From assembly GCA_951812955.1 (NCBI GenBank), contig OX638340.1, forward strand, positions 2,656,001 to 2,720,000: a stretch of DNA of 64,000 bases. Reading direction: 5' to 3'. Source of the DNA: an uncultured Gemmatimonadota bacterium (GTDB taxonomy: Bacteria > JAAXHH01). The notes under the pieces are model-generated. The model was not told where the DNA came from and did not search any database. It saw only the letters and a program-made list of their open reading frames with translations. This document shows positions 1 through 64,000 of the stretch, in pieces; the stretch's first letter is position 1, and each line of letters begins with the position of its first letter. The position numbers were made by a program, and so were the translations under genes.

Positions 1-453
1 AAGCTTCCCTGGGGGATCCTGCTGCTCTTTGGAGGTGGGCTCAGCCTGGCCGCGGCCATCCGGGCCAATGCCGTGGGGGAATACATCGGGCACCAACTGG
101 CCTTCCTGTCCGGCATCCCCACGCTGCTGCTCGTTATGGCCGTCATCGCGCTGGTGATCTTCCTGACCGAACTGACCAGCAACACGGCCACCACGGCCAC
201 GTTCATCCCCATCCTGGCCGCCCTGGCGCCGGTTTTCGACCTGCACCCCTTCATGCTGATCGTGCCGGCCGCCATCGCCGCCAGCTGTGCCTTCATGCTG
301 CCGGTCGCCACCCCGCCCAACGCCATCATCTTCGGTTCCGGTCACGTCACGATCCAGCAGATGATCCGCGCGGGGTTCTGGCTGAATCTGACCGGCGTCG
401 TACTGATAACCTTGCTCGTATACACCGTGATGATGCGGATGCTCGGGGTCTGA
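1..453 (+). CDS. DASS/SLC13-family (divalent anion:Na+ symporter-like) transporter, C-terminal fragment; 5' end lies outside the window
   Basis: The frame is open from base 1 (KLPWGILLLFGGGLSLAAAIRANAVGEYIG...). Two hydrophobic helices flank an SNTATTATFIP hairpin-tip motif typical of DASS C-terminal repeats. Stop codon at 451-453. Confidence 0.55.
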   Translation, partial: KLPWGILLLFGGGLSLAAAIRANAVGEYIGHQLAFLSGIPTLLLVMAVIALVIFLTELTSNTATTATFIPILAALAPVFDLHPFMLIVPAAIAASCAFMLPVATPPNAIIFGSGHVTIQQMIRAGFWLNLTGVVLITLLVYTVMMRMLGV

Positions 454-494
454 GGTGAAGATCGCAACGCAAGCTCCCGCCTGCGGACTGGACC

Positions 495-2882
495 ATGATA
501 ACAAGCGACATGATTATAGCGCTGCGGCACCTGAGACGGCACAAGGGCTACGCGATGGTCAACGTCCTGGGCCTGGCGGTCGGCATGGCCTGCGCGATCC
601 TGATTTTCCTATATGTCGTGCATGAACTGAGTTACGACCGCTACCACGATCAGGCTGGCCGGATCTACCGGGTCGTGTTCAACGACAACGCCAAAACGCC
701 CCGCAGCGTGGGACCCGCCCTGCAGACCGACTTCCCTGAAGTGCAGGACCTGTTGCGCATGCATCCCACGACCGGCACCTGGATCATGAAGTACGAAGAT
801 CGCGTTTTCTACGAAAGAGCGGTGTATTGGGCGGAAGACTCGCTGTTCGACTTTTTCTCGCTGCCCCTGGTTCGGGGAAATCCCGAGACCGCGCTCGAGG
901 CGCCGTATAACCTGGTCATCAGCGAGGACACGGCCCGCAAGTACTTCGGCGACGAAGATCCTATGGGCAAGACGATCATCGCCGACAACGGCTTCATGTT
1001 GCTGACCGTCACCGGGGTCATGAAAAACATGCCGGCGAACACCCATTTCCAGGCCGATTTCTTCATTTCACTGGCTTCGGGGTACGAGGAATACGGGCAC
1101 TGGTCGCGGGAGACCTGGGACGCGTTCTTCTTCTACACCTACATCATGTTGGGAGACGGCCATTCGCCGAGGGATTTGGCGGCGAAGCTCCCCGATTTCG
1201 TGGACCGGCACGTGGGAGAGCAGCTCCAGGTGCGTGGCGGCCGATACGAGTTCTCGCTTCAGCCAGTCACCGATATTCACCTGTATTCCCACCTGGAGAA
1301 CGAACCCGGCGCCAACACCGACGTCAGCTATGTCTATATCCTGGCCGCCCTGGGCCTCTTCATCCTCGTGATCGTCTGCATCAACTACGTGAACCTGTCC
1401 ACCGCGCAGTTCGTCCACCGGATGGGTGAGACCGGCACGCGAAAGGTACTCGGCGCGTCGCGGCTGCACCTGGTCCGGCAGTACCTGGGAGAGTCCGTCC
1501 TGCTGGCCCTGGCGGCCCTGTTGATCTCCCTGCTGGCGGTTTGGCTCGTTTCTCCCTGGTTCGATGGGCTGACGGGCATGCCGGCATCCGACGGATTCAT
1601 GGCGCACGCACTCTGGTTGGTAGCCCTGCCGGTCGCGGCGGTCATCATCGGCCTGTTGTCCGGCGGATATCCGGCCGTCAGGCTCTCCTCCTTCGGGGCG
1701 ATTCCAGGGCTCAAGGATGGCCGGCAGTTCGGAACGGACCGAGCGCTTTCGAGGAAAGTGCTCGTCGTCATCCAGTTCGCAATTTCCATCGCGCTCATCA
1801 TTGGCACGGGCGTCCTGTTCAGCCAGATCAGCTACATCCAGAGCAAGCACCTGGGTTTCGACAAGGAATACGCGATCGCTATTCCGTCGATCGCCCAGGT
1901 CGCCTACAAGTACCAGCCGTGGAAGGATGAACTGCTCGGGTACAGCGGGGTGTCCGCGGTGAGCCAGGGCATCTACCTGCCCGGCCTGACGGGAAACATC
2001 GGACGAATCACCACCGAAACGGCCTGGCGCGTCGATGATCCGGACCAGGTCAAGCACGACCTGCAGGGCATCATCGTCGCGGCGGGTTACGTGGAGACGC
2101 TGGGCCTGGAGCTGCTGGCGGGAAGGTCGTTCGGCGGTCCGCTGGATAGCCAGGCGGAATCCGGTAACATCCTGCTCAACGAAAGTGCGCTTCGCCTACT
2201 GGGCTGGGATACGCCGGAGGAGGCGCTGGGAAACCAGGTTCGGTTCGGCATCGGCTTGACGCAAACGGTCATCGGCGTGGTCAGGAACTTCCACCTGCGC
2301 TCGCTGCACCTGCCCATCGAACCCCTCGTGATCATGTACGGCCGCGGACAGCTCATCGCGGCCCGAATCCACCCGGAGGACACATCGGGTACCCTCGATT
2401 ACATGGAACGGGCGTGGGTGCGGCACTTCCCCGATTTTCCCTTCGCCTTCTCCTTTATCGACGTAGATATCGACCGATTGTACCGTGCCGAACAGCGCAT
2501 GGGATACGTCTTCGCGGTTTTCGCCGTGGTGGGGGTACTGCTCGCGTGCCTGGGTCTCTTCGCGCTGGTCTCCTACACGGTCGAGCGGCGGGTCCGGGAG
2601 ATCGGCATCCGCAAGGCGCTGGGCGCTTCCGCGCGCCGCATGCTCGCCGCGCTGTCCGCCGAATTCATTGGGCTCGTGGTCGTCGCCAACGCCCTCGCCT
2701 GGCCTGCCGCCTGGTTCGTCATGAGCCGCTGGCTCGATTCCTTCGCCTACCGGATCGAGATGGGTTGGGAGATCTTCTTCGCTTCCGGTGGCGCGGCCCT
2801 GCTGATCACGATGCTGACCATCGCATACCACGTAACCCGGACCGCGCTGGCCAATCCCGCCGAAGTGCTGCGCAGCGAGTAA
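495..2882 (+). CDS. ABC transporter permease, MacB/FtsX-type (N-terminal TM helix, MacB-like periplasmic domain, FtsX 4-TM domains), ~795 aa; paralog 1 of 4
   Basis: N-terminus RHLRRHKGYAMVNVLGLAVGMACAILIFLYV matches the conserved start of FtsX-family permeases. The protein ends in ...TALANPAEVLRSE like the other paralogs. Start could be 495 or 510. Confidence 0.85.
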   Translation: MITSDMIIALRHLRRHKGYAMVNVLGLAVGMACAILIFLYVVHELSYDRYHDQAGRIYRVVFNDNAKTPRSVGPALQTDFPEVQDLLRMHPTTGTWIMKYEDRVFYERAVYWAEDSLFDFFSLPLVRGNPETALEAPYNLVISEDTARKYFGDEDPMGKTIIADNGFMLLTVTGVMKNMPANTHFQADFFISLASGYEEYGHWSRETWDAFFFYTYIMLGDGHSPRDLAAKLPDFVDRHVGEQLQVRGGRYEFSLQPVTDIHLYSHLENEPGANTDVSYVYILAALGLFILVIVCINYVNLSTAQFVHRMGETGTRKVLGASRLHLVRQYLGESVLLALAALLISLLAVWLVSPWFDGLTGMPASDGFMAHALWLVALPVAAVIIGLLSGGYPAVRLSSFGAIPGLKDGRQFGTDRALSRKVLVVIQFAISIALIIGTGVLFSQISYIQSKHLGFDKEYAIAIPSIAQVAYKYQPWKDELLGYSGVSAVSQGIYLPGLTGNIGRITTETAWRVDDPDQVKHDLQGIIVAAGYVETLGLELLAGRSFGGPLDSQAESGNILLNESALRLLGWDTPEEALGNQVRFGIGLTQTVIGVVRNFHLRSLHLPIEPLVIMYGRGQLIAARIHPEDTSGTLDYMERAWVRHFPDFPFAFSFIDVDIDRLYRAEQRMGYVFAVFAVVGVLLACLGLFALVSYTVERRVREIGIRKALGASARRMLAALSAEFIGLVVVANALAWPAAWFVMSRWLDSFAYRIEMGWEIFFASGGAALLITMLTIAYHVTRTALANPAEVLRSE

Positions 2883-2890
2883 GGAACGGA

Positions 2891-3898
2891 CTACGCCGTG
2901 CCCAGGTAGAGGTCCCGCCCCGCCACCAGGCTGGCCATCTTGCGGTCCGCCACGCTGCGGGGAAGCATCCAGAAACCGCAGTCGGGGTGCACCCAACGCA
3001 CGCGCTCAGGGCCGAGTACGTCGACGGAATGCTCGATGCGCCGGGCGACCTCGTCCGGAGATTCGACCCCGTTGTCCTTGATGTCGATCACGCCCACGCC
3101 CAGGGCGATGTCTTCGCGCAGTTCTCTGAACAGCGGCAACTCGTCGTATCCCCGCCGGGCGAACTCCAGCACCAGGTGATTCACGTCGAGGTTGTTCAGG
3201 AAGCCCATAAGATCGTTCCACAGGCCGCTTTGGATGCTCTGGCCGCCGTAATTTCCGAAGCAGAGGTGCAGCCCCTTCTCGCCCTTCACGGCGCCCAGCA
3301 CGTGGTTGACGGGCTCGTGGGCCCAGCTCGCGTCCTTCGGGTGGCCGGTCAGATTGGCCTCGTCCACCTGCAAGATCGGCGCGTCGATCTCGCCGACCTG
3401 CTTGCGCAACACCTCCGCGATGTCCATCGTCATCTTCTGCAGATCGCCGTAGTGCTCGTCCAGCAACGTCTTGGCCAGCATGTAGGGCGAGGTGACGGTG
3501 AACTTGAGCGTCCGGTCCGTGAGGGGCCGGATCATCTTCCACGCGGCCGGAAGATTCAGCGTGCCCTCTTCGATCCAGTCCTTCACGATGCCGCCCGGGG
3601 TACTGCGAAAGGCCATCCCTTCCCGCTTTCTGAATTGGGCAAGGACCTCGCGGGAAACATCCGTCGTGATCCCGGACATGGGCCGGATGAAATACTCGAT
3701 CATCCCATTGGTCTCCGGGTGGCTGACGTCGAAACGGGAAAGCTCGCCGTCGGTGAGCACATCGATCCCGGACAGTTCCTGGGTCTTCAGGATCACCTTG
3801 GCCGCGTCGATCAGATTGGGCGTAGTGGGATAGGCCGCCAGCCAGTCGGGGATGGGATAGCTGCCAACTACGGTCGTCTTGATTGCGGGTACCGCCAT
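2891..3898 (-). CDS. Cobalamin-independent methionine synthase (MetE C-terminal domain-like) family zinc methyltransferase, 335 aa
   Basis: Contains TTVVGSYPIP and DGELSRFD...EYF motifs. Putative Zn ligands are HLCFGNYGG (His/Cys), a Glu, and HPDCGF (Cys), as in the Meth_synt_2 fold. The protein is the size of a single domain. Confidence 0.7.
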   Translation of the reverse strand: MAVPAIKTTVVGSYPIPDWLAAYPTTPNLIDAAKVILKTQELSGIDVLTDGELSRFDVSHPETNGMIEYFIRPMSGITTDVSREVLAQFRKREGMAFRSTPGGIVKDWIEEGTLNLPAAWKMIRPLTDRTLKFTVTSPYMLAKTLLDEHYGDLQKMTMDIAEVLRKQVGEIDAPILQVDEANLTGHPKDASWAHEPVNHVLGAVKGEKGLHLCFGNYGGQSIQSGLWNDLMGFLNNLDVNHLVLEFARRGYDELPLFRELREDIALGVGVIDIKDNGVESPDEVARRIEHSVDVLGPERVRWVHPDCGFWMLPRSVADRKMASLVAGRDLYLGTA

Positions 3899-4203
3899 TG
3901 TGTGGACTCCCTTTACCGATAAGGTCCTTCAGAGCCTTCGTTCCGGTTCCAGTTCTTTTCACATAACATAACGCTGACATCAAGTATACATTATGCATCT
4001 CAAAGTGGGTATCAATACCGAACACTCAGGTCCTGCAACAGCGTGTTATTTCCGATGGCGCGTGCCGTTGCCATCCGTTGCCATTGGTACGCTGTAAGAT
4101 GTCGCTTTAAGTTGCCGTAGTAGGACCGCAATAGGTATGCATACGCGCCTCATGTCCATTCTCCGCATACGGATCCAGAAAGCCCTGCCAGCAAGGTCCT
4201 GAG

Positions 4204-6567
4204 ATGCTCAAAAGCTACCTGACCATAGCGATCCGGAATATGACGAGGCAGAAGGGATATACGGCGATCAACGTGCTCGGACTGGCCGTGGGCATGGTCT
4301 GCGCCATTTTGATCTTCTTTTACGTCGATTTCGAGCTCAGTTATGACCGGTATCATGAGAACGCCGGCCGTATCTACCGGGTCGCGGTCAACAACGACGC
4401 CCGGACGCCTCCAGCCCTGGCGCCCGCACTGCAGCAAGATTTCCCGGAAATCACGCGTTCTGTTCGCCTGCTGCCGACAACCGGTGTGTGGATCATGAAC
4501 CACGCGGAGAACATATATTACGAAAACCGGGTTTACTGGGCGGACAACGCGCTGTTCGACATTCTTGATTTTCCCTTGATCCAGGGAGATTCCCGGTCTG
4601 CGCTCGTTGCGCCTTTATCCGTGGTAATCAGCGAAGATACGGCCCAAAAGTACTTCGGAGAAACGGATCCGATGGGCAAGACGATTATCGCCGATAACGG
4701 TTTCCTGGTACTGACCGTTACGGGCGTCATGGAAAACACGCCGGCGAATACACACCTTCAGGCAGACTTCATCATTTCCCTTTCCACGGCATACCAGGAT
4801 GACCTGAAATACTGGTCGTGGATCAATTTCTACACCTACATCCTGTTGTCCGAGGGCCAGTCACCAGAGGCTACCGAGAGGAAACTGCCCGATTTCGTGA
4901 ACCGGCACATCGGGGAACGCGAGGGCCGTTTCGATCTCTTTCTGCAGCCGGTCACCGACATTCATCTCCATTCCAATCTCGAGCATGAACCCGGCGCGAA
5001 CAGCGATATCACCTACGTTTACATCCTGTCGGCCATCGCCGTCTTCATCCTGGTCGTCGCCTGCATCAATTTCATCAACCTGTCTACCGCACGGTTTGCC
5101 GTCCGCGCTCGAGAAGTGGGACTGCGCAAAGTGCTGGGAGCCCACCGAATCCAGCTGATACGTCAGTTTCTGGGAGAATCGGTCCTGGTAACCGCCGCCG
5201 CGCTGATCATCGCCCTGGTGGTCCTTTTGCTGATCTCCCCGTATATCGACGGCTTTGCAGGGAAACCGGTAACCGCGGCATTCACGGGACATCTCCCCTG
5301 GCTGCTCGCACTGCCGGTGGTTGCGCTGGTCATCGGGTTGTTATCCGGCAGCTATCCCGCTTTCCTTCTTTCTGCCATGCAACCGATACAGGGCGTGAAG
5401 GGAGGCCGCCGGCTCGATTCGGCCGGGGCCATGTCGAGGAAGATTCTGGTTGTTATCCAGTTCTCGATATCCATCGCGTTGATCATCAGCACGGGGATTT
5501 TGTTCAGTCAGATGGAATACCTCCGCAACAAGCGTCTGGGCTTCGATCAGAACCAGGTGATCGTGATACCCACGTTTAACGATGTCCTGGATGACTTTCA
5601 ACCCTGGAAAGAAGCCTTGCTGCAACATGCAGGCGTGATCGGGGTGACCCAAAGCAGGTCGCTGCCAGGACTGGCCGGCAACATCGGCCAGGTTGAGACC
5701 GTCACGATACAGCGTGTCGATGACCCCGGCAATACCAGGCACGACGCGCAGGGACTGAACGTCGGTCTGGATTTCGTGGAGACCCTGGGCATGGAACTGA
5801 TTGCAGGGCGGTCTCATGATGGTGCGTTTGCCAGGGAAGCGGAGAGACTGAACATCGTAATCAACGAAACGGCGCTCCGCGCGCTGGGCTGGGAAACCCC
5901 GGAGGCGGCCATCGACCAGCAGGTACGGTTCGGCAACGACGCGACGCGGACTGTTATCGGAGTGATCGGGGATTTCCATTTTCGATCGTTGCATCTGAAG
6001 ATCGAACCGCTCGTGTTGTTTCTGGGCGGCGGTTCCCACATGGCGGTCAAGCTCCAGCCCGGGGTCGTGGAAGATACGCTGGATATGATTGAAAGCCAGT
6101 GGTCGCGGTTCTTTCCGGATTTCCCCTTCGCTTATACGTTTCTCGACGAGAACATCGATCGGCTGTACAGGTCTGAAGTCGCTACCAGTTACGTGATCGG
6201 CATATTCGCCATGGTGGCTGTTTTCCTTGCCTGTCTCGGACTGTTCGCGTTGGTTTCGTTCACGGTGGAGCTGCGAACCAGGGAGATCGGCATTCGGAAA
6301 TCGCTCGGTGCTTCCGTCCATCGGATGCTGGCCCTGCTTTCCAGCGAGTTCATCGGCCTCGTGCTCCTCGCCAATTTCTTCGCCTGGCCGGCTTCGTGGC
6401 TGGTCATGCAGCGGTGGCTCGAGTCTTTCGCTTACCGCACGGAGGTCGGATTGGGCGTCTTCTTTCTTGCGTGCGGTCTGGCCCTGCTGATCACGCTGAT
6501 CACCATCGCCTTTCATGTGACCCGTACCGCCCTGACCAATCCGGCGGAGGTGTTGCGAAACGAGTGA
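4204..6567 (+). CDS. ABC transporter permease, MacB/FtsX-type, 787 aa; paralog 2 of 4
   Basis: MLKSYLTIAIRNMTRQKGYTAINVLGLAVGMVCAILIFFYV... and a C-terminal ...TALTNPAEVLRNE. Collinear with the other three paralogs over its full length. Confidence 0.85.
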   Translation: MLKSYLTIAIRNMTRQKGYTAINVLGLAVGMVCAILIFFYVDFELSYDRYHENAGRIYRVAVNNDARTPPALAPALQQDFPEITRSVRLLPTTGVWIMNHAENIYYENRVYWADNALFDILDFPLIQGDSRSALVAPLSVVISEDTAQKYFGETDPMGKTIIADNGFLVLTVTGVMENTPANTHLQADFIISLSTAYQDDLKYWSWINFYTYILLSEGQSPEATERKLPDFVNRHIGEREGRFDLFLQPVTDIHLHSNLEHEPGANSDITYVYILSAIAVFILVVACINFINLSTARFAVRAREVGLRKVLGAHRIQLIRQFLGESVLVTAAALIIALVVLLLISPYIDGFAGKPVTAAFTGHLPWLLALPVVALVIGLLSGSYPAFLLSAMQPIQGVKGGRRLDSAGAMSRKILVVIQFSISIALIISTGILFSQMEYLRNKRLGFDQNQVIVIPTFNDVLDDFQPWKEALLQHAGVIGVTQSRSLPGLAGNIGQVETVTIQRVDDPGNTRHDAQGLNVGLDFVETLGMELIAGRSHDGAFAREAERLNIVINETALRALGWETPEAAIDQQVRFGNDATRTVIGVIGDFHFRSLHLKIEPLVLFLGGGSHMAVKLQPGVVEDTLDMIESQWSRFFPDFPFAYTFLDENIDRLYRSEVATSYVIGIFAMVAVFLACLGLFALVSFTVELRTREIGIRKSLGASVHRMLALLSSEFIGLVLLANFFAWPASWLVMQRWLESFAYRTEVGLGVFFLACGLALLITLITIAFHVTRTALTNPAEVLRNE

Positions 6568-6641
6568 CCGGGGCCGGGGGCGGGAGTTCTGATTTCAGTT
6601 CCCGCCGGGGCAAGCGAGGTTTCGTAGCGATACGCAAAGGG

Positions 6642-8066
6642 ATGGTCAACTCCATGAAACACGTCGTCATCGTGGGCGGCGGCTTTGCCGGACTGAACGC
6701 GGCCAAGAAACTCGGCGGCCGGACCGATGTCCGCGTCACCCTGGTGGACCGGCAGAACTACCACCTGTTCCAGCCGCTCCTCTACCAGGTGGCCATGGCC
6801 GGCCTGTCGCCCGCCGATATCGCCACGCCCATACGCAGCGTGCTTGCCCGGTGCGGGAACATTTCGGTGCTGCAGGGCTCGGTCGAGCGGGTCGATCTGC
6901 AGGAACGGACCGTATCGGTGGATTTCGGCCAGCTTCAATATGATTATCTGATGCTCTGTTGCGGGTCGATCCCGAGCTATTTCGGTCACGAGGACTGGGA
7001 GGAGCACGCACCCAGCCTGAAGACGATTCCGCAGGCCACCGAGATTCGCCGGCGCCTGCTGAGTGCCTTCGAAGAAGCGGAACGGACCGACGACACTGAG
7101 CGGCGCCGGCAACTGCTGACCTTCGTCGTCATAGGCGGCGGACCCACCGGAGTGGAGCTAGCGGGCGCCATCGGCGAAATGAGCCGTTTCACCCTCGCGC
7201 GGGACTTCCGCAACATCGACACGAAACTTACCCGCGTCATCCTGATCGAATCGGGCCCGCGCATCCTCTCGATGTTCTCCGAAAAGCTGGCGTCCCGGGC
7301 GACGCGGGACCTGGAAAAGCTCGGCGTGCAGGTCTGGCCGAACACGCTCGCGACGGATATAGACGAGCATGGCGTGCAGGCGGGACCGGAACGCATCGCG
7401 TCCTCGACGGTACTCTGGGCGGCGGGCGTTCGGGGCGTTGAAATCGAGGGACAGCGGCAACAGGGCGTGGAGGCGGAGCGAGTGGGGCGCGCGGAAGCAG
7501 ACTGCGAGGGACACGTGGAGGTAGACTGCGAGGGACACGTGGAGGTAGACCGCGGTGGACGCGTGGAGACGGACCGCGGAGCGCACGTGGAGGTGGACCG
7601 CGGGGGACGCGTAGTCGTCAACGAAGACCTGAGCATCCCAGGACACCCGAACGTGTTCGTCGCGGGCGACCAGGCCTGTTTTACCCACCAGACCGGCAGT
7701 CCCCTTCCGGGCACAGCGCCCGTGGCTATCCAGCAGGGACGCTTCGTGGCACAGACTATTCGCCGCGACCTCGCGTGCAGACCGCGTGAGGCCTTTCGAT
7801 TCGTCGACAAGGGACAGATGGCGACGATCGGTCGCAGCCGTGCCATCGTGGAAATCGGTAAACTCAGATTCTCAGGCTGGTTCGCGTGGGTCACCTGGCT
7901 GGTGGTGCACGTCTACTTCCTCGTGGGTTTCAAGAACCGGCTGCTGGTCGTACTGCACTGGGCCTGGTCCTATCTGACCTTCCGCCGCGGCGCCAGGCTG
8001 ATCGTGGAGCGCGAGTGGCGTTTCGGCGGGCGCAAGGACGAGACCATGCCTGACAGGGAAGAATAA
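6642..8066 (+). CDS. ndh: Type II NADH:quinone oxidoreductase (NDH-2), carrying an unusual in-frame 5 x 8-aa tandem repeat insertion
   Basis: MVNSMKHVVIVGGGFAGLNAAKKLGG...VRVTLVDRQNYHLFQPLLYQVA is a classic NDH-2 Rossmann N-terminus. A second dinucleotide-binding region follows (FVVIGGGPTGVELAG). The ORF-track ATG at 6396 overlaps the previous gene, so the internal ATG at 6642 (or 6654) is preferred. The stop codon overlaps the next gene's start (TAATG). Confidence 0.85.
   Translation: MVNSMKHVVIVGGGFAGLNAAKKLGGRTDVRVTLVDRQNYHLFQPLLYQVAMAGLSPADIATPIRSVLARCGNISVLQGSVERVDLQERTVSVDFGQLQYDYLMLCCGSIPSYFGHEDWEEHAPSLKTIPQATEIRRRLLSAFEEAERTDDTERRRQLLTFVVIGGGPTGVELAGAIGEMSRFTLARDFRNIDTKLTRVILIESGPRILSMFSEKLASRATRDLEKLGVQVWPNTLATDIDEHGVQAGPERIASSTVLWAAGVRGVEIEGQRQQGVEAERVGRAEADCEGHVEVDCEGHVEVDRGGRVETDRGAHVEVDRGGRVVVNEDLSIPGHPNVFVAGDQACFTHQTGSPLPGTAPVAIQQGRFVAQTIRRDLACRPREAFRFVDKGQMATIGRSRAIVEIGKLRFSGWFAWVTWLVVHVYFLVGFKNRLLVVLHWAWSYLTFRRGARLIVEREWRFGGRKDETMPDREE
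7500..7619 (+). repeat. Five tandem 24-bp units inside the ndh coding region (unit consensus gacygcgrgggacrcgtggaggtn)
   Basis: Read directly from the sequence: gactgcgagggacacgtggaggta appears twice, then three related units. Translation is DCEGHVEV DCEGHVEV DRGGRVET DRGAHVEV DRGGRVVV. The last unit merges into the native NDH-2 motif RVVVNEDLSIPGHPNVFVAGD. Confidence 0.85.
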
Positions 8067-10456
8067 TGCCCGGAAGCAAGTTCACCATAAGTCTACGGCA
8101 CATGAGCCGCCAACGGGGATATACCGCGATAAACGTCCTCGGGCTGGCCGTGGGCCTGGTCTGCGCGATCCTGATCTTCCTGTACGTGCGCTGGGAACTG
8201 AGCTACGACCGCTACCACGAAAAGGCCGACCGTATCTACCGGGTAACGCTCAACGACAGCGCCCGATCGCCCCGTGAACTGGGTCCGATACTGCAGGCCG
8301 ACTTCCCCGAAATCCAGCAGTACGCCCGATTGCTTCCCACCATTGGAACCTGGATCATGAAGTACGAAGACCGGGTTTACTATGAAAAGAACGTGTACTG
8401 GGCCAACAACGAGCTGTTCCACGTATTTGACTTTCCCCTCGTCAGAGGAGATCCCGATCATGCCCTCGTAGCACCGTACACGGCGGTGATCAGCGAGGAT
8501 ACGGCCAGGAAATATTTCGGCGAGGACGATCCCATGGGGAAGACCATAATCGCCGACAATGGCTACATGCTGCTGACCGTCACAGGCGTCATGGAGAATG
8601 TTCCGGAAAACTCCCATTTTCATCCCGAATTCCTGATATCCTTGCCTACCGGATATGACAAATTCCAATGGAGCGAGACCCCGAGAATCTGGTATAGCGA
8701 CCTTTTTTACACCTACGTCGTCATGCCTGAAGGCCATCCGCCGTTGGAGACCCAGGAGAAACTGCCCGGTTTCGTGGAGAAACACGTAGAAGCGAGTTTC
8801 CTGGAGGACATCGGCCGTTTCGAACTGACGCTGCAACCCCTCACCGATATCCACCTTCATTCCCATCTTGAAAACGAGCACGGCACGAACACCGATATCT
8901 CCTACGTGTATATCCAGTCCGCCATCGGGCTGTTCATCCTGATCATCGCTTCGGTGAATTATGTAAACCTGTCCACCGCGCAGTTCGCGCACCGGGCCCG
9001 CGAGATCGGCATGCGCAAGGTTCTGGGGGCGTCCCGGGGACAGTTGATTCGGCAATACCTGGGCGAATCGGTCCTGATGACCATCGCGGCCCTGTTGATC
9101 GCCCTGGCGGCGGTCTACTTTCTTGCGCCGTATTTCGACGCGCTGCTGGGCCTGCCGGTAACCGCGGTCCATGCGCTGCACCCCCTGTGGTGGTTCGCCA
9201 TGCCGGCCATCGCGATCCTCATCGGGCTCCTTTCGGGTGGTTACCCGGCCCTTTTGTTCTCCTCCATGCGGGTCATTCCGGGGCTCAAGGCAGCGCAGCC
9301 CTACCAGCTTGGCGGCGCGTGGTCCAGGAAGATCCTGGTCATCGCCCAGTTCGTCATTTCCATCGCGCTGATCATCGGAACGGGCATCCTGTTCAGCCAG
9401 TTGAACTTCATTCAGAACAAGAAACTGGGATTCGAAAAGGACCTGGTGATCGTGATTCCCACGGTTCAGCAGGTGGCGGTCAACTACCAGCCGTGGAAAG
9501 ATGCCCTGTTGCAGTACACCGGAGTGGACGGCGTGAGCCAGGCCATCACCCTGCCCGGCCTGTTCGGTACCATAGGCCGGATGTCGACCGGTACGATCCA
9601 GCGCGTCGAGGATCCGGACCACGTCCGGCATACCGTCCAGGGATTTCAGGCCGCCGTGGATTTCGTGGAGACGATGGGCATGGAACTGCTCGCGGGCAGG
9701 TCTCATCGCGGGTCATTCAGAAACGACACCGAAACTGAAAACATCGTGATCAACGAAGCGGCTATGCGCGTCCTGGGCTGGGAAACGCCCGAAGAGGCCA
9801 TCGGCCGGCAGGTCCGCTTCGCCAGTGGAAACATCCACACGGTAGTCGGCGTGGTCCGGGACTTTCACTTCCGTACGCTTCACCTTGCCATCGAGCCGCT
9901 CGTATTCTTTCACGGCACAGGCCTGCACCTGGTGGTCCGGATCCGACCCGAAGACATCAGTCGCACGCTGGAATTCATCGAAGGGACATGGTCCGAGTTC
10001 TTCCCCGATTTCCCCTTTGCCTATACGTTTCTCGACGAAGACATCGACCGCCTGTATCGGACAGAGGCTCGTATCGGCTACTTCTTCGGCGCATTCGCCC
10101 TGGTTGCTGTTTTCCTCACCTGCCTGGGCCTCGTCGCGCTGGTATCGTTCACGGTCGAACGGCGGACCCGGGAGATCGGCATACGCAAGGCACTGGGCGC
10201 TTCCGTGCGGCGGCTACTCGCCATGCTGTCCGCCGAGTTCGTAGGACTTGCGCTCGTTGCCAATGTCTTCGCCTGGCCTGCGGCGTGGCTGATCATGACC
10301 CGCTGGCTCGAGGATTACGCCTACCGTGTCGAGTTCGGATGGGACATATTCTTCCTTTCGGGCGGCGCAGCGGTGCTGATCACCCTGGTCACCATCGGGT
10401 ACCACGTAATCCGGACTGCGTTGGCCAACCCCGCGGACGTGTTGCGGAGTGAGTGA
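8066..10456 (+). CDS. ABC transporter permease, MacB/FtsX-type, 796 aa; paralog 3 of 4
   Basis: MPGSKFTISLRHMSRQRGYTAINVLGLAVGLVCAILIFLYV... and ...TALANPADVLRSE at the C-terminus. Same architecture as paralogs 1 and 2. Confidence 0.85.
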   Translation: MPGSKFTISLRHMSRQRGYTAINVLGLAVGLVCAILIFLYVRWELSYDRYHEKADRIYRVTLNDSARSPRELGPILQADFPEIQQYARLLPTIGTWIMKYEDRVYYEKNVYWANNELFHVFDFPLVRGDPDHALVAPYTAVISEDTARKYFGEDDPMGKTIIADNGYMLLTVTGVMENVPENSHFHPEFLISLPTGYDKFQWSETPRIWYSDLFYTYVVMPEGHPPLETQEKLPGFVEKHVEASFLEDIGRFELTLQPLTDIHLHSHLENEHGTNTDISYVYIQSAIGLFILIIASVNYVNLSTAQFAHRAREIGMRKVLGASRGQLIRQYLGESVLMTIAALLIALAAVYFLAPYFDALLGLPVTAVHALHPLWWFAMPAIAILIGLLSGGYPALLFSSMRVIPGLKAAQPYQLGGAWSRKILVIAQFVISIALIIGTGILFSQLNFIQNKKLGFEKDLVIVIPTVQQVAVNYQPWKDALLQYTGVDGVSQAITLPGLFGTIGRMSTGTIQRVEDPDHVRHTVQGFQAAVDFVETMGMELLAGRSHRGSFRNDTETENIVINEAAMRVLGWETPEEAIGRQVRFASGNIHTVVGVVRDFHFRTLHLAIEPLVFFHGTGLHLVVRIRPEDISRTLEFIEGTWSEFFPDFPFAYTFLDEDIDRLYRTEARIGYFFGAFALVAVFLTCLGLVALVSFTVERRTREIGIRKALGASVRRLLAMLSAEFVGLALVANVFAWPAAWLIMTRWLEDYAYRVEFGWDIFFLSGGAAVLITLVTIGYHVIRTALANPADVLRSE

Positions 10457-10490
10457 CGCGGAGGAAAGTATCGACTGTATGGAGGGCCGG

Positions 10491-11246
10491 ATGAGTACAT
10501 CGCAATCCTGGGACCCGGAACGTTACGCCCGTAACGCCCGGTTCGTGGCGGACCTGGGCATGCCCGTGGTCGAGCTGCTGGAACCGCAGCCGGGTGAGTG
10601 CATCCTGGACCTGGGATGTGGCGACGGGGCACTGACGGCGAAGCTCGTCGATATGGGCTGCAGCGTCGTCGGCGTGGACAGCAGCGCGGAGCAGATCGAG
10701 GCGGCCAGGCAGATTGGTCTCGACGCACACGTCATGGACGGGCATCGGCTGACTTTCGAAGACGAATTCGACGCGGTGTTCAGCAATGCGGCGCTCCACT
10801 GGATGGGCCATCCGGACGAGGTGATCGCGGGCGTGCGGCGCGCGCTCAAGCCCGGCGGGAGGTTCGTGGCTGAATGCGGCGGGCACGGGTGCGTGGACAC
10901 CATTGTAAGGGCCCTCACTGAGGCGTTGAAACGGCGCGGTCTATGGGCGGACGGGATCAATCCGTGGTATTTTCCAACGGACGAGGAGTATCGCGAACGG
11001 TTGATCCGGCAAGGATTCGACGTGAAGTACATCGCGCTTATCCCCCGGCCCACCCCGCTTCCGGGCGACATCGGAGGCTGGCTGGAGACCTTCGCCGAAA
11101 ACTTCACGTCTCGGGTGCCCGAGGCGGAACGTCCCGCGTTTCTCGAAGAGGTCCGGGAAGCGATGAGGCCGAAGTTGTGCGATGCAGAGGGAGCGTGGAC
11201 GGCGGACTATATTCGGCTGAGGTTTAAGGCGGTGAAGGAGGGTTAG
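10491..11246 (+). CDS. Class I SAM-dependent methyltransferase, trans-aconitate methyltransferase (Tam)-like
   Basis: SWDPERYARNARF...ILDLGCGDGALT (SAM motif I)...FDAVFSNAALHWM matches the Tam-family pattern. GGAGGG sits 5 nt upstream of the ATG at 10491. The track ORF from 10449 overlaps the upstream gene's stop. Confidence 0.7.
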   Translation: MSTSQSWDPERYARNARFVADLGMPVVELLEPQPGECILDLGCGDGALTAKLVDMGCSVVGVDSSAEQIEAARQIGLDAHVMDGHRLTFEDEFDAVFSNAALHWMGHPDEVIAGVRRALKPGGRFVAECGGHGCVDTIVRALTEALKRRGLWADGINPWYFPTDEEYRERLIRQGFDVKYIALIPRPTPLPGDIGGWLETFAENFTSRVPEAERPAFLEEVREAMRPKLCDAEGAWTADYIRLRFKAVKEG

Positions 11247-11341
11247 ATTTGAAATCGTCAGATGCCGGCGCGGCACCTGTTTAAGTGTCCGGTGATTAAT
11301 TCGAAGTGCGATTCCAACAACATGGGAAAGGACAGTAAATC

Positions 11342-11764
11342 ATGTCTCCAAATAACGCATCATTAGATTCGGAATTGGTTCAACGATTCGTTTCCGACGC
11401 CCATAGAGATTTCGATAGTGTCAAGGATATGGTCGAAAAGGAACCCAAGTTGGTCAACGCCTGCTGGGACTGGGGTGGCGGTGACTGGGAAACCGGGCTC
11501 GGTGCCGCCGCGCACACGGGAAGCAGGGATATTGCGGAGTATCTGCTGCAAAAAGGGGCGCGCATAGATCTGTACGCTGCGGCTATGTTGGGCAAGCTGA
11601 GCGTCGTGCAGGCTATTCTTGAAGACAATCCATCTGAAAAAGACAAGCCGGGTCCCCACGGGATTAAGCTCATGACCCACGCGAAAAAGGGAGGTAAGGA
11701 AGCCGCGGAGGTCGTTAAGTTGCTGCAGTCCCTCAACAAGAAACCGAAGTCTAAGGAGAAGTAA
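11342..11764 (+). CDS. Ankyrin-repeat protein, 140 aa, in a lower-GC patch
   Basis: GLGAAAHTGSRDIAEYLLQKGARIDLYAAAMLGKLSVVQAIL fits the ankyrin consensus (G-TPLH-AA--GH---V--LL--GA). Visibly lower GC than the flanks. Confidence 0.65.
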   Translation: MSPNNASLDSELVQRFVSDAHRDFDSVKDMVEKEPKLVNACWDWGGGDWETGLGAAAHTGSRDIAEYLLQKGARIDLYAAAMLGKLSVVQAILEDNPSEKDKPGPHGIKLMTHAKKGGKEAAEVVKLLQSLNKKPKSKEK

Positions 11765-11768
11765 CGAA

Positions 11769-12131
11769 TTGCCGAGACCCACGCAGACTCATTCGACGGA
11801 ACGCGATGGCAAGCGGTACATCTGGTATACGGAACGCCTGTGGAAACTGGCGAAGGATCTTCCGGAATACGAGGTGGAAGTGGAGCGTTTCGCGGAGTTG
11901 GACCGCGACTGCTGGTTCGGAGAAGGCAGGACGCCAACAATTCGTCAGGTGGCTGCCCACTGCCGTCGGATTAACGAGGCCGACCCCGAAATCCCTGTCA
12001 TCGTCAACGACAACGGACGGCTGATGGACGGTGGTCACCGCCTTGCGCGCGCCCTGCTCGAAGGGCGAGAGACCGTGAAGGCGGTACAATTTGTGGAGAT
12101 GCCGGCGCCGGACGAGGTGGAGGAGTTGTGA
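11769..12131 (+). CDS. ParB/sulfiredoxin-like nuclease-domain protein, 120 aa (TTG start)
   Basis: PVIVNDNGRLMDGGHRLARALLEGRETVKAV resembles the ParB N-terminal domain core (DG-HR--AA---G). RBS AAGGAGAAG lies 9 nt upstream of the TTG. Confidence 0.45.
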   Translation: MPRPTQTHSTERDGKRYIWYTERLWKLAKDLPEYEVEVERFAELDRDCWFGEGRTPTIRQVAAHCRRINEADPEIPVIVNDNGRLMDGGHRLARALLEGRETVKAVQFVEMPAPDEVEEL

Positions 12132-12485
12132 TGCGGAGTTGGTCTGAATGTTTATACAAGCCTATCGGACGCTTACAGATCTGATCTACTAAAAACCGGA
12201 CTATTAGTACATTGGTCCAGGCCTATACTCATTACCCCATCTGCTCCTGTGAATGTGCGAACTGCTCCGCCACAAACCGAGCATATGATGTAGAGCTACA
12301 AGTTAATGATGTCGTGAAATCACACGTGAATAATGTTGTTTATCTTCTTTGGTGAAAGCTGATAGGGGCGGACCCGCGTGGCGGAGGGCCAAAAGTAACA
12401 GGAGCTCTTGCACAGGAACGGTGCCGGCGTGTAAACCAGAAAGCGTAAGTCTGCCCCTCCCAGGCGAGCCCCCAACTGGTCCAGA

Positions 12486-13601
12486 CTACCCCATCCTCAA
12501 ACCGCGGTCCTCAAGCGGCAGATCAACGCGAACGTTTCCCCTGCGGTGAGATTCCCTTAAGGCAATGGCGATTTCGAGGGCTTCGCGGCCGAACTCGCCG
12601 GGACAGGTCGTCTCCCTTCCATCTTCGATCGAACGGCACACACCCTCGATGGCGTCGACCATGGAGCTCCTGGGATGCCAGGGTCCGGGCAGGTGCGTCT
12701 GGGTAGGTGCGCCGGTTTCGGGGTGAGGCGTCCATAGCTCGAACTGGGCATGGGAATTCCGGGATACGATGCGGCCGGTTTCGCCGATGAACTCGAGGGA
12801 CCAGGAGTAAAGCAGGGATTCGGACCGGGAGTTCAGGATGGTGCGGATTCCGTTTTCGTATACAATTATCCCCGATCCGGGGATGTCGCCCTCTGAAGCG
12901 GCCTGGTCGTCTGTATCGATCAGACCGACTACCCACCGGGCGGGCGCACCGGCGAATAGACGCAGCAGGGCCAGGGTGTGGCTCTGGATGTTGGACAGCG
13001 TGGAGTGGCTGTGGCAGACCATGCTCTTCAATGGTCCAATGGCGCCTTCGGCGATGAGCCTGCGCGCCGTCGTGTAATAGCTGTACCAGTTGAGATGGCA
13101 GGCCATGGCGAGGATGACGCCGTGCCTGGCGCAGGCATCGATCATGGCATCGGCTTCGGCCAGCGTGCGGCACATGGGCTTCGTGGCAAAAATGGCCTTA
13201 ACCCCCAGTTCGGCCAATCCCACCGTGATCTCCGTGCGCGGCTCGGGCCGGGTGGTCAGGCAGACCAAGTCGATCGCTTCCTTTTCAACCATCTCCCGAT
13301 AGTCGGTGTAGAGGGCCGAAACGCCCCAGCGCCGCTTGAAATCCTCGAGTTTGGCGGGATCCTCGTCCGCCGCGGCGACGAGATCGATCCCCCGCGCCTC
13401 CATCATGGCGGGCGCGTGCGCCCAGGGCCAGGGGTAATGGGGCTGACCGACATGTTCGTCGTCGATGGTGCTGCCCATCCTTCCGCATCCGACCACGGCG
13501 CCCCGGTAGGTATGCTTTGGCGCTGTGTCCTCTACGGCCTGGAAGGCTTCATCGTTGGATTCGGGCATGGGGGACATTCCTTCTTCTGTCTTGCCAGTCA
13601 C
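12486..13601 (-). CDS. Gfo/Idh/MocA-family NAD(P)-dependent oxidoreductase
   Basis: N-terminal Rossmann motif YRGAVVGCGRMGS. Overall pattern matches the family. Sits 33 nt downstream of the nitrile hydratase accessory gene on the same strand. Confidence 0.7.
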   Translation of the reverse strand: MTGKTEEGMSPMPESNDEAFQAVEDTAPKHTYRGAVVGCGRMGSTIDDEHVGQPHYPWPWAHAPAMMEARGIDLVAAADEDPAKLEDFKRRWGVSALYTDYREMVEKEAIDLVCLTTRPEPRTEITVGLAELGVKAIFATKPMCRTLAEADAMIDACARHGVILAMACHLNWYSYYTTARRLIAEGAIGPLKSMVCHSHSTLSNIQSHTLALLRLFAGAPARWVVGLIDTDDQAASEGDIPGSGIIVYENGIRTILNSRSESLLYSWSLEFIGETGRIVSRNSHAQFELWTPHPETGAPTQTHLPGPWHPRSSMVDAIEGVCRSIEDGRETTCPGEFGREALEIAIALRESHRRGNVRVDLPLEDRGLRMG

Positions 13602-13634
13602 CGGTCAGAGAGAACCGTGCTTACCAAGTGGAAC

Positions 13635-14033
13635 CTATTTGGAAGAAATGCGCTGCGAGGTATGGTTTGGCCCGAGTTCGACCGGTTTGCCGTGCGGCGT
13701 GTTCAGATACGCCCTTCGCCATGCGTCCTTGCGGTTCGACGCTTCCGCCTGAGACACGAGCCCGCGCGCTCTGCAGAAGCGCTCAAGGGCCCGGAGCCAG
13801 TGCCGGTAATACGTATTGCCCTGGTCGGGGTCGCCCTCCCGCTGTGCCGCACGTATCTCCTCGCTCAGCGTGGCGGCCCACTCGCCCCACGTGAAGTAAC
13901 CTTCGCCGGAGAGACGCACCGCGAGCGCGAACGCCGATGCCTCCCATGGCGCGGCGAACACCGGCGAGCCATCGTCCCCAAGCGGTATGTCTCCCAGCCC
14001 ATGCGTGACGCCGGGCAGTTGCGAGTCTGTCAC
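13635..14033 (-). CDS. Nitrile hydratase accessory/activator protein (beta-subunit homolog, P14K-like), 132 aa
   Basis: SPVFAAPWEASAFALAVRL...GYFTWGEWAATL resembles the N-terminal region of NHase beta. The size matches the ~14 kDa accessory proteins of Co-type NHases. The ATG overlaps the beta-subunit stop (ATGA). Confidence 0.6.
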   Translation of the reverse strand: MTDSQLPGVTHGLGDIPLGDDGSPVFAAPWEASAFALAVRLSGEGYFTWGEWAATLSEEIRAAQREGDPDQGNTYYRHWLRALERFCRARGLVSQAEASNRKDAWRRAYLNTPHGKPVELGPNHTSQRISSK

Positions 14034-14701
14034 GGTTCAGGCTCCAGGTACGATTCCCAGAGGTCGACGTATACGGCGCTGTTCAAGTTGGCCGATTCCC
14101 CCCACAGATCACGCCCCTCGAAGCGAACGTTGTAGAGATGCCTTCCCTCGTCCACGCCCTGGGCGCTCAGGTCTGGGTACACCTGTGACCCGTAGTGCTC
14201 CCGCACGATCCCCGTGTGGCCTCGAACATAACGCGGTGCGCGTGTGTGCCCGCTTGGGTGGCGGTTGATTGCGCGCACACGGTCGCCGGGCGTAAAGCGG
14301 GCCGGGCCGGGCGCGGGCCGGACGTAGCTCGCAGTCATGTAGGGAGCCCCCAGCACCTGTTCGGCATGCACGACCCGTTCCATGATGTATTCCGGCACGG
14401 GGGTCGCCGCCCTTCCGGTCTGCAATTCCTCTTCGGAAACGAGGCCGGACCTGACCAGTTGCTTCTGTATACCCGCGAACCAATTCTCGTAGTATGAGTT
14501 GGCGAGATATTCGGCAGGAGGCAACTGCTCCCTGTTGTGGCGGGACATGTCGATGTTCCACAGTCCCAGAAGCCCGATAAGACGGACGATGCCGTACACC
14601 CGGCTCTCCCATTCCTCGTGGAAGACCGGCTCCTCGGACTCCGGTTCAGGTTGCACCGGTCCGAACCCCTTCATCCCGCCCAGGTCGTGTACGCCCTTCA
14701 T
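14030..14701 (-). CDS. Nitrile hydratase beta subunit
   Basis: Starts [16 protein letters not shown]...[16 protein letters not shown]...[12 protein letters not shown] and ends ...[29 protein letters not shown]. Collinear with known NHase beta subunits. The ATG overlaps the alpha-subunit stop (ATGA). Confidence 0.85.
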
Positions 14702-15333
14702 GGTTTGCCGCCTTGCGCTGCCGGTTGCCGCGCCTCCTCGACTCCGATCATGGCGTTGCGCGTCACGAGTTCCATGAGTTCCTCTTCGCTCCATCCCTCC
14801 GTGCCTTCGGGTCGCTGCGGCAGCACGAGGTAGCGCATCTCAGAGGTGGAATCCCATACGCGCACCTCTTTCCGATCGGCAATCTCCGAACCGAACTGCC
14901 TGATCACGCCTCGCGGATCGATGACGGCCTGCGCTCTGTATGGCGCGGACTTGTACCAGACGGGCGGCAGGCCAAGGAGCGGCCACGGGTAGCAGGAGCA
15001 GAGCGTACAGACGACGAGGTTGTGTACGTCGTCCGTGTTTGCCACGACACGCATCTGCTCGCCCTGCGCCCCCACGTAGCCCATCGATGCGATGGCGGCA
15101 TCCGGGTCGTCAAGCAGCCACCGCCTGTACGCTTCGTCCGACCAGGCATGCGCAACGACGTGCTTGCCGTTCGCCGGACCGATCTTGTCCTGGTACAGGT
15201 CAATGAGCGCGTCCAGCGCCTCCGGATCGACGAGGCCTTTCTCCACGAGCAGTGACTCGAGCGCTTTCACGCGCAACTCGATATCCGGGGGCGGCTCCGT
15301 GTGGTCTTGATGGTGCCGGTGATCGATGGCCAT
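14698..15333 (-). CDS. Nitrile hydratase alpha subunit, cobalt-type
   Basis: The metal-binding motif [22 protein letters not shown] has the Co-type Thr/Tyr signature (C-T-L-C-S-C-Y). The downstream sequence is collinear with Pseudonocardia-type Co-NHase alpha. Confidence 0.9.
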
Positions 15334-15365
15334 GGCGTTCTTCTCCCGCTCGGGAAGCTCCGGTG

Positions 15366-15578
15366 TCAGCGGTCAATCTGATGGTCGTCGGAAATCCGGA
15401 GATGTCCTTCGTCCCTACCCAGGTGGGTATTCCTATCGTGCATTTCGATTCGAACCTCGGAGAACTTTACGTTCATTTCAGTTCGTAACTCTTCAATATC
15501 GTCTCGCAGGGAGGCGATGTCCTTCCGGATAGCAATGGTAGAACGCCCCATGAAGGTCAGGATCGCCACGACCAGCAC
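15366..15578 (-). CDS. Small hypothetical protein (repeat copy A): hydrophobic N-terminus plus charged coiled-coil-like C-terminus (...[32 protein letters not shown]...)
   Basis: ORF with a GTG start, immediately upstream of NHase alpha. Its 3' half is 100% identical over 67 bp to a second copy at ~17000-17170. The coding status is uncertain. Confidence 0.3.
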
Positions 15579-15600
15579 ACCACGGCTGTGATCCCCTGCA
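15380..15600. repeat. Direct repeat copy A (~220 bp) containing the 67-bp core ccctacccaggtgggtattcctatcgtgcatttcgattcgaacctcggagaactttacgttcatttc
   Basis: Identical 67-mer found at 15408-15474 and again at ~17005-17071. The flanks are ~75% similar, with 1-nt indels. Confidence 0.85.
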
Positions 15601-15683
15601 TTTACTAACCTGTGTTTTCCGTATTTAAAAGCATTATATCATGTTTTTGACTTTATGATGGAGACTTCGGAAAGTATTCCCTT

Positions 15684-16781
15684 TTACGCCTCGGTTAAAC
15701 TCAAATCCGTGATTGCTGCAATAAATCTCTCGGACACTGCTCGTGCGAGTCTGTTTTCTCGGTCATTTTCCGGATTCAAAGAAGCTACCATAAGTACAGC
15801 CTGGATAAAATAACGTAGCATGGCGAGACGGTAGTCTTTCCAGCAATCATCCAAGGTGTATCCTCTGACTCCATTGGCCTTCAGGGTTTCATGGTAGAAT
15901 TTAAGGAGTTGGCGTTCTTCGGCTTGTCGTTTTGGTGTGGTTTTTAAACATCCACCGATATACCATGCGATATCCGAAACGCCCTCTCCGCACGATACGT
16001 CCTGCCAGTCGATCACGGCGAAGCCCGGCTCTCCAAGAGAAGCACCAAAAAACACGTTCTCCAAACGAAAATCTCCGTGAACCATGGTTCTCGGCGGTTT
16101 ACCCAATTGGGATTCATTTTTTAACTTCTCGGGTAATTGTTTTCCAAATGTCTTGACTGCATCCGTCATCAAGTCTTCAGTTTTATCGGCAAAGACTGGA
16201 AAAGCTTCTTTATACTGATCAAGGATCCAATTCGAAACAGCGTCAGAATCCTTCGGCGAATTCGCCAGCCAATCAAACGCTTCGAGTCTTTTGTTTTCCC
16301 ACCAATAGGCGTGAAACCTGGCTATTTCGTGGAGAGCATGTGCCGTCTCTTTCATTGTACTTCCACTGATTTGATCTCCAACTTTCGCGGGAGCAAGGTC
16401 TTCAAGAATCCTGATGTACTTTCCATGAGTAACACTCATCGCACTGAAATAACAGAGGGGTGTGCGAAGGGGTATCTCGCTGGCAATTTGCTGATAAAAC
16501 AAAATCTCGCACTTATCTGGTGTAGGTAGACGCGTTTTTGCTCGTAGAGGCTCATCTGGTGCATGTAGTTTGGCAATCAGCTTTTTGGGCAGTTCTGATT
16601 GAGGTTGATTAAAGCCAAGGTGCAAGCGTGCTAACTGTCCGTCACAAGTCAATTCTGCAATCGGCTCGATACGAAGCGAGGCTATACCGACATTCGAAAA
16701 CGTATTTGTTGAAACTAGTGCTGCGGTGAGCCAATGAGATGTTATATCCAGAGGTGTATTGGGAATACTCAAAAGAGTCAT
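15684..16781 (-). CDS. Phosphotransferase-family protein (APH/choline-kinase/EcKL-like kinase fold), 365 aa, lower GC
   Basis: Brenner motif MVHGDFRLENVFF (HxDxxxxN) and FAVIDWQD (DxD-like). HAYWWE is shared with the paralog at 56166-57263. AT-richer than the surroundings. Confidence 0.75.
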   Translation of the reverse strand: MTLLSIPNTPLDITSHWLTAALVSTNTFSNVGIASLRIEPIAELTCDGQLARLHLGFNQPQSELPKKLIAKLHAPDEPLRAKTRLPTPDKCEILFYQQIASEIPLRTPLCYFSAMSVTHGKYIRILEDLAPAKVGDQISGSTMKETAHALHEIARFHAYWWENKRLEAFDWLANSPKDSDAVSNWILDQYKEAFPVFADKTEDLMTDAVKTFGKQLPEKLKNESQLGKPPRTMVHGDFRLENVFFGASLGEPGFAVIDWQDVSCGEGVSDIAWYIGGCLKTTPKRQAEERQLLKFYHETLKANGVRGYTLDDCWKDYRLAMLRYFIQAVLMVASLNPENDRENRLARAVSERFIAAITDLSLTEA

Positions 16782-16939
16782 CAGAATTCCAGCCGCCTAG
16801 ATGTAGCCGAATAACGAGCACGCTTACTACATCAGTGTTCGAGAGGAATAACCAGTAATGAGTTACAGGTTTATGATATGGCGGTGCCAATTACACAGAA
16901 CTACAGACTCAAACAACGGCGCTGAGATCACCGTTCGCC

Positions 16940-17200
16940 CTTACTGTGGTCGTTGGAATTCGTAGATCTCCTTCGACCGTACCCAGGCGGTTATTCACCC
17001 TACCCAGGTGGGTATTCCTATCGTGCATTTCGATTCGAACCTCGGAGAACTTTACGTTCATTTCTGTCCGTAGCCCTTGAAATCGTCCCTCAAAGTCCCG
17101 ATGTCTTCCCTCAGAGCGTTTGTCGAACGCCCCAGGAAGGTGGGGATCGCCACGACCAGCACGCCGACAGCAGTGATTCCTTGTATGAATATGCCGAGTG
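16940..17200. repeat. Direct repeat copy B (~260 bp) with the same 67-bp core and an internal 21-bp tandem duplication (ccctacccaggcggttattca / ccctacccaggtgggtattcc)
   Basis: Read directly from the sequence. The minus-strand reading frame is shifted relative to copy A by single-nucleotide indels. Confidence 0.85.
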
Positions 17201-17311
17201 ATTCCATGACCAGGATGTGTGGATGAGAGTTTAGGAATTATGACACACTAACTATATCAGTGTGAGAAGTCCTGGAAATCTTGGTGGTTTTTTAATTTTT
17301 AAAAAAGGACC

Positions 17312-18658
17312 TTACGCGCCGTCCTGCCCGATCAGCAGTTCGAGCGGTTGCTCGAGGACTTCCCTGAGGTGGGAGAGGAACCGGCCGGCGACCGCGCCGT
17401 CGATAAGCCTGTGGTCGGAGGAGAGCGTGATCGACATCATGGCCTTGATCTCGACCTTGCCGTCCACCGCGACCGGGGTGTCCTTCACCCGGCCCACGGC
17501 GAGGATGGCCGCTTCCGGCGGGTTGATGATGGCGGTGAACTGGTCCACGCCGAACATGCCGAGATTGGAGATGGTGAAGGTGCCATAGCCGTAGTCTGAG
17601 GGGCCCAGGCCCTGTGCCCGTGCCTTCTTGCCCAGCGCACTGGTCAGCGCGGCGATCTCGAAGACCGATTTCTGATCGGCGGACGCCACGACCGGGACGA
17701 CCAGCCCGTCATCTAGGGCGACGGCGAAACCCACGTTCACGTCCGCATACTCCACGATATCCCCGCCTTCGAGGGACGCGTTGACGGCGGGGAAGGACCG
17801 CAGGGCGATCCCGGCGGCCTTGATGATCAGGTCGTTCACGGAGACCCTGGCCAAGCCGCGTTTTTCGCCGTAGGCGATCAGCTGTTCCCGCAGCCCGGTA
17901 AGCCGCGTCATGTCCACGTCCATGGTGAGGTAGAAGTGGGGAATGGTTGAAGCGCTTTCGGCCAGTCGCGTCGCGGCGACCTTGCGCAGGCCGCTGAGCG
18001 GCGCGCGGCGTTGGACGCGTTTCGAACCGGGACTGGATGGGGCCGAGGCCGTTGCTGGCTCCGTCACGGGCGTCGCCGTTGCTGCCGCTGGAATCGGCGC
18101 GGCGGCGGCCTGGGCAGCAAAGGCTTCCACGTCCGAGAAAACAATCCGCCCACCGGGGCCCGTCCCCGCTATATTTCCGATGTCTACGCCGAGATCTCGT
18201 GCGTGCCGACGCGCCTTGGGCGAAATTTTGACGCGGCCGGGTTGTCCGGGCCGTCCGTCCGGTTCGGTCATGGCCGCCTGCCCCTGGCCGTTTTGTTCGG
18301 GAGCTACGGCGGCCGGGATACCTTCCCCGGTCGTTCCAGCCGGGTCGGACACCAATGCATCCGCGCCACCTGTCGCGCCTCCGCCATCGCCGGGGTCTCC
18401 GTCGCCGCCGACGGTCTCACCCGCTTCGCCGATGTATCCGATGACCTGCTGAATGGGCACGTCGTCTCCCGGTCCGTGCATAATCTTGAGCAGCGTGCCG
18501 GAAGCCTTTGCCTCGACTTCCATCACGCTCTTGTCCGTTTCGACGTTGAAGAGCACTTCGCCCTCTTTGACGGAATCGCCTTCATTTTTCATCCACTCGA
18601 CGATGATTCCGGATTCCATGGTCATGCCGAGTACGGGCATGATGACTTCTGTGGCCAT
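17312..18658 (-). CDS. Dihydrolipoamide acyltransferase (E2 component of a 2-oxoacid dehydrogenase complex), ~449 aa
   Basis: Lipoyl domain MATEVIMPVLGMTMESGIIVEWMKNEGDSVKEGEVLFNVETDKSVMEVEA, followed by an Ala/Pro-rich linker and E3-binding region. The C-terminal catalytic domain ends ...SDHRLIDGAVAGRFL (DHR motif). Preferred start is the ATG at 18658. No E1 or E3 genes lie adjacent. Confidence 0.85.
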   Translation of the reverse strand: MATEVIMPVLGMTMESGIIVEWMKNEGDSVKEGEVLFNVETDKSVMEVEAKASGTLLKIMHGPGDDVPIQQVIGYIGEAGETVGGDGDPGDGGGATGGADALVSDPAGTTGEGIPAAVAPEQNGQGQAAMTEPDGRPGQPGRVKISPKARRHARDLGVDIGNIAGTGPGGRIVFSDVEAFAAQAAAAPIPAAATATPVTEPATASAPSSPGSKRVQRRAPLSGLRKVAATRLAESASTIPHFYLTMDVDMTRLTGLREQLIAYGEKRGLARVSVNDLIIKAAGIALRSFPAVNASLEGGDIVEYADVNVGFAVALDDGLVVPVVASADQKSVFEIAALTSALGKKARAQGLGPSDYGYGTFTISNLGMFGVDQFTAIINPPEAAILAVGRVKDTPVAVDGKVEIKAMMSITLSSDHRLIDGAVAGRFLSHLREVLEQPLELLIGQDGA

Positions 18659-18988
18659 TACGGGCTCCCGGGGTCCTTTGATACGTCCGATCCTGGTCTG
18701 TATTCTCTGTGCTAAATCTTTTGTATCTATGTGACTTACAACGCGATAAAAAGTCCGTAGAGCATACACTTCCGCATGGCCGGCGTCAAGCATTTTTTGA
18801 TTGACTTGGACCGGAGGAAAGGGATAGATTCATCCCGGTTCCGCATTCGAAAAACACGGGAGGGAAACCGTCCCGAGGTACGGATTCTTCCATCCTGAAC
18901 GAATGTAAGAACAGTTTTTCGGAACGTCCGCGTTTCGAGGACCTGTTCGGCTGTTGTTCACCCTACCTGCGTGGAGGATCCGAGCCAC

Positions 18989-19279
18989 ATGGAAATCAAA
19001 GTCGATCGATACACGAAAGTGGTGTTGACACTGATCGCCGTCGGTCTGCTGGCGAATGTATTCAAGGATGAGTTGTCCACCATGTCCACGCCGTTGAATC
19101 CCCAACCGGCCATGGCCAAGAACATCGTCATGGGATCCACGATCGCGAATATGGGACAGCGTTTCATCACGGCCAGCCCCGACGGGAAGATCGTCTACAC
19201 TTGGTTTCGGGAAGAGGACCGGCAATGGTACGATCGCGACAAGGTGTATTTCATAGACGCTACGCACGCGGACGATTGA
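18989..19279 (+). CDS. Small hypothetical membrane-anchored protein (~96 aa)
   Basis: MEIKVDRYTKVVLTLIAVGLLANVF... has a single N-terminal TM helix. GGAGGA lies ~10 nt upstream. Divergent from the E2 gene. No recognisable family. Confidence 0.3.
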   Translation: MEIKVDRYTKVVLTLIAVGLLANVFKDELSTMSTPLNPQPAMAKNIVMGSTIANMGQRFITASPDGKIVYTWFREEDRQWYDRDKVYFIDATHADD

Positions 19280-19343
19280 TGGGCGGTCCGCGGGCAAAGG
19301 ACCTGCTGAAGGGCGCTGGGCGGGCGAAAGTTCGGCAGATTCG

Positions 19344-19955
19344 ATGATATCGGGTCTCGTACTCGCCGCCGGCCGGTCCGAGCGCATGGGGACGCCGAAG
19401 CAGTTGCTGCCCTTTGGAAGCTTGACGTTGATCGAACAGGTGATCCGGACGCTGACACGTTCGCGCCTGGGGAAAGATGTTGTCGTCGTGCTGGGCCACC
19501 GCGCCATGGATATCGTAAAGCGGATCTCGGGTATGCCGGTCAGCCTCGCGTACAACCCGGACCCGGAAGGCGACATGATCTCGTCGATCCGATGCGGTCT
19601 GGCGTACATCGAACCCGAACAGGCATTCCTGATCGCCCTCGGCGATCAGCCCCTGGTCACGACGGGGATCGTGGACCGGTTGATTGACGAATACGAGCGG
19701 CGTCCCGAAGGCATGGTACTCCCGGTGCATGAAGGAAAGCGGGGCCATCCCATGATCCTGTCGCCAGCGTACAGGGAGGAAATCCTGTTTGAATCGATGC
19801 CGGGTGGCTTGAAGGCGTTGCGCGACCGGCACGCCGATAGCGTCCGCCCGGTGCCCGTGGATACGGATGCGGTCCTGATCGACCTGGATTACCGGAGCGA
19901 TTACGAAGAAGCACTGCGAAGATGGCGAGAGGAAACCGATCTTGATGAACAGTAG
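19344..19955 (+). CDS. MobA-like NTP transferase (molybdenum cofactor cytidylyl/guanylyltransferase family)
   Basis: N-terminus LVLAAGRSERMGTPKQLLPF is the MobA/MocA signature. About 200 aa. Confidence 0.7.
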   Translation: MISGLVLAAGRSERMGTPKQLLPFGSLTLIEQVIRTLTRSRLGKDVVVVLGHRAMDIVKRISGMPVSLAYNPDPEGDMISSIRCGLAYIEPEQAFLIALGDQPLVTTGIVDRLIDEYERRPEGMVLPVHEGKRGHPMILSPAYREEILFESMPGGLKALRDRHADSVRPVPVDTDAVLIDLDYRSDYEEALRRWREETDLDEQ

Positions 19956-19970
19956 AGGAAACCGGACCTG

Positions 19971-20951
19971 TTGAACAGTAACGTGCTCGTTACGCGGCGA
20001 ATCCCCGACGAATCTATCGGAATGCTGGAAGCGGCCTGCGGCGTGGTGGACGTCAATCCCCACGACCGGGCCATGACCCGCGAGGAGTTCCTTGCGGCGG
20101 CCCGGGACCGCGACGGGCTGCTCTGCCTGTTGACCGAGGACATCGACGACGAGGTCCTGGATCTGTCCCCGGACCTGAAAGGCGTGGCCATCTACGCGGT
20201 CGGATATAACAATATCGACGTGGATGCCTGCACGCGGCGCGGCATCCCGGTGACCAACACGCCGGATGTGCTGACCGACACGACCGCCGACATCGCCTGG
20301 GCCCTCATGTTCGCCGCGGCGAGGCGGGTGGCGGAAGGCGACCGGTACGTGCGTGAGGGCCGATTCTCGGGGTGGGGCCCCTTGCTGATGCTGGGCAGCG
20401 ACGTCACCGGCGCGACGCTGGGCATTGTAGGAGCCGGTCGTATCGGCACGGCCACGGCAAAGCGGGCGGCCGGGTTTTCCATGCCCATCGTTTATGCCAG
20501 CCGACGCCGCAGCGAGGCGATCGAGCGCCTAGGAGCGCGGTACCTTCCGCTGGACGACCTGCTCCGGGAATCGGATTTCGTGTCACTGCACGTGCCGCTC
20601 ACGACTGAGACCACCCACCTCATCAGCGAACGCGAACTGGATCTGATGAAGTCCACGGCATATCTCATAAATACGACCCGCGGCCCCGTGGTCGACGAAA
20701 AGGCCCTGGTGCGGGCGCTTCGCGACGGCGTCATCGCCGGTGCGGGACTCGATGTCTTCGAACGCGAACCCGAACTGGAACCTGGGCTGGCGGACCTGGA
20801 GAACGTGGTCATGCTGCCCCACGTCGGCAGTGGGACGGTCGCCACGCGCATCCGGATGGGCAACACGGCCGCGGCGAACCTGATTGCCATGGTCAACGGG
20901 GCGGACCCGCCGAATTGCGTGAATCCGGAATGGAAGGAATATCGTACGTAA
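19971..20951 (+). CDS. D-isomer-specific 2-hydroxyacid dehydrogenase (glyoxylate/hydroxypyruvate reductase-like)
   Basis: NAD motif GIVGAGRIGTATAKRA. Catalytic region ...LINTTRGPVVDEKAL...GAGLDVFEREP...LPHVGSGT has the Arg/Glu/His triad context. Confidence 0.85.
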   Translation: MNSNVLVTRRIPDESIGMLEAACGVVDVNPHDRAMTREEFLAAARDRDGLLCLLTEDIDDEVLDLSPDLKGVAIYAVGYNNIDVDACTRRGIPVTNTPDVLTDTTADIAWALMFAAARRVAEGDRYVREGRFSGWGPLLMLGSDVTGATLGIVGAGRIGTATAKRAAGFSMPIVYASRRRSEAIERLGARYLPLDDLLRESDFVSLHVPLTTETTHLISERELDLMKSTAYLINTTRGPVVDEKALVRALRDGVIAGAGLDVFEREPELEPGLADLENVVMLPHVGSGTVATRIRMGNTAAANLIAMVNGADPPNCVNPEWKEYRT

Positions 20952-21018
20952 AACACACGACAGCGTGTGAATATGAATCGTCAAACCCGGCCGGGAAGAC
21001 CGGATACAGGAGCCTGAA

Positions 21019-21864
21019 ATGAAACTTGTGACCTATGGAGAAAGCGGACAGGAACGGATCGGCGCGGTCGCCGGCAGCGAGATCGTCGACCTTCAGTCGG
21101 CCGATTCGTCCCTGCCCGGCACCGTGCTGGGCGTGATTGAAGCGGATGCCGTCGAGGCGGTATCCCGCGCGGTGGAAAGCGGAGCCGGTGCGCGGACGCC
21201 CCTGGAAAGCGCCCGGCTGGCATCTCCCATTCCCCGACCGCCCAAGATCGTCTGTGTCGGGCTCAACTACCTCGATCACGCGACGGAGCAGAACGTGCAG
21301 CTGCCCGAGCACCCGCTGCTGTTCTCCAAGGCCACCTCGTCGGTGGTCGGTCCCTACGACGACGTGGTACTGCCGGCCGAAAGCGAGCAGGTGGACTACG
21401 AGGTCGAACTCGCCGTGGTAATCGGGAAGACCGCCACCGCCGTACCGGAGGCGGATGCCTACGATTACGTCGCCGGGTACACCGTGGCCAACGACGTCAG
21501 CGCACGCGACATCCAGTTCAGGCAGCAGCAGTGGCATCAGGGCAAGAGCTACGACACGTTCTGTCCCATGGGCCCGTGGTTGGTGACGAAGGACGAGATC
21601 CCCGATCCGAACGCGCTCGCCGTGAAACTGACGCTGAACGGGACCGTCCTGCAGGACAGCAACACGGACAATCTCATTTTCAACGTACCCACGCTGGTGT
21701 CGCGCATATCGAGCGCCATGACCCTGTTGCCGGGCGACGTGATCTCGACCGGAACGCCCGCGGGCGTGGGCGTGTTCCGCGATCCGAAGATCCTGCTCAA
21801 GGCCGGCGACTACATGGAGACCTGGGTGGAAGGCATCGGCACGCTGAAGAATCACGTGCGGTAG
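21019..21864 (+). CDS. Fumarylacetoacetate hydrolase (FAH)-family protein
   Basis: KIVCVGLNYLDHATE...DYEVELAVVIGK...ANDVSARDIQ...GKSYDTFCPMGP is the typical FAH-fold metal-binding pattern. Confidence 0.85.
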   Translation: MKLVTYGESGQERIGAVAGSEIVDLQSADSSLPGTVLGVIEADAVEAVSRAVESGAGARTPLESARLASPIPRPPKIVCVGLNYLDHATEQNVQLPEHPLLFSKATSSVVGPYDDVVLPAESEQVDYEVELAVVIGKTATAVPEADAYDYVAGYTVANDVSARDIQFRQQQWHQGKSYDTFCPMGPWLVTKDEIPDPNALAVKLTLNGTVLQDSNTDNLIFNVPTLVSRISSAMTLLPGDVISTGTPAGVGVFRDPKILLKAGDYMETWVEGIGTLKNHVR

Positions 21865-21925
21865 CCACCGTGCCGCGAAGGCTGAAATTCAGACCACCGG
21901 TGATCGATCCGGTAAAGGAAGGATC

Positions 21926-22501
21926 ATGGAGAAACTGAACAGGGAACAGGTGCTGGCCAGGGCGGCGGACACGGGCGACCTCAACGGCGTTGACCTGGGT
22001 GGCCTGGATCTGTCGGAGGCCATTCTGCCCCGTGTCGATTTCAGGGACGCCAACCTGGAGGGAACGAATTTCCGGGAGGCGGATCTGACCGAGGCGGAAT
22101 TCCGCGACGCGAAGATGAGCGGCGCCGATTTTTCGGGCGCGAAGTTGGAAAGAGCGGTGCTGATCGGCGCCAGTATCGAGGGAGCGCGATTCGACGGCGC
22201 CCACATGGTCGGCGCCTTTCTCAACGGTACGGCCGCGTCGGGCGCAAGTTTCAGGAAAGCGGACCTGCGTGCGGCCCGAATCGGCGTACCCAGGTTCCAG
22301 TCAGACGATCCCTTCGCCGCGGTCACGAGCTTCGAAGGCGCGGATATGACCTGGAGTCTATTCGGCGAGGCGGACCTGACGGGGGTGGACCTCAGGAACG
22401 CGAACCTTTCCCACGCCCACATGTACGAGACGGAGATGCGCAGCGCCTTGCTGGACGGAGCGATCCTGACCGGCGTCCGGTTGAAGCGGCAGACAGTCTA
22501 G
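21926..22501 (+). CDS. Pentapeptide-repeat protein
   Basis: Consecutive A(D/N)LxG/A(D/N)FxG pentapeptides (ANLEGTNFREADLTEAEFRDAKMSGADFSGAKLERAVLIGASIEGARFDGA...). Confidence 0.8.
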   Translation: MEKLNREQVLARAADTGDLNGVDLGGLDLSEAILPRVDFRDANLEGTNFREADLTEAEFRDAKMSGADFSGAKLERAVLIGASIEGARFDGAHMVGAFLNGTAASGASFRKADLRAARIGVPRFQSDDPFAAVTSFEGADMTWSLFGEADLTGVDLRNANLSHAHMYETEMRSALLDGAILTGVRLKRQTV

Positions 22502-22577
22502 CCTGGACTGCCGGGCATGACCCGTTTACTCGACCAGGCGGCCAATCTGACCGTTCACTCGACCAGGTACGACCCGT

Positions 22578-23441
22578 TCACCCGACCAGGCGGCGCAGGT
22601 ATTCGCAGTACGCGTTGTCTTCCACATAATTTCCGATCTTCAGCACCTGGTCCCGGTCGATGTACCCCTTCCGGTAGGCGATTTCTTCGACGCAGCCGAT
22701 CTTCAAGCCCTGCCGGTGTTCGACGGCCTGGACGAAATTGCTCGCCTCCAGCAGGCTTTCCGGCGTGCCGGTATCCATCCAGACGATCCCTTCGTCGAAC
22801 CGCTCCACCTTCAGCTTGCCCCGCTGGAGATAGATGTTATTCACATCGGTGATCTCGAGTTCTCCGCGGCCCGATGGCCGCAGCGTTTTTGCAATGAATA
22901 CGACTTCGTTGTCGTAGAAGTAGAGCCCCGTGACGGCGTAGTTGGATCGTGGATTGCGGGGTTTCTCTTCAATGCCGACGACGCGCTCGTGCTCGTCGAA
23001 TTCGACCACGCCGTACCGTTCGGGCTCCTTGACGTAGCAGGCGAAGACCAGTCCTCCGTCTTCGTGCTGCGCGGCCTTTTCGACGATCTCGGTCAGGTTG
23101 CTGCCGTAGAAGAAGTTGTCTCCGAAGATCAGTGCACATGATTCATCGCCGATAAACGATTCCCCTATCAGAAAAGCCTGTGCCACCCCCGCGGGCGCGG
23201 GTTGTATGGCATATTCGAAGTGCATCCCGAGGGCGCTGCCGTCGCCGAAGAGCCTGCGGTACAGGTCGATGTGATCGGGAGAGGAAATGATCAGGATTTC
23301 CCGAATCCCCGCCATCAAGAGGACCGACAGCGGATAGTAGATCATCGGCTTGTCGAAGATGGGGATGATCTGCTTCGATATGGCCTGGGTCTGCGGGTAT
23401 AGACGCAATCCGTGCCCACCCGCGAGTATGATGCCCTTCAT
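22578..23441 (-). CDS. rfbA: Glucose-1-phosphate thymidylyltransferase
   Basis: MKGIILAGGHGLRLYPQT...KQIIPIFDKPMIYYPLS...GDNFFYG is a near-canonical RmlA. The track ORF extends upstream, but the ATG at 23441 (MKGIILAGG) is the conserved start. Confidence 0.85.
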   Translation of the reverse strand: MKGIILAGGHGLRLYPQTQAISKQIIPIFDKPMIYYPLSVLLMAGIREILIISSPDHIDLYRRLFGDGSALGMHFEYAIQPAPAGVAQAFLIGESFIGDESCALIFGDNFFYGSNLTEIVEKAAQHEDGGLVFACYVKEPERYGVVEFDEHERVVGIEEKPRNPRSNYAVTGLYFYDNEVVFIAKTLRPSGRGELEITDVNNIYLQRGKLKVERFDEGIVWMDTGTPESLLEASNFVQAVEHRQGLKIGCVEEIAYRKGYIDRDQVLKIGNYVEDNAYCEYLRRLVG

Positions 23442-23761
23442 TTGTGGTCTCCGGTTGTCGTAGGGGCGACTAGCACTAGAGGATCCTGTTTTAGGTGTCA
23501 TACACGCTTTCACAAGTTGAATTGCAAAAGATGGACAAGCGAAGAATCGCTGGACTGAGCACATCAGCAAAAAACGCGAAGTTGAATCCGGCAAGCCGAT
23601 TCTTTTTACGAGGCTACAAATCTGTTTTCGACTAAGTTTGTAGTCAAAGTAAACGCTTCATGCCGTAAAAAACACATGTCATTTTTTAAAATTAGAAACA
23701 ATCGCAATCGAAACTGGAGATAAACCACCCCTCATCGAACTCAAAAGCAAAGAAGCGACAT

Positions 23762-24650
23762 ATGGCTGATGACTCTACCACGACTGCTATACCACCAAAA
23801 CAACCGGATACGAGTAGTTCGATTGCAATTAAGTGGCTTCATTCCAAGCTTGTGGAGATTGAAGACCATACATGCATGGATGCGTTAACGATATTTGGTC
23901 CCATAACGGAAACAGTAGATCATCGAGTCAGGTTGGCGATCGAGAGTTTACCGAATCACCGCAACGGCTTGTTGGTCATTATCGATACACCCGGTGGAAT
24001 TGTAGAGGTAGCCGAACGTATTGTAACCACTATCAGGCATTACTACAAAGAGGTCAAGTTTCTCATACCTGATAAAGCGATGTCAGCAGGTACGGTTCTG
24101 GTGATGTCTGGAGATGCGATATTGATGGATCACTTTTCTTGTTTAGGCCCAGTTGATCCACAGTTGTATATCGAAGGCAAACCAATCCCGACGTCTGTCC
24201 TTTCTTATCTTGAACAATATGAACGATTTGTTCAAAAATCCATGGAAGGTACCTTGACGAGTGCTGATTTGGTTCTGCTTCAAAAGCTTGACGCTGCTGA
24301 CTTACGACAGTACGAACTGGCGGCCGAGTTATCTGTGCGCCCGTGATTGGCTTGTTCGGTATAAATTCAAGGATTGGTCCAAGCACAGTTCCACAGGGAA
24401 CACGGTTTCAAAAGAGGAAAAAACAATCCGTGCCGAAGAAGTTGCGAGAGCGCTTAATGATCAGGAAAGATGGGGTACCCATGGAAGGGGAATAAACCGA
24501 GAAGTTCTTGTCAAATTAAAGCTCAAGATTGATAATTTGGAATCCGATACTGAATTAAGTAGTCTAACAAAAGAGTATTTCTGGTTTTTTAGAGACTTAG
24601 CATTCAAAGAGGAGTCGCAAAGTCTTGTACACAACCGGTTATTCATCTGA
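23762..24650 (+). pseudogene. SDH/S49-type Clp-fold serine protease, disrupted by a -1 frameshift near 24325-24335 (N-terminal part 23762-24346; C-terminal part continues in the +1 frame to 24650); low-GC island 1
   Basis: The N-terminal frame has IIDTPGGIVEVAERIVTTIR...AMSAGTVLVMSGDAILMDHFSCLGPVDPQ (oxyanion and Ser nucleophile context of ClpP/SppA-class proteases). The second frame (SYLCARDWLVRYKFKDW...GTHGRGINREVL) aligns to the C-terminus of the intact paralog at 35429-36433 (VKSWLESYMFKGM...KSHSRHIPREEL). Confidence 0.55.
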
Positions 24651-24660
24651 GAGGAATATC

Positions 24661-24882
24661 ATGAAAACAAATGACAAACTTGTCCTCACTAAGGAACAAC
24701 TGGTTGAGAACCCCGCTGTCAATCCCGGGATTGTAAAAGAAGCGCTGAAAATGCGCCTTGAACTGGAGCGTTTAGGAGTATGGGATAACAGTGGGACACG
24801 TGTGGTATCGCCTTCCGAAATCAGGCCAGCTAAGAATCCCATCGGGAATATCAGACGTCGGTCTATTTCTCAAATCCGGTAA
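24661..24882 (+). CDS. Small hypothetical protein (74 aa), companion of the SDH-type protease; has a PGIVKE motif
   Basis: MKTNDKLVLTKEQLVENPAVNPGIVKEALKMRLELERLGVW... starts 11 nt after the protease stop. GAGGAA RBS. Homologous to the small ORF upstream of the second protease copy. Confidence 0.4.
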   Translation: MKTNDKLVLTKEQLVENPAVNPGIVKEALKMRLELERLGVWDNSGTRVVSPSEIRPAKNPIGNIRRRSISQIR

Positions 24883-25015
24883 TCCTAGCCTGCAGCCGTA
24901 TTATCCTCAGGTATTAAGTCCTTGTTCCGGATTCAATACCCATACTGAATGGTTTGATTAGGCAGTAGCGAAGAAAACGAGCCCGCCCGTTCCTCACCCG
25001 CTCTTCACCCGCTCT

Positions 25016-26065
25016 TCATCCACTCCTCACCCACTCCAGATCGAACCGGACCAACTTGATCGTCTCGTAGGGATGATCTTCTCCCCGTTCATAGAGGCAG
25101 GCGACGGTACCGTCTGGAAGCACGGCGAGGGATGAATAGGCGGACGGCCCGGGATGCAGCACCTTTTCACGTGGCCAGGATCCGCCGGCTTCATCGGAAA
25201 GTCTCACGGTCAGGTTACACCGCTCGTCCCGGCTGGCCGGATTCGAGAACAGCAGGCGGTCGCCCGCGCCGGGATACCGGACGAGGGCCGCCTGGCAGAT
25301 CGGTTCGATCAGCGTTTCGTCGTGGCGCTGGTTACGCCACGTCATCCCGCCGTCTCCGCTGACGGCGAACTGCCTGGTGCGCAAGGCCCGGTCGTAATTT
25401 CGCATGTTGAGCAGGACGTCGCCGTTTTCCAGCTCGGTGACGCAGCATTCGTTGACCTGGTCTTGCAAAGTCGTGCCGCCCATCCGCCAGGTTTCCCCAT
25501 GGTCTTCGCTGTATATGACATGAGAATAGTAGCGTTTGGTGCTTGCCTCTATGTGGTCGCAGGGTATCAGCATCCGGCCCGACGATAGCTGAATTCCGTT
25601 GCCCGGTCCGGTGGCGTACCACGTCCAGTCCGCGCGCTTCGCGGTGGAGGTGATATCCCGCGGTTCGCGCCACGTGCGGCCGTCGTCTTCGCTGGCCGTG
25701 ACCCAGACGGTCCGTGAGCCCTGGCTCGTCCCCTCGATGATCTCGGATTCGCGGTCGATCCCCATGTTGTGGGTCATGAGCAGCCATACTTTCCCGGTCT
25801 CGCCGTCTACCACCGGACAGGGATTGCCGCAGGTATTCCCTGCGTCCGCCCAGACCAGCTCCTGGTCCGACCAGGTGCGCCCGCCGTCTTCGCTCCGCTT
25901 CACCAGCATGTCGATATCGCCGGTGTCGCTTCGGCTGCTCCTCCGGCCTTCGCAGAAGGCGAGGACCGTACCCCGGGTTGTCGCGATGATCGCTGGAATG
26001 CGGTAGGTATCGTAACCTTCCGTGCCGCTGGTCCAGATATCGGATTGTTTACAGGAGCCGCTCAT
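25016..26065 (-). CDS. Exo-alpha-sialidase (GH33, BNR/Asp-box repeat)
   Basis: YRIPAI (sialidase RIP motif) plus four Asp-boxes: SEDGGRTW, SEDDGRTW, SEDHGETW and SGDGGMTW. Confidence 0.85.
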   Translation of the reverse strand: MSGSCKQSDIWTSGTEGYDTYRIPAIIATTRGTVLAFCEGRRSSRSDTGDIDMLVKRSEDGGRTWSDQELVWADAGNTCGNPCPVVDGETGKVWLLMTHNMGIDRESEIIEGTSQGSRTVWVTASEDDGRTWREPRDITSTAKRADWTWYATGPGNGIQLSSGRMLIPCDHIEASTKRYYSHVIYSEDHGETWRMGGTTLQDQVNECCVTELENGDVLLNMRNYDRALRTRQFAVSGDGGMTWRNQRHDETLIEPICQAALVRYPGAGDRLLFSNPASRDERCNLTVRLSDEAGGSWPREKVLHPGPSAYSSLAVLPDGTVACLYERGEDHPYETIKLVRFDLEWVRSG

Positions 26066-26164
26066 GGGATTTCCTGGGCAATGAACGAGATTTCAGTCAA
26101 TCGGCCGACCACACCGGATCGGTTCAAGGCCTGAACTGATATATGCGGCCGGATTTCGTCATTT

Positions 26165-28120
26165 TCAGTTGAATATGATGTGCCCCGTTATGCCCGTCAA
26201 TCCATCTATGATGACCCATAGGCCTGCGCTGACGAACTCGCCGAGAATCAGCCCCAGGAAGAAGGGCAGCATCTTCCGATAGATGTCGATCCCACCGTAC
26301 TTGAGGATGAGTCCCTTGATCATCCAGGCGAGGAATATGGAAAACCACGCGGTGAGGAGCGGGGCGGAGGCGCCAACGGGAAATCCGATGAAATGGAGGG
26401 GCCACCAGATGAACTTCTGCCTCACGTACATAAGCGCCCACATGATGGTAGCGCCCAGACCGAAGAAGAACCATCGCCCGGCGGGTTCGGACGTGGAGGT
26501 GATGGTGGTCGCATAGTAGCTGAACCGGTTCTGCTGAAGCTCTCCGAAGAACTGCCAGTTGAGGTTGATGCCGCCGTGTTCATAGGCCAGGTACATGACC
26601 GTGTAGATCGAGCTGGCCAGGCTGCACAGGATGGCCAGGCCGATGGCCGCGGTGAGCCAGCGCTGGTTCCGGATCTTCGCCGTATCGGCCAGTTTCAGGC
26701 CGTTGACCATTGAGGGCATGATGAGCGTTCGGGTGTGGGTGAACCAGAACTTGGTCAATCCGATGGCCACCAGGTTGCGCGCGCCGACGAAGGGGCCGGT
26801 GAATCCGTGGATCATGAACTCCTGGGGATTGAAGGTCTCCGCGAAGATCACGCCCCCTTCCGCCACGATCCGCGCGAAGCCGACGTAGACCGCGAGTACC
26901 AGGATCAGCAGAATGATGGCCAGCCAGGCGGAGAGGCCGATCATCCATAGCCAACCGAGCAGGAACAGGACGCCCAGTCCCCCGCCGATCACGGCGAAAC
27001 GGTAGGAAAGGCATTCGTTGGAGTCGTCCGGCTCGCCGCCTCCGCGGAACGCCTTGCCCAGGATCTCGCGGATATGCGCCCGGGCCAGCCAGAGACTGAA
27101 CAGGGCGAGGACCATCAGCGCGCCGAACATCTGGTATTCACCCGGCAAGGTGGTACTGCCCGCCAGGTCCACGCCGAAGCTCGCGTTTACCAGGTTTTGC
27201 AATCGCCCGATGAGAAAGAAGAGCCACAGGCTGAATGAAATCTCGAGACTGAGCAGATAGGCGAAGCCCACCAGCGGGAACGACAGGTTGATGGGCAGCA
27301 CCAGCTGGTTGTTGAAGAGCCCGATGGTCTCCTGGAAGTAAATTGTCGGGAAAAAGTAGATATAGTTGTGTACGGCGTTCCAGGCGTTGATCAGGAAGGG
27401 AATGGCGAACCCCGCCCACATGATCCGGTTCCGGAAGAACGACGCAAGGCGGGAACTCGACCCATCCTCTCCCGGATCGATCATCTCGGCGGGCAGCTTG
27501 ACCAGGGGGAAGACGAGACGTTCCCGTTCCACCCATTGCTTGCGCAGGATTACGGTGATGCAGAACACCACGAAATATAGCACCAGGACGAAACTCAGCC
27601 AGGCGGCCAGGGGTACGGCCCATTCGCCCCAGGGGATGCTCCCGCCCCGGGGCAGGCCTTCGAAGAACGATCGCACCGCCTCGGAGTCCTGGGGCATCAG
27701 CCAGGGCTCGACATGGGGCCCCACGGTCTCGAGCCAGCGGTTCTCCGGCGTGGCGTAGTACATGGAGGCCATGGCCGGCAGGAGGACCTCGGTCAGGCCG
27801 TAAGACGGGATGGCCGACGCGATGAGCGACATGATGTAGACGACGGCCAGTTCGCCCTGCGTGAGCGCGTGGCCCGGCGACCAGGTCCGCAGCAGCGTGT
27901 TCACGATTCCGACGAGGACGGCAAAGAGGAAGACCACGCCGATTGGGGTGAAGTTGCTGCCCAGGTACGATCCCTGGATGATCATATTGGAATAGGGATC
28001 GGCGATACCCAGGATCAACGAGCAGGCCATCCCCACGGCCACGGCGCGAGGGGTGACCATCTCCCTCGGCGTAGATACGTGATGTTCATCCCGGGATGTA
28101 ACTGGACGGGGGACCGACAT
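26165..28120 (-). CDS. Large polytopic membrane protein of unknown function (651 aa); paralog 1 of 3
   Basis: At least 12 predicted TM helices. Shares length and conserved blocks (TPRAVA..., ATPEN(R/Q)W, YYWGLP, PIPW, ERL(V/S)(F/Y)PL) with 42952-44907 and 44998-46953. Lies immediately upstream of the sialidase gene. Confidence 0.65.
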   Translation of the reverse strand: MSVPRPVTSRDEHHVSTPREMVTPRAVAVGMACSLILGIADPYSNMIIQGSYLGSNFTPIGVVFLFAVLVGIVNTLLRTWSPGHALTQGELAVVYIMSLIASAIPSYGLTEVLLPAMASMYYATPENRWLETVGPHVEPWLMPQDSEAVRSFFEGLPRGGSIPWGEWAVPLAAWLSFVLVLYFVVFCITVILRKQWVERERLVFPLVKLPAEMIDPGEDGSSSRLASFFRNRIMWAGFAIPFLINAWNAVHNYIYFFPTIYFQETIGLFNNQLVLPINLSFPLVGFAYLLSLEISFSLWLFFLIGRLQNLVNASFGVDLAGSTTLPGEYQMFGALMVLALFSLWLARAHIREILGKAFRGGGEPDDSNECLSYRFAVIGGGLGVLFLLGWLWMIGLSAWLAIILLILVLAVYVGFARIVAEGGVIFAETFNPQEFMIHGFTGPFVGARNLVAIGLTKFWFTHTRTLIMPSMVNGLKLADTAKIRNQRWLTAAIGLAILCSLASSIYTVMYLAYEHGGINLNWQFFGELQQNRFSYYATTITSTSEPAGRWFFFGLGATIMWALMYVRQKFIWWPLHFIGFPVGASAPLLTAWFSIFLAWMIKGLILKYGGIDIYRKMLPFFLGLILGEFVSAGLWVIIDGLTGITGHIIFN

Positions 28121-28388
28121 GGAGGAGCCTTTCGGGCCGGCACGTGGCGTACGTCTCGCGGTCGGTCATCGGGGACGACCGGTGAAGGAAAAGGGTATAG
28201 CGTCGGGAAAGCCGATGTCAAGTTGATTGTCCGTGTGCCGGGGGCAGGTTGTCCCGTGTCAAGCATGTCGGCGTGCTCCTTTCTCGGCTTACTCGGTGCG
28301 GTGGGTGCGGCCGGCGGTACCCGGTTGCCTCCGGTGAACACGAAGATAGACTTGACGCTGCCCTTCTCCTCGCATACGGTTGTAGCCT

Positions 28389-29204
28389 ATGATGCTCACC
28401 AGTTTCCAGAATCCCCGGGTCAAGGCGATTCGGGCTCTTTCGCGGCGTAAAAACCGTCGGGAGACCGGGTTGTTCTTCGCGGAAGGCATCCGGCTCGCGG
28501 GCGAGGCCGTGCAGACCGGGGCGGACATCGAAACGCTCGTGGTCGCTCCGGAACTGCTGCGCAGCGATTTCGGACAAGATACGGTGCGCCGCGCGGAGCA
28601 GGATGGTGTCGAGACGCTGAACGTCAGCACCGCGGTGTTTCAGACGCTTTCGATGAAGGACGGCCCGCAGGGTATCGGGGCTGTCGTCCGGCAAAGGTGG
28701 ACCGCGCTCGACGAGGTGAGCGCGGACGACTTGGCGCCTGGCAAGACACTCGGCTGGGTGGTTCTCGAGGACGTGGGCAACCCGGGCAACCTGGGTTCGA
28801 TCCTGCGCACGAGTGAGGCGGTGGGTGGGTCCGGTGTCATCCTGCTGGGTGATACGGCGGACCCATACGATCCTGCATCGGTACGTGGCAGTATGGGGTC
28901 CATTTTCACGCAGCGGGTCGTTCGAACCTCGCTCGAATCCCTGATCGACTGGCAGAACGAGACCGATCTTCCGATGGTCGGCGCGTCAGACGCCGCGACG
29001 GTCGATTACCGGGATGCCGAATATGCCCCACCCATCCTCCTGTGCCTGGGTAGCGAACAACACGGTCTGTCTGAAATCCAACGCGCCGCCTGCGATCAGG
29101 TCGTACGCATTCCCATGGTCGGCCGGGCCGATTCCCTGAACCTGGCCGTGGCTGCCGGCGTGCTGCTGTACGATGTTTTCAATTGGGCGCGTGGTGCGGA
29201 CTGA
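28389..29204 (+). CDS. TrmH/SpoU-family RNA 2'-O-methyltransferase
   Basis: VVLEDVGNPGNLGSILRTSEAVGGSGVIL and ...LCLGSEQHGLS...IPMVGRADSLNLAVAAGVLLY are the SPOUT motifs. Confidence 0.8.
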   Translation: MMLTSFQNPRVKAIRALSRRKNRRETGLFFAEGIRLAGEAVQTGADIETLVVAPELLRSDFGQDTVRRAEQDGVETLNVSTAVFQTLSMKDGPQGIGAVVRQRWTALDEVSADDLAPGKTLGWVVLEDVGNPGNLGSILRTSEAVGGSGVILLGDTADPYDPASVRGSMGSIFTQRVVRTSLESLIDWQNETDLPMVGASDAATVDYRDAEYAPPILLCLGSEQHGLSEIQRAACDQVVRIPMVGRADSLNLAVAAGVLLYDVFNWARGAD

Positions 29205-29315
29205 CCGATTCCGTTTAATCGAGTTTTGCTTGTCATGATCGCGCCGGCCGGGTTATTATACCGTTCTGACTTTCGCAATCACAGGATACTCAATCTACAA
29301 CAAAGAGGTCGACCC

Positions 29316-30476
29316 ATGCCAGTTACCCGCCGCGCTTTCCTGGAAACCTCCGCCCTCGCGTTGACCGGTCTGGCCGCGTCCGCGAAGGCACACGCCGACA
29401 CTGCACCCCAGGATACGAGTTCTGTCCTCGCTCCGCCGACGGTAGTCGCGTCGCGTAACGGTATTCGCGGCGTCAGGAAGGCCTACGAGATGATGACGCA
29501 GGACCAGGCCGACCCACTCGACGCGGTCATCGCCGGCGTGAACATCCAGGAGCTGGACCCCAATGACCAGTCCGTAGGGTACGGGGGCCGTCCCAACGCG
29601 GACGGTGTCGTTACCCTGGACGCATCCGTCATGCACGGACCCACCCGGCGGGCCGGTTCGGTCGCCGCGCTGGAGGACATAGCCTCGGCGTCGTTGGTGG
29701 CCAAGGCGATCATGGACTATACCGATCACATCATGCTGGTCGGAAAAGGCGCGAAGCGCTTTGCCCTCGGCCTGGGATTCAAGGAACAGGACCTGTTGTC
29801 CGAGGAGAGCAGGCAGGACTGGCTGCGCTGGCGGTCCCAGCTCAGTCCGGACGACGACTGGCTGGACCATGAGGACGACATCGTGATCGATCGGCCGGGC
29901 GGCACGATCAACATGTGCGGGGTGGACGCCAACGGCGACATCGGCAGCGTAACGACCACGAGCGGCCTGTCCTGGAAGATCCCGGGCCGCGTGGGCGACA
30001 GCCCCATAATCGGTACGGGGCAGTACTGCGACAACGACGTGGGCGCTGCCGGGTCCACGGGCCGAGGCGAAGCGAACATCAAGGTATGCGGGGCCTTTCT
30101 GACCGTGGAATTCATGCGGCAAGGCAAGTCACCCCAGGAAGCCTGTCTGGCTACGCTCGAGCGGGCCGTGGCCATGACGGAGGACCGGCTGCTGGACGGC
30201 AAGGGCCGCCCCCTATTCAGCCTGAACTTCTACGCCGTGTCCAAGGACGGCCGGTTCGGCGGGGCGACCATGTACCAGTACCCGGACGAGTATCTCGAGG
30301 TGCTGCCGGGACGGGGCAATTACGCCGTGGCCAACGCGGATGGCGCCCGCCACGTGCCTCTACAGTACGTGTACGACCAGACGCAGCTTCCCGGATCGCT
30401 GAAGGACCGGATGATGGAGCGCGTGGAGCGGATCAGGAAGGAACGAGCCGAGATGGAAAACCAGGAGAACCAATAG
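29316..30476 (+). CDS. N4-(beta-N-acetylglucosaminyl)-L-asparaginase (glycosylasparaginase; Ntn-hydrolase) with a Tat signal peptide
   Basis: MPVTRRAFLETSALALTGLAASAKAHA is a twin-arginine signal. GGTINMCGVDANGDIGSVTTTSGLSWKIPGRVGDSPIIGTGQY closely parallels the aspartylglucosaminidase autoproteolytic and catalytic Thr region. The track ORF start at 29226 is an N-terminal over-extension. Confidence 0.8.
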   Translation: MPVTRRAFLETSALALTGLAASAKAHADTAPQDTSSVLAPPTVVASRNGIRGVRKAYEMMTQDQADPLDAVIAGVNIQELDPNDQSVGYGGRPNADGVVTLDASVMHGPTRRAGSVAALEDIASASLVAKAIMDYTDHIMLVGKGAKRFALGLGFKEQDLLSEESRQDWLRWRSQLSPDDDWLDHEDDIVIDRPGGTINMCGVDANGDIGSVTTTSGLSWKIPGRVGDSPIIGTGQYCDNDVGAAGSTGRGEANIKVCGAFLTVEFMRQGKSPQEACLATLERAVAMTEDRLLDGKGRPLFSLNFYAVSKDGRFGGATMYQYPDEYLEVLPGRGNYAVANADGARHVPLQYVYDQTQLPGSLKDRMMERVERIRKERAEMENQENQ

Positions 30477-30486
30477 AGGGTTTCAT

Positions 30487-31282
30487 GGTACTGAATGACC
30501 AGCAGATCGCCGCGTTCGAGGAATCGGGCTACCTGTTCTTTTCCGGATTACTCGACGAAGAGGAAGTGAAGACGCTGCAGGAGGCGGTTCCGGAAGTGCT
30601 AAGCCGCCAGGGACCCGAGGTGGTACGGGAGAAGGACGATCCCACGGCCGCCCGGCTGGCTTTCGGAGCGCATACCTATTCCGAGCCCTTCGGACGCCTG
30701 GCGCGGCTTCCCCGGCTGATGGACCCGGTCCGCCAGTTGGTGGGAGACGAGGTCTATCTCCACCAGACTCGCATGAATCCCAAGCAGGGCTTCGGAAGCG
30801 GGGCATCGTGGACGTGGCACCAGGATTATCCATCGTGGTACAAGGTGGACGGCATGCCCGAACCGAATTGCATCATGGCGTCGGTATTCATCGACGACTG
30901 CACGCCGGTCACATCTCCGCTCATGATCATTCCGGGGTCCCACCGATGGGGGCTGCTAAACTCGGAACTCCACGCTGACGCCAAAGGCCGGGGTTATCAC
31001 CTGTTTAACATCGACCGACCGACCCTGGAGCAGCTGGCCGACGAGCACGGCATCGAGCCGCTGATCGGCCCGGCGGGCTCGGTCGCCCTGATCCACAGCA
31101 ACATCGTCCACGGCTCTGCCGACAACGTATCGCCCTGGCGCAGGGCCATCTTCTACCTGATCTACAACGCGGTCGGCAACGCGTGCACTCGAGAGGTCCG
31201 GCCCTGGTACCAGAATAACCGGGACTTCACGCCCCTGGAACCGATCGAAGACGACGGGTTGCGGGTCCTCTCGACAGCCTGA
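30487..31282 (+). CDS. Phytanoyl-CoA dioxygenase (PhyH)-family Fe(II)/2-oxoglutarate dioxygenase, ectoine-hydroxylase-like
   Basis: WTWHQDYPSWYKVDGMPEP resembles the EctD signature (WHSDFETWH-EDGMP). ...LIHSNIVHGSADN has the distal His. The track ORF 29915-31282 is an over-extension; the ATG at 30487 follows the previous gene's stop. Confidence 0.7.
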
Positions 31283-31410
31283 TTCGCCGGGCCTGGCCCC
31301 TGTCGCCCGGAACCAGGCCACTTTCTCAGGTTGGGAACCTACCGGTCCGGGATCAGCACCCAGGCCGCCGCGCCTCCCAGTCATCCCGCCGCCCAGTCCG
31401 CCCCTGCCGG

Positions 31411-32397
31411 TTAGTCCGCCGCATTCGCCGCCTGGATCGCGGCATGGATGTACCCGTAGGCGTAGGCGAATCCCACCTGGCCCGCCTCGGGTCCTGAAAT
31501 CCCGGGCACGTGATCGGGCATGATCATGTACTCGTACCCCACTTCTTTGTAGGTACGCATCGCCTTCAGCATATCGACGTCGCCCTCGTCGGGGAACACC
31601 TCCACGAAGTTGTTCAGCCGACCCTTGATGTTCCGGAAGTGGACGTTGAAGATCTTCTTCCTGCTGCCGAAATATCGGATCACGTCGTAGATCTCCTCCG
31701 AGGGGTTCTCCAGGCTTTCCGACATGCAACCCTGGCAGAAGTTCAGCCCGTTGTAGGGACTGTCATAGAGTTCGATCAGTTTCTTGAAGCCGTCCGACAT
31801 CCCCAGCACGCGGGCGACACCGCGGTACGTCCGGCCGTGCCCGATGCCCGGGTCCGACGGATGGCAGGCCATCTGGACCTTGTATTCTTCGGCCACGGGG
31901 ATGATCGTCTTCAGCCAGTGATCGATGCGTTCCCACATTTCGTCTTCATCGGCGGGCCCCCCTTCGAATTCGGGTCTGCCCTGGTCGAGCTTGTCGTATT
32001 CGAAGGTCGACAGCTTCGCTTCGCCGCGGCCATACTTGGGCTCGGTACGCAGATGGCCCAGCAGCGTGATGTTGTAGTTCAGTCCCCGTATTCCGGCTTC
32101 GGAGGCCATGCGCACGGTCTCGCACATGCGGTCCAGCGCACGGTCCCGCTCATCGCTCTTTCCCAGAAATATGGCTCCAGCTTCGTTGTCGAAGGCACTG
32201 GCGGAACCCAGGGGGATATGGATCATCTCCAGGTTGATCCCGTACCGGTCGAACCGTTCACGCTGGGCTTTGAGCAAGTCGGCCGTCCACTCGGACCAGG
32301 GCTCCGAAGGCGTCTGGTCCACGTTGAACACGCCGAGTTGGGCCAGGACCTCGATATCCGTGTCGTTTCTGCACCGGGTCTGTGTTCCGATGTACAT
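31411..32397 (-). CDS. uxuA: Mannonate dehydratase
   Basis: Collinear with the UxuA family, including QMACHPSDPG (MACHPDDPP in E. coli UxuA) and MIMPDHVP. Confidence 0.85.
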   Translation of the reverse strand: MYIGTQTRCRNDTDIEVLAQLGVFNVDQTPSEPWSEWTADLLKAQRERFDRYGINLEMIHIPLGSASAFDNEAGAIFLGKSDERDRALDRMCETVRMASEAGIRGLNYNITLLGHLRTEPKYGRGEAKLSTFEYDKLDQGRPEFEGGPADEDEMWERIDHWLKTIIPVAEEYKVQMACHPSDPGIGHGRTYRGVARVLGMSDGFKKLIELYDSPYNGLNFCQGCMSESLENPSEEIYDVIRYFGSRKKIFNVHFRNIKGRLNNFVEVFPDEGDVDMLKAMRTYKEVGYEYMIMPDHVPGISGPEAGQVGFAYAYGYIHAAIQAANAAD

Positions 32398-32547
32398 GTA
32401 ATTCCTCCAAAAATGAATGGTGATGTATTACTCGTGGTGCGTCAGGACTATGGCGCGTTAGATTCGTGTTCGTGACGCGGCTTTCATGATCTCGCCGCAG
32501 CTTGACCTCGTTCCGTCAAACCACGACTATAGCCCGGTTCTTGATCC

Positions 32548-33966
32548 TCAACCCGTTCCTTCAGCGACCTCTTCCGATTCCTTGCCAAAGAGCCGGACGC
32601 GCTTTCCGGCCAGCATGTCTCGCAGTTTGCTGCGAATCGCCCAGAGACAGGCCAGAGATGGGATCACCATCAGCGTTGTAATGACGAAGAAGGTCCCCCA
32701 GTCGCCATCGAGCCAGTCGACCATCGCGCCGGAGGAAGCCGCGAAGATGGTCCGTCCCGCCGTCCCGATCGACGCGAGCAGGGCGTACTGCGTGGCCGTG
32801 TACGTCCGGTCGACGAGCAGGGAGATGAAGGCGACGAAGGTCACGGTTGCGAAGGCGCTGGTAAGGTCGTCTACCACGACTGCGGTCGCGAACAGCAGTT
32901 CTGACCTGTCCGACCAGGCCATGGTGGCGAACAGGAGATTGGTCACCGCCATGGCGATTCCCGCGGCGAACATGGCCCGGACGAGTCCGATGCGGATCGC
33001 GAGGAAACTGCCCAGCACGGTGAAAGCCACGGTGACAACCCAGCCCAGTCCCTTGGAGTAGAGGGCGATGTCCGACTTGGAGAACCCGATCTCCTTGTAG
33101 AAAATGAGGGACATGCGTCCGAGGAAGGCCTCGCCGATCTTGAACAGGAAGATGAAACCGAGCACGGCGGCGGCGATGGCGTACCCGTTGCGCCGGAAGA
33201 AGCTGGTCAGCGGGTTGGCCACGGTGCCTGCGAACCAGGCGACGACACGGCTGTACCTGCTTGGAATATGAAGGTGGGAGATGATCTTTTCATCATCCTC
33301 CACCTGTGCCGCGATGCGTTCCGAGGCGGCGGTCTCATGTACGAAGAGGAGGCCGATGTTGCAGAGGATGACCAGGGCGCCCAGACAGAGAAAGGTGGCC
33401 TGCCAGTAGTCTTCGACGCCGGCGCCTTGAAAGGCTTCCGCTGCCTCCAGGGCGATTACGCCGCCCAGTTTGAAGCCCGTCCACCATCCGACGACGGCCG
33501 TAGCCGCCCCGGCGGCCATGGACTCGCTTTCCGTCTTGCCGATCTGCTCGATACGCAGCGCGTCGATGGCGATGTCCTGGGTGGCGGACGCGATGGCAAT
33601 GGCGAGCCCGATGGCGACCACGCCGCTGAGATCGGCCGTCGGCTGGGCGACGCTCCAGAGCACGAGGCAGGTGAGGATGACGGCCTGCAGCGCGAAGATC
33701 CACGCCCGTCGATGTCCAAGCCAGGCCGTCAACAGGGGTATCCGGACCCGATCGATCAGCGGCGCCCAGAGGAAGTTGACGGCGTAAACGGCGAAGATCA
33801 GGCTCGCCCAGCCTATCGTGGTGCGGGAAAGGCCCTCTTCCTTCAACCATAAATTGAGGCAACTGCCAATGAGCACCCAGGGAAAACCGCTGATGATGCC
33901 CAGCAGGAGGATGCGGGCCATACGGCGCTCGAAATAGATCGACAGCGATTCCAAAAAGCTCCGCAT
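32548..33966 (-). CDS. ampG: AmpG-family muropeptide MFS permease
   Basis: MRSFLESLSIYFERRMARILLLGIISGFPWVLIGSCLNLWLKEEGLSRTTIGWASLIFAVYAVNFLWAPLIDR matches the AmpG N-terminal consensus. At least 12 TM helices. The ATG at 33966 is preferred over the track start at 34221. Confidence 0.8.
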   Translation of the reverse strand: MRSFLESLSIYFERRMARILLLGIISGFPWVLIGSCLNLWLKEEGLSRTTIGWASLIFAVYAVNFLWAPLIDRVRIPLLTAWLGHRRAWIFALQAVILTCLVLWSVAQPTADLSGVVAIGLAIAIASATQDIAIDALRIEQIGKTESESMAAGAATAVVGWWTGFKLGGVIALEAAEAFQGAGVEDYWQATFLCLGALVILCNIGLLFVHETAASERIAAQVEDDEKIISHLHIPSRYSRVVAWFAGTVANPLTSFFRRNGYAIAAAVLGFIFLFKIGEAFLGRMSLIFYKEIGFSKSDIALYSKGLGWVVTVAFTVLGSFLAIRIGLVRAMFAAGIAMAVTNLLFATMAWSDRSELLFATAVVVDDLTSAFATVTFVAFISLLVDRTYTATQYALLASIGTAGRTIFAASSGAMVDWLDGDWGTFFVITTLMVIPSLACLWAIRSKLRDMLAGKRVRLFGKESEEVAEGTG

Positions 33967-34199
33967 GGGATGCTCCGAAGGGAGTTTGCTTCCGCCCCTG
34001 CCGTGGTTCGTGAAGGGCGGCGAAGACGACGGGAATGTATGCACGCGGGGCCATATCGTCAATCGAATTGAAAGCAGCGCCAGCCGCGCGAAAGCAGCGC
34101 CAGCCGCGCCCGGGCCCAGTCGCGCGCGCCCGGGAAGAACATGGCTTTCCGCCGGCGGTAGTCGTTGACAGAAAGGCGGAATATCGCTAGGATAAAGCC

Positions 34200-35069
34200 A
34201 TGTTTTCGGCTGGTACGACACGGGTGCGGTTGCCTCGGACGCTGCGGATCTGCGGCAGCATATTGGTCCTCTATGGACTGGTGTTCTGCCACTTCGGATG
34301 CGGTTCGTCTGGTTCGGAGGTGGATCCGAATGACAGAGAGGCCGTGGCCCGGGCGTTCTTGGACCAGTTGATCGAGGGCACGATCACGCCCGGAACGATC
34401 GGTTTCCACGAAGTACCCGAACAGTTCGTGCAGGATGGGAAGGCGTTGTATACCCGGTACGGCTGTACCGTGTGCCACGGCATGGACGGCCACGGGGACG
34501 GGCCGGTCGCCTATACGCTGAAGCCACCACCCCGCGACTTCAGGGACCCCGGCGCCTACCGCGTCGGCCGCGACGTGGTCACGATCGCCGGCACACTGAG
34601 GGACGGCATGCCCGACAGCCCGTCCATGGTGCCCTTCCCCCATATCAAGGACGAAGAGCGCTTCAAGATCGCCATGTACGTGGCTTCGCTGCAGCCGGCG
34701 GACGACCTGGAGATCGCCGGGACCTGGGTGCGGGCCACACCGCCGAACCGCGACGTTACCGCCGCCTACCTGGTGATCAAGAACCGGTCGGACCGGACCC
34801 GGGAATTGCTGTCCGTCGAGACGCCGGCCGCTGAATACACGGAACTGCATACCATGCGGTACGTAGACGACATGATGGAGATGGAAAAGATTGAACGCCT
34901 GGTGGTTCCAGCGCAGGGCGAGGCGGCATTGAAGCCTGGCGGAAACCACATCATGTTGTTCGGTGTGAAACGACAGATGGTGGAAGGCGATTCGGTATCC
35001 CTGACTCTGCGTTTCGCCGACCAGTCGACCCGGAACATTGTGGCCGAAGTGTTGAAAAGCAAACCATAG
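34200..35069 (+). CDS. Cytochrome c (CxxCH) - PCu(A)C copper chaperone fusion lipoprotein
   Basis: Lipobox LVFCHFGCGS. CTVCHG heme-binding motif. C-terminal PCuAC motifs ...ELHTMRY...MMEME...NHIMLFG (H(M)X10MX21HXM-type). Confidence 0.7.
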   Translation: MFSAGTTRVRLPRTLRICGSILVLYGLVFCHFGCGSSGSEVDPNDREAVARAFLDQLIEGTITPGTIGFHEVPEQFVQDGKALYTRYGCTVCHGMDGHGDGPVAYTLKPPPRDFRDPGAYRVGRDVVTIAGTLRDGMPDSPSMVPFPHIKDEERFKIAMYVASLQPADDLEIAGTWVRATPPNRDVTAAYLVIKNRSDRTRELLSVETPAAEYTELHTMRYVDDMMEMEKIERLVVPAQGEAALKPGGNHIMLFGVKRQMVEGDSVSLTLRFADQSTRNIVAEVLKSKP

Positions 35070-35212
35070 TACCTACAATATGTTGTGTGTAGTAGTGGAA
35101 AAAAGTACAACATGCTTGTCTAATAGGATTTATTTGGGATTTCACACCACAAACAACTATCTTATAGATACTTCCTCAATTCCGTATACCTATCCCCCTA
35201 GGGAGTATGTAC

Positions 35213-35404
35213 ATGCCTCGATCTGAGTCCAAACGCGTACAAGAACATGAAGCCATGCTCCAAGAAGCACTATCCCGTCCTGGTGTTAAAGAGGTCATGG
35301 AGGTTTATAGAGGATGGCTAGAATCAGACCAGGGAATGACCCCATATCGTGTGGCTACTAAGGAACCTCATCGGATCACGACAACTAATTCCACTAATCA
35401 ATAA
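35213..35404 (+). CDS. Small hypothetical protein (~64 aa), companion of the SDH-type protease; has a PGVKE motif; low-GC island 2
   Basis: MPRSESKRVQEHEAMLQEALSRPGVKEVMEVYRGWLES... has an AGGGAG RBS 7 nt upstream of the ATG at 35213. Aligns with the 24661-24882 product. Confidence 0.4.
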   Translation: MPRSESKRVQEHEAMLQEALSRPGVKEVMEVYRGWLESDQGMTPYRVATKEPHRITTTNSTNQ

Positions 35405-35428
35405 ACAGTGTGACGCGGGAGCTATTCG

Positions 35429-36433
35429 TTGCCAATCTGGAGCGAAATCCTTAAAGAGTTGACACCGACACAAAATGGACTTCCAGTTGATTTTGATGGC
35501 GTTCGAAGGAAATATCTACTGAAACTCCATCAGCACACGGAACGGAATGTAATTCTGTACGCCTCAGGATGGCTTCAAGGGGAAGCCCCTCCTGCGCTTG
35601 TTTCAATAAATGATGAAGACATACAGGCGTTCATGGAAGTTAGTCACGGTCTACATGGAGATCAGCTCGATCTGATCCTACATAGCCCCGGAGGTTTTCC
35701 CGAAGCAGCCGAAGCGATCGTTGCGTATCTGAGGTCTCGATTTTCTCATATAAGAGTAATTGTTCCACAACTCGCAATGTCGGCAGCAACTATGATAGCA
35801 TGTGCTGCCGATAAGATCGTGTTAGGCAAGCATTCATTTCTCGGTCCTACTGATCCTCAGATAATGCTGGCAACCCCTCTAGGTGTGCGTTCAGTACCGG
35901 CTCAGTCTGTCCTGGATCAGTTTGATCGGGCCAAGAAGGAATGTTCCGACCCAGCCAAATTGTCGGCTTGGTTACCGATGTTAAGTCAATATGGTCCGGA
36001 TTTACTGGTTCAATGTGAGACCGCGTTAGAAATGTCTAAAGTGCTAGTGAAGTCTTGGTTGGAATCGTACATGTTTAAAGGGATGGATGATCGTAAATCA
36101 AGGGCGGAAAACGTCTCGACGTGGCTCGCTGATCACATGGAGTTCAAAAGCCACAGTCGACACATACCACGCGAAGAACTTGAAGACCACCAGTTGTCGA
36201 TATCTAGGTTGGAAGAAGATACGATATTGCAGGACATGAGCCTTTCAGTGTTTCATGCAACTACTCATACCTTTTCCGGCACCCCCGCTGTAAAGATCGT
36301 CGAGAACCATACAGGTCGTGCATTCATAAAACAAAATGTTACTCAACCGGTGCAGGTTGCCATGCAGCCAGTCCAGTCGATAGAAGTTGCACCAGTACCA
36401 CTAGTAATGCCCGAACATAGTGCCGATAGTTGA
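35429..36433 (+). CDS. SDH/S49-type Clp-fold serine protease (intact, 334 aa)
   Basis: LILHSPGGFPEAAEAIVAYLRSRF...LAMSAATMIACAADKIVLGKHSFLGPTDPQ has the ClpP/SppA-class catalytic Ser context. Low GC. Inserted between the PCuAC and SCO1 genes. Confidence 0.65.
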   Translation: MPIWSEILKELTPTQNGLPVDFDGVRRKYLLKLHQHTERNVILYASGWLQGEAPPALVSINDEDIQAFMEVSHGLHGDQLDLILHSPGGFPEAAEAIVAYLRSRFSHIRVIVPQLAMSAATMIACAADKIVLGKHSFLGPTDPQIMLATPLGVRSVPAQSVLDQFDRAKKECSDPAKLSAWLPMLSQYGPDLLVQCETALEMSKVLVKSWLESYMFKGMDDRKSRAENVSTWLADHMEFKSHSRHIPREELEDHQLSISRLEEDTILQDMSLSVFHATTHTFSGTPAVKIVENHTGRAFIKQNVTQPVQVAMQPVQSIEVAPVPLVMPEHSADS

Positions 36434-37076
36434 ACCTACCCTAGGCGGCGGGATTCCCACTCCTGTTCGACGGTACTTCTGCTATTATGTGATTTCGATC
36501 TGCGCGGCCCTGCTGCTCATTCCAGGATGCCGCACCGAATCCCCTCCTCCGTCCCAGATCGACGTCCCCGCACTCCTGGACTACGGCGAACGCTTCGGCG
36601 GCGATTTCACGCTGACCGACCAGGACGAAGCGCTATTCAACCTTTCTGAATACCGCGGCGACGCCTTCCTGATCTTCTTCGGCTACACCTTTTGCCCCGA
36701 TGCCTGCCCGCTCATGCTCTCCAAGCTGGCGGCCGTCTACGACGTGCTCGATCTCGAACCAGGCCAGCACGTACGCACGGTATACATCACCGTCGATCCA
36801 TCGCGCGACACGCCCGAGCAACTCAGAGAGTACCTGGCCTACTTCTCCACGGTGGACGTCCGCGGCCTGACGGGATCGCGGGAGGAGATCGACGAGGTCG
36901 CCGAACGGTACGGCGTGCTGTACAAACTGCAGGAGCCGAACGAGGCGGGGCACTACCTGGTGGCCCACACCACCACCCTGTTCCTGGTGGATACGGAGGG
37001 CCGCCTGCGTTTCCGGTTCCATCCAAGCGACACCCCGGAATACATCGCGGCGGGCGTGAAACTGCTCTTCGAATAG
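36420..37076 (+). CDS. SCO1/SenC-family copper chaperone (thioredoxin fold), lipoprotein
   Basis: FGYTFCPDACP (CxxxC) and HTTTLFLVD (conserved His). Lipobox LLLIPGC. The start overlaps the protease stop by 14 nt, so its exact start is uncertain. Confidence 0.8.
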   Translation: MPIVEPTLGGGIPTPVRRYFCYYVISICAALLLIPGCRTESPPPSQIDVPALLDYGERFGGDFTLTDQDEALFNLSEYRGDAFLIFFGYTFCPDACPLMLSKLAAVYDVLDLEPGQHVRTVYITVDPSRDTPEQLREYLAYFSTVDVRGLTGSREEIDEVAERYGVLYKLQEPNEAGHYLVAHTTTLFLVDTEGRLRFRFHPSDTPEYIAAGVKLLFE

Positions 37077-37142
37077 CCCGAGGATCTCAGGTTTTTAGGG
37101 ACCGATCGTGGCTTGCGGGATAGCTGTGCTTGTTCTGAAGAC

Positions 37143-39545
37143 CTAATGCTCGCGCCGCAGCGCGTCCACCGGGTTCATCGTGGCGGCCTGAAGGGTCTGG
37201 GTACTCACCGTGATCCAGGCGATGAGCAGTCCGAGCAGGCCCGCGGCGGGGAACAACAGCAGCGAGATCTCGGTGTGATAGGCGTACTGCCGAAGCCACT
37301 GCTGCGTGACGAAGTAGGCCGCTGGCCAGGCGATGACGTTCGCAATTACCACGAGGATGGTGTATTCCCTTGAAAGTAGCAAGACGAGTTGCCGCGCCGA
37401 CGCGCCCAGGGCCTTCCGGATTCCCACCTCCCTGGTGCGCTGTTTCGCCGTGAAGACCGCAAGGCCGAACAGTCCGAGGCACGCCGTAAAGACCGCCAGC
37501 CCGGCAAACATGGTGACGAGCCGTCCCAGCAACTGATCCGAACGATACAGGCGTTCCACGTCCTGGTCGAGGAACGAATATACGAAGGGGATATCCGGCG
37601 TGGACGCCTTCCACATGGCTTCCAGGTCCCTCAAGGTTCCGCCGGGATCGCCGGGAACGAACCGCACGGCCCAGTAGCCGGAACCCCCGAAGGTGAAGAT
37701 TACCGGATCGATCCGCTCGTGGAGGCTCCTGAGGTGGAAGTCGCCCACCACCCCGACGACCTGCATCTCGCTGTTCCCCATTTTTACGAACTGATCCATG
37801 GCTTCTTCGGGCGATCCCCATCCCAGTCGACGGACCGCCTCCTCGTTCAGGAGACTTCCGGTCGATCTCCCCCATCCTCCTCCATCTGGGTCCTCGACCC
37901 ATTCGAAATCTCTTTCAAAGGATATGTCGCGTCCGACAAGCGACTCGAGCCCGAGCGTCCGTACAAGACCGCCCTCGGTATGGATGTGTTGCATCTCGAC
38001 CGTCCCCGCCGCCGGGTCGTCTACGCGGCCCACGGGCAGGATCGGCAGTCTCCCCCGGCCGGCCGCTCGTCCGGGCATGTAGTTCGCCCCGGCAACGCTG
38101 ACTACCCCGGCGTGCTGTGGGTAACGATCACGGATCATGTCGAAGTCCATGCCCTCGAGGTCGGGCAGGATCACCACGTGTTCCTTCTCGAATCCCAGGT
38201 GTTTCTCCCGCATGTACTCCAGCTGCTGGTAGACGGTTCCCGTGCCGAACATCAGCAGGATGGCCAGGGAGAATTGCATGACCACGAGGGCTTTTCGCAG
38301 GGTTGCGGCGCCGGTACCCGAAAGTCCGCGAAAGATCGCAACGGGACTGATCCGGGACAGCAGCAGGGCGGGGTAGGCGCCGGCGAGGACGCCCGCCGTG
38401 AGGATAATAGCCGTGCCGCCCAGAATTGACCACGGTTCGAGCGAAGGCATGGAAAGTACGTGGCCCGTCATGGACCGGAAGAGGGGCAGGACCACCCAGA
38501 CAGCGGCCAGGGCGACGAGGAACGCCACGGCACTCAGGAGTATGGTTTCACCCAGGAACTGGCGGCCGATCTGGCTTCTGGTGGCTCCTGAGACTTTGCG
38601 CATGCCGATTTCCCGGGCCCGGGAGATGGACCGGACAATCGCCAGATTCGTGAAATTCATGCAGGCAATCAGCAGGATGAAGACCGCGATGGCGATCAGC
38701 ATCCAGATGAAAGACACTTCGCCGTTTGCCTCCATCTCCAATTCCAGTTGAGAATGCAGATGGATATCGAAAAGCGGCTGCAATTCATAGGTGTGGGTAA
38801 AGGCCGTCGCCCGGACCGATGCGTCGACATGTTCCGTGAGCCGTGTCTGCAGCAGGTTGCCTATCTGTTCGGGCGAGACGCCGAGCGGCAGGAGCAGGTA
38901 GGTGTAGTACGCGCTGTTCGCCCAGTTTCTCAAAAGACCGATAGGATCGCCGCGTCCGGTCGTCGTGGCGATGGAGACGTAGAAATCGGGATGATAGTGG
39001 GCGTAAGGCGGTGGGTCTTCCATGATGGCGGTGATCGTGAAGGGAAACAGGTGGTCACCGGTGATCGTCTTGCCGATCGGGTCGGCGTCCCCGAAATACT
39101 TGCGGGCCATGGATGCGCTGATGACCATCGTATTCGGCGCCGTGAGCGCGGAGGAAGGGTTGCCGCGCACCAGGGAGACATCGAAGACTTCGAAGAGGTT
39201 GCCATCCGCCCAGTAGACCCGTTGCTCATAGAACTGCTTGTCTTCGGTGGTGAAAAGCCAGGTCCCCACGGTCGCCCGAAGGCGGAGCACTTGCTCCACT
39301 TCGGGAAGCTGCGTACCGATGAAGTCGCCCAGAATGCCGGGCGTCCGCGCCGTGCGATCCGTGACGACCCGGTATATACGGTCGCCGCGGGAGTTGTGCC
39401 GGTCGTAGCTCAACTCGTCGCGGATGTACAGCAGGATGACCAGGCAGCAGGCCATGCCGATGGCGAACCCGATGACGTTGATCGCGGCGTGGGACCTGGA
39501 CGAGAGTACGTTCCGCCAGGCGGTTAGGAGGTAGTGTCCGATCAT
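37143..39545 (-). CDS. ABC transporter permease, MacB/FtsX-type, 800 aa; paralog 4 of 4
   Basis: MIGHYLLTAWRNVLSSRSHAAINVIGFAIGMACCLVILLYIRDELSYDRHNSRGDRIYRVV... and a C-terminal ...ATMNPVDALRREH. Same architecture as the + strand paralogs. Confidence 0.85.
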   Translation of the reverse strand: MIGHYLLTAWRNVLSSRSHAAINVIGFAIGMACCLVILLYIRDELSYDRHNSRGDRIYRVVTDRTARTPGILGDFIGTQLPEVEQVLRLRATVGTWLFTTEDKQFYEQRVYWADGNLFEVFDVSLVRGNPSSALTAPNTMVISASMARKYFGDADPIGKTITGDHLFPFTITAIMEDPPPYAHYHPDFYVSIATTTGRGDPIGLLRNWANSAYYTYLLLPLGVSPEQIGNLLQTRLTEHVDASVRATAFTHTYELQPLFDIHLHSQLELEMEANGEVSFIWMLIAIAVFILLIACMNFTNLAIVRSISRAREIGMRKVSGATRSQIGRQFLGETILLSAVAFLVALAAVWVVLPLFRSMTGHVLSMPSLEPWSILGGTAIILTAGVLAGAYPALLLSRISPVAIFRGLSGTGAATLRKALVVMQFSLAILLMFGTGTVYQQLEYMREKHLGFEKEHVVILPDLEGMDFDMIRDRYPQHAGVVSVAGANYMPGRAAGRGRLPILPVGRVDDPAAGTVEMQHIHTEGGLVRTLGLESLVGRDISFERDFEWVEDPDGGGWGRSTGSLLNEEAVRRLGWGSPEEAMDQFVKMGNSEMQVVGVVGDFHLRSLHERIDPVIFTFGGSGYWAVRFVPGDPGGTLRDLEAMWKASTPDIPFVYSFLDQDVERLYRSDQLLGRLVTMFAGLAVFTACLGLFGLAVFTAKQRTREVGIRKALGASARQLVLLLSREYTILVVIANVIAWPAAYFVTQQWLRQYAYHTEISLLLFPAAGLLGLLIAWITVSTQTLQAATMNPVDALRREH

Positions 39546-39671
39546 GGGTGATGCCGCCGCAGTGAGGAATGCTGCCGGGAAAACAGCCAGGGGTCCCTCA
39601 AGATACCAACGACACAGCCGGAATGTCCACCAGTTTGCGGTGCTGGAAGCCGCCGGGAGGCCAGGGCTCGC

Positions 39672-40778
39672 TTAAGGCGCCAGCCTGTTCCAGTGGACGT
39701 CCATGGCCGTTTCGGTACCCGCGTAGTACACCACCAGGACCGTGCCGTCGGGCAGGGCTTCCGCATAGGGCAGGCCGAAGGACCACACCGAGAAGCCCAG
39801 GGCGCCCTTGGGATCTTCCTTAGGCGCCTCGTGGGTATACAGGGTCACCTCGGTTTCCGGATCGAACGTCCCGTCGATGGAAGGCGCGACGCGGGCCTTG
39901 ATGGACTGGTCGTGGAAGCGGTCCACCCACGGCAGGACGATGCGTCCGTCCGGCAGCACCGCGGGATGGGCCGCCTGGTCGGTGACGCCGATGTCTTCCG
40001 GCGCGGACCAGGTTCGCCCGCCGTCGGAGCTGACGCGGCGGTGAATGTTCAGGTAGGATTCCGTTTCGGTGTTGTAGGTCCAGGCGAACGCACCGATTCT
40101 GCCGTCCGGCGCCACGGCCGACCGCAGATCCCAGTTGTAGATCAGGCCCGTCGGATCGAACCCGATGTTCACCGGTTCACCCCAGGTCCTTCCCCCGTCC
40201 GTGGAGTGAAATGCGACGACCCGCTGGTACCATTTCGAGGTGTCGAGGTAGTGCTTGTTGGTTTCGATGGTCATGACCAGGGCGCCGTCCGGAAGTTGCA
40301 TGATTGGATTGGTCAGGCTCGCCGGTCCAATCTCCTCCGGCATGGGTACCTCGCGCCACGCCGTCCAGGTTTTTCCCCCGTCCGCGGAGTCCGCCAGGAG
40401 GATGGACATGGGCACGCAGCCCTCGGTCTCCGGATTGAAGAGTCCCGGGGCGTCAGGATAGGTTTCGCGGTCGATCCACATTGATGCGGCGATGATCCGT
40501 CCGGGCGCCAGTTCAGTCAGGTAGACGATCTTGACCGTCCCCCGGACTCCGTGAAGCGTTGGGCTTCCGAAGGGGCGTTCGGGTGCGCTCCAGGTCTTTC
40601 CGAGATCGGAGGAGCGGCTGAGTTCCACCACTTCGTCCGCGCAGTCCTTCGTCGTGCCGCTGTGCCAGGTGGCGATCAGCGTGCCGTCGGTCTTGCTAAG
40701 GACTGAGGGGAACGTGAGATTGGCCCGGTCCGTGCCGGGCGTGCTGCGGCTGAGGACGCCGGAGTCGACGATGCGCAT
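39672..40778 (-). CDS. BNR/Asp-box repeat glycoside hydrolase, sialidase-like
   Basis: Asp-boxes SSDLGKTW, SADGGKTW, STDGGRTW and SSDGGRTW. No obvious RIP motif, so sialidase specificity is uncertain. Confidence 0.75.
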   Translation of the reverse strand: MRIVDSGVLSRSTPGTDRANLTFPSVLSKTDGTLIATWHSGTTKDCADEVVELSRSSDLGKTWSAPERPFGSPTLHGVRGTVKIVYLTELAPGRIIAASMWIDRETYPDAPGLFNPETEGCVPMSILLADSADGGKTWTAWREVPMPEEIGPASLTNPIMQLPDGALVMTIETNKHYLDTSKWYQRVVAFHSTDGGRTWGEPVNIGFDPTGLIYNWDLRSAVAPDGRIGAFAWTYNTETESYLNIHRRVSSDGGRTWSAPEDIGVTDQAAHPAVLPDGRIVLPWVDRFHDQSIKARVAPSIDGTFDPETEVTLYTHEAPKEDPKGALGFSVWSFGLPYAEALPDGTVLVVYYAGTETAMDVHWNRLAP

Positions 40779-40891
40779 GGTGGCTGGCCTTTCGAGATTG
40801 GTTGTTAAACCTTTTTCAGTTCGGATGTGCCTTCACGATTCGGATGTGCCTTCCATGTTCGGATCCGGCAAGGATCCAATCCGGGTACCGA

Positions 40892-42883
40892 TCAGACCCG
40901 TTTGATCCCCTCGCACAGATCGATCATGGCGGAGAGGATGGATTCCGCCAGGCAGTCGATGGCTTCCCGTGTTCCCGCGATGTCTACCGAGGCCGCCGAA
41001 ACGTAGCACTTGACCGTGGGTTCGGTGCCCGACGGTCGCACGATGACCCGCGTATGTCCGGACTCAGAAAAGGTGAAGACCAGGATATCCGCGCGATCGC
41101 CGTCAACGGGCGTAGTCGTTCCCGTTCGCAGATCCTGCGCCTGGCCGCTCTGCCGGTCGATCACGCGGCAAACGGCGCGTCCGCCTATCCGCTCGGGAGG
41201 CGCTTCACGCAGCGCGGCCATCATGCCTTCGATCCTCCGTGTGCCCTCCGCGCCGGGCAGCGCGACCGACCGCTGGACTTCCCTGAAATATCCGTACGTT
41301 CGGTAGATATCGTCCAGTTCATCGCGCAGGGTGCGGTTGTCCTTCTTCGCCAGGGCGGCGAACTCGGCGAGCAGGATGCCGGTGGCAGCCTCCTTGTCCC
41401 GTATCCGGGCGTCGGCCAGATAGCCGTGGCTTTCCTCGGTACCGAACACGAAGGACATATCCGGCGGCAAGCCTTCGATCGCCGCGCCAACGTGTTTGAA
41501 ACCGATGGGCAGGTCGTCGATGACCTCCAGTCTGAAGGACCGGGCGATGATCGAGGCAAGGTCCGAGGTGACCAGCGTCTTGCAGAACAGACCCCTAGGG
41601 GGCAGCGTACCCGCCGCTTGCTTCCGGCTGAGTATGTAGTGGCAGAGGAGGACGCCGATCTGGTGACCGTTTAAACTCAGTTCTTCCGGCGGAGCTTCCC
41701 ATCCCCTGTCCGGCAGCGGCAGCGCGCACCCGATCCGGTCGGCGTCGGGGTCGCTCGCGAGCACGAGGTCCGCGCCGACTTCCGCGGCTTTTCTGAAGCC
41801 CAATTGAAAGGCCGCCGGTTTTTCGGGGTTTGCGATCCCATGGTCCAGCGTGGAGAACGCACCGTCCGGGACGACCTGCTCATCCACGTAGTGCACGTCC
41901 TCATAACCCAGCTTATCCAGTGCCGCGGCCACCGAGGTCATGCCCACGCCGTGCAGTGGGGTATACACCACACGCACGTCTCGGCCATCGGCCAGCGACA
42001 GGTCCGACAGGACGCCGATATACCCCTCGTCCAGGTCCCTGCCGATGATCCGGATCAGGCCGTTTCGGAGGCCTTCTTCGTAGTCGATCCGCCTGATCTC
42101 ACCGGCCTGCCTCATCTCTCTCGTGATGTCCCCGTCCCGGGGCGCCACCACCTGCCCCCCGTCGGGTCCGTAAACCTTGAATCCGTTGTCTTCGGGTGGA
42201 TTGTGGCTCGCGCTGATCATCACACCGGCCGCCGCCCGGAGTTCGCGGACGGCGAAGGAAAGCGCGGGGGTGGAGCGAAAACCGTCGAAGATCAGGACGT
42301 CTATGCCGTTGGCGGCCAGCACGCCGGCCGTCTCTTTCGCAAACAACTCCGAATTGCGCCGGGTGTCCCATGCCACGACGACGCCGCGCGCCCCAGCGGG
42401 ACCGCGGTGATTTTCACTAACTTGCCCATCACCGCCTTGCCCATCGCCCTCGAGCCCTGCACCGACACGTTCCCCGTCGCCATCGTCGCCCTGCCCATCG
42501 CCGCCTCGCCCATCACCTTCGCGCTCTGCACCGACGCGATCCCTGTCGCGCTCTGCACCCTCGCGATCCCCATCGCCTCTCCCCATCATCCCGGTGACAT
42601 ACCTGGCCAGTCCCTGTGCCGCCAGGCCCACGGTGTGGGTGTTGAGCCGGTTCGGCCCCGGTCCCATCCGACCTCGGATGCCGCCCGTTCCAAAGGAGAG
42701 GACCGAACCGAATGCGTCCTCCAGTTCGTCGGTGCCGCCGGCATCGATGAGGGCATGGATCTCATCCCGGTACGCCGCGAGGCCGGGCTCCGTAGACCAT
42801 AGTACCAGGGCATCCGAGGCCGCACGGGACAGGATGCCGTTTTCGGTCCAGGCGTTGATCCTGCTGACGCGTTGTTGATTCAT
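40892..42883 (-). CDS. Phosphoglucomutase/phosphomannomutase (alpha-D-phosphohexomutase family), with a ~55-aa Gly/Asp/Arg/Glu-rich low-complexity insertion
   Basis: Phosphoserine loop SASHNPPEDNGFKV. Metal loop ASDPDADR. Sugar-binding GTEESHG. Preferred start is the ATG at 42883 (MNQQRV...); the track start at 43198 is an over-extension. Confidence 0.85.
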   Translation of the reverse strand: MNQQRVSRINAWTENGILSRAASDALVLWSTEPGLAAYRDEIHALIDAGGTDELEDAFGSVLSFGTGGIRGRMGPGPNRLNTHTVGLAAQGLARYVTGMMGRGDGDREGAERDRDRVGAEREGDGRGGDGQGDDGDGERVGAGLEGDGQGGDGQVSENHRGPAGARGVVVAWDTRRNSELFAKETAGVLAANGIDVLIFDGFRSTPALSFAVRELRAAAGVMISASHNPPEDNGFKVYGPDGGQVVAPRDGDITREMRQAGEIRRIDYEEGLRNGLIRIIGRDLDEGYIGVLSDLSLADGRDVRVVYTPLHGVGMTSVAAALDKLGYEDVHYVDEQVVPDGAFSTLDHGIANPEKPAAFQLGFRKAAEVGADLVLASDPDADRIGCALPLPDRGWEAPPEELSLNGHQIGVLLCHYILSRKQAAGTLPPRGLFCKTLVTSDLASIIARSFRLEVIDDLPIGFKHVGAAIEGLPPDMSFVFGTEESHGYLADARIRDKEAATGILLAEFAALAKKDNRTLRDELDDIYRTYGYFREVQRSVALPGAEGTRRIEGMMAALREAPPERIGGRAVCRVIDRQSGQAQDLRTGTTTPVDGDRADILVFTFSESGHTRVIVRPSGTEPTVKCYVSAASVDIAGTREAIDCLAESILSAMIDLCEGIKRV
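42410..42600. repeat. Imperfect in-frame repeats inside the phosphohexomutase gene (encode RGDGDREGAERDRDRVGAEREGDGRGGDGQGDDGDGERVGAGLEGDGQGGDGQ)
   Basis: The plus-strand sequence shows repeated ctgcccatcgcc / ctgcaccgac / cgcgctctgcacc blocks. The translated insertion sits between the conserved N-terminal helix and the VVVAWDTRRNS segment. Confidence 0.6.
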
Positions 42884-42951
42884 CTCATGAGAGGAGGATT
42901 GGGAAACCGCGGTCGAGCGCCACGTTTTCCATGTGGAGTTCCGTGTCCCCT

Positions 42952-44907
42952 TTAGAAGAACTGGAGTTCGTGTATTGACCCTCGAAAATACCAGAAGTCC
43001 ACCAGGATCGCAACGGCGGCGCCGAGGACATAGCCTACCATGATGCCGATCATCAGCGGCTGGACAGCCTGGTAGAGGCGTACACCGCCTACCCTGATCA
43101 GTATGGTTTTCAACAGCCAGGCCAGAAAGACGGGAAAGAATGCGTTGCGCGCGGGACCGCCGGCGGCCACCACGAAACCGATAGGCGAAATGGGCCACCA
43201 GCTGAAGTAATAGCGGGCAACGCTCATACCCGTGACCATGGCCATGCCCACGACCAGGAAGAACACCTCCGCACCCGAAATGGTGGTACTGTTCTGCATC
43301 CAGGTTATGATCAAGTTATAGAAACCGGGGTCTCCGGCGATATTGTTGTAGTAATTCGCCGCACCGCCCAGCCGGTATCCGGAATAGGCCGAAAAACCGA
43401 TGGCCGTAATCGAGCTGACGACGAAGGTGACCGATGCCCAGAAGAACAGGACCCGTCCGGAGACGCCGAGTATGGACTGCATCCGCGCGACGTGGGAGGG
43501 GATGATCATCGTAAAGGTCTTCCAGTTGCGTGCAAAAGCGCTTCCCAAGCCCAGGGCCGTCAGGTTCTGCGGCGACAGTGAGGCGGAGCCCAGCATGCCC
43601 ACAGTAAACTGGTGGGCGTTGATGGGCAGGTCCAGGAAGACCAGCCCCGATTCCGCCATCACGCGGCACAGTGCGAAGTAGAAGAGGAAAAGCAGGACGA
43701 GAAAGACGGCGATCACCGGGAAGGACATGCCGATCACGTGCAGCCACCAGGAGATATAGGCCATGCCGCAGACGCCCGTGACCAGGGCCGCCCGGTAGGA
43801 AATGAACTCGTCTTCGTCGCGCAGGTTCGTTTCGTGTCCCCGTACGTGGCGCCACACCATCGCCAGGTGCCGCCGCGCGATCCAGAAACCCCAGAGCGCG
43901 AAGGCGATCATGCCCCCGATGAACTGCACGGCGACCAGTCCGCCCGGTATGGCCGTACCCGAGGCTGCGACAACGCCGACCCGGGCCAGGATGCCCTGCT
44001 GTAGCGTATTGATGATCTGGAACAGCCACACGCTGAAAAGGATATCCACGTTGATGAAGTAGGAGAAGGCAAAGGTGAGGACGTTCATTCGGATTGGATG
44101 CGCCGGAAAAGCATGTCCGAAATTAACGCTGAGCACGGTGCTCGCGTCGACGGGAAAGGACGACCACTGGGTCCAGTATGATGCGGTGTTCCAGAGCATG
44201 ATGGAGAAGGTGACCACCGCGCCGGTGATGAACATGCGGTTTCGCATGATCGTCGGCAGGACGGCGTCCGGCTCATCCTTCGTTTCCGTCATGACGACCG
44301 GCGCCTGGACGAGGGGATAGGAAAGCCGCTCGTGCTCGACCCACTGCCTGCGCATCAGGATGACGAAGCAGATGCCCACGGCCAGGAGGCCGCCAAAGAA
44401 AGACAGCCACCAGAACGACGGAATGATCCAGGCCGCCCAGGGGATCGGCATGCTTTCTGGTAGGCCCCAGTAATAGTCCCGGTTCGCGTTCTGTTCGTTC
44501 GTGACGATGAGCCAGTCGGGCAGATAGGCGAAGAACATCTCGCGCCACTGGTTCTCGGGCGACGCGAAGTATTCCGCCGTGGCCATCACGTTCACGACGT
44601 AGTTGGACATGCCCCAGGTCGGCACCATGAAACCGACCCAGCCAAGTACGAAAACGAAGAGTACTTCTTTGTCCCGCAATCCCAATGACGGACGGATCGC
44701 CTTGACCAGCAGGTTGGGACCCAGGACACCCAGCAGGAAGGGAATCAGCAGGGCGAGATCTATGTGGGCGAAGGTAAGGTGCACATACCCCAGGTGGTAG
44801 TTGCTCGACACGGAGAAAAGATTGACGACGACGGCCAGGGCCAGGCCCGCCGCCACCGCCCGGGGCGTTACCACCTTCGAGGAGGTTCTTTGTTCCAGTT
44901 CGCTCAT
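42952..44907 (-). CDS. Large polytopic membrane protein of unknown function (651 aa); paralog 2 of 3
   Basis: Same length and conserved blocks as 44998-46953 (about 85% nt identity over long stretches) and 26165-28120. Confidence 0.65.
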   Translation of the reverse strand: MSELEQRTSSKVVTPRAVAAGLALAVVVNLFSVSSNYHLGYVHLTFAHIDLALLIPFLLGVLGPNLLVKAIRPSLGLRDKEVLFVFVLGWVGFMVPTWGMSNYVVNVMATAEYFASPENQWREMFFAYLPDWLIVTNEQNANRDYYWGLPESMPIPWAAWIIPSFWWLSFFGGLLAVGICFVILMRRQWVEHERLSYPLVQAPVVMTETKDEPDAVLPTIMRNRMFITGAVVTFSIMLWNTASYWTQWSSFPVDASTVLSVNFGHAFPAHPIRMNVLTFAFSYFINVDILFSVWLFQIINTLQQGILARVGVVAASGTAIPGGLVAVQFIGGMIAFALWGFWIARRHLAMVWRHVRGHETNLRDEDEFISYRAALVTGVCGMAYISWWLHVIGMSFPVIAVFLVLLFLFYFALCRVMAESGLVFLDLPINAHQFTVGMLGSASLSPQNLTALGLGSAFARNWKTFTMIIPSHVARMQSILGVSGRVLFFWASVTFVVSSITAIGFSAYSGYRLGGAANYYNNIAGDPGFYNLIITWMQNSTTISGAEVFFLVVGMAMVTGMSVARYYFSWWPISPIGFVVAAGGPARNAFFPVFLAWLLKTILIRVGGVRLYQAVQPLMIGIMVGYVLGAAVAILVDFWYFRGSIHELQFF

Positions 44908-44997
44908 GCTCTATACGGCGCGCCGCGATCTGCGCATTGGTCGGTGCCGTGGCCGGCGCGTTCACCGGACGGCAAGTGGCCCATAACGGGTCCCGTT

Positions 44998-46953
44998 TCA
45001 AAAGGAATGGGGATTATGAACGGCTCCGGGAAAATACAGCAGATCGGCCAGGATAGCAATGGAAGCGCCAAGGACGTAGCCCACGAGGATGCCGATCATC
45101 AACGGCTGAACGGCATGGTATAGCCGCACGCCGCCTGCCCTGATCAGGATGGTTTTCAACAGCCAGGCGAGAAGGACCGGGAAGAAGGCGTTGCGGGGCG
45201 GACCGCCGGCCGCTACCACGAAGCCGATGGGTGAAATGGGCCACCAACTGAAGTAGTAACGGCATACAGTCATTCCCAGGACCATCGCCATGCCCGCGAT
45301 CAGAAAGAACACCTCGGAACCGGAAATCGTCGTGTTGTTCTTCATCCAGCTGATGATCAGGTCGTAGAATCCGGGGTTACCTGCGATATCAGCGTAGAAG
45401 TTCGACGCGCCGCCGAGCCGGTATCCGGAATAGGCTGTGAAGCCTACGGCGGAAATCGCGCTGAGGGAGAAGGCGACGGCGCTCCAGAAGAACAGTGTGC
45501 GCCCTTCGACGCCAATCACCGATCTCAGCCGCGCGACGTGGGACGGTATGATCATGGGAAAGGTCTTCCAGTTGCGCGCGAAAGCGCTTCCCAGGCCCAA
45601 CGCCGACAGGTTCCGGGGTGAAAGCGAAGCGGAGCCCAGCATGGCGACGGTAAACTGGTGGGCGTTAACGGGAAGGTCCAGGAAGACCAGTCCGGATTCC
45701 GCCATTACGCGGCAGAAGGCGAAGTAGAATAGGAACAGCACCGTCAGAAACGCGGCGATCACCGGAAAGGACATGCCCACGGCGTGCAACCACCACACGA
45801 TGTAGGCCATGCCGCACGCCCCGGTGATCACGGCCGTCCGGTAGGAGAAGAACTCGTCCTCGTCACGCAGGTTCGTGGCGCCTCCCAGCACATGGCGCCA
45901 CACAGTCCCCAGGTGCCGCCGCGCGATCCAGATCCCCCAGAGCGCGAAGGCGATCATCCCGCCGATGAACTGGACTGTGACCAGCCCTCCAGGTACGGCG
46001 GTTCCTGAATCTGCGATGATGCCGAGCCGGGCCAGGACGCCTTGCTCCAGCGTGTTGATGATCTGGAAGAGCCATACGCTGAACAGGATGTCCACGTTGA
46101 TGAAGTAGGAGAATGCGAAGGTAAGGACGTTCATGCGAATGATTTGAACCGGGAAGGCGCGGCCGATCTCGATATTGATCAGGAACTTCGTATCGATGGG
46201 AAAGGACGTCCATTGCGTCCAGTATGACACCGTGTTCCAGAGCATGAGGGAAAACGTGATGATAGCGCCGGTGATGAACAGCCGGTTGCGCATGATCGAC
46301 GGCAGGACCGAATCCGTTTCGTCGTCCGCATCCGTCATGACGACCGCCGTCTGCGCGAGGGGATAGGAAAGGCGCTCGTGCTCGGCCCATTGCCGGCGCA
46401 TCAGGACGACATAGCAGAGGCCGACGGCTAGCAGGCCGGCGAAAAAGGAAAACCACCAGAACACGGGAATGATCCACGCCGCCCAGGGAATCGGAGCGCC
46501 GGCAGGAAGACCCCAGTAGTAGTCCCGGTTCGCGTTCTGTTCGTTCCTGATAATTACCCAGTCCGGGAGAAAGGGGAAAATCAGTTCGCGCCACTGGTTC
46601 TCGGGCGTGGCGTAGTATTCCGCCGTGGCCATCATGCCGACCAGGTAGTTCGACATGCCATAGGTGGGTACCATGAAACCGATCCAGCCCAGGACGAAGA
46701 CGAACAGGAGTTCCTTGTTTCGCAGTCCCCACGACGGATTAATCGCCTTGACCAGGATATTGGGGCCAAGTACGCCCAGGAAGAAAGGGATCAGCAGGCC
46801 GAGGTCGATATGGGCGAAGGTGAGATGGGTAAACCCGACGAGATAACTGGTCGACACCGACAGGATGTTGACCGCGACGGCCAGCGCCAGACCCATGATT
46901 ATGGCCCGGGGGGTCGCTGCGCGCGGGCTGGACGGGTCGACCGTATCGGTCAT
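44998..46953 (-). CDS. Large polytopic membrane protein of unknown function (651 aa); paralog 3 of 3
   Basis: A tandem duplicate of the downstream gene. Its start overlaps the stop of the M32 carboxypeptidase gene (ATGA). Confidence 0.65.
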   Translation of the reverse strand: MTDTVDPSSPRAATPRAIIMGLALAVAVNILSVSTSYLVGFTHLTFAHIDLGLLIPFFLGVLGPNILVKAINPSWGLRNKELLFVFVLGWIGFMVPTYGMSNYLVGMMATAEYYATPENQWRELIFPFLPDWVIIRNEQNANRDYYWGLPAGAPIPWAAWIIPVFWWFSFFAGLLAVGLCYVVLMRRQWAEHERLSYPLAQTAVVMTDADDETDSVLPSIMRNRLFITGAIITFSLMLWNTVSYWTQWTSFPIDTKFLINIEIGRAFPVQIIRMNVLTFAFSYFINVDILFSVWLFQIINTLEQGVLARLGIIADSGTAVPGGLVTVQFIGGMIAFALWGIWIARRHLGTVWRHVLGGATNLRDEDEFFSYRTAVITGACGMAYIVWWLHAVGMSFPVIAAFLTVLFLFYFAFCRVMAESGLVFLDLPVNAHQFTVAMLGSASLSPRNLSALGLGSAFARNWKTFPMIIPSHVARLRSVIGVEGRTLFFWSAVAFSLSAISAVGFTAYSGYRLGGASNFYADIAGNPGFYDLIISWMKNNTTISGSEVFFLIAGMAMVLGMTVCRYYFSWWPISPIGFVVAAGGPPRNAFFPVLLAWLLKTILIRAGGVRLYHAVQPLMIGILVGYVLGASIAILADLLYFPGAVHNPHSF

Positions 46954-48443
46954 AGGCTGTACAGGGAGCTGTACTTATCGTGTACGTAAGCCAGGAAGTA
47001 ATCCGCCGATAGCACTTCGCCGGTGACGTGCTGCACGAGTTCACCGGCGCGGTAGGTCATGCCGGGCCGATGGATGCGGTCCCTGAGCCAGTCTCGAAGG
47101 GGAAGCAATTCTCCGCGTGCGATTCGTTCCGACAGGTCGGGTATTTCCCGCTCGGCGGCGCGGTAGAACTGGGCGGCGTAGAGATTCCCAAGGGTATAGG
47201 TGGGGAAATACCCGAAACTTCCGTGCGACCAGTGGATGTCCTGCAGCACGCCGTCCCGGTCGTCCGGTGGCTCGATGCCGAGAAAGGCCTTCATATTCTC
47301 GTTCCATACCGCCGACAGATCGCCCGCCGCGTATTCGTCCGTGAACAGTCCGCGCTCTATTTCGAACCGGAGCAGGATGTGGAGATTGTAGGTGATTTCG
47401 TCCGCTTCCACCCGGATGAGCGAGGGTTTCACCTCGTTAACCGCGGCGTAGACTTCTTCTTCGCTCACGTCCGCCGAGTTTTCAGGGAATATCGCCGAGA
47501 ATTCGGGGAAGAAGTGTTGCCAGAATGCCCTGCTTCGACCGACCATGTTTTCCCACATACGGGATTGGGATTCGTGTATGCCGAGGGACACCGAAGCCCC
47601 GCGGGGCGTGCCCTCGTTCTCCGGGTCGTGTCCCTGTTCATAGAGACCGTGCCCCGCCTCGTGGATCACGCCGTAGAAGGATTGCATGGGGAGCGTCTCG
47701 GAATACCGGGTCGTCATTCGGACGTCGTTGACGCCCATGTGCGTGCAGAATGGATGGGGAGAGATATCCAGGCGGCCTGCCTCGAAATCGAAGCCCATGC
47801 GTTCGGCGGCCATGACGCCCATGCGCCGCTGGTCGTCGACGGGGTAGTTACGCTCCAGGAAATCGGTGCGAGGCTTGACGCCAGAGTCGGCGATGCGCTG
47901 CACCAGGTCCACGAGGGGACCACGTATAGAATCGAAGACCGCCGCGGTCTCTTTCGTCGAAGCGTAAGGCTCGTATTCATCGAGCAGCGCGTCGTAGGGT
48001 TCGTCCTCGTATCCCACCGCCTCGGCGACCTCGCGCTGGAGGGCGACCAGCTTGTCGACCCACGGGGCGAAAGCCGGGAAATCATCCTCCTGCCGGGCTT
48101 TGATCCACACACCGATGGCCGCCGAACTCGTTTCCGCCAGGTCCTTGACCAGGCCGACGGGGATCTTTACCGCCCGGTCGCTGAAACGGGAAATCTCGCG
48201 GACGTTGACCTCTTCGTCGGCCGTCAGCGATTCGGAACGGGCCCCGTCCAGCGCGCCGCGCATTTCATCGGAGGTGATCCGTTCGTGGGCCATGCCTGAG
48301 AGCGTGGCGAGTTGCCGTCCCCTGCTGGCCGCGCCCTTGGGGGGCATGTAGGTTTCCTGGTCCCACCCCATCAGGGCCAGGGCGGCGTACAGGTCACTTA
48401 TCTCCCGATAGATCTCCATTACCCGATCATAGTGCTTTGGCAC
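46950..48443 (-). CDS. Carboxypeptidase Taq (M32)-family metallocarboxypeptidase
   Basis: HEAGHGLYEQG (HExxH), HESQSRMWE, and DIHWSHGSFGYFPTYTLG are the M32 signature blocks. Confidence 0.85.
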   Translation of the reverse strand: MPKHYDRVMEIYREISDLYAALALMGWDQETYMPPKGAASRGRQLATLSGMAHERITSDEMRGALDGARSESLTADEEVNVREISRFSDRAVKIPVGLVKDLAETSSAAIGVWIKARQEDDFPAFAPWVDKLVALQREVAEAVGYEDEPYDALLDEYEPYASTKETAAVFDSIRGPLVDLVQRIADSGVKPRTDFLERNYPVDDQRRMGVMAAERMGFDFEAGRLDISPHPFCTHMGVNDVRMTTRYSETLPMQSFYGVIHEAGHGLYEQGHDPENEGTPRGASVSLGIHESQSRMWENMVGRSRAFWQHFFPEFSAIFPENSADVSEEEVYAAVNEVKPSLIRVEADEITYNLHILLRFEIERGLFTDEYAAGDLSAVWNENMKAFLGIEPPDDRDGVLQDIHWSHGSFGYFPTYTLGNLYAAQFYRAAEREIPDLSERIARGELLPLRDWLRDRIHRPGMTYRAGELVQHVTGEVLSADYFLAYVHDKYSSLYSL

Positions 48444-48523
48444 GGCGTATATCTCCCTTGTCTGGAACCGCTCTGGCCGTTTCTCGTCTGTCAGGAGGCT
48501 TCCGTGAGCGGTCTCGTTTCTCT

Positions 48524-49819
48524 CTAGTTGCCCAGGACCGGTTGGACGCGCAATTCAAGCAGGCCATGGGCCCTTCGAAGCACTTGTTCCACCTGGCCGG
48601 GTTGATCTCCTCGTGCGAATATGAAACCGGGGTAACTGGCGCCTTCGGGAAGCGGAGTCAGCAGGTCGCCTTCCTTTGCGGTGATTACCACGTCTTCCAC
48701 GCCCGGAACCTTCTTCGCCGTTTCGACACCGTCGTATCGCAGAAACTGTCCGCTTTCCGGAACGGGCAGCATCATCACGCCCGCGGCCTTCGTCTGCCCG
48801 GTACTTCGCCCGAAGTCCGTCGCGTCGAGACCTGTACCGCTCGTGTCCTGTCCCAGGGCGTGACGCAGGATGAGTTCCTCCAGGGACAGCCCGATTCCGA
48901 ACTCCAGGACGCGCGAGCAAAGCCCCCCGATGGATCGGCCGGCGATTTCAATGATCCTGGCCTCGCCGTGGTGGATGCGCAGTTCGGCGTGGACCGGACT
49001 CTCCGACAGGCCCACGGCCGTGGAAGCCCTTTGTACGGCTTCGGCTACGACCTTTTGCGTCTTGCCGGGCAAGCGCGAAGGCGTTATGTAAATCGACTCC
49101 TCGAAATAGGGCCCCTCCAGCGGATCGGGCTTGTCGAACAGCGCGAGCACGCGCAGCAGTCCGCCGGTCAGTAATCCCTCCAGGGCTACCTCTGCGCCTG
49201 GTATGTAGGATTCCACCATGATGCGTCGGGCGTCGGGATCGAGGCTCGGCGGCCTGTCCGTCGCGCTGTCGAGTAGGTGGCTGATTCTCCGGAATGCTTC
49301 TATAAAGCCTGATGGCGAGTCGGCCCGTATTACGCCCCGGCTGCCCGATAGCAGGACGGGTTTGAGCACACAGGGGTAAGGTTGCTCCAGCGCGATTTCC
49401 TCGACCGGGACCGACAGGTCGAACAGGGCGAAATACGGGTTCCATACCCCCGCGGACGAGAGCATTTCACGCATGCGGTACTTGTTGCGCGCGGCGACGG
49501 CCGCTTCGGGCGTGTTGTGCGGAAGGTCGAGGATCTGACATGCCCTGGCGGCGATCTCGGTGGTATAATCGTCGACTGGTACGATGGCATCGAGGGTATG
49601 ATCACGGGCGTAGGCCACGATTTCCTCCACGGCCTGCGACACGTATCTCAGCCGAAGCGACAGCGGGACGTCCCAAGCTTCCGCCAGCACGTGGCAGAAG
49701 TCCGAACCCACGACGACTTCAATGCCCATACGCCGCGCCGCAGCCAGAAACGGATCCGCGCGATAGGTCGTCGTCGGCATCAGGAGCAGTAGTTTTTTGG
49801 ACCGGGTCTCTGCTGGCAT
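48524..49819 (-). CDS. ATP-grasp-domain protein (carboxylate-amine ligase family)
   Basis: Central PYPCVLKPVLLSGSRGVIRA...MVESYIPGAEVALEGLL...HAELRIHHGEARIIEIAGR has the ATP-grasp B and C subdomain pattern. Substrate unknown. Confidence 0.65.
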   Translation of the reverse strand: MPAETRSKKLLLLMPTTTYRADPFLAAARRMGIEVVVGSDFCHVLAEAWDVPLSLRLRYVSQAVEEIVAYARDHTLDAIVPVDDYTTEIAARACQILDLPHNTPEAAVAARNKYRMREMLSSAGVWNPYFALFDLSVPVEEIALEQPYPCVLKPVLLSGSRGVIRADSPSGFIEAFRRISHLLDSATDRPPSLDPDARRIMVESYIPGAEVALEGLLTGGLLRVLALFDKPDPLEGPYFEESIYITPSRLPGKTQKVVAEAVQRASTAVGLSESPVHAELRIHHGEARIIEIAGRSIGGLCSRVLEFGIGLSLEELILRHALGQDTSGTGLDATDFGRSTGQTKAAGVMMLPVPESGQFLRYDGVETAKKVPGVEDVVITAKEGDLLTPLPEGASYPGFIFARGDQPGQVEQVLRRAHGLLELRVQPVLGN

Positions 49820-49912
49820 GGTTAGACTGGAAAATAGAAATTTTGTCGATCGAAATCAATGAAATCGCCCGCCCCGTCGAGATACCATACACAGGTATAG
49901 CGAAAAAAAAAC

Positions 49913-49942
49913 TTGCATACGCAATCGCGTAGAAAATATATT
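49913..49942 (+). promoter_or_regulatory. Candidate sigma-70 promoter for hup (TTGCAT -18- TATATT)
   Basis: AT-rich region with an A9 tract upstream. GGAGGG RBS 8 nt before the hup ATG. The minus-strand operon promoter probably lies in the same 240-bp gap. Confidence 0.3.
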
Positions 49943-50058
49943 GCACGTACATTTCGCTTAAATCACCCGCAGGCACGGGACCTTAGAACGGTCTGTCGCG
50001 GGAATTCTCGCACTCTATCGGGTGCATTACTCCCATTATTTCATCTGGAGGGTAATCA

Positions 50059-50331
50059 ATGAATCGCACAGAATTGGCCGGTAAGGTCGCTGATGCTACC
50101 GGGTTGTCCAAAGCGCAAGCCGATAGCGCGGTCGCCGCAGCACTCGACGCCATCAAGAGCAGTCTCAGTGACGGCGATTCCGTCACGCTGATCGGCTTCG
50201 GCACGTTCAGCGTATCGAATCGTGCTGCTCGCCAGGGGCGAAATCCCGGTACGGGAGAGTCCATTACGATCGCTGCGAGAAACGTGGCCAAGTTTACGGC
50301 GGGCAAGGCTTTAAAAGACGCCATAGGCTAA
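50059..50331 (+). CDS. hup: HU-family DNA-binding protein
   Basis: MNRTELAGKVADATGLSKAQADSAVAAALDAIKSSL...GFGTFSVSNRAARQGRNPGTGESITIAARNVAKFTAGKALKDA is a canonical 90-aa HU. Confidence 0.9.
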   Translation: MNRTELAGKVADATGLSKAQADSAVAAALDAIKSSLSDGDSVTLIGFGTFSVSNRAARQGRNPGTGESITIAARNVAKFTAGKALKDAIG

Positions 50332-50343
50332 GAAAAGCTACGG

Positions 50344-50380
50344 GGCCCGTCCGGCCTCATCGGTCGGACAGGCCCTGTTG
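50344..50380 (+). terminator. Candidate rho-independent terminator after hup (stem GGCCCGTCCG / CGGACAGGCC, 9/10 bp, followed by CTGTTG)
   Basis: Inverted repeat read directly, 13 nt after the hup stop. The U-tract is weak. Confidence 0.35.
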
Positions 50381-50602
50381 AACGGTACTCGGACAGCCGG
50401 GCCGGAGAGGCCTGCCGGAGCGAATAAAAGCTTCAGTCGCCCCGGTTAGTGACGATCTGCCTGTCCTTTTTTTAAACGGATCCTTGAATCGTTCGTTTTT
50501 TTGCCTTGCTAAGCACACGTGTGCATATCCGGCTCAGGTAGACTGCACGAACTCGTTAGCGTTCTGTCGCACCGACATCGAGAAGACAACTGGAGGATTG
50601 CC

Positions 50603-51262
50603 TTGCCGCTCTATGAATTCAACCTCACGGATTTTCTTTTTCCCGCGGATCTCCCGAACAACAAGGCCAATTTCCGCTTTGTTGTCGATCTGCGATTCAT
50701 AAATCATCGCAGTCAGTTTGCCACCGAACACGCCGTGATGCCTAGCCTCGACACGTTCTGGGAATGCGATACCGAACGGTCGGGAAAACCGAATTACGTT
50801 CGCGGCGCTGGAGAGGAAGCGTTGCGGATTGGCGATCTTCCGGCCGGCCGTTGCGGCCGTTTCGAGATGGCGGAGATTGACGATTGGGACAAACTCATTT
50901 TGCTGGTACGGGGGAAGCGTATCCATTCCATTCAATTCAAGGTATACGACGTGGATCGCAGAGATGCCTGGGACAAGATCAAGGATTTCCTGGCCGGGAT
51001 CGTCGAGGCCGTCGTCGGCAGAATCCGAGGGGCGGTCCCGGAGAACCTCCCCTTGCATCTGCCGGAATCCCTGGGCGGCGCGGCGGACGACCTGCAGTCC
51101 TTCCTGCTGAAAAAGATCGCGGGTGGCGACGCGGTCCTGTTCCGGGGATCTGCGAATCTTGCCGAGCTTTCCGGTGAAGGATCGACGCACCATACGGTGC
51201 ATGGCCGGGGAACCCGGGGAACGTACATGATCGGTTTCAGCCTGACCCAGCGGGATGGGTGA
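50603..51262 (+). CDS. Hypothetical protein (~220 aa) immediately upstream of a metallophosphoesterase gene; start uncertain (TTG at 50603 with GGAGG 6 nt upstream, or ATG at 50738)
   Basis: Open frame with coding-like composition. Ends 12 nt before the MPP gene start. No recognisable motifs. Confidence 0.4.
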   Translation: MPLYEFNLTDFLFPADLPNNKANFRFVVDLRFINHRSQFATEHAVMPSLDTFWECDTERSGKPNYVRGAGEEALRIGDLPAGRCGRFEMAEIDDWDKLILLVRGKRIHSIQFKVYDVDRRDAWDKIKDFLAGIVEAVVGRIRGAVPENLPLHLPESLGGAADDLQSFLLKKIAGGDAVLFRGSANLAELSGEGSTHHTVHGRGTRGTYMIGFSLTQRDG

Positions 51263-51274
51263 ATCCATGCCGCC

Positions 51275-52651
51275 ATGCTGGTAATCGTCAGCGACCTGCA
51301 TTTGACGGACGGCACATCCGGCCGGACCATCAATGCGCATGCCTTTCGGTTGTTCGCCGACCGGGTTCGGGACATGGCCTTCGACGCCTCCTGGCGGCGC
51401 GGGGGTTCCTACCGGCCGGTCGAGCGCGTCGACATCCTCCTTCTGGGAGATATCCTGGACGTCATTCGCTCGACCCGGTGGCTTGAGACCGATCGCGGGA
51501 CGCGTCCCTGGAGCGACCCCGCGGACGTCCGGCTCGCCCGGAAGGTGAATGAAGTAACCGATGAGATCCTGAAGCACAATGCGCACGCGCTGTCTCATCT
51601 CGGGAACCTGGCGCGTCCCGGAGGCCTCCTGCTTTCTCCGCCCGGGGGAGCGAATGGGAACCCGAAGCATTCCGAGCCCGGCCTGCCGGTACGGATCGGC
51701 ATCCACTACATGGTCGGCAACCACGACTGGTTCTATCATTTGCCCGGCGCGGACTACCACCCTCTGAGGAGGAAGGTCTCGGACGCCCTGGGGCTGGAGA
51801 ACGACCCTGACGCGCCCTTCCCCCACGATCAGGAAGAATCGGCCCGACTCGACGGCATACTTCGTGATCACGGGGTCATCGCCCGCCATGGAGACGTCTT
51901 CGATCCCTTCAATTACTCCGGATCGAGGAACGAGCCGTCGCTGGGGGACGGCGTCGTCATAGAATTGGTGATCCGCTTCCACCGGGAGGTCCTCGCCCGC
52001 CTGGGATCACGAATGCCCCGGTCGTTCATCGACGGACTGCGGGAGATGGACAATGTCCGCCCCCTGGCAGCCGTTCCCGTCTGGATCGACGGCCTGTTAC
52101 GTAGTCACGGGGTGCCAGGAAGAGAGGCTCGCAAGGTAAAAGACACCTGGAACGACCTGGTCGACGCCTTCCTCGATCTGGATTTCATCCGGGGGCGGGA
52201 CGCTTACTTGAATCCCTTCGACAGCGTGGACCGGCTGGAATACGCGCTGAGGATCACGCGAGACATTCCGCTAGTCGCGGCGAGCGCGCTGGGCGCGTGG
52301 TGGAACGACCTGGCGAGTGGTCCAGGCGGCACGGACGAATCCTATCATGCCCACGCTGCCGGGGAAAAGGCGGTGCTGGACAGGGAGGCACGGCACGTGG
52401 TATACGGCCATACCCACCACTACGAAATCGTGCCCCTCGACGCCATGACGCGGGACGGCCGGCGATTCGAACAGGTCTACTTCAACGCGGGCACGTGGCG
52501 CAGGGTACATCGGCTCGCTCGTTCGTCCCGGCGCGGCCGGTCCTTTGTAGCCTACGACGTCATGACCTTCCTGACATTTTTCAAGGACGACGAACGCATG
52601 GGCCGCCCGTTCGCCTGCTGGTCGGGGACGCTGGGCGAGGCGCGCCGGTAG
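51275..52651 (+). CDS. Calcineurin-like metallophosphoesterase (MPP superfamily), 458 aa with long insertions
   Basis: All MPP motifs are present in order: VSDLHLTDG (DxH), LLLGDILD (GDxxD), MVGNHDW (GNHD/E), ARHGDVFD, and YGHTHHYE (GHxH). Confidence 0.75.
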   Translation: MLVIVSDLHLTDGTSGRTINAHAFRLFADRVRDMAFDASWRRGGSYRPVERVDILLLGDILDVIRSTRWLETDRGTRPWSDPADVRLARKVNEVTDEILKHNAHALSHLGNLARPGGLLLSPPGGANGNPKHSEPGLPVRIGIHYMVGNHDWFYHLPGADYHPLRRKVSDALGLENDPDAPFPHDQEESARLDGILRDHGVIARHGDVFDPFNYSGSRNEPSLGDGVVIELVIRFHREVLARLGSRMPRSFIDGLREMDNVRPLAAVPVWIDGLLRSHGVPGREARKVKDTWNDLVDAFLDLDFIRGRDAYLNPFDSVDRLEYALRITRDIPLVAASALGAWWNDLASGPGGTDESYHAHAAGEKAVLDREARHVVYGHTHHYEIVPLDAMTRDGRRFEQVYFNAGTWRRVHRLARSSRRGRSFVAYDVMTFLTFFKDDERMGRPFACWSGTLGEARR

Positions 52652-52934
52652 GACGGGATATGAGTATCAGAACCGCAATCCGAATCAAAGTCAACTGAGA
52701 TTGAACGACATAAACGAGTTACGGTCAGCAAAGAATAGTTTACCCTAACTGCTGATATTCGTACATTTTGTTGACGAGCATTTGACTCCAAGTTCTAACG
52801 ATACTTCGCATGCGATGCGTGTTTTTCAAACCAAAGATCGTGTTGGAAGTGTTATACTGAGTGAGGATACGTGTGAATTGCCGACGAGATTCCTGACAAA
52901 AACTTAATAGAATTTGGCCACAAAGGAGACTGTT

Positions 52935-53123
52935 ATGTCTGAGGATAGACATACTTCCAGAGAGCAGAACGATATAGAAATCAAGAGTGTAAACGAAGAT
53001 TCGCCAGGAATCGAGACTATGCCCGATATTACCCCGGAGATGATTTCGCCAAATCCTCCCCAAAGCAACAGTGAGAACAACCAGCACGATCAAACAGGGT
53101 CATCAAATGTAGAAAGTGACTAA
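52935..53123 (+). CDS. Small acidic, low-complexity hypothetical protein (62 aa) in an AT-rich spacer
   Basis: AAGGAG RBS 6 nt upstream of ATG. The product is Ser/Asn/Glu/Pro-rich. Weak coding evidence. Confidence 0.25.
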   Translation: MSEDRHTSREQNDIEIKSVNEDSPGIETMPDITPEMISPNPPQSNSENNQHDQTGSSNVESD

Positions 53124-53309
53124 GATGTCGAGTTCAGTTCAGGCGATATAGAGTGGGTGCAATTGCACAAGAAAAAGTAACAAATAAAACTGTATTCAAC
53201 CGCTTGATTAGAATCCTTGTTAAGACTGGCAGCAGACCCTTTTCACTTGACTTGAAAGACCTCTCGCCCTACCATGGTGCAGTTGTTTAGGGAGATATCG
53301 GGAAGGTAT

Positions 53310-53396
53310 GCCGGGGTGGTGGAATTGGTAGACACAGGAGACTTAAAATCTCCCGGACCTCAATAGTCCGTGCCGGTTCGAGTCCGGCCCTCGGCA
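53310..53396 (+). tRNA. tRNA-Leu (anticodon UAA), type II with a long variable arm
   Basis: GCCGGGGTGGTGGAATTGGTAGACACAGGAGACTTAAAATCTCC...GGTTCGAGTCCGGCCCTCGGCA. The anticodon loop cuUAAaa reads UAA. Acceptor stem has one G-U pair. No encoded CCA. Confidence 0.85.
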
Positions 53397-53435
53397 TTCG
53401 GGGTCGTGAACAAACTGGTGAATGCTGGATATGCA

Positions 53436-53509
53436 GGGCGCTTAGCTCAGATGGTTAGAGTGCCACGTTGACATCGTGGAGGTCAGTGGTTCGATCCCAC
53501 TAGCGCCCA
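53436..53509 (+). tRNA. tRNA-Val (anticodon GAC)
   Basis: GGGCGCTTAGCTCAGATGGTTAGAGTGCCACGTTGACATCGTGGAGGTCAGTGGTTCGATCCCACTAGCGCCCA. The anticodon loop ttGACat reads GAC. T-loop GGTTCGATCC. Confidence 0.85.
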
Positions 53510-53597
53510 TTCCGTTCCGAACCAAGCAAATGCCCGGCCCTGGTCGCTCCGGCCGGGTTTCTTAATTCCCCCTGCTCCTAAACCAGTTTGCTCCAGC

Positions 53598-54647
53598 ATG
53601 AAAATCACGGATATCAAGGCCGTCTACCCGGCATGGAAGAAAAAGGGGTCGGGCGCCTGGCAAGAGTATTACTGGCAGATCGTGGTCCGGGTGGAGACGG
53701 ACACCGGCGTCCTGGGGTACGGGTACGGCGGAGGCGGAGAACCCGGCAAACTGATCGTCAACGGTCATCTGCGCGATGCGCTGATTGGCAGGACGATCGG
53801 CAGCGTGGATGATATTCGCGACACCTGGGACCATCTCTACTTCAAATCCCTGCCGTACGGCCGCAATGGCATTGTGATCATGGCCCTCAGCGGAATCGAT
53901 CTGGCCCTGTGGGACCTGCTCGGTAAAACCGAAGGCAAGCCCGTATACGAGCTGATCGGGGGATTGAAGAAGGACAAGGTCCGTGCCTACGCGACAGGGG
54001 GCGACCCTGCACGGGTCCGCGACCTGGGCTATACGGCCGTAAAGCGCTCGCACAAGTGGCGGTCTGACGCCGACTACGACGTAGCCGCGGTCCAGGCGGC
54101 CCGGTGCAGGGAGCTGTTCGGTCCGGACGCGCTGCTCATGTTCGACTGCTACATGTCCTGGGATGCCTGGGTAGCCCTGCGGATGCGCGAAATCCTGGCC
54201 GAATACGAACCCTACTGGTTCGAGGATCTCATCACCCCCGACCATCTGGACGAACTGGCCGAACTCAGGCCGCGGCTGGCGCCTGTTCTACTGGCCGGCG
54301 GCGAGCACGATTTCTCCCACCATGCGTTCCGCGCCATTGCCCGCGCCGGCGCCCTGGACCTGTGGCAGCCCGATATCACCTGGTGCGGTGGAATAACGGC
54401 GGGGTTGCGCATCCTGGACCTGGCCAGATCGCAAGGGGTGCCTGTATGTCCCCATCGTGGGGGCGAAATCTGGGGGCTGCACCTAATCGCCGCGACGGAT
54501 TGCATGGATCTGGCGGAGACCCACCCGGATAGGCGGAACGATATGGACGGCTCGGTGCTGCTCGACGAGCCCGTGGTATCCGGCGGCGAGATCGCACCGG
54601 CTGACCGTCCGGGGTTCGGCGTCACGCTGAAACCGGCGTATTGCTAG
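53598..54647 (+). CDS. Enolase-superfamily protein (mandelate racemase/muconate-lactonizing-enzyme family; likely sugar-acid dehydratase)
   Basis: N-terminal capping domain plus a barrel domain. Metal ligands lie in MFDCYMSWD / YWFEDL / ...context, with a C-terminal ...PGFGVTL typical of MR/MLE-family dehydratases. Confidence 0.8.
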   Translation: MKITDIKAVYPAWKKKGSGAWQEYYWQIVVRVETDTGVLGYGYGGGGEPGKLIVNGHLRDALIGRTIGSVDDIRDTWDHLYFKSLPYGRNGIVIMALSGIDLALWDLLGKTEGKPVYELIGGLKKDKVRAYATGGDPARVRDLGYTAVKRSHKWRSDADYDVAAVQAARCRELFGPDALLMFDCYMSWDAWVALRMREILAEYEPYWFEDLITPDHLDELAELRPRLAPVLLAGGEHDFSHHAFRAIARAGALDLWQPDITWCGGITAGLRILDLARSQGVPVCPHRGGEIWGLHLIAATDCMDLAETHPDRRNDMDGSVLLDEPVVSGGEIAPADRPGFGVTLKPAYC

Positions 54648-54725
54648 CATATGCATCCGCTCTCGTGGGATATAAGGAAGCGCTTCGACTACTCTATCTA
54701 GCTGAAACCATGTAACTTGTGGATT

Positions 54726-54768
54726 AAATCCCCGGTTTTCGGGGATTTGGCGCCGGATCATATCCGGC
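54726..54768 (+). terminator. Two adjacent GC-rich hairpins (AAATCCCCG-gtttt-CGGGGATTT; GCCGGA-tcata-TCCGGC) ~80 nt downstream of the enolase-family gene; possible terminator or attenuator structure
   Basis: Perfect inverted repeats read directly. Followed by TTGTTG rather than a clean U-run. Confidence 0.3.
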
Positions 54769-54838
54769 TTGTTGATGCATCGGCAAGGACCGCGCCTCGT
54801 ACTGCAGCACGGCGGCGCAAAAACGAAAGGAGGTTTGT

Positions 54839-54871
54839 ATGATATCTAAACCACGGAGGCGTGAAGACTGA
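54839..54871 (+). CDS. Candidate 10-codon leader peptide ORF (MISKPRRRED) upstream of pyrD
   Basis: A strong SD, AAAGGAGG, lies 5 nt before the ATG. The stop codon sits inside a 9-bp-stem hairpin. Confidence 0.3.
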   Translation: MISKPRRRED

Positions 54872-54945
54872 TCTGATCAGTTGACACGCCTCCAGACGTG
54901 ACCCGGGCGTCTTGTCTAGTGCAAGGCGTCCGGTTTTTTTGTGCT
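54855..54945 (+). promoter_or_regulatory. Attenuator-like structured leader: 9-bp-stem hairpin (GGAGGCGTG...CACGCCTCC, loop contains the palindrome ACTGATCTGATCAGT), alternative stem GTGCAAG...CTTGCAC, and a T7 run (CCGGTTTTTTTGTG) ~110 nt upstream of pyrD
   Basis: Inverted repeats and the U-run read directly from the sequence. The arrangement resembles leader-peptide or UTP-sensing attenuators of pyrimidine genes. Confidence 0.35.
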
Positions 54946-55051
54946 TGCACCTCGAACCGGGCGGATGTAGTCCTCTAGTATCGGATTGGTTTCTACCGAT
55001 GATTGCGGGCCTCCGGCGAGACATTCTTTCCACTAACCCTGTCACACTTCC

Positions 55052-56173
55052 ATGTCCATGTACCGTCTGCTTCGTCCCGTTCTTTTTCGTCTCGATCCCG
55101 AGTGGATACACCGTGCCACATTGTCCGCGGTCGGTGCGGCGGGCCGTATTCGGCCGGTGCGGGACCTGCTTCATAACCTGCTCACCGAAGAAGACTCGCG
55201 GCTGAGGGTGGAGGCTGGAGGACTTGCCTTCCCGAATCCTGTGGGACTGGCAGCCGGGTTCGACAAGAACGGCGTCGCCATGGAAGGGCTCGCGGCAGCG
55301 GGATTCGGTTTCGTAGAGGTGGGTTCGGTCTCTGCCCATCCGTCGTCGGGTAATCCGGAACGGCCCAGGCTGTTCCGGGTACCGAAGGACGAGTCGATCG
55401 TGGTCAACTACGGGGTGCCCAATGACGGCGCGGAAGCGGTGGCACGGCGGTTCGCATCCACCAGGCTGTCCGTCCCCCTCGGCATCAACCTGGTCGAAAC
55501 GAACACAGGAAGGCCGGCGGGCGCGGACGAGGTGGTGGTGGAACTGATCGAGGCGATGCGTCCCTTTCTCGGCCTCGCGGATTACGCGACGCTCAATCTG
55601 AACTGCCCCAACACGACATCGGGCCGCAGCCCTTTCGACGATCCGAACACCTTGCGGTCGCTACTCGAAGGATACGCGAAGTACGAGGCCATGCCCCCCA
55701 CCTTCCTGAAGGTGGTGCCCACCACCGATCCGGGTACGATCGAAGGAACGCTCGCGGCCATGGATTCTTTTCCCTACGTGAAGGGGATCGTGTTCGGCCT
55801 GCCGACGGGGAAACCCTATGACAACCTGAAGACGCCGCCGCAGGTCCTCGGCGCTATGCCCGGGACCCTTTGCGGCAGGCCCACGCGGGAATTGATCGAC
55901 GATTCCATTCGGGCATGGTTTGCCCGGATGGACCATGGCCGTCACGTGATCGTGGGCACCGGGGGTGTTTTCACCGCCGAAGACGTCTACCGGAAGATCC
56001 GCCTGGGCGCTACACTCGTTCAACTATACACGGCCCTGATCTATCACGGCCCGGGTCTGGTTAAGCGCATCAACCGGGGCCTGGGCAGCCTGATGGACCG
56101 GGACGGCCTGAGCCGGATTTCCGACGCTGTGGGCGTGGATAATCGGCAGAAGAGGAGTACCCTCGATGTCTGA
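55052..56173 (+). CDS. pyrD: Dihydroorotate dehydrogenase (quinone), class 2
   Basis: N-terminal amphipathic MYRLLRPVLFRLDPEWIHR (membrane/quinone site). Contains GLAAGFDKNG, NLNCPNT, GTGGVF and a C-terminal ...LYTALIYHGPGLV. Confidence 0.9.
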   Translation: MSMYRLLRPVLFRLDPEWIHRATLSAVGAAGRIRPVRDLLHNLLTEEDSRLRVEAGGLAFPNPVGLAAGFDKNGVAMEGLAAAGFGFVEVGSVSAHPSSGNPERPRLFRVPKDESIVVNYGVPNDGAEAVARRFASTRLSVPLGINLVETNTGRPAGADEVVVELIEAMRPFLGLADYATLNLNCPNTTSGRSPFDDPNTLRSLLEGYAKYEAMPPTFLKVVPTTDPGTIEGTLAAMDSFPYVKGIVFGLPTGKPYDNLKTPPQVLGAMPGTLCGRPTRELIDDSIRAWFARMDHGRHVIVGTGGVFTAEDVYRKIRLGATLVQLYTALIYHGPGLVKRINRGLGSLMDRDGLSRISDAVGVDNRQKRSTLDV

Positions 56174-57263
56174 GGTTGTGTCGTCTCTGGACGCCTTAAC
56201 GCCTGAACTGCTGACCTCTATACTCCGCAAGAACGGCAAGCTGGGACAGGGCAGGGTCCTGGGCATGAGGATTCAACCCAATCCCGCGTTCAATTCAATC
56301 GCCGCACACCTTGAGCCGGTGTACACCACGAACGCGCAGGCCGACGTTCCGAAGCGCCTGTTCATCAAGATAAATCAGACGCATGGTGGAAGGGATGAGA
56401 TCGCCTTCTATGGCCTGGTCTCCGCGCAAAAACAGCCACTTTCCATGATGATTCCGGTCATCGACGGCGCGTACGACGAGGACACGGGGGTTTCGCACTG
56501 CCTGATGCACGACGTATCCGGTACGCACCATGCACCCGTCTCCCGCGAGCGCATACTGGCTGGAGACGGCGTGCCTGAGGAAGGGGAACTGACCGGTTGT
56601 GTGGAAGCCCTGGCCGGCCTGCACGCATATTGGTGGGAACATCCGGTCCTGCGGGACGGCCCCGTAAGGACCCCGCTGCCGTTCAGGGATGAAGAACGCT
56701 ACATGGCCGAGGTGCGGGAGCAGGCGGAGGAATGGAGGCGATTCAGATCATCGGAAGCAGACGGATTATCTCGAGATTTGCTCGAACTGTACGACAGTCG
56801 AATAGAAGCGCTTCCCACGCTTTGGGACCGGTATCTAAATCACAGATTCACCCATTTCTCAAAGCTCACGGTTTGCCACTCGGATTGTTACTTCACCCAG
56901 TTCCTCTGTCCCGACGACCCGGAGGTTCACGGAACCTATCTGTCGGATTTGGAGGAGGCATGCGTCTACCTGGGCGCTGAAGACCTGGTATACCTGATCG
57001 CGACGTTTTGGACGCGTGAACAGAGACAGGAAAATGACCGGGAAATACGATGCCTGACGCGGTACTACGAGGCGCTGGTGAATCGCGGTGTTGAAAACTA
57101 CTCGTGGGACGATCTCTGCAGGGATTACCGCCTTCAACTGATCTGGCGGGTCGAACTTCCCATCTGGGATCAGCAAAACGGGAGTTCGGGGGACTACTGG
57201 CGGCCAAAGATGCAGTGTCTGGCCGACGCGTACCGCGACTGGGACTGCGCGGCGCTCCTGTAG
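56166..57263 (+). CDS. Phosphotransferase-family (CHK/APH-like kinase fold) protein; divergent paralog of 15684-16781
   Basis: LHAYWWEHP is shared with the other paralog. CHSDCYFTQF retains the HxD catalytic-loop core. Overlaps the pyrD stop by 8 nt. Confidence 0.55.
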   Translation: MSEVVSSLDALTPELLTSILRKNGKLGQGRVLGMRIQPNPAFNSIAAHLEPVYTTNAQADVPKRLFIKINQTHGGRDEIAFYGLVSAQKQPLSMMIPVIDGAYDEDTGVSHCLMHDVSGTHHAPVSRERILAGDGVPEEGELTGCVEALAGLHAYWWEHPVLRDGPVRTPLPFRDEERYMAEVREQAEEWRRFRSSEADGLSRDLLELYDSRIEALPTLWDRYLNHRFTHFSKLTVCHSDCYFTQFLCPDDPEVHGTYLSDLEEACVYLGAEDLVYLIATFWTREQRQENDREIRCLTRYYEALVNRGVENYSWDDLCRDYRLQLIWRVELPIWDQQNGSSGDYWRPKMQCLADAYRDWDCAALL

Positions 57264-57321
57264 CCGGCGCCGCTGTTACAAGCGCTTCTGTAACCCGTGG
57301 GCCAGCGATGGACAGTCCGGC

Positions 57322-58482
57322 CTAGAACGTGCCTTCCACGCTCAGCGTCGCGCCGCCGGTTCCCTCTTTTCGCATCGTGGACGAACGGATTCGCTCCTGT
57401 AGTTTTTCGTAGTACAGGTTTTCGTCCACCGGGATATCGACCAAGCCGTCCGTCCAGGCGGACAGCAACATGGCGTTGGCCAGTTCCACGCCACGGATGC
57501 CCTCGACGCCCGGCGCGATCAGCGGCGTTCCCTCGCGGATTGCGCCCACCCAGTCCCTGGTGATGCCGCGATGCTCTTCTCCGCCGCCGCGGAAGGGAAT
57601 CTCGCATTTCCAGGTCTCCGGACTGCCGAACCCGCCCTTCCATTCGCGGTTGAAGACGTTCATCGGCGTCCGGTTGCGCCAGAAGGTGATCCGGCCCTCT
57701 TCCATGACCACCTTGCCGTTGTCGCCCGTGATCTCCATACGGTTGGTGCCGGGCGATTCGCCCGTTGTCGTGATGAATACGCCGGTGGCGCCGTTTTCGT
57801 ATTCGGCATAGGCCGTCACGTCGTCTTCCACCTCGATGTCGTGGTATTTCCCGAAACCGCAGAAAGCCCGGATACGTACCGGCATGCCGCAGATCCACTG
57901 CCAGAGGTCGAGGTTGTGGGGGCACTGGTTGGCCAGCACGCCGCCGCCTTCGCCGGCCCACGTGGCGCGCCATCCGCCCGAGTCATAGTAGCTCTGCGCG
58001 CGGAACCAGTTCGTGATGATATAGTTCGTCCTGCGAAGTTCGCCCAGTTCCCCGGAATCCACCAGTTCCTTGAGCTTGCGGTGCTCCCCGAGGGTGCGCT
58101 GGTTGAACATGAGGCCGAAGACCAGGCTGCTCTTCTCCGCTGCCGCGTTCATTTCCCTGACCTGGCCGGTATACACGCCGGCCGGTTTCTCGCACAGGAC
58201 GTGGAGGCCGTGGCCAAAGGCCTTGATCGCCAGTGGCGGATGGTCGTAGTGGGGCGTGGCGATGATCACGGCGTCGATTCCGTTCGAACGCAGCAGCTCG
58301 TCCGCGTCCCTGTAGGCTTCGACGCCGTCCCCGGTCCGGGACTTCGCACGGGCCAGTTGGTCCGGATCGACGTCGCAGACGGCCTTCAACTCCGCGCCCG
58401 GTATTTCGTTCCCGGCGAGGTATTCTATGTGGAAGTTGCCCATGTTTCCGAGGCCGATGACACCTATGCGTACGCCGTCCAT
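57322..58482 (-). CDS. Gfo/Idh/MocA-family oxidoreductase
   Basis: VRIGVIGLGNMGNFHIEYL is the Rossmann N-terminus. ...LHVLCEKP... is a family hallmark. Confidence 0.85.
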   Translation of the reverse strand: MDGVRIGVIGLGNMGNFHIEYLAGNEIPGAELKAVCDVDPDQLARAKSRTGDGVEAYRDADELLRSNGIDAVIIATPHYDHPPLAIKAFGHGLHVLCEKPAGVYTGQVREMNAAAEKSSLVFGLMFNQRTLGEHRKLKELVDSGELGELRRTNYIITNWFRAQSYYDSGGWRATWAGEGGGVLANQCPHNLDLWQWICGMPVRIRAFCGFGKYHDIEVEDDVTAYAEYENGATGVFITTTGESPGTNRMEITGDNGKVVMEEGRITFWRNRTPMNVFNREWKGGFGSPETWKCEIPFRGGGEEHRGITRDWVGAIREGTPLIAPGVEGIRGVELANAMLLSAWTDGLVDIPVDENLYYEKLQERIRSSTMRKEGTGGATLSVEGTF

Positions 58483-58522
58483 TGCATACTCCTCCCAAAA
58501 CCGCGCCGGCCGGGAATTCCAT

Positions 58523-59386
58523 TCACCCGGCGAGGGCGGCCATCTTTCCGTTTCGCATCACGCTGGGGAAATGCTCGCCCGCCTGGTTCATGGGTCCGCC
58601 GTCCGGCAGGTCGACGAAGGCTTTCATCACATGCTGGCCCGAGGCGACGAAGCGGGACTCGCCGGTCATGTAATGCATGGCGATGGCGCGTCTCGGCGTC
58701 TGGGAATGGTTGAAGGGCGAGCCGTGCCAGGTCAGCGAATGGTGGAACGAGACCTCGCCGGCCTGCACAGGCCAAGGCCTGGGCTCCACGACGGAGGTTT
58801 CGGCGTCGTCTGGCGGCGAGAAGCCCTCGATCTGTCCGAAGTCCCCGGCCTGCTTCAGGTGGGCCTGCGTCCGCAGGAACTCGATCTGGTTGCCCCACCG
58901 GTGGCTGCCCGGCGTCATCCACATGCATCCGTTTTCCACCGTGGCGTCGTCCAGGGCGACCCAGGCGGAGACCGGCGTCATGGGCCGTATGATAGGCCAG
59001 AGCGGCGCGTCCTGGTGCCAGCTCGTCACACCGCCGTGTCCCGGTGGCTTGTACTGGATCTGGTCGTGCCAGACCAGAAGCTCTTCGGCCCCGGTGAGCT
59101 GGCTGATGGCTTCGACGATCAGGGGATGATGGATCAGGCGTCGGTAGGCGTCGGACACTTCCCAGATATTCACGATCTGCCATACGCAGCGTTCAGGCTC
59201 GCGTTCCCGGACCATGTTGTGAAAGAGTACCGGTCTCGGCCCTTCCTCGGGGAATCCCTCCGGACCGGTATCCAGCACGCGTTGCAATTCGTCCCTCAGT
59301 TCCTGGATCCCGGCGTCGTCCAGCACGGGGCCGCCATTGAGAAACCCGTTCCGGTGAAACTCGGCGATCTGCCGACGGTTAAGCAT
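58523..59386 (-). CDS. Phytanoyl-CoA dioxygenase (PhyH)-family Fe(II)/2OG dioxygenase
   Basis: SWHQDAPLWP (HxD) and ...SFHHSLTWHGS (distal His). Preferred start is the ATG at 59386 (MLNRRQIAEFHRNGF). Confidence 0.7.
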   Translation of the reverse strand: MLNRRQIAEFHRNGFLNGGPVLDDAGIQELRDELQRVLDTGPEGFPEEGPRPVLFHNMVREREPERCVWQIVNIWEVSDAYRRLIHHPLIVEAISQLTGAEELLVWHDQIQYKPPGHGGVTSWHQDAPLWPIIRPMTPVSAWVALDDATVENGCMWMTPGSHRWGNQIEFLRTQAHLKQAGDFGQIEGFSPPDDAETSVVEPRPWPVQAGEVSFHHSLTWHGSPFNHSQTPRRAIAMHYMTGESRFVASGQHVMKAFVDLPDGGPMNQAGEHFPSVMRNGKMAALAG

Positions 59387-59488
59387 GTCCTGGTCCTCGA
59401 ATCGTTGGGCGTCGTGAAACGGACTTCTGGTCGCGGCGCGTCGTGTACCTGTTCCTGTGGTGAGCACTGGCTTTCTGCGGTAAAAAAG

Positions 59489-60304
59489 TCAAAAATCCTT
59501 CGTGTAAATCAGGCGAACCCTGTCCGTATACCGGAAGGTATTGACTATCATGCTCCGGTCTCCTGCCCCCATGCTCCCGCGTTCCAACCTGATCAGCGTA
59601 CCAACCTGGTCACCCGTAATGGTGAACGTCAGTTCGGTGCCATCCACGGAGTAGGTGCCTGGATAGGCTCTGCCGTCAAAGTTCGTCAGGATCAGACGGT
59701 CGCGGGAAACCAGCCACTGGCCCTCGTCCCCCGTGCCGTCCGTGTACAGTCCATCGGGCCCGAACCGGATAAGGCGGAAGCCTGCCTGGTCCAGCACTTC
59801 CTCAAAATAACCGATGACCTTTCTTATGCTCTCGTCAATACGAGTTTTGCGCCTGCGCCTAACCGCCGCCTGATCGGCCTGTTCGGCCTGCTCCACCAGG
59901 TACCTGCGGATATTGTTCGGTATCTCTTCGGCGAAATCATGCCGCGCCAACCGCCAGGCACCCACCAGCGCCGGATCCATTGTGGCGGGGGCAGATCCGG
60001 ATGTACCTGATGTCCCGGATGCCTCGGGTCCCGGCGATGAAGGGAACTTCCCGGATCCTGCTACTTCAATCGCTTCCAGGATCCGATCCAGTTGCCTTTC
60101 GATCTCGTCAAAACGCCGGTCCTGCGCTCCCAGCCTGTTTTTGATTCGTGACAGCTCCCATTCGATCTGGTTGAGCTTGACCATGATCTGGCTTTGCCGG
60201 AAATCGACGGACTGATCGTCCGCGGCGGTCCGGTTCCATCCGCCGGCAAACGCGAGGAGGACGAGAATGCCTAGAGGCGGGAGTATGTACAGCAGTCGTT
60301 TCAT
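59489..60304 (-). CDS. Hypothetical secreted protein (signal peptide, coiled-coil, Ser/Gly/Thr linker, C-terminal beta-rich domain)
   Basis: MKRLLYILPPLGILVLLAFAGG is a signal peptide. A heptad-like region (IEWELSRIKNRLGAQDRRFDEIERQLDRILEAIE) follows. No family recognised. Confidence 0.5.
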   Translation of the reverse strand: MKRLLYILPPLGILVLLAFAGGWNRTAADDQSVDFRQSQIMVKLNQIEWELSRIKNRLGAQDRRFDEIERQLDRILEAIEVAGSGKFPSSPGPEASGTSGTSGSAPATMDPALVGAWRLARHDFAEEIPNNIRRYLVEQAEQADQAAVRRRRKTRIDESIRKVIGYFEEVLDQAGFRLIRFGPDGLYTDGTGDEGQWLVSRDRLILTNFDGRAYPGTYSVDGTELTFTITGDQVGTLIRLERGSMGAGDRSMIVNTFRYTDRVRLIYTKDF

Positions 60305-60390
60305 CTATTTGCCCTTTGGTATGCGCGGCGGGCTATCAATTTACCCCAAGACACGACGCTGCCAAAGCCTTTTTTGACCGAAGCCCCGTG

Positions 60391-60419
60391 TTGACATAAA
60401 CAGTGGAAAACCCTATAAT
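60391..60419 (+). promoter_or_regulatory. Perfect consensus sigma-70 promoter (TTGACA -17- TATAAT) upstream of htpG
   Basis: Read directly: TTGACAtaaacagtggaaaacccTATAAT. Confidence 0.5.
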
Positions 60420-60426
60420 ACGCATG

Positions 60427-60470
60427 TTGTCCGGCCCGACGCGTACGTAAGAATGGCCGAAGCGGGACAA
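60427..60470 (+). promoter_or_regulatory. Imperfect inverted repeat (TTGTCCGGCCCG ...N23... GCGGGACAA) overlapping the predicted transcription start of htpG; candidate repressor operator
   Basis: The arms are reverse-complementary with one mismatch. Begins 8 nt after the -10 element. Does not match CIRCE or HAIR consensus sequences. Confidence 0.3.
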
Positions 60471-60586
60471 CGCTTATCTAACAGGGAAACCAGGCAACAA
60501 CGGCAGCATCCGGAAGACGATCAGACCTGGGAAAGTATGTCGCGCCGGGAGTAAACCGCTCCCCGTTCACGAGGAAAGGCCAGACG

Positions 60587-62515
60587 ATGTCCGAAGCATC
60601 CGCCCCATCCACCGAAACCATGGAATTCAAGAGCGAGTTGAGGCAGATCCTCCACCTGATTACCCACTCGCTATATTCTCACAAGGAGATCTTCCTCCGC
60701 GAGTTGATAAGCAACGCCAGCGACGCGATCAACAAGATACGGTTCAATTCCATCAACAACAGCGATCTGCTGGACGGCGACACCGAGTGGAAAATCAGGT
60801 TGATCGTCGACAAGGACAAGAAAACCCTTACGGTTTCCGATAACGGCGCGGGGATGTCCCGCGATACCATCATCGATCAACTGGGTACGATCGCAAAGTC
60901 CGGCACGAAGGCGTTCATCGAGACCCTGCAGCAGGCCGACGAGGCCAGCCGGCCCGAACTGATCGGCCAGTTTGGCGTGGGGTTCTACTCCGCCTTCATG
61001 GTGGCCGACCGGGTCACGGTCGTTTCCCGTCTGGCCGGGGATCCGGTGGACCAGGGCGTACGCTGGGTCTCTGCGGGAGAAGGCGATTTCACGGTCAAGA
61101 TCGTGGATAAGGAGTCCCATGGCACCGACGTCACGCTCCATCTCAAGGAGGACGAGCAGGAGTTCCTGGAGGAGTGGCGGCTCCGGCTGGTCGTCAAGGA
61201 GTTCTCCGATTTCATCGAGTACCCGGTCGTCATGGACGTGGAACGGAACGAACCGGTCGAAGGGGAGGACGAAAAGACCGAGACGGTGATCCGGGAAGAA
61301 ACGCTCAACTCCATGAAGGCGCTCTGGCTGCGGTCGAAGGACGAAATCGAAGAGGACGAATACAACGCCTTCTACCGCCAGATCTCCCACGATTACGGCG
61401 ATCCGGCGAAGGTGATCCATTATACGGCCGAAGGGCTGACGGAATTCAAAGTGCTGCTCTTCATACCGGCCAAGCGTCCCTTCGACATGATGTTCGGCGA
61501 TCCCAAGGTAGGGCCCAGACTGTACGTACAGCGGGTACAGATCATGGAAAACTGCGAGGAACTGCTTCCGCCCTACCTGCGCTTAATCAAGGGCGTGGTG
61601 GACTGCGCCGACCTGCCCCTCAACGTCTCTCGCGAGATCCTGCAGCAGAATCCCATACTGGACCGCATCCGCAAGAACATCGTAAAGCGGATCTTCACCA
61701 CGCTGGAGGAGATGAAGAAGGATGAGTTCGACAAGTACGTGGATTTCTTCAAAGAGCTGGGCTTGATCCTCAAGGAAGGGATGGCGCAGGACTTCGAAAA
61801 CCGGGATACCCTCACCTCGCTTGCAGTTTACGAGTCCATGAATACCGAGGCCGGGAAGTTCATTCCCATGGACGAATACGTCGACCAGATGCCGCCCGAC
61901 CAGGAAGAGATCTACTACCTGATCGGCGAGCATCGCGGCATGCTCGAAAGGACGCCGTACCTGGAGGTTTTCCGGGACCGCGGCTGGAACGTCCTCTTCA
62001 TGACGGATCCCATCGACGAATTCGTCATGTCGTCGGTGACCGAGTACCGCGAGAAGAAGTACAAGGCGGCCAACAAGGGCGACATAGCAGCCGACGAATC
62101 CGCCAAGGCCCGCGCGGAGGACGACGAAAAGACATTCAAGGCCCTGATCGAAACGCTGAAGGGCAAAATATCGGATGTGCAGGATATCCGGTTGTCGACC
62201 CGGCTCACGGACAGCGCATCCTGCCTGGTGGCCGACGAAGGCGCCATGAGCGCCCACATGGAACGGCTCATGCAGCGCATGGGCGAAGGCGAAGGCCAGG
62301 ATTCGAAGCGCATCCTGGAACTCAATGCCGGCCATCCTGTCGTCCAGGGACTGCAGAAGCTGCACGACAGCGACAACGGCGACGCGCGCGTCGAATCCAT
62401 CGGCCGCCTGCTTTACGAACAGGCCGTCGTGGCTGAGGGGTCCAAGCTTGATGATCCGGTGGGTTTTGCGGGCCGCATCAACGAGTTGCTTGTAAAGGAG
62501 CTGATCCGGGTTTAG
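60587..62515 (+). CDS. htpG: Molecular chaperone HtpG (Hsp90)
   Basis: EFKSELRQILHLITHSLYSHKEIFLRELISNASDAINKIRF is the Hsp90 N-terminal ATPase signature. 642 aa. Collinear with bacterial HtpG. Confidence 0.9.
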   Translation: MSEASAPSTETMEFKSELRQILHLITHSLYSHKEIFLRELISNASDAINKIRFNSINNSDLLDGDTEWKIRLIVDKDKKTLTVSDNGAGMSRDTIIDQLGTIAKSGTKAFIETLQQADEASRPELIGQFGVGFYSAFMVADRVTVVSRLAGDPVDQGVRWVSAGEGDFTVKIVDKESHGTDVTLHLKEDEQEFLEEWRLRLVVKEFSDFIEYPVVMDVERNEPVEGEDEKTETVIREETLNSMKALWLRSKDEIEEDEYNAFYRQISHDYGDPAKVIHYTAEGLTEFKVLLFIPAKRPFDMMFGDPKVGPRLYVQRVQIMENCEELLPPYLRLIKGVVDCADLPLNVSREILQQNPILDRIRKNIVKRIFTTLEEMKKDEFDKYVDFFKELGLILKEGMAQDFENRDTLTSLAVYESMNTEAGKFIPMDEYVDQMPPDQEEIYYLIGEHRGMLERTPYLEVFRDRGWNVLFMTDPIDEFVMSSVTEYREKKYKAANKGDIAADESAKARAEDDEKTFKALIETLKGKISDVQDIRLSTRLTDSASCLVADEGAMSAHMERLMQRMGEGEGQDSKRILELNAGHPVVQGLQKLHDSDNGDARVESIGRLLYEQAVVAEGSKLDDPVGFAGRINELLVKELIRV

Positions 62516-62730
62516 AGGTCGGGAGACCGGGATAGCCGGCGTTTCCCATGGCACGCACGGCCGGTACGATCGGCAGGCATGGCACGCACGTCCCGCAGGC
62601 ACGGCAGGCACGCGTGGCAGGCAGGCACGACACCCACGGCAACGGCACGCACGGCCGGTCGGCACGTGGTCACGGACCGCCGTATTTCAAGCTGTCATCA
62701 AACCATTGGCATCTTCAGGTAGCTGTCATT

Positions 62731-64000
62731 ATGCGCGTACCCGTAATACTCGTATCGATACTTGCACTGGTCTCCTGCGGCGAGAGTGAACGCGCCGCCG
62801 AACAACCCGAGGCAGGGGGACGCGTAAACTCGATCGGCGTGGTCCTCCCGGATGACGCGGTGGACGCCTCCCGCCAGGTGCTGCGCTCCATGAGTCCCGA
62901 GCCCAAGAGCCTGGACCCCAGTATCGAACCCTACGATACCGAACAGACGATCCTGCCCTTTGAAGCGCTGCTGTTCAAGGACGAACACTGGAACCCGATC
63001 CCGGGCGCCGCGCACAGCTGGGGTTCGGAAGACGGCATTGTCTGGACCTTCAATCTCAGGTCCGGGATGCGCTGGAGCGACGGATCGCCTCTGACCGCGC
63101 ACGACTTCGTGTATTCCTATCGCCGGATGCTCAATCCCGAATCCACCAACATCTACGCCTTTTTCTACTACGACATCAAAAACGCCGAAGCCATCGTCAA
63201 AGGGGAGAACAAGGATATCGAGTCCCTGGGCATAAAGGCGGTGGATGACACGACCCTGGTCATCGAAACGGAAAAACGCGCACCTTACCTGCCCCATATC
63301 GTTTCCTTCGGCGACGCCATGCCGGTGCCGAAGCGGCTGGTGGACAAATACGGACGCAAGTGGACCGAGCCGGAGCACATCATCACCAATTCCGGCTTCA
63401 AAGTATCTGAATGGGTTCACGGCAGCCACATGACCCTCGTTCCCAATCCCTATTACAACGGCCCCCACAAGCCATTCCTGGAGAAGGTTATCCACCCCTT
63501 CCGAAACGCGGCCGCGGCGACCATACTTCCCTACGAGGGCGACGAAGTCGACATGGAGAACGTGGATATCAACGATCTGAATCGAATTGAAAGTGATCCT
63601 CAACTGAAGAAGGATCTCGTGCGATTCCACGGATTGAATACCTGGTATGTCTTTTTCAGGACGCAGTTGCCGCCGTTCAACGACATTCGCGTGCGGGAAG
63701 CCTTCACGCGGGTGATGGACCGTGAAAACATCTGCAACATCATCCTGCGGGGCGGAGCAGTTCCGGCCTATTCCATGATCCCGCCAGGATTCAAGGAATT
63801 CGAAGGCGACACGCACGCCGCGGTGCAGGGTTTCGATCCCGAACGGGCGCGGCAGCTGATGCGCGAAGCCGGATATCCCGGGGGACAGGGATTCCCCCGG
63901 CAGGAGCTGTGGCTGCGGGCGCCGACCCCCTCCGTCCGCCTCATCGGCGTGGCGATCCAGAGCATGCTGAAGGAGCATCTCGGCATCGAGGTGGACATCC
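62731..64000 (+). CDS. ABC transporter substrate-binding lipoprotein, family 5 (peptide/nickel/oligosaccharide type), 3'-truncated by the window end
   Basis: Lipobox ILALVSCGE. The frame is open to base 64000, with family-5 SBP blocks (...SMSPEPKSLDPSIEPYDTEQTIL...TFNLRSGMRWSDGSPLTAHDFVYSY...). It is not in the ORF track because no stop occurs within the window. The listed 62698-63978 minus ORF is its antisense shadow. Confidence 0.8.
   Translation, partial: MRVPVILVSILALVSCGESERAAEQPEAGGRVNSIGVVLPDDAVDASRQVLRSMSPEPKSLDPSIEPYDTEQTILPFEALLFKDEHWNPIPGAAHSWGSEDGIVWTFNLRSGMRWSDGSPLTAHDFVYSYRRMLNPESTNIYAFFYYDIKNAEAIVKGENKDIESLGIKAVDDTTLVIETEKRAPYLPHIVSFGDAMPVPKRLVDKYGRKWTEPEHIITNSGFKVSEWVHGSHMTLVPNPYYNGPHKPFLEKVIHPFRNAAAATILPYEGDEVDMENVDINDLNRIESDPQLKKDLVRFHGLNTWYVFFRTQLPPFNDIRVREAFTRVMDRENICNIILRGGAVPAYSMIPPGFKEFEGDTHAAVQGFDPERARQLMREAGYPGGQGFPRQELWLRAPTPSVRLIGVAIQSMLKEHLGIEVDI

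Follow-up and report, generated by a model that had tools for sequence, protein, structure and literature searches.

DUF6785/DUF6784 membrane proteins of an uncultured Gemmatimonadota bacterium: a predicted OPT/YSL transporter fold and a conserved pairing of one paralogue with a sialidase

A hallmark of the OPT family (TC 2.A.67; PF03169) is the presence of 16 (or 17) transmembrane segments derived from internal duplications. PDB entries 7WSR and 7WST, of barley Yellow Stripe 1 (HvYS1), represent an Fe(III)-phytosiderophore transporter operating as a proton symporter, and to our knowledge this fold was without other structural homologues at the time of its solution. Transport and intracellular hydrolysis are combined in Bifidobacterium longum subsp. 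infantis, where intact sialylated milk oligosaccharides are imported prior to the action of an intracellular sialidase, while the E. coli iaaA-gsiABCD genes bring together an isoaspartyl peptidase and a glutathione/peptide ABC importer. For most OPT members, transport of peptides has been predicted or shown; for the canonical bacterial members the gene context predicted peptide substrates (oligosaccharides in one subcluster), and the family tree places prokaryotic members within its "iron-siderophore" subdivision (PMC3061005). Here we analyse three paralogous membrane proteins encoded in a 64-kb stretch of Gemmatimonadota DNA (referred to as the window):

26165-28120, minus strand: paralogue A, a DUF6785+DUF6784 membrane protein of 651 aa with a predicted OPT/YSL transporter fold
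42952-44907, minus strand: paralogue B, a very probable transporter with DUF6785+DUF6784 (Pfam E 5.5e-95), an old tandem duplicate of C
44998-46953, minus strand: paralogue C, a very probable transporter with DUF6785+DUF6784 (Pfam E 4e-94), 75% identical to B

An earlier note, made from the DNA letters, had described these genes as three polytopic membrane proteins of identical length and unknown family. All three open reading frames are present, each of exactly 651 aa, and their membrane nature and homology hold (A is 28% identical to B with E 6e-74, while B and C align without gaps at 75%). The shared length says little because family members cluster tightly at 645-655 aa, with many A-type and B/C-type orthologues also having 651 residues. 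The family itself is not a novel one: A, B and C are full-length members of DUF6785 (PF20581; E about 1e-94 to 1e-136, 316-454 bits against a cut-off of 25, covering profile positions 1-498 of 498) and DUF6784 (PF20580; E 1e-19 to 1e-30, 69-104 bits against a cut-off of 26.4). These two domains were the only Pfam matches at E up to 0.1, NCBIfam returned none, and no papers on DUF6785, DUF6784, PF20581 or PF20580 were found by name or accession. The tandem duplication that produced B and C, thought to be recent at about 85% nucleotide identity, turned out to be older. The measured DNA identity is 77.8%, and distinct B-type and C-type orthologues already exist in other genomes (e.g. P0143, 93% identical to C vs 76% to B; orthologues P0121-P0141 share 81-94% identity with B). 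Differences between the two copies are distributed over codon positions as 119/71/244, and this third-position excess indicates that both are under purifying selection.

The AF2 model, predicted with confidence (pLDDT 85.4, pTM 0.89), contains ∼14-16 membrane helices along with short broken helices, and displays the core and scaffold domains of the YS1-type fold. A Foldseek comparison of the model with the PDB, a check suggested in the earlier note, gave significant matches to HvYS1 only (7wst/7wsr; E 8e-9, probability 1.00, TM 0.67/0.72), the superposition spanning the whole protein. This result supports the note's view that the proteins are not of the MFS, ABC or SSS type and, as far as a predicted structure can tell, assigns the DUF6785/6784 proteins to the OPT/YSL (oligopeptide/yellow-stripe) transporter fold; a role in transport is very probable for all three paralogues. 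At the sequence level they do not classify as OPT members: the PF03169 profile had no match to any of the three at E up to 0.1, a profile of the family searched against PDB sequences retrieved nothing at E up to 10 (HvYS1 included), and the hhalign comparison of the N- and C-terminal halves gave no internal repeat (probability 0.2%). Proton coupling and the direction of transport (import) are predicted by analogy with HvYS1. The match is silent with respect to substrate, since HvYS1 was the only OPT-family structure returned by either PDB search. The surroundings of A include:

25016-26065, minus strand: leaderless GH33 exo-sialidase catalytic domain of 349 aa that follows A at a distance of 99 nt (BNR_2 E 5e-41)
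29226-30476, plus strand: Asparaginase_2 protein (beta-aspartyl-peptidase / glycosylasparaginase family) near A (Asparaginase_2 E 1e-56)

The product of 25016-26065 aligns over its full length with solved bacterial sialidases (phmmer E 1e-44 to 1e-47) and contains a YRIP motif and five Asp boxes; its putative catalytic residues, assigned by motif and alignment, are Arg, Asp, Glu and Tyr positions that do not vary among 10 orthologues. GH33 exo-sialidases are marked by a six-bladed propeller, the RIP motif and Asp boxes, an arginine triad and a Tyr/Glu nucleophile pair, and by its sequence the protein is a genuine GH33 sialidase. A signal peptide cannot be accommodated even in the maximal open reading frame. 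A leader is likewise absent from 10 out of 10 aligned orthologues, all of which retain RIP motif, Asp boxes and putative catalytic residues; the enzyme is presumably cytoplasmic. The sialidase gene stands immediately behind A in the window, as it does behind the A orthologues in L001, L002, L003, L058, L094, L095, L081, L084/85 and L092 (in the latter with a gap as small as a 1-nt overlap). In L091 it is located 4.5 kb downstream of the A orthologue, with an insertion between the two, and a single A orthologue (L082/83) has no sialidase nearby. The pair is kept in A orthologues down to 71% identity while the flanking genes differ between loci, which makes uptake of a sialylated substrate by A a reasonable reading. 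However, the pairing is restricted to one Gemmatimonadota lineage (at least 71% identity) and could, therefore, partly reflect inherited gene order; a metagenome scan for further A orthologues added four loci only. Genes of sialic-acid catabolism (nanA, nanK, nanE) were not detected anywhere in the 64 kb. Sponge symbionts show an enrichment in GH33 genes (PMC8163846), and the window appears to derive from a Gemmatimonadota lineage to which sponge-associated MAGs belong. The Asparaginase_2 gene, whose best NCBIfam match (beta-aspartyl-peptidase) is below cut-off, is also kept near A in L001, L002, L058, L094 and L096; it is a possible functional neighbour of A, though not an operon member here.

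The second locus contains B and C within a longer string of genes, listed here from its first gene to its last, with C and B located between the carboxypeptidase and the phosphohexomutase:

48524-49819, minus strand: first gene, for an ATP-grasp enzyme (L-amino-acid-ligase type) in which the domains ATP-grasp_4, LAL_C2 and ATPgrasp_N are recognised
46950-48443, minus strand: M32 (Taq-type) carboxypeptidase of 497 aa (Peptidase_M32 E 3e-178, full length)
40892-42883, minus strand: phosphohexomutase (PGM/PMM family) of 663 aa with PGM_PMM domains I-IV, its ATG 68 nt past the stop codon of B
39672-40778, minus strand: BNR2, a divergent BNR/Asp-box beta-propeller of 368 aa (BNR_2 E 2e-21) with no signal peptide and no RIP motif
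37143-39545, minus strand: ADOP-type duplicated FtsX/MacB permease (FtsX and MacB_PCD domains), last same-strand gene of the string

All genes of the A pair and of this string are on the minus strand. The start codon of C overlaps the stop codon of the M32 gene by 4 nt (ATGA), as it does in L089; M32 and C are apparently translationally coupled. In L088, L089 and L090, too, an M32 gene directly precedes the B/C-type transporter, except that in L090 an Asparaginase_2 gene has come between the two. The order ATP-grasp, M32, transporter is kept, amid different flanks, in L088 (65% identity) and, with this insertion, in L090, a Latescibacteria locus (59%). The ATP-grasp protein shows partial NCBIfam matches to BacD and DdaF. 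The phosphohexomutase, which carries a G/D/R/E-rich insert, follows the transporter elsewhere only in the close relative L089. The ADOP permease (TIGR03434 E 2e-80, below the family cut-off) is separated from BNR2 by 126 nt, and its membership of the unit is uncertain. Promoter and terminator scans gave counts at or below shuffle expectation and are, therefore, uninformative on transcription units. Elsewhere in the window, an MR_MLE gene (53598-54647) was considered as a dipeptide epimerase and rejected, as it resembles a sugar-acid (rhamnonate-type) dehydratase.

Outside the window, a recurrent neighbour is a giant M28-peptidase/FtsX protein, which often precedes the pair of A orthologue and sialidase, adjoins the transporter in 10 loci spread over three phyla, and in P0248 is fused to it. 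To look for partners more broadly, we compared all window neighbours with 80-97 loci by tblastn and phmmer. No family-wide conserved partner emerged: the BNR gene next to A, M32, the ATP-grasp enzyme and the phosphomutase are each confined to their respective orthologue groups. A heterogeneous picture also came from a Pfam census that covered 89 operon partners in distant loci. Across 76 such loci, 26 of which are without any operon partner, it included PPIases with T9SS proteins, TrkAH, ABC-F, GFO/IDH/MocA oxidoreductases, rhamnose mutarotase, sulfatase and M42 peptidase; with partners varying so widely, substrates cannot be generalised across the family.

Taken together, we consider it probable that A, B and C are proton-driven importers of a sister family of OPT, with B and C transporting peptides and A a small sialylated substrate. 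Such carriers would be proton-coupled secondary importers of the elevator type, handling small organic solutes of roughly tripeptide to octapeptide size. As suggested by gene context, the oligopeptides imported by B and C would be degraded in the cytoplasm by the M32 carboxypeptidase (in relatives also by the beta-aspartyl-peptidase-family enzyme), and the ATP-grasp ligase could then use the released amino acids or peptides. The substrate of A would be a sialyl-oligosaccharide or, more specifically and possibly, a sialoglycopeptide, from which the leaderless GH33 enzyme would remove sialic acid inside the cell. In relatives, the giant membrane-anchored M28/FtsX protein encoded directly upstream of A orthologues may generate the transported fragments extracellularly.

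A simpler view, in which all three paralogues are oligopeptide importers and the sialidase is merely co-regulated for scavenging of host glycoproteins, its substrate not entering via A, agrees with the OPT fold, with the predominantly peptide-carrying record of that family (PMC3061005) and with the peptidases that dominate the conserved contexts (M32, the M28/FtsX giant and its fusion, M42). We regard it as rather unlikely, as a leaderless exo-sialidase needs an imported sialoside, A is the sole transporter consistently located beside it across differing flanks, and no other candidate sialoside importer was seen next to the sialidase.

The reading offered in the earlier note, that a BNR/sialidase gene directly follows the membrane proteins in both loci and that all three paralogues thus serve sialoglycan or glycan uptake or processing, is very improbable in this general form, although for A the same-strand BNR_2 neighbour is confirmed and conserved, in keeping with uptake of a sialylated substrate. 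The second locus does have a same-strand BNR gene, and orthologues of BNR2 are present in L087, at ∼6 kb from a B-type transporter, and in L089, behind the phosphomutase. The phosphohexomutase does follow B, as the note had it, but the order is C, B, phosphohexomutase and only then BNR2, which is thus not directly behind the membrane proteins. Moreover, BNR2 is not a demonstrable sialidase, given that its N-terminal blade reads LTFPSV in place of the Arg-Ile-Pro motif and that its similarity to sialidases is marginal (E 1e-6 or weaker, the best solved relative being the uncharacterised Dfer_1899, 5hx0, at E 6e-7). Nor are the two BNR proteins of the window close paralogues (best BLASTP 23% over 196 residues, E 1e-5; no tblastn cross-match). 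The partners conserved with B and C in L088, L089 and L090 are instead M32 and the ATP-grasp ligase-type enzyme, whereas BNR2 and the phosphomutase are both absent from L088 and L090. Some distant family members are located near sugar-acid enzymes, sulfatases or rhamnose mutarotase, but a GH33 gene was found beside the transporter in none of the 76 more distant loci. The note itself had named absence of the pairing from other genomes with homologues as evidence against its proposal; such an absence is indeed seen family-wide, but not within the A orthologue group.

A role other than import, with the proteins acting as partners or subunits of FtsX/M28-type envelope machines (exporter, flippase, acyl- or glycosyl-modifying enzyme), appears highly improbable. 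It could account for the recurrent adjacency to the giant MacB_PCD/FtsX protein and the one fusion, for the homologues encoded between PPIases and large T9SS-tagged proteins, and for the ADOP permease closing the locus-2 string. On the other hand, a bona fide proton symporter is the only structure on which the protein superposes, and it does so over its whole length. Pfam and NCBIfam gave no catalytic-domain matches, and translational coupling to a carboxypeptidase of the cytoplasm agrees with import and subsequent hydrolysis. Finally, import of nicotianamine- or siderophore-like metal complexes, as by the structurally closest YS1/YSL proteins, is scarcely credible despite the Fe(III)-phytosiderophore transporter being the sole structural match and prokaryotic OPT members falling in the "iron-siderophore" subdivision (PMC3061005), since no genes for siderophore or nicotianamine biosynthesis, TonB-dependent receptors or iron regulation were seen in the window or the sampled loci.

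This interpretation, if correct, would give a fold and a likely mechanism to close to 8,000 protein clusters (50% identity level) presently labelled only as DUFs and found mainly in phyla that are poorly understood (Gemmatimonadota, Latescibacterota, Zixibacteria, Armatimonadota and Planctomycetota). It suggests that organic-matter degraders of these phyla use a multi-paralogue OPT-type carrier where better-studied bacteria use ABC or MFS systems, and it would widen the substrate range of the OPT superfamily, few bacterial members of which have been characterised. For sponge symbionts, it offers a concrete and testable route for uptake of host sialoglycoconjugates and their intracellular desialylation. 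A bolder extension, which we put forward tentatively and with considerable doubt, is that DUF6785/6784 might constitute an unrecognised, highly expanded OPT branch reaching beyond peptides. The extracytoplasmic M28/FtsX giant, the carrier and the cytoplasmic GH33 enzyme would then form a new route to host sialoglycopeptides (outside trimming, import, inside desialylation). The B/C operon, with its carboxypeptidase, Asparaginase_2-family amidase, BNR propeller and phosphomutase, could serve other glycopeptides in a corresponding manner. Physical coupling of the carrier to an FtsX-type protein might even occur in some lineages, as suggested by the P0248 fusion.

Among known systems, the OPT family is the closest by fold, yet the sequence identity to HvYS1 in the structural alignment is 12-13%, profile searches fail to connect the two families (see above), and the conserved motifs (YYATPENxW, R[KR]QW[VIA][ED]xE[RK]L and WWP[LIV]H[PYF][LI]G) are unlike those of OPT. 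The DUF6785/6784 family also differs in its taxonomic range, which has its centre in Gemmatimonadota, Latescibacterota and further phyla that are mostly uncultured, and its genomes carry several paralogues each. The Pfam entries for both domains carry no function, and the fold assignment and gene-context analysis are added by the present work. The A-sialidase pair resembles B. longum subsp. infantis in its logic, as the leaderless GH33 enzyme needs a sialoside that the neighbouring transporter would supply; there, however, import is performed by ABC importers with solute-binding proteins, whereas the candidate here is an OPT-fold secondary carrier, linked to the M28/FtsX protein in relatives. 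As in E. coli iaaA-gsiABCD, an Asparaginase_2-family peptidase occurs together with a putative peptide importer (in L090, of the B/C type) and, in the window, near A, but the transporter belongs to another class, and the ATP-grasp and M32 partners have no counterpart in the E. coli operon.

The three membrane proteins of the window (A, B and C) are encoded by ORFs of exactly 651 codons each:

26165-28120, minus strand, A
42952-44907, minus strand, B
44998-46953, minus strand, C

As the earlier note had described, these equal-length ORFs are homologous: A aligns with B over the full length (28% identity, E 6e-74), and B and C without gaps (75% protein identity). Their shared length is uninformative, because lengths in the family cluster tightly around 645-655 aa. 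The family is not an unknown one, since Pfam already covers all three proteins over their full length with DUF6785 (PF20581) and the C-terminal DUF6784 (PF20580). No NCBIfam model matched A, B or C, and our literature search found no paper naming DUF6785, DUF6784 or their accessions. A profile built from 60 members (alignment A1) matched 7,981 cluster representatives (clustering at 50% identity) at E <= 1e-3, of which 2,951 at E <= 1e-30, and at least 598 family loci occur in one-genome-per-species data. The best 80 of these loci belong mostly to Gemmatimonadota and Latescibacterota, often with several paralogues per genome, together with some Armatimonadota, Planctomycetota, Handelsmanbacteria, Omnitrophota and Desantisbacteria. 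The metagenome contig MKWU01001512.1 (locus L094) is ~96% DNA-identical to the window, A is 99% identical to its counterpart in the Gemmatimonadetes MAG APA_bin_41 (L003), and several MAGs related to the window bear sponge-type names.

A template-free AlphaFold2 model from alignment A1 was confident (pLDDT 85.4, pTM 0.89) and indicates that this very large family has the OPT fold. In a Foldseek search of the PDB, the only significant matches were 7wst and 7wsr, both of the barley Yellow Stripe 1 (HvYS1) transporter (E 8e-9, probability 1.00, TM 0.67/0.72); all others had E >= 0.03 and TM < 0.2. As the HvYS1 structure was released in 2022, later than the AlphaFold2 training data, the match constitutes an independent prediction. 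No match to PF03169 (Pfam OPT) was found in A, B or C, the A1 profile had zero matches among PDB sequences at E <= 10, identity between HvYS1 and the model in the structural alignment is 12-13%, and hhalign detected no internal repeat. Because the sequence relationship to OPT is invisible, we refer to DUF6785/DUF6784 as a separate OPT-fold family and not as a member of PF03169. HvYS1, an OPT family member that according to its authors had no structural homologue when solved, comprises a core and a scaffold domain, each with inverted repeats, and a large central cavity; it is a proton symporter with a proposed elevator mechanism (PMC9691689). Judging by the modelled fold, A, B and C are by far most likely secondary transporters, whose substrate, direction of transport and coupled ion are all inferred.

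The next gene, 99 nt beyond A, encodes a sialidase:

25016-26065, minus strand, GH33 sialidase of 349 aa

Its product matches solved bacterial sialidases across the full length (E 1e-44 to 1e-47) and carries a YRIP motif and five Asp boxes. The maximal ORF begins only ~20 residues before YRIP, leaving no room for a signal peptide; 10 out of 10 orthologues likewise have no leader, and among them there is no variation at the Arg, Asp, Glu and Tyr positions aligning with sialidase catalytic residues. The A-sialidase order is kept in six loci with 92-99% identity to A (L001, L002, L003, L058, L094, L095), in L081 (78%), in L092 (73%, with a 1-nt overlap) and in L084/85 (71%, with different flanks). 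In L091 (74%) the sialidase lies 4.5 kb downstream past an insertion, and in L082/83 (73%) it is absent nearby. No adjacent GH33 gene accompanies A homologues at <= 49% identity in the loci examined, and the pairing is limited to one lineage. Since an exo-sialidase without a leader depends on sialosides being imported, and no transporter other than A is consistently encoded next to it, we propose A as a sialoside importer. The finding of no sialic-acid catabolic genes in the 64-kb window and the restriction of the pairing to one lineage count against this reading. Sponge symbionts are enriched in GH33 genes, and sponge mesohyl is reported to contain sialic-acid-linked residues (PMC8163846).

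In L081, L082, L091 and L092 a ~1,530-aa protein with M28-peptidase-like and FtsX domains is encoded directly upstream of the A orthologue. Given this neighbour, a sialoglycopeptide would be an attractive but unproven substrate of A. The MacB periplasmic domain is matched faintly in L082/83 and clearly in the homologous proteins of L033 and P0248. In Latescibacterota (L018, L019, L020, L022, L025) and Handelsmanbacteria (L033) the gene for the giant protein comes immediately after the transporter gene, and in P0248 (2,120 aa) the two proteins are fused; the window itself yielded no homologue. Across three phyla, proteins of this type beside DUF6785 genes measure ~1,530-1,670 aa (L081:3290-7927 and L033:11889-16640 among the loci). 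Probable operon partners vary widely among 76 more distant loci, 26 of which have none; they include PPIases together with large proteins bearing T9SS tags, TPR proteins, TrkA/TrkH, ABC-F proteins, GFO/IDH/MocA oxidoreductases, 2-hydroxyacid dehydrogenases, aldo-keto reductases, rhamnose mutarotase, sulfatases and M42 aminopeptidase.

Several other features of the window were recorded. Four paralogous ADOP-type FtsX/MacB permeases (495-2882, 4204-6567 and 8066-10456, plus strand; 37143-39545, minus strand), ~800 aa each with ~41% mutual identity, match TIGR03434 at E 2e-80, under the family cut-off; no ABC ATPase was noted beside them. A paralogous pair of ORFs for ClpP-like serine proteinases of the SDH type (23762-24346 and 35429-36433, plus strand) lies in local GC dips with GC3 of 0.43-0.44, as compared to ~0.8 elsewhere in the genome, and is probably of foreign origin. 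An EcKL/APH-type kinase ORF (15684-16781, minus strand) with an atypically low GC3 of 0.43 occupies a separate dip. Genes for the beta and alpha subunits of nitrile hydratase lie at 13635-15333 (minus strand). The only Rfam and ARAGORN matches were tRNA-Leu(taa) and tRNA-Val(gac) (53309-53397 and 53436-53509, plus strand). PhyH-family Fe(II)/2-oxoglutarate dioxygenase genes (~30515-31282, plus strand; 58523-59467, minus strand) recur near DUF6785 genes in many related loci (L084, L086, L087, L088, L089 and L093), which may be a genuine association or mere commonness in these genomes.

C and B belong to a string of minus-strand genes, in which C is followed after 90 nt by B and B after 68 nt by the phosphohexomutase:

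48524-49819, minus strand, ATP-grasp enzyme, first in the string, 80 nt before the next gene
46950-48443, minus strand, M32 carboxypeptidase, with a 4-nt ATGA overlap with C
40892-42883, minus strand, phosphohexomutase, after B, 113 nt before the next gene
39672-40778, minus strand, BNR/Asp-box protein (BNR2), 126 nt before the next gene
37143-39545, minus strand, ADOP-type FtsX permease, end of the string

Ahead of PGM_PMM domain I and after its N-terminal region, the phosphohexomutase carries a low-complexity insert of ~53 residues in which Gly, Asp, Arg and Glu abound (GDGDREGAERDRDRVGAEREGDGRGGDGQ...; ~42419-42577, minus strand), which is unusual for its family. B and C had been taken for a recent duplicate at ~85% nucleotide identity; their DNA identity is 77.8%, and the duplication is old, with distinct B-type (P0121-P0141, 81-94% identical to B) and C-type proteins (P0143, with 93% identity to C and 76% to B, and P0146, with 83% to C) in other genomes. 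Single-copy outgroups are ~60% identical to B and C alike. Differences between the two genes fall predominantly at third codon positions (119/71/244 by position), so both are under purifying selection.

Among relatives, L089 (81% identity to B) has M32 (4-nt overlap kept), transporter, phosphomutase and BNR2; L088 (65%) has ATP-grasp, M32 and transporter followed by unrelated genes; and L090 of Latescibacteria (59%) has ATP-grasp, M32, Asparaginase_2 and transporter. In L087 (62%) an enolase-superfamily gene overlaps the transporter, DHDPS and DapB homologues follow, and a BNR2 orthologue lies ~6 kb away; L086 (59%) has none of the B/C neighbours. The L087 segment (8159-12988; a MAG whose P0158 NCBI labels candidate division Zixibacteria), with its MR_MLE gene upstream of the transporter, DHDPS/NAL-family and DapB-like genes after it and OCD/mu-crystallin and PhyH genes nearby, resembles hydroxyproline or sialic-acid-type catabolic modules. 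The relatives' arrangements thus single out the carboxypeptidase and the ATP-grasp enzyme, rather than BNR2, as the deeply conserved partners of B and C. BNR2 lacks a signal peptide, has LTFPSV where the RIP motif is expected, and finds its best solved relative in the uncharacterised Dfer_1899, its resemblance to sialidases being marginal. The observation behind the earlier note is real, and its BNR synteny holds for A, whose sialidase is conserved in orthologues, but is not a theme of all three proteins; nor is the family an unknown one.

Overall, gene neighbourhoods show conserved peptidase links for this OPT-fold family and a link to a cytoplasmic sialidase in one lineage. For canonical bacterial OPT members, Gomolplitinant and Saier predicted peptide uptake from gene context, and for one Bacteroides OPT subcluster oligosaccharide uptake (PMC3061005). 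Because B and C show the same kind of evidence as canonical OPT members, namely cytoplasmic exopeptidase coupling, we propose that they would likewise import peptides.

What the first reader, a model, noticed from the sequence alone, without database searches (positions are those of the whole stretch)
35070..36433. Low-GC mini-island 2: the same small-protein plus SDH-type protease module, inserted precisely between the PCuAC and SCO1 copper-chaperone genes
PCu(A)C (34200-35069) and SCO1 (36420-37076) are normally adjacent or operonic partners for cytochrome-oxidase CuA assembly. Here they are split by 1.36 kb of AT-rich DNA carrying a 64-aa ORF with a PGVKE motif and an intact 334-aa Clp-fold protease. 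The protease's last 14 nt overlap the SCO1 start. This looks like a precise insertion of a mobile two-gene cassette into an operon, possibly using the operon promoter. The protease paralogs are only about 35% identical, so the module is old and has spread, not recently duplicated.
Basis: partly seen in the sequence, partly recalled or inferred. Interest (0 to 1): 0.8.

Follow-up and report, generated by a model that had tools for sequence, protein, structure and literature searches.

The report
Protease gene pair inserted in copper operon
A 1.37-kb AT-rich insert between two copper-chaperone genes carries a small protein and a ClpP-like serine protease; the same uncharacterised pair sits in anti-phage defence islands and prophages of many other bacteria, so it is probably a new defence or toxin-antitoxin-like module.

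Summary
Window 35070-36439 has GC 0.46 (GC3 0.36-0.43), against 0.60 (GC3 about 0.8) for the host. It encodes a 63-aa protein (35213-35404) and a 334-aa SDH/ClpP-fold serine protease (35429-36433), between cyt c-PCuAC and SCO1.

Thirteen orthologous loci in related sponge- and coral-associated Latescibacterota-type MAGs have PCuAC and SCO1 contiguous. One of them has a 98% identical neighbouring gene. Five other loci carry the insert at the same site. A 5-6 bp direct repeat (CC[A/G/C]TAG) flanks it. The insert now supplies SCO1's conserved GTG start.

Both genes are under strong purifying selection (dN/dS 0.06-0.24). They have diverged as much as the host, yet stayed AT-rich.

In 17 of 17 loci of the close subfamily the small gene lies directly upstream of the protease. 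Eight of ten unrelated genomic contexts hold defence or toxin-antitoxin genes. Two of these are embedded between hmaA and hmaB of Hma systems. More distant homologues lie at accessory-gene positions in phages.

I found no match to known defence systems, solved structures or papers. Best reading: a new protease-effector defence or TA-like pair, with the mechanism inferred. "Same module as island 1" is only partly supported: the proteases are paralogues, but the small ORFs are not detectably related and the gene order is reversed.

The parts
34200..35069 (+). Host gene: lipoprotein cytochrome c-PCu(A)C fusion. Its stop codon TAG (35067-35069) is the last host triplet before the insert.
   Evidence: Pfam PF04314 5e-36 and PF00034 4.9e-08. 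Orthologues are 70-93% identical in 19 related MAG loci.
35064..35069 (+). Left copy of the flanking direct repeat (CCATAG); probable target-site duplication.
   Evidence: L024 has a perfect CCGTAG at both junctions. Empty alleles L019 and L021 have one copy, CCGTAGG.
35070..36439 (+). The inserted cassette (1370 bp, GC 0.46). ACCTAC lies at both ends (35071-35076 and 36434-36439).
   Evidence: Occupied versus empty alleles; composition.
35052..35079 (+). Sigma-70-like promoter match (TTGAAA-16-TACAAT) straddling the left junction. The -35 hexamer is in host DNA and the -10 hexamer is in the insert.
   Evidence: Consensus scan only, 10 of 12 matches. The number of promoter-like sites in the region is not above the shuffle expectation. 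Weak evidence.
35075..35119 (+). Conserved palindrome or hairpin. The arms are 35075-35088 and 35105-35119, giving 14 pairs. Candidate operator or 5' RNA hairpin.
   Evidence: The arms are invariant in 5 lineages while the loop varies, so no covariation can be seen. The element occurs only at this cassette among 121 loci and the window.
35213..35404 (+). Small partner protein, 63 aa. It has a helix-RPG-helix hairpin, a short third helix, and a low-confidence (probably disordered) conserved C-terminal tail (ITTTNS).
   Evidence: At least 604 homologues, none with a Pfam domain. 356 clusters at 50% identity, with no informative domain fusion among those checked. AF2 pLDDT 80. No PDB fold match. 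dN/dS 0.08-0.24.
35429..36433 (+). SDH-type ClpP-fold serine protease, 334 aa, TTG start, no obvious signal peptide by reading of the N-terminus. Putative catalytic residues are S118, D142 and H242.
   Evidence: PF01972 7.7e-19. phrog_11747 1e-87. AF2 pLDDT 88. Distant ClpP and SppA fold matches. Giant-virus SDH proteinases at TM about 0.5. S, D and H invariant across both subfamilies. dN/dS 0.06-0.07.
36440..36444 (+). Right copy of the flanking direct repeat (CCTAG). CTA at 36441-36443 sits where the ancestral SCO1 ATG was.
   Evidence: Alignment to type-1 empty alleles: ATG GGC GGG CTT in L010 against CTA GGC GGC GGG ATT in the window.
36420..37076 (+). Host SCO1/SenC lipoprotein gene. It now starts at a GTG inside the protease 3' end, which adds the 7 codons MPIVEPT and overlaps the protease by 14 nt.
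   Evidence: Pfam PF02630 8.9e-41. AGTGCCG is conserved in all six occupied alleles.
23762..24882 (+). Related but distinct island 1. It holds a paralogous SDH protease split into two frames (23762-24346 and 24261-24650) and a 74-aa ORF downstream (24661-24882).
   Evidence: By my reading of the sequence, the break would be repaired by removing one C from a CCC run.

Best explanation
The cassette is an accessory two-gene module. It most likely works as an anti-phage defence or toxin-antitoxin-like system.

Proposed mechanism. The effector is a cytoplasmic SDH/ClpP-fold serine protease. The 63-aa protein encoded just upstream is its dedicated partner. I infer that the partner's helical hairpin docks on the protease and that its conserved, probably unstructured Ser/Thr-rich tail occupies the substrate groove. 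That would keep the protease latent, or set when it fires. When the partner is depleted or displaced, for example by phage infection or loss of the operon, the protease would cleave cellular or phage proteins. The invariant palindrome just inside the left end is a candidate operator for autoregulation.

History in this genome. The module entered immediately after the PCuAC stop codon, at the point where the SCO1 start codon overlapped that stop, and left a 5-6 bp duplication. It has since co-diverged with the host lineage as a presence/absence polymorphism. I infer that alleles are exchanged by homologous recombination through the flanking genes, because empty alleles keep the ancestral junction. 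The insert has become entrenched, because SCO1 now initiates at a GTG inside the protease gene.

What is shown: the insertion, the strict pairing of the two genes, purifying selection, an intact catalytic triad, and the defence-island, Hma-embedded and prophage contexts.

What is inferred: the defence or TA function, the roles of the two proteins, and the operator.
For: Insertion and polymorphism:
- 13 empty and 6 occupied orthologous sites.
- Junction repeats.
- The cassette is confined to host clade A and is polymorphic within sub-clades: window versus L010 at FtsX 98% identity; L024 and L027 versus L015 and L021-23 at 94-98%.

Functional constraint:
- dN/dS is 0.06-0.07 for the protease and 0.08-0.24 for the small gene, against 0.11-0.16 for host FtsX.
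- S118, D142, H242, R244 and PGG are invariant across divergent members.

Obligate pairing:
- The small ORF lies 3-30 nt upstream of the protease in 17 of 17 distinct loci of the close subfamily.
- Divergent partners share the ..ELLxxALxxPGVxExM.. core and an S/T-rich tail at phage and plasmid homologues of 38-61% identity.

Context: 8 of 10 unrelated bacterial loci hold defence or TA genes within 6 kb.
- L001: SocA/Panacea.
- L004: MmeI restriction-modification gene, NERD, and PDC-S11.
- L116: MazEF and DruA.
- L117: HTH-peptidase M78 and PIN genes, plus PF06634/DUF1156 and DUF499 genes of the kind that in L124 match Hma.
- L119: an HmaA remnant, HEPN and GmrSD.
- L121: SMODS, a methyltransferase and a NERD-kinase.
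- L122: PDC-S36 and RE_endonuc.
- L124: Hma and HEC-01.

Embedding in Hma:
- In L124 the pair lies between hmaA and hmaB, in the same orientation; both PADLOC matches have E = 0.
- L117 has the same gene order by Pfam domains.
- Payne et al. reported that 7 of 9 Hma-embedded candidates they tested were antiviral (10.1101/2024.01.29.577857).

Phage accessory-gene positions:
- Klebsiella lambdoid region between the replication genes and the antiterminator.
- Shewanella Mu-like phage, between the late regulator C and the lysis genes.
- Porphyromonas gingivalis phage, beside HicAB.
- Gordonia phage BeeGee, after the tail genes.

- 18 further IMG/VR contigs carry clear homologues.
Against: - There is no experimental evidence, and no match to any PADLOC model.
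- The small protein has no recognisable DNA-binding or antitoxin domain.
- The complex could not be modelled, so the inhibitor role of the tail is conjecture.
- Two of ten contexts (L003, L123) show no defence genes.
- In this window the pair sits alone in a housekeeping operon, not in a defence island.
- The arms of the palindrome never vary, so the sequence data cannot distinguish an operator from an RNA hairpin, or exclude neither.
- Guilt by association has a real false-positive rate.
Confidence: 0.5

Rival explanations
1. The roles are reversed within the same kind of system. The small protein is the toxin or effector. The protease either keeps it in check by degrading it, acting as an enzyme antitoxin like type VII TA systems, or activates it by processing.
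For: The conserved low-confidence tail could be a cleavage site rather than an inhibitor. The pairing is strict. The small protein is a standalone family, with no informative domain fusion among the long hits checked.
Against: The upstream and less conserved gene is usually the neutraliser in two-gene systems (general knowledge of type II TA systems). The protease is far more conserved (68-94% identity across phyla) than the small protein (43-68% outside the close relatives). The small protein has no membrane segment or known toxin fold.
Confidence: 0.15
2. It is a regulatory proteolysis switch of the ImmR/ImmA type. The small protein would be a repressor that binds the upstream palindrome. 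The protease would cleave it on a signal and so derepress the operon, which here would include SCO1.
For: An invariant palindrome lies at the promoter-proximal end. The gene order is small then protease. The pair occurs in prophages near regulatory regions. SCO1 is translationally coupled downstream.
Against: No HTH, RHH or other DNA-binding domain was found. The upstream non-coding region and palindrome are not shared with cassettes in other phyla. Downstream genes differ in every context, so there is no common regulated target.
Confidence: 0.12
3. It is a mobile-element or phage fitness factor other than host defence, for example a counter-defence or superinfection-exclusion protease that degrades host immune proteins or incoming phage proteins.
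For: The family occurs in temperate phages and in IMG/VR contigs. It is distantly related to prohead proteases (NCBIfam NF045542 2.3e-10; PHROG head-maturation families).
Against: Embedding inside host Hma systems and placement in chromosomal defence islands, in the same orientation, fit defence better than counter-defence. Long vertical retention in a symbiont chromosome under purifying selection also fits defence better.
Confidence: 0.1
4. It is a decaying remnant of a phage head-maturation protease and scaffold, with no current function.
For: Weak profile similarity to ClpP-type head-maturation proteases. Single-base frame breaks in the L012 and L024 copies and in island 1.
Against: dN/dS is 0.06-0.24 over a dS of 0.5-1.1. 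The catalytic residues are invariant. Thousands of intact homologues exist. No capsid, portal or terminase gene lies nearby. The L012 and L024 breaks are in short homopolymer runs, and I believe those assemblies are long-read, so the breaks may be errors.
Confidence: 0.03
5. It is a housekeeping protease that takes part in CuA or cytochrome oxidase assembly, for example by maturing SCO1 or CoxB.
For: It sits inside the PCuAC-SCO1 operon and is translationally coupled to SCO1.
Against: It is absent from 13 of 19 orthologous loci, including the closest relative. Its N-terminus shows no obvious signal peptide, whereas PCuAC and SCO1 are exported lipoproteins. Its GC3 is foreign. The same pair occurs in unrelated, non-respiratory contexts.
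Confidence: 0.03

Closest known systems
Pfam PF01972 SDH_protease / NCBIfam NF047768 (ClpP-like Ser-Asp-His serine proteinases, formerly DUF114)
   Same: The Pfam score is significant and above the gathering threshold (68.2 bits against 31.3). Ser, Asp and His are invariant in that order (S118, D142, H242). The fold is ClpP/crotonase-like. The nearest viral structural neighbours are annotated SDH proteinases.
   Different: Only the core matches (profile positions 93-175 of 286). The NCBIfam score of 77 is far below its cut-off of 250. This subfamily has its own N-terminal helices and a helical C-terminal domain of about 150 aa, and it always comes with a small upstream partner. I found no paper that characterises the function of any member.
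Hma-embedded candidate (HEC) and PDC defence systems (Payne et al., bioRxiv 10.1101/2024.01.29.577857; PADLOC-DB)
   Same: A short cassette of unknown function sits between hmaA and hmaB in the same orientation, in two independent loci. It also lies beside PDC-S11, PDC-S36 and HEC-01 genes.
   Different: Neither protein matches any HEC or PDC model or any other PADLOC-DB v2.0.0 model. The paper's main text names no ClpP or SDH protease. Nothing has been tested.
Protease-toxin TA and defence pairs such as IetAS (subtilisin-like IetS with the AAA ATPase IetA)
   Same: A two-gene unit whose larger member is a serine protease, found on mobile DNA and in defence contexts (IetAS as described in PMC13069673).
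   Different: The protease fold is unrelated (ClpP-like, not subtilase). The partner is a 63-aa helical protein, not an ATPase. There is no sequence relationship.
Type II toxin-antitoxin operons
   Same: A small upstream gene and a larger downstream gene lie 24 nt apart. A palindrome sits at the 5' end. The unit spreads horizontally, sits next to other TA and defence genes, and is AT-richer than its host.
   Different: No known toxin or antitoxin domain is present. Toxicity, neutralisation and autoregulation are untested.
ClpP (S14), SppA (S49) and ClpP-type phage prohead proteases
   Same: The same fold superfamily. The best PDB fold hits are ClpP and B. subtilis SppA (4kwb), in which the enzyme's own C-termini lie in the active sites. 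That offers a structural precedent for a tail sitting in the groove.
   Different: Foldseek E is only about 4e-4 with TM 0.3-0.6. There is no PDB sequence hit. The residue order is Ser-Asp-His, not Ser-His-Asp (ClpP) or Ser-Lys (SppA). There is no ATPase partner gene, no membrane anchor, and no position within a phage head-gene module.

Membership tests
SDH-type ClpP-fold serine proteinase (PF01972 / NF047768) | Profile match above the curated threshold | tested here: inconclusive
   Pfam: 68.2 bits against a cut-off of 31.3, so it passes, but only profile positions 93-175 of 286 align. NCBIfam equivalog: 77 bits against 250, so it fails.
SDH-type ClpP-fold serine proteinase (PF01972 / NF047768) | Conserved Ser, Asp and His in that order along the chain | tested here: met
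   S118 (AMSAAT), D142 (GPTDPQ) and H242 (SHSR) are invariant in 103 close homologues and in 9 divergent members that include the island-1 paralogue. Their proximity in space was not measured.
SDH-type ClpP-fold serine proteinase (PF01972 / NF047768) | ClpP/crotonase-like fold | tested here: met
   The AF2 model has pLDDT 88. Foldseek hits ClpP and SppA at probability 1.00 and annotated SDH proteinases in BFVD at E = 1e-9 and TM about 0.5.
Known anti-phage defence systems (PADLOC-DB v2.0.0) | Match of either protein to a system model | tested here: not met
   There was no hit for the small protein. The protease gave only a spurious 0.027 hit.
Defence-island or embedded defence candidate (guilt by association or embedding) | Recurrent placement next to, or inside, known defence systems in unrelated genomes, in the same orientation | tested here: met
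   Eight of 10 unrelated loci qualify, and two are between hmaA and hmaB. The sample is small and no formal background rate was computed.
Defence-island or embedded defence candidate (guilt by association or embedding) | Protection against phage when expressed | not testable with these tools
   This needs cloning and plaque assays.
Type II toxin-antitoxin system | Two adjacent co-directional genes, with the small one upstream and tight spacing | tested here: met
   The gap is 24 nt in the window. The small gene lies immediately upstream, 3-30 nt from the protease, in all 17 loci.
Type II toxin-antitoxin system | Antitoxin with a recognised DNA-binding domain (RHH, HTH, AbrB or Phd) and a toxin of a known family | tested here: not met
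   The small protein has no Pfam, NCBIfam or PHROG domain and no PDB fold match.
Type II toxin-antitoxin system | Toxicity of one partner that the other neutralises by direct binding | not testable with these tools
Transposon, insertion sequence or integron cassette (self-mobile element) | An encoded transposase or integrase, terminal inverted repeats or an attC site, and a target-site duplication | tested here: not met
   Only two ORFs are present, and neither is a recombinase. No terminal inverted repeats were found. The end sequences are not repeated elsewhere. A 5-6 bp flanking direct repeat is present.
ClpP-type phage prohead protease | Position in a head-morphogenesis module with portal, scaffold and capsid genes, and a profile match above threshold | tested here: not met
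   NF045542 scores 40.7 bits against 120. There are no structural genes in the window. In three of the four phages examined the gene lies outside the head module. In the Porphyromonas phage it lies between portal/adaptor and neck, beside HicAB.
SppA / S49 signal peptide peptidase | Ser-Lys dyad, membrane anchor or signal peptide, and a profile match | tested here: not met
   TIGR00706 scores 17.8 bits against 155, and SohB 17.7 against 259. I read no hydrophobic N-terminus in the sequence.

The most novel reading that the evidence does not exclude
The pair founds a new class of anti-phage immune system. A latent, self-contained ClpP-fold (SDH) protease, evolutionarily close to phage prohead proteases, is held in check by a small pseudo-substrate partner. 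On infection it is released to cleave phage morphogenetic proteins or essential host proteins. It needs no ATPase or nucleotide signal.
Probability: 0.3. Interest if true: 0.75.

Novelty: new variant of a known kind. Interest (0 to 1): 0.6.

Why it matters
If the pair is a defence or TA system, it adds a protease fold that I found in no defence-system database or paper. It would also define a partner protein family with hundreds of members and no annotation. The protease subfamily is large (more than 7,000 clusters at 90% identity) and crosses phyla, so the system would be common.

The locus also offers a clean natural experiment. Occupied and empty alleles of one site coexist in closely related symbiont genomes. 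The insert has captured the start codon of an essential copper chaperone, which would penalise simple deletion. After long co-divergence it still has a GC3 about 0.4 below its host, which bears on how accessory DNA stays AT-rich.

Tried and rejected
- PADLOC scan of both proteins and the island-1 ORFs: nothing.
- PDB sequence search with the protease: nothing at E <= 1.
- PDB fold search with the small protein: nothing.
- Rfam over the whole window: only two tRNAs, far from the insert.
- Seven literature searches and two in-paper searches, using PF01972, SDH_sah, DUF114, ClpP-like/S49 plus defence or TA terms, and Hma-embedded: no paper on this pair.
- Exact-protein lookup of the window protease: not on record.
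- Viral scan with the single protease sequence: nothing. The alignment-based scan worked.
- E. coli genomes searched with the Klebsiella homologue's DNA: no match.
- Terminal inverted repeats: none.
- Other copies of the left-end palindrome in the window or in 121 loci: none outside the orthologous cassettes.
- Homology of island 1's 74-aa ORF to the partner family: rejected by hhalign and by a broadened HMM.
- Domain fusions of the partner protein: none; the long hits look like mis-called ORFs.
- My first right boundary (about 36497) was wrong. The SCO1 N-terminus of occupied alleles is a diverged type-1 allele, and the true junction is at 36439/36444.
- RNA covariation in the upstream region: none, because the arms are invariant.
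Full report
**1. What is in the sequence**

The region 35070-36433 has GC 0.461. The window mean is 0.598, and only 1.4% of equal-sized windows are as low. The contrast is sharper at third codon positions: 0.36 for the small gene and 0.43 for the protease, against 0.75-0.83 for five host genes.

Two co-directional ORFs fill the region.
- The small gene most likely starts at ATG 35213 and encodes 63 aa. The evidence is GGGAG seven bases upstream, and homologues that begin MPxSESKR.
- The protease starts at TTG 35429, has its own GGGAG, and encodes 334 aa.

Upstream lies a lipoprotein cytochrome c-PCuAC fusion, and downstream lies SCO1. The protease stop overlaps the SCO1 GTG at 36420 by 14 nt.

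**2. It is an insertion**

A scan of one genome per species with the PCuAC protein returned 19 orthologous loci (L009-L027). They come from sponge- and coral-associated MAGs labelled Latescibacterota or Gemmatimonadetes, which identifies the host lineage.
- In 13 of the loci PCuAC and SCO1 are contiguous. The stop and start overlap as TGATGG in L009, L010 and L013.
- L011, L012, L024 and L027, together with a JGI contig (L008), carry the same two genes at the same place.
- L010 is empty, although its neighbouring FtsX-type permease is 98% identical to the window's.

**3. The junctions**

The host sequence runs up to the PCuAC stop codon TAG at 35067-35069. The insert begins TACCTACAAT at 35070 and ends GAACCTAC at 36439. 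It is followed by CCTAG (36440-44) and then by GCGGCGGGATT.

That last stretch aligns with the start of SCO1 in the empty alleles (ATG GGC GGG CTT in L010). The ancestral start codon now reads CTA in the window, GTA in L024 and ATA in L027.

In L024 the hexamer CCGTAG is present at both junctions, whereas empty alleles L019 and L021 have it once. This is a probable target-site duplication of 5-6 bp. In the window the two copies have diverged to CCATAG and CCCTAG.

ACCTAC lies at both ends of the insert. I found no terminal inverted repeats, no recombinase gene, and no other copy of the end sequences. The cassette is therefore cargo, not a self-mobile element.

All six occupied alleles keep AGTGCCG at the protease 3' end. 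SCO1 now starts at that GTG, which adds seven residues, and it is presumably translated by coupling to the protease gene. A simple deletion of the cassette would remove SCO1's start codon.

**4. Age and population history**

A tree from FtsX identities puts the cassette in one host clade only, clade A, whose members are at least 86% identical. Within that clade it is polymorphic inside sub-clades.

Synonymous divergence between cassette copies is 0.5-1.1. That is as large as, or larger than, the divergence of FtsX in comparable genome pairs (0.38-0.57). dN/dS is 0.06-0.07 for the protease and 0.08-0.24 for the small gene, against 0.11-0.16 for FtsX. The cassette is therefore old, functional and co-diverging. 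It is not a recent arrival and not a relic.

The stretch between the PCuAC stop and the SCO1 lipobox exists in at least four unrelated allele types, and these do not follow the host tree. Empty alleles keep the ancestral junction, so they are not deletions of the occupied one. I infer that alleles are swapped by homologous recombination through the flanking genes.

Why GC3 has stayed near 0.4 through all this divergence is unexplained. One possibility, which is inference only, is weaker biased gene conversion or weaker codon selection on a segment that has no partner in many strains.

**5. The two proteins**

Protease:
- It hits PF01972 (SDH_protease) above threshold, but only over the catalytic core. 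It falls below the NCBIfam cut-offs for SDH, prohead protease, SohB and SppA.
- It matches a PHROG family of unknown function at 1e-87.
- The AF2 model (pLDDT 88) has a ClpP-like core, an N-terminal helical segment and a C-terminal helical domain.
- The nearest solved folds are ClpP and SppA, at E about 4e-4 only. The nearest viral models are giant-virus proteins annotated as serine dehydrogenase proteinase, at TM about 0.5. There is no PDB sequence hit.
- S118, D142, H242, R244 and the PGG turn are invariant, even in the 21-31% identical island-1 subfamily. This fits the Ser-Asp-His order that names the family.

Small protein:
- It has no domain hit.
- It has at least 604 homologues by word-indexed search, and 356 clusters at 50% identity by full HMMER search. 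Nearly all are 50-130 aa, and the long hits I checked carry no informative domain fusion.
- The model shows a helix-RPG-helix hairpin, a short third helix and a low-confidence tail that is nevertheless conserved (YR.ATKEP..ITTTNS).
- It has no PDB fold match.

**6. Pairing and context elsewhere**

Close homologues of the protease (68-94% identity, more than 7,000 clusters) occur in MAGs labelled Gammaproteobacteria and Boseongicola, and partner homologues in MAGs labelled Rhodospirillaceae and Chromatiales. That points to spread across phyla.

In all 17 distinct loci of this subfamily that I hold, the small gene lies immediately upstream of the protease. At homologues of 38-61% identity in phages, plasmids and IMG/VR contigs, an upstream ORF of 56-75 aa is again present. 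It has the same core (..ELLxxALxxPGVxExM..) and an S/T-rich tail.

Of ten unrelated bacterial contexts, eight hold defence or TA genes within 6 kb:
- L001: SocA/Panacea.
- L004: MmeI restriction-modification gene, NERD and PDC-S11.
- L116: MazEF and DruA.
- L117 and L124: between hmaA and hmaB of Hma systems, in the same orientation. PADLOC confirmed HmaA and HmaB in L124 (E = 0 for both); L117 has the same gene order by Pfam domains. L124 also has HEC-01 alongside.
- L119: an HmaA remnant, HEPN and GmrSD.
- L121: SMODS, a methyltransferase and a NERD-kinase.
- L122: PDC-S36.

Payne et al. showed that 7 of 9 tested Hma-embedded cassettes were antiviral (10.1101/2024.01.29.577857). Their text names no ClpP or SDH protease, and PADLOC-DB v2.0.0 has no model for either protein.

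In phages the pair sits at accessory-gene positions:
- a Klebsiella lambdoid region, between the replication genes and the antiterminator;
- a Shewanella Mu-like phage, between the late regulator and the lysis genes;
- a Porphyromonas phage, beside HicAB;
- Gordonia phage BeeGee, after the tail genes, where the small ORF is unannotated.

**7. Mechanism**

The best-supported reading is a defence or TA-like pair with the protease as effector and the small protein as its dedicated partner.

I propose, as inference, that the partner's tail lies in the substrate groove. The precedent is B. subtilis SppA, whose own C-termini occupy its active sites (4kwb). Loss or displacement of the partner would then unleash the protease.

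A palindrome with 14 pairs at 35075-35119 has invariant arms in five lineages, while its loop varies. It lies next to a promoter-like match that straddles the junction. It is a candidate operator, but the element is specific to this lineage's cassette.

The rivals are listed with their tests in the rival-explanations section: reversed roles, an ImmR/ImmA-like switch, a phage counter-defence factor, a relic, and a copper-assembly role.

**8. Relation to island 1**

The protease at 23762-24650 is a paralogue, 32% identical over 130 aa and in the same PHROG family. It is split by one frame break, which by my reading of the sequence would be repaired by removing one C from a CCC run.

Its 74-aa neighbour lies downstream of it, not upstream. 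It shares only the short PG[IV].KE string with the partner family, and profile methods find no relationship.

Two metagenomic relatives of that protease also have an unrelated small ORF about 20 nt downstream. Island 1 therefore represents a different architecture of the same protease superfamily, not the same module.

**9. Verdict**

The insertion reading is confirmed and sharpened. Function remains a well-supported inference from context. The pair is not described in any resource I could search, so it is a new variant within the known class of small protease-bearing defence and TA modules.

Noticed in passing
window 15350-17165: A third low-GC island (GC about 0.46, GC3 0.43) holds a 365-aa kinase-like gene on the minus strand (15684-16781; weak homoserine-kinase and LxmK hits). 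It is flanked by direct repeats of about 169 bp (15413-15581 and 16998-17165; 94% and 76% identity in two blocks), which looks like an insertion with a duplicated target.
   Followed up: partly
window 52550-53510: A fourth low-GC stretch (about 52550-53450) has only short ORFs. tRNA-Leu(TAA) lies at its 3' edge (53309-53397) and tRNA-Val(GAC) follows at 53436-53509, a classic integration hotspot.
   Followed up: no
window 23600-24960: In island 1 the paralogous SDH protease is broken into two frames near 24330-24345. By my reading the break would be repaired by removing one C from a CCC run, so it could be an assembly error or a real pseudogene. A 74-aa ORF follows it 10 nt downstream.
   Followed up: partly
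L009-L027, PCuAC stop to SCO1 lipobox (window 35060-36530): The PCuAC/SCO1 junction and the SCO1 signal-peptide region exist as at least four unrelated allele types. Their distribution cuts across the host tree: type 1 in L009, L010, L013 and L022; type 2 in L015, L019 and L021; type 3 in L014, L016, L017 and L018; type 4 is the occupied allele. This looks like a recombination hotspot with polymorphism shared across clades.
   Followed up: partly
L015 about 5860-5890: Empty allele L015 has TAAACTACAGG right after the PCuAC stop. This resembles the TAG-ACCTAC-CGTAGG junction sequences of occupied alleles and may be an excision footprint or a relic of the original target.
   Followed up: no
L012 about 6762 and L024 about 6558: The protease is frame-shifted in two occupied relatives by single-base deletions in TT and TTT runs. 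I believe these assemblies are long-read, so sequencing error and real decay cannot be told apart.
   Followed up: partly
L117, L119, L122, L124 (gene directly upstream of the pair): A NOV_C-domain protein lies on the 5' side of the pair, upstream of the small gene, in 4 of 10 unrelated contexts: adjacent in L119, L122 and L124, and about 3 kb upstream in L117. It is full-length HmaA in two loci, a 179-aa HmaA C-terminal remnant in L119, and PDC-S36 in L122. It may be a preferred insertion neighbourhood or a functional link.
   Followed up: partly
window 500-11000 and 37143-39545: Three tandem paralogues of an 800-aa MacB/FtsX-type permease are spaced 3.7-3.9 kb apart and are 64-78% identical at the DNA level. 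A fourth copy lies inverted, right next to SCO1.
   Followed up: no
L001, L003, L004, L117-L124: In 8 of the 10 other host genomes measured, the cassette's GC is lower than that of its flanks (for example 0.54 against 0.64, and 0.59 against 0.71). Low GC is therefore a property of the module, not of one donor.
   Followed up: partly

Follow-up and report, generated by a model that had tools for sequence, protein, structure and literature searches.

How did a long stretch of repetitive glycine, aspartate, arginine and glutamate codons come to lie within a housekeeping gene of an uncultured bacterium, and is it of any use to the encoded enzyme? We addressed these questions for one gene within a stretch of 64,000 nucleotides (64 kb), which is referred to as the window. 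The gene, its insert and its catalytic loops are located as follows:

40892-42883, minus strand: phospho-sugar mutase gene (alpha-D-phosphohexomutase superfamily), 663 aa including the insert, from the open reading frame and its translation, Pfam and the fold.
42383-42595, minus strand: hypervariable loop in domain I between helix 82-101 and strand 168-172, aa 97-167, with the anchors GLARYV and VVVAWDTR.
42404-42583, minus strand: low-complexity G/D/R/E core of the insert, aa 101-160.
42197-42214, minus strand: catalytic loop SASHNP, aa 224-229.
41735-41752, minus strand: catalytic loop DPDADR.
41423-41443, minus strand: catalytic loop GTEESHG.
41018-41038, minus strand: catalytic loop RPSGTEP.

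The reading frame begins with an ATG at 42883 and ends with a stop codon at 40892-40894. Enzymes of the superfamily are characterized by a phosphoserine loop (T/SASHNP), a metal-binding loop (DxDxDR), a sugar-binding loop and a phosphate-binding loop (RxSGTEP). In the mutase all four catalytic loops were intact, and they were invariant across an alignment of 56 sequences. The four Pfam domains PGM_PMM_I to IV all scored above cut-off. The match to domain I began only at profile position 38, which exemplifies how hypervariable loops break domain-model matches. An AF2 model of the mutase had moderate overall confidence (mean pLDDT 69.5); its non-insert part matched solved PGMs, which were also the best Foldseek matches (probability 1.00). 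None of the NCBIfam equivalog cut-offs (pgm, glmM, PMM/PGM, CpsG) was reached: the top match, Arch_GlmM, reached 123 bits where 439 were required, and the remaining equivalogs were likewise far under their own cut-offs. Therefore only the designation phospho-sugar mutase can be claimed for the gene.

The original prediction placed an in-frame repetitive insertion between conserved N-terminal elements and the strand VVVAWDTR, and held a true gene start downstream of this insertion to be unlikely. Both statements are borne out by the data. The start methionine is shared with 55 orthologues in the alignment, and W12, the motif FGTGGIRG and the following helix all lie ahead of the insert and do not vary among the 56 sequences. 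Furthermore, when the insert was deleted in silico, the mutase aligned across the junction to the solved structures 1tuo and 2z0f. G-rich repetitive DNA is error-prone, so that one may suspect an artefact of sequencing or assembly, or else a pseudogene or a gene with a downstream start. Given the conserved elements in front of the insert and the intact catalytic motifs behind it, such an explanation is hardly credible. In addition, the exact protein was recorded from a 3.81-Mb contig, and dozens of independent assemblies contain homologous inserts, which always keep the frame. Many of these alleles lie on Mb-scale contigs whose names resemble those of long-read assemblies (ptg...l, ctg..._636x_l), which makes an assembly error unlikely.

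The position proposed initially for the insert (42410-42600) was essentially right when compared with the core and the whole loop listed above, and the peptide quoted for it was found exactly in the translation. The loop joins the first helix to the second strand of domain I and comprises 71 aa, compared to typically 12 aa in distant orthologues (measured from anchor to anchor in 120 homologues). Of its residues, 52 are glycine, aspartate, arginine or glutamate, and overall it carries a net charge of -8. Hydrophobic residues (VILMFWYC) are scarce in the insert segment, with at most 2 per 25-residue window. In the AF2 model the pLDDT falls below 50 over aa 103-165, to about 28-30, and this part lacks DSSP elements, flanked by helix 82-101 and strand 168-172. 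The insert is thus predicted to be an intrinsically disordered, glycine-rich and net-acidic loop. It would project from the N-terminal end of the beta-strand, on the side of the sheet opposite the catalytic loops, i.e. at a surface site. RTX or DxDxDG calcium-binding repeats are defined by GGxGxDxUx nonapeptides or by a DxDxDG loop in a defined fold, together with a profile match. We rejected this assignment: neither HemolysinCabind nor another repeat family matched at E <=0.01, and the units have no conserved hydrophobic position.

The insert is built from the following DNA repeats:

42518-42571, minus strand: two tandem 27-nt units (GDREGAERD, RDRVGAERE), from TRF (period 27, 1.9 copies, 92% match) and the codon layout.
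42488-42517, minus strand: two tandem 15-nt units GGY GAT GGG CRR GGC (GDGRG, GDGQG), with DNA motif matches at 42488-42502 and 42503-42517 and a TRF period of 15.
42419-42448, minus strand: second pair of 15-nt units (GDGQG/GDGQV), with a motif match at 42434-42448, inside the distal copy of the 69-nt duplication.
42423-42560, minus strand: 69-nt (23-codon) segmental tandem duplication with copies at 42423-42491 and 42492-42560, 80% identical, from a repeat search.

The insert had been described as a product of imperfect DNA repeats of about 50-60 nt. The repeats are real, but their sizes had been given only approximately and have to be corrected to 15, 27 and 69 nt, next to a weaker self-offset of 54 nt. 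In total there are four 15-nt units, which follow the consensus GGY GAT GGG CRR GKY and encode GDG[RQ]G/V. The top in-frame self-offset identity of the insert was 65% at 69 nt compared to a maximum of 59% in codon shuffles, none of 2000 reaching the observed value, and the 15-mer motif occurred 3 times where 0.21 occurrences were expected. TRF, the 69-nt duplicate and the codon shuffles thus agree on a head-to-tail repetition of the DNA that goes beyond composition. Among the relatives compared, the 69-nt duplication is private to this genome, which shows an insertion of 13 aa with respect to relative L089 and of 38+10 aa with respect to L087. All three unit lengths are multiples of three and lie inside the coding sequence, such that the reading frame and with it the enzyme survive any change in copy number. 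For the same reason we dismissed a phase-variable contingency locus, as neither a frame switch nor a promoter-spacing switch would result.

At the DNA level the insert core stood out by a GC skew of -0.46 on the plus strand, i.e. its coding strand is strongly G-rich. It is the most G-run-skewed 180-nt stretch of the window and has the top G4Hunter score (-0.98). The two leading stretches in this ranking were the mutase (PGM) insert and an insert in the ndh gene, both with a G-rich coding strand. The coding strand of the mutase insert carries G4-type motifs at 42425-42457 and 42558-42592, and a long stop-free antisense frame extends over 41804-42802 of the plus strand. One could therefore suppose that the G-rich repeat works as nucleic acid, with a G-quadruplex or structured RNA controlling transcription or translation, or that it contains an antisense gene; in either case the peptide would be incidental. 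We consider this very improbable. The sequence is not conserved and the region is absent from one allele; its predicted RNA fold was no better than that of shuffles (z = -0.11), promoter-like sites were not found inside the insert, and Rfam detected only two tRNAs over the window. Opposite G+C-rich genes a stop-free antisense frame is nothing unusual, and the one found here is broken in relative L086.

How the loop changes over time can be seen from its relatives. Our sample of the clade comprised 85 members, all uncultured MAGs labelled Gemmatimonadota, Latescibacterota or Zixibacteria, and each of their 85 mutase orthologues was full length. Within the clade the loop measured 7-81 aa, with 41 distinct anchor-to-anchor lengths, as against only 5 distinct lengths, mostly 12 aa, for 34 outgroup sequences. 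Repeated 4-mers were present in 44 of the 85 loops compared to 16.9 expected. Different sublineages carry different units, such as GDGQG, DGPVP and GDRAGKLNPRL. Among close relatives the number of 27-nt units was 0, 2 or 3 (three in L083 and L085, none in L086) and that of the 15-nt unit from about 1 to at least 5. A codon-level comparison of orthologue DNA from 8 alleles revealed gains and losses of whole units inside conserved flanks. At the extreme, one allele (L081/P0010, with P0123 as a second record) shows a clean in-frame deletion of the whole loop at a GGC microhomology and has lost even the ancestral loop.

The constraint on the loop is relaxed: its dN/dS was 0.41-0.71 compared to 0.18-0.31 for the remainder of the gene, where the loop value below 1 may owe partly to a bias of the aligner. 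At a dS of ~0.15, indels were found in the 180-nt loop and none in the other ~1780 nt of the mutase gene. Over a protein divergence of about 35%, almost every one of the ~85 clade members retains some insert here, and the loop composition is consistently G 30%, D 13% and R 12%, with a net negative charge in 60 of the 85 sequences (range -9 to +7). Two low-GC relatives have K/N/S-rich loops instead, and these two outliers alone (n=2) suggest that loop composition follows genome composition; within the clade, loop composition did not correlate with the GC-type composition of the whole protein (rho 0.02).

The mutase is not the only enzyme of the window with such a loop. Two further genes contain the following regions:

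7431-7619, plus strand: hypervariable loop of NDH-2 (CDS 6654-8066) with five 24-nt units at 7500-7619, from TRF and the translation.
48779-48850, minus strand: variable loop of an ATP-grasp enzyme (CDS 48524-49819), 24 aa in this genome.

The units of NDH-2 encode DCEGHVEV (twice), DRGGRVET, DRGAHVEV and DRGGRVVV. The last of these is the native strand, so that the repeat duplicates a sequence of the gene's own; its periodicity was reached in none of 2000 codon shuffles. From VLWAAGV through NEDLSIPG, clade members have 36-89 aa, whereas most outgroup sequences keep to 36 aa. The ATP-grasp loop, including its LILRHALG anchor, spans 20-90 aa in the clade compared to 21-33 aa (median 22) in the outgroup, and in other clade members this site bears repeats such as GRAQS, GGTDR and GGGNEAA. 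The original prediction that this genome tolerates or generates in-frame repeat expansions in housekeeping enzymes is thereby supported and extended, as both loops are hypervariable inside the clade and of fixed length outside. In a comparison with two relatives the neighbouring genes and about 25 others had no indels of 3 aa or more, or small ones only. Since the ATP-grasp gene was picked on a hint, the count of 3 of about 50 genes should not be read as an unbiased rate. Insert lengths in the mutase and the ATP-grasp enzyme were not significantly correlated over 15 genomes, paired by the length of their contigs (Spearman rho 0.34, p = 0.22). A scan of the open reading frames of the window for G/D/R/E-rich or hydrophobic-poor segments returned, among real genes, only the mutase insert, the ATP-grasp loop and native E2 linkers. 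In its G/D-rich composition the E2 linker native to this genome resembles the insert.

From these data we consider it likely that the mutase loop is an in-frame coding minisatellite, i.e. a low-complexity expansion in a permissive surface loop that arises by slippage on G-rich repeats and is carried as a nearly neutral, tolerated by-product. The G-rich 15-nt (GDG[RQ]G) and 27-nt (DR[EV]GA[EG]R[DE]G) units would misalign in replication or recombine unequally. Units would in this way be gained, lost and re-duplicated, in this genome including the 69-nt block. We infer slippage as the mechanism, to which G-quadruplex-prone DNA may contribute. Due to its location opposite the catalytic side the loop would be tolerated and evolve almost neutrally with respect to enzyme function. 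The same process would act on one loop in each of at least two further enzymes, NDH-2 and the ATP-grasp ligase-like protein, throughout the clade. The recurrence in three enzymes across the clade points to a property of the lineage, which may be a mutational propensity, weak selection against inserts, or both. Two observations speak against near-neutrality. Given the deletion bias of bacteria, the persistence of the insert, with loops mostly of net negative charge, could reflect selection for a long, acidic and flexible loop, and the dN/dS of the loop stays below 1.

Discrete, strain-variable insertions in a conserved gene are also what one would expect from an in-frame mobile or programmed element, such as an intein, a repeat element similar to the Rickettsia palindromic elements, or the target of a diversity-generating retroelement (DGR). 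An origin of this kind is extremely unlikely here. No intein, Hint or LAGLIDADG Pfam match was obtained, and the insert begins with GRGDGD and ends with HRGPAGARG, without a starting Cys/Ser or a terminal His-Asn. Inverted repeats or hairpins were not found in the insert, and within the window the 15-nt motif (1 mismatch allowed) is confined to it. When metagenomes were scanned for exact copies of the 27-nt unit, the single match was an unrelated chance hit in a chemotaxis-receptor-like ORF beside a phosphate transporter. A DGR target would vary by adenine-specific substitution at fixed length, whereas variation here concerns copy number and length of units, and a second copy of the motif is absent from the window. 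Finally, the ndh repeat copies a native strand of its own gene.

Selection would enter differently if the loop were a functional module, i.e. an entropic bristle or solubility enhancer, a binder of divalent cations, an interaction or localisation tag or a driver of condensates, of which composition and length class are kept and the sequence drifts. The persistence at one site in almost all clade members, the consistent and mostly net-negative composition, the loop dN/dS below 1 and the similarly G/D-rich native E2 linker are all compatible with such a module. We nonetheless regard it as unlikely. Loop length varies between 7 and 81 aa, one allele (two records) lacks even the ancestral loop, the net charge changes sign, sublineages differ in their units, the two low-GC relatives (n=2) have a K/N/S-rich loop, and Pfam gave no match to any binding repeat. 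Moreover, three unrelated cytoplasmic enzymes behave alike, for which a mutational cause is a better fit than a common function. The earlier suggestion of a localisation or interaction tag in particular found no support, as neither sequence nor length is conserved, one allele is loop-less and the constraint is relaxed.

An in-frame coding minisatellite in an enzyme loop resembles several known systems in part. Conserved signature indels are of fixed length and conserved sequence. Like them, the mutase insertion is specific to a clade and keeps its position in a loop of a conserved protein, and hence may serve as a lineage marker, but it is hypervariable in length and sequence. In coding VNTRs and contingency loci of bacterial surface proteins, intragenic repeat copy number differs between strains via slipped-strand mispairing. 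The tandem repeats of the mutase loop likewise vary in copy number between strains; unlike contingency loci they do not cause on/off frame switching, and the mutase is neither a surface nor a secreted protein and has no evident antigenic or adhesive link.

Low-complexity inserts and amino-acid repeats of Plasmodium falciparum interrupt conserved housekeeping proteins as well. There the host is a eukaryote with Asn/Lys-rich inserts, mostly trinucleotide runs, while here it is a bacterium with a G+C-rich genome, G/D/R/E-rich inserts and units of 15-27 nt, the extent being 3 genes in 64 kb. The Plasmodium inserts are lineage-wide, hydrophilic and loop-forming or disordered, they are attributed to unequal crossover or slippage, their composition is tied to genome base composition, and their function is debated and possibly absent (PMC3749963). 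It is possible, if rather doubtful, that the present lineage is a bacterial counterpart of Plasmodium, in which many conserved cytoplasmic enzymes would have fixed hot spots that are seeded with disordered inserts, G/D/R-rich, hypervariable and long-lived. A lineage-specific mutational regime would generate them, e.g. G-quadruplex-prone repeats together with either a small effective population size or an altered set of repair or helicase functions, and they would perhaps also be retained as beneficial flexible acidic loops. The basis for this reading is the occurrence in 3 enzymes in 64 kb, clade-wide and persistent over about 35% divergence.

Among prokaryotes, the aaTRs of Borgs are rapidly evolving in-frame repeats of independent origins that form disordered regions and occupy conserved hot spots in homologous proteins; they are perfect, A-enriched, recent, and enriched in extracellular and membrane proteins (Schoelmerich et al. 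2023, PMC9879509). The repeats described here are instead imperfect, G-rich, chromosomal and located in cytoplasmic metabolic enzymes. Prokaryotic low-complexity regions (LCRs) in general expand and contract by slippage, are widespread and dynamic and can locally affect ancestral functions; most of them are transient, with an enrichment in families that are young and evolve fast (Persi, Wolf, Karamycheva, Makarova & Koonin 2023, PMC10120016). The mutase loop agrees with this picture in that short in-frame repeats are gained and lost and form compositionally biased, probably disordered segments. It departs from the picture in that the hot spot, at one loop of an ancient housekeeping enzyme, has stayed in place under constant turnover throughout a clade whose members share roughly 65-94% identity, and recurs in two further enzymes.

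Overall, the mutase loop shows no sign of a new functional module and presents a further case of the known LCR/minisatellite phenomenon. In practice, such hypervariable loops make sequences look more divergent than they are; they may be taken for assembly errors, or short-read assemblers may collapse them. They could also serve as high-resolution strain markers. For one loop in each of three enzymes the clade offers a natural experiment in the form of dozens of length variants, which carry between 0 and about 70 extra residues. From these one could learn how long a disordered segment is still tolerated by a catalytic domain, and whether the inserts are neutral. If the propensity is truly genome-wide, it would point to an unusual replication/repair regime or unusual population genetics in this poorly known uncultured lineage.

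The insert lies in a gene whose product matched all four Pfam domains of the phosphoglucomutase/phosphomannomutase family and retained all four catalytic loops (SASHNP, DPDADR, GTEESHG and RPSGTEP). The protein scored below every NCBIfam equivalog cut-off and is therefore only called a phospho-sugar mutase here. Its translation contains exactly the peptide quoted in the original prediction. The gene, the insert and the repeats were located as follows:

ATG at 42883, stop at 40892-40894, minus strand: phospho-sugar mutase gene, 663 aa (ORF and translation)
42383-42595, minus strand: whole loop between GLARYV and VVVAWDTR, aa 97-167 (codon layout)
42404-42583, minus strand: low-complexity core of the insert, aa 101-160 (codon layout)
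42518-42571, minus strand: two 27-nt units (codon layout)
42488-42517 and 42419-42448, minus strand: four 15-nt units GGY GAT GGG CRR GKY, encoding GDG[RQ]G/V
42423-42491 and 42492-42560, minus strand: 69-nt block duplication, 80% identity

The 27-nt units read GGG GAT CGC GAG GGT GCA GAG CGC GAC and AGG GAT CGC GTC GGT GCA GAG CGC GAA. The best in-frame self-offset of the insert gave 65% identity at 69 nt. Since none of 2000 codon shuffles exceeded 59%, the periodicity is more than composition alone produces. The imperfect DNA repeats initially described are real but not ~50-60 nt in size: the units measure 15, 27 and 69 nt, and the earlier figure reflects weaker offsets at 54 nt and 69 nt. 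A further tandem repeat (19 nt, 2.7 copies, 40815-40864, TTCACGTTCGGATGTGCC) occupies the short spacer between the mutase stop codon and the downstream BNR_2 start.

The Pfam domain I match starts past the insert, at profile position 38. Upon deletion of the insert, the mutase aligned continuously across the junction with the solved structures 1tuo and 2z0f, in which the corresponding loop comprises few residues. An AlphaFold2 model, calculated from a 56-sequence alignment of the clade of closer relatives, matched solved phosphoglucomutases. In this model aa 103-165, flanked by helix 82-101 and strand 168-172, lacked secondary structure and had a pLDDT of ~28-30. In the alpha/beta domain the insert precedes a beta-strand and joins it at its N-terminal end, while the catalytic serine loop comes after strand 219-223, at its C-terminal end; with the topology usual for such folds, the insert and the active site would be on opposite faces.

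A homologue search over 5.8 billion proteins gave thousands of matches, of which the best 120 were aligned. The 34 outgroup sequences, below ~64% identity, mostly had 25-26 residues from GLARYV through VVVAWDTR, i.e. a 12-aa loop. In the clade (85 of the best 120) loops of 7 to 81 aa (median 35) occurred, and the anchor-to-anchor stretch took 41 different lengths. The clade loop residues were 30% Gly, 13% Asp and 12% Arg; the net charge, between -9 and +7, was negative in 60 of the 85 members. A 4-mer was repeated inside the loop in 44 members (16.9 expected), with units varying by sublineage, e.g. GDGQG, DGPVP and GDRAGKLNPRL. The clade consists of uncultured MAGs labelled by submitters as Gemmatimonadetes/Gemmatimonadota, Latescibacterota or Zixibacteria; the closest species representative is "Gemmatimonadetes bacterium APA_bin_41" (87% identity).

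Seven orthologous loci were compared codon by codon. The flanks were kept, and the loci differed by gain or loss of whole units: the 27-nt unit was absent in L086, present twice in the window, L082 and L084, and three times in L083 and L085, while the 15-nt unit occurred from once to at least five times. At a synonymous divergence of ~0.15-0.27 the loop had acquired several indels, versus none in the remaining ~1780 nt. For alignable loop codons dN/dS was 0.41-0.71, compared to 0.18-0.31 elsewhere in the gene: constraint on the loop is relaxed, and these codons gave no sign of positive selection.

In one relative, L081 (protein record P0010), a clean in-frame deletion removed the entire loop, and P0123 provides a second independent record. 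The deletion junction shares GGC alone, and the leftover loop does not reach the ancestral length. This allele (GCA_001753005.1, LXNJ01005280.1, 405-2204; two assemblies) has lost the whole insert together with some of the ancestral loop (GLARYVTWMMGRGVVVAWDTR). It has 94% identity outside the loop and would make a useful natural control in functional tests.

Several alleles lie on 2-4 Mb contigs with names suggesting long-read assemblies (ptg000768l, ctg125736_636x_l, ctg17301_75x_c), and the exact mutase protein of the window is on record from a 3.81-Mb contig. This makes an assembly artefact very unlikely; a pseudogene or wrong start was likewise rejected. We also rejected an intein, a dispersed in-frame element and a DGR. 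The mutase protein had no intein, Hint or LAGLIDADG domain hits, and no inverted repeats were found at the insert. A 15-mer motif occurred three times (0.21 expected), all within the insert, the repeat motif having no further copies in the 64-kb window; a single metagenome match to the 27-nt unit was unrelated. Against a DGR, variation concerned unit number rather than adenine-specific substitution. An RNA-level or antisense function was not supported.

The repeat previously noted in ndh proved real, with five 24-nt units (7500-7619) encoding DCEGHVEV twice, DRGGRVET, DRGAHVEV and DRGGRVVV, the last being the native strand of the enzyme. Its periodicity surpassed all 2000 codon shuffles. The NDH-2 region from VLWAAGV through NEDLSIPG had mostly 36 aa (a few 34) in outgroup sequences; in the clade it measured 36-89 aa and contained repeats of DRGGRVET and GQH type. 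When ~28 window genes were compared with orthologues from two relatives, only the mutase and NDH-2 had large internal indels. An ATP-grasp gene had a smaller tandem indel (TKAAGE twice extra in relative L089); we therefore examined this enzyme and found a third hypervariable case. It and two paralogous gene families of the window are:

48524-49819, minus strand: ATP-grasp (LAL_C2-type) enzyme, variable loop at 48779-48850
26165-28120, 42952-44907 and 44998-46953, minus strand: three paralogous 651-aa membrane proteins, DUF6785 + DUF6784
495-2882, 4204-6567 and 8066-10456, plus strand, and 37143-39545, minus strand: four paralogous MacB_PCD/FtsX-type ABC permeases, ~790-800 aa

Counted with its LILRHALG anchor, the ATP-grasp loop spanned 20-90 aa in 51 clade sequences versus 21-33 (median 22) in 70 outgroup sequences, with GRAQS, GGTDR and GGGNEAA among its repeats. 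The DUF6785, BNR_2 and MacB neighbours of the mutase had identical lengths across relatives. With constant neighbours and three hypervariable enzymes, the instability is site-specific yet recurrent in the lineage, and the proposal that this genome tolerates or generates in-frame expansions in housekeeping enzymes gains a third example.

A selected functional loop, serving as solubility bristle, cation binder, tag or condensate driver, appears unlikely. Its retention in nearly all clade members and its usually acidic character would suit such a role, but the loop varies extremely in length, charge and sequence, one allele has no loop, and unrelated enzymes behave in parallel, all of which argues against it. 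The tag idea raised originally is left without support by the same variability and allele.

The two most G-run-skewed 180-nt stretches of the window are the mutase and ndh inserts, both with a G-rich coding strand and G-quadruplex-type motifs. This fits structure-prone DNA promoting slippage and, equally, a plain result of Gly, Asp and Arg codons.

Further features were seen in the window. The order DUF6785 (twice), mutase, BNR_2, MacB is kept in relatives; two of the three DUF6785 loci adjoin BNR_2 (sialidase-like beta-propeller) genes (25016-26065 and 39672-40778), and two of the four permeases directly flank the NDH-2 gene. E2 linkers are expected to be Ala/Pro-rich; that of the 2-oxoacid dehydrogenase E2 (inter-domain, 18194-18433, minus strand, in gene 17312-18793) differs in being G/D-rich (GGDGDPGDGGGATGG...), and flexible segments of this genome appear to have the same composition as the inserts. 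The intergenic stretch 62547-62666 has no Rfam match and consists of imperfect tandem repeats rich in G/C (GGCACGCAC..., TRF periods 9-31); it lies between convergent genes 60587-62515 (plus) and 62698-63978 (minus). A perfect 20-nt x2 tandem duplication (34070-34109, GAAAGCAGCGCCAGCCGCGC), its length not a multiple of 3, lies apparently immediately upstream of the true start of an MFS transporter gene. ORFs at ~15370-17250, 23762-24346 and 35429-36433 have low third-position G+C (0.43-0.46 versus ~0.75 elsewhere). The first block contains an EcKL/APH-type kinase-like gene (15684-16781) and separates nitrile hydratase alpha and E2 acyltransferase genes that are adjacent in relative L090, which together with its G+C suggests a recent insertion.

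The insert first observed is confirmed, and the main interpretation offered with it is supported. The mutase insert is best read as a coding minisatellite (a low-complexity expansion) within a surface loop that is permissive. Short G-rich in-frame units would generate it through slipped-strand mispairing or unequal recombination; its disorder and its distance from the catalytic cleft would make it tolerable, and its evolution would be nearly neutral. The process is that described for prokaryotic LCRs (PMC10120016), and the insert resembles low-complexity inserts of Plasmodium (PMC3749963) and amino-acid tandem repeats of Borgs (PMC9879509). Less usual here is that the target is an old cytoplasmic housekeeping enzyme, that the hot spot has lasted across a whole clade under continual turnover, and that two further enzymes within 64 kb behave alike. 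The insert adds a new case to a known mode of sequence evolution, and this uncultured lineage may have an unusual propensity for hypervariable disordered inserts in its conserved enzymes.
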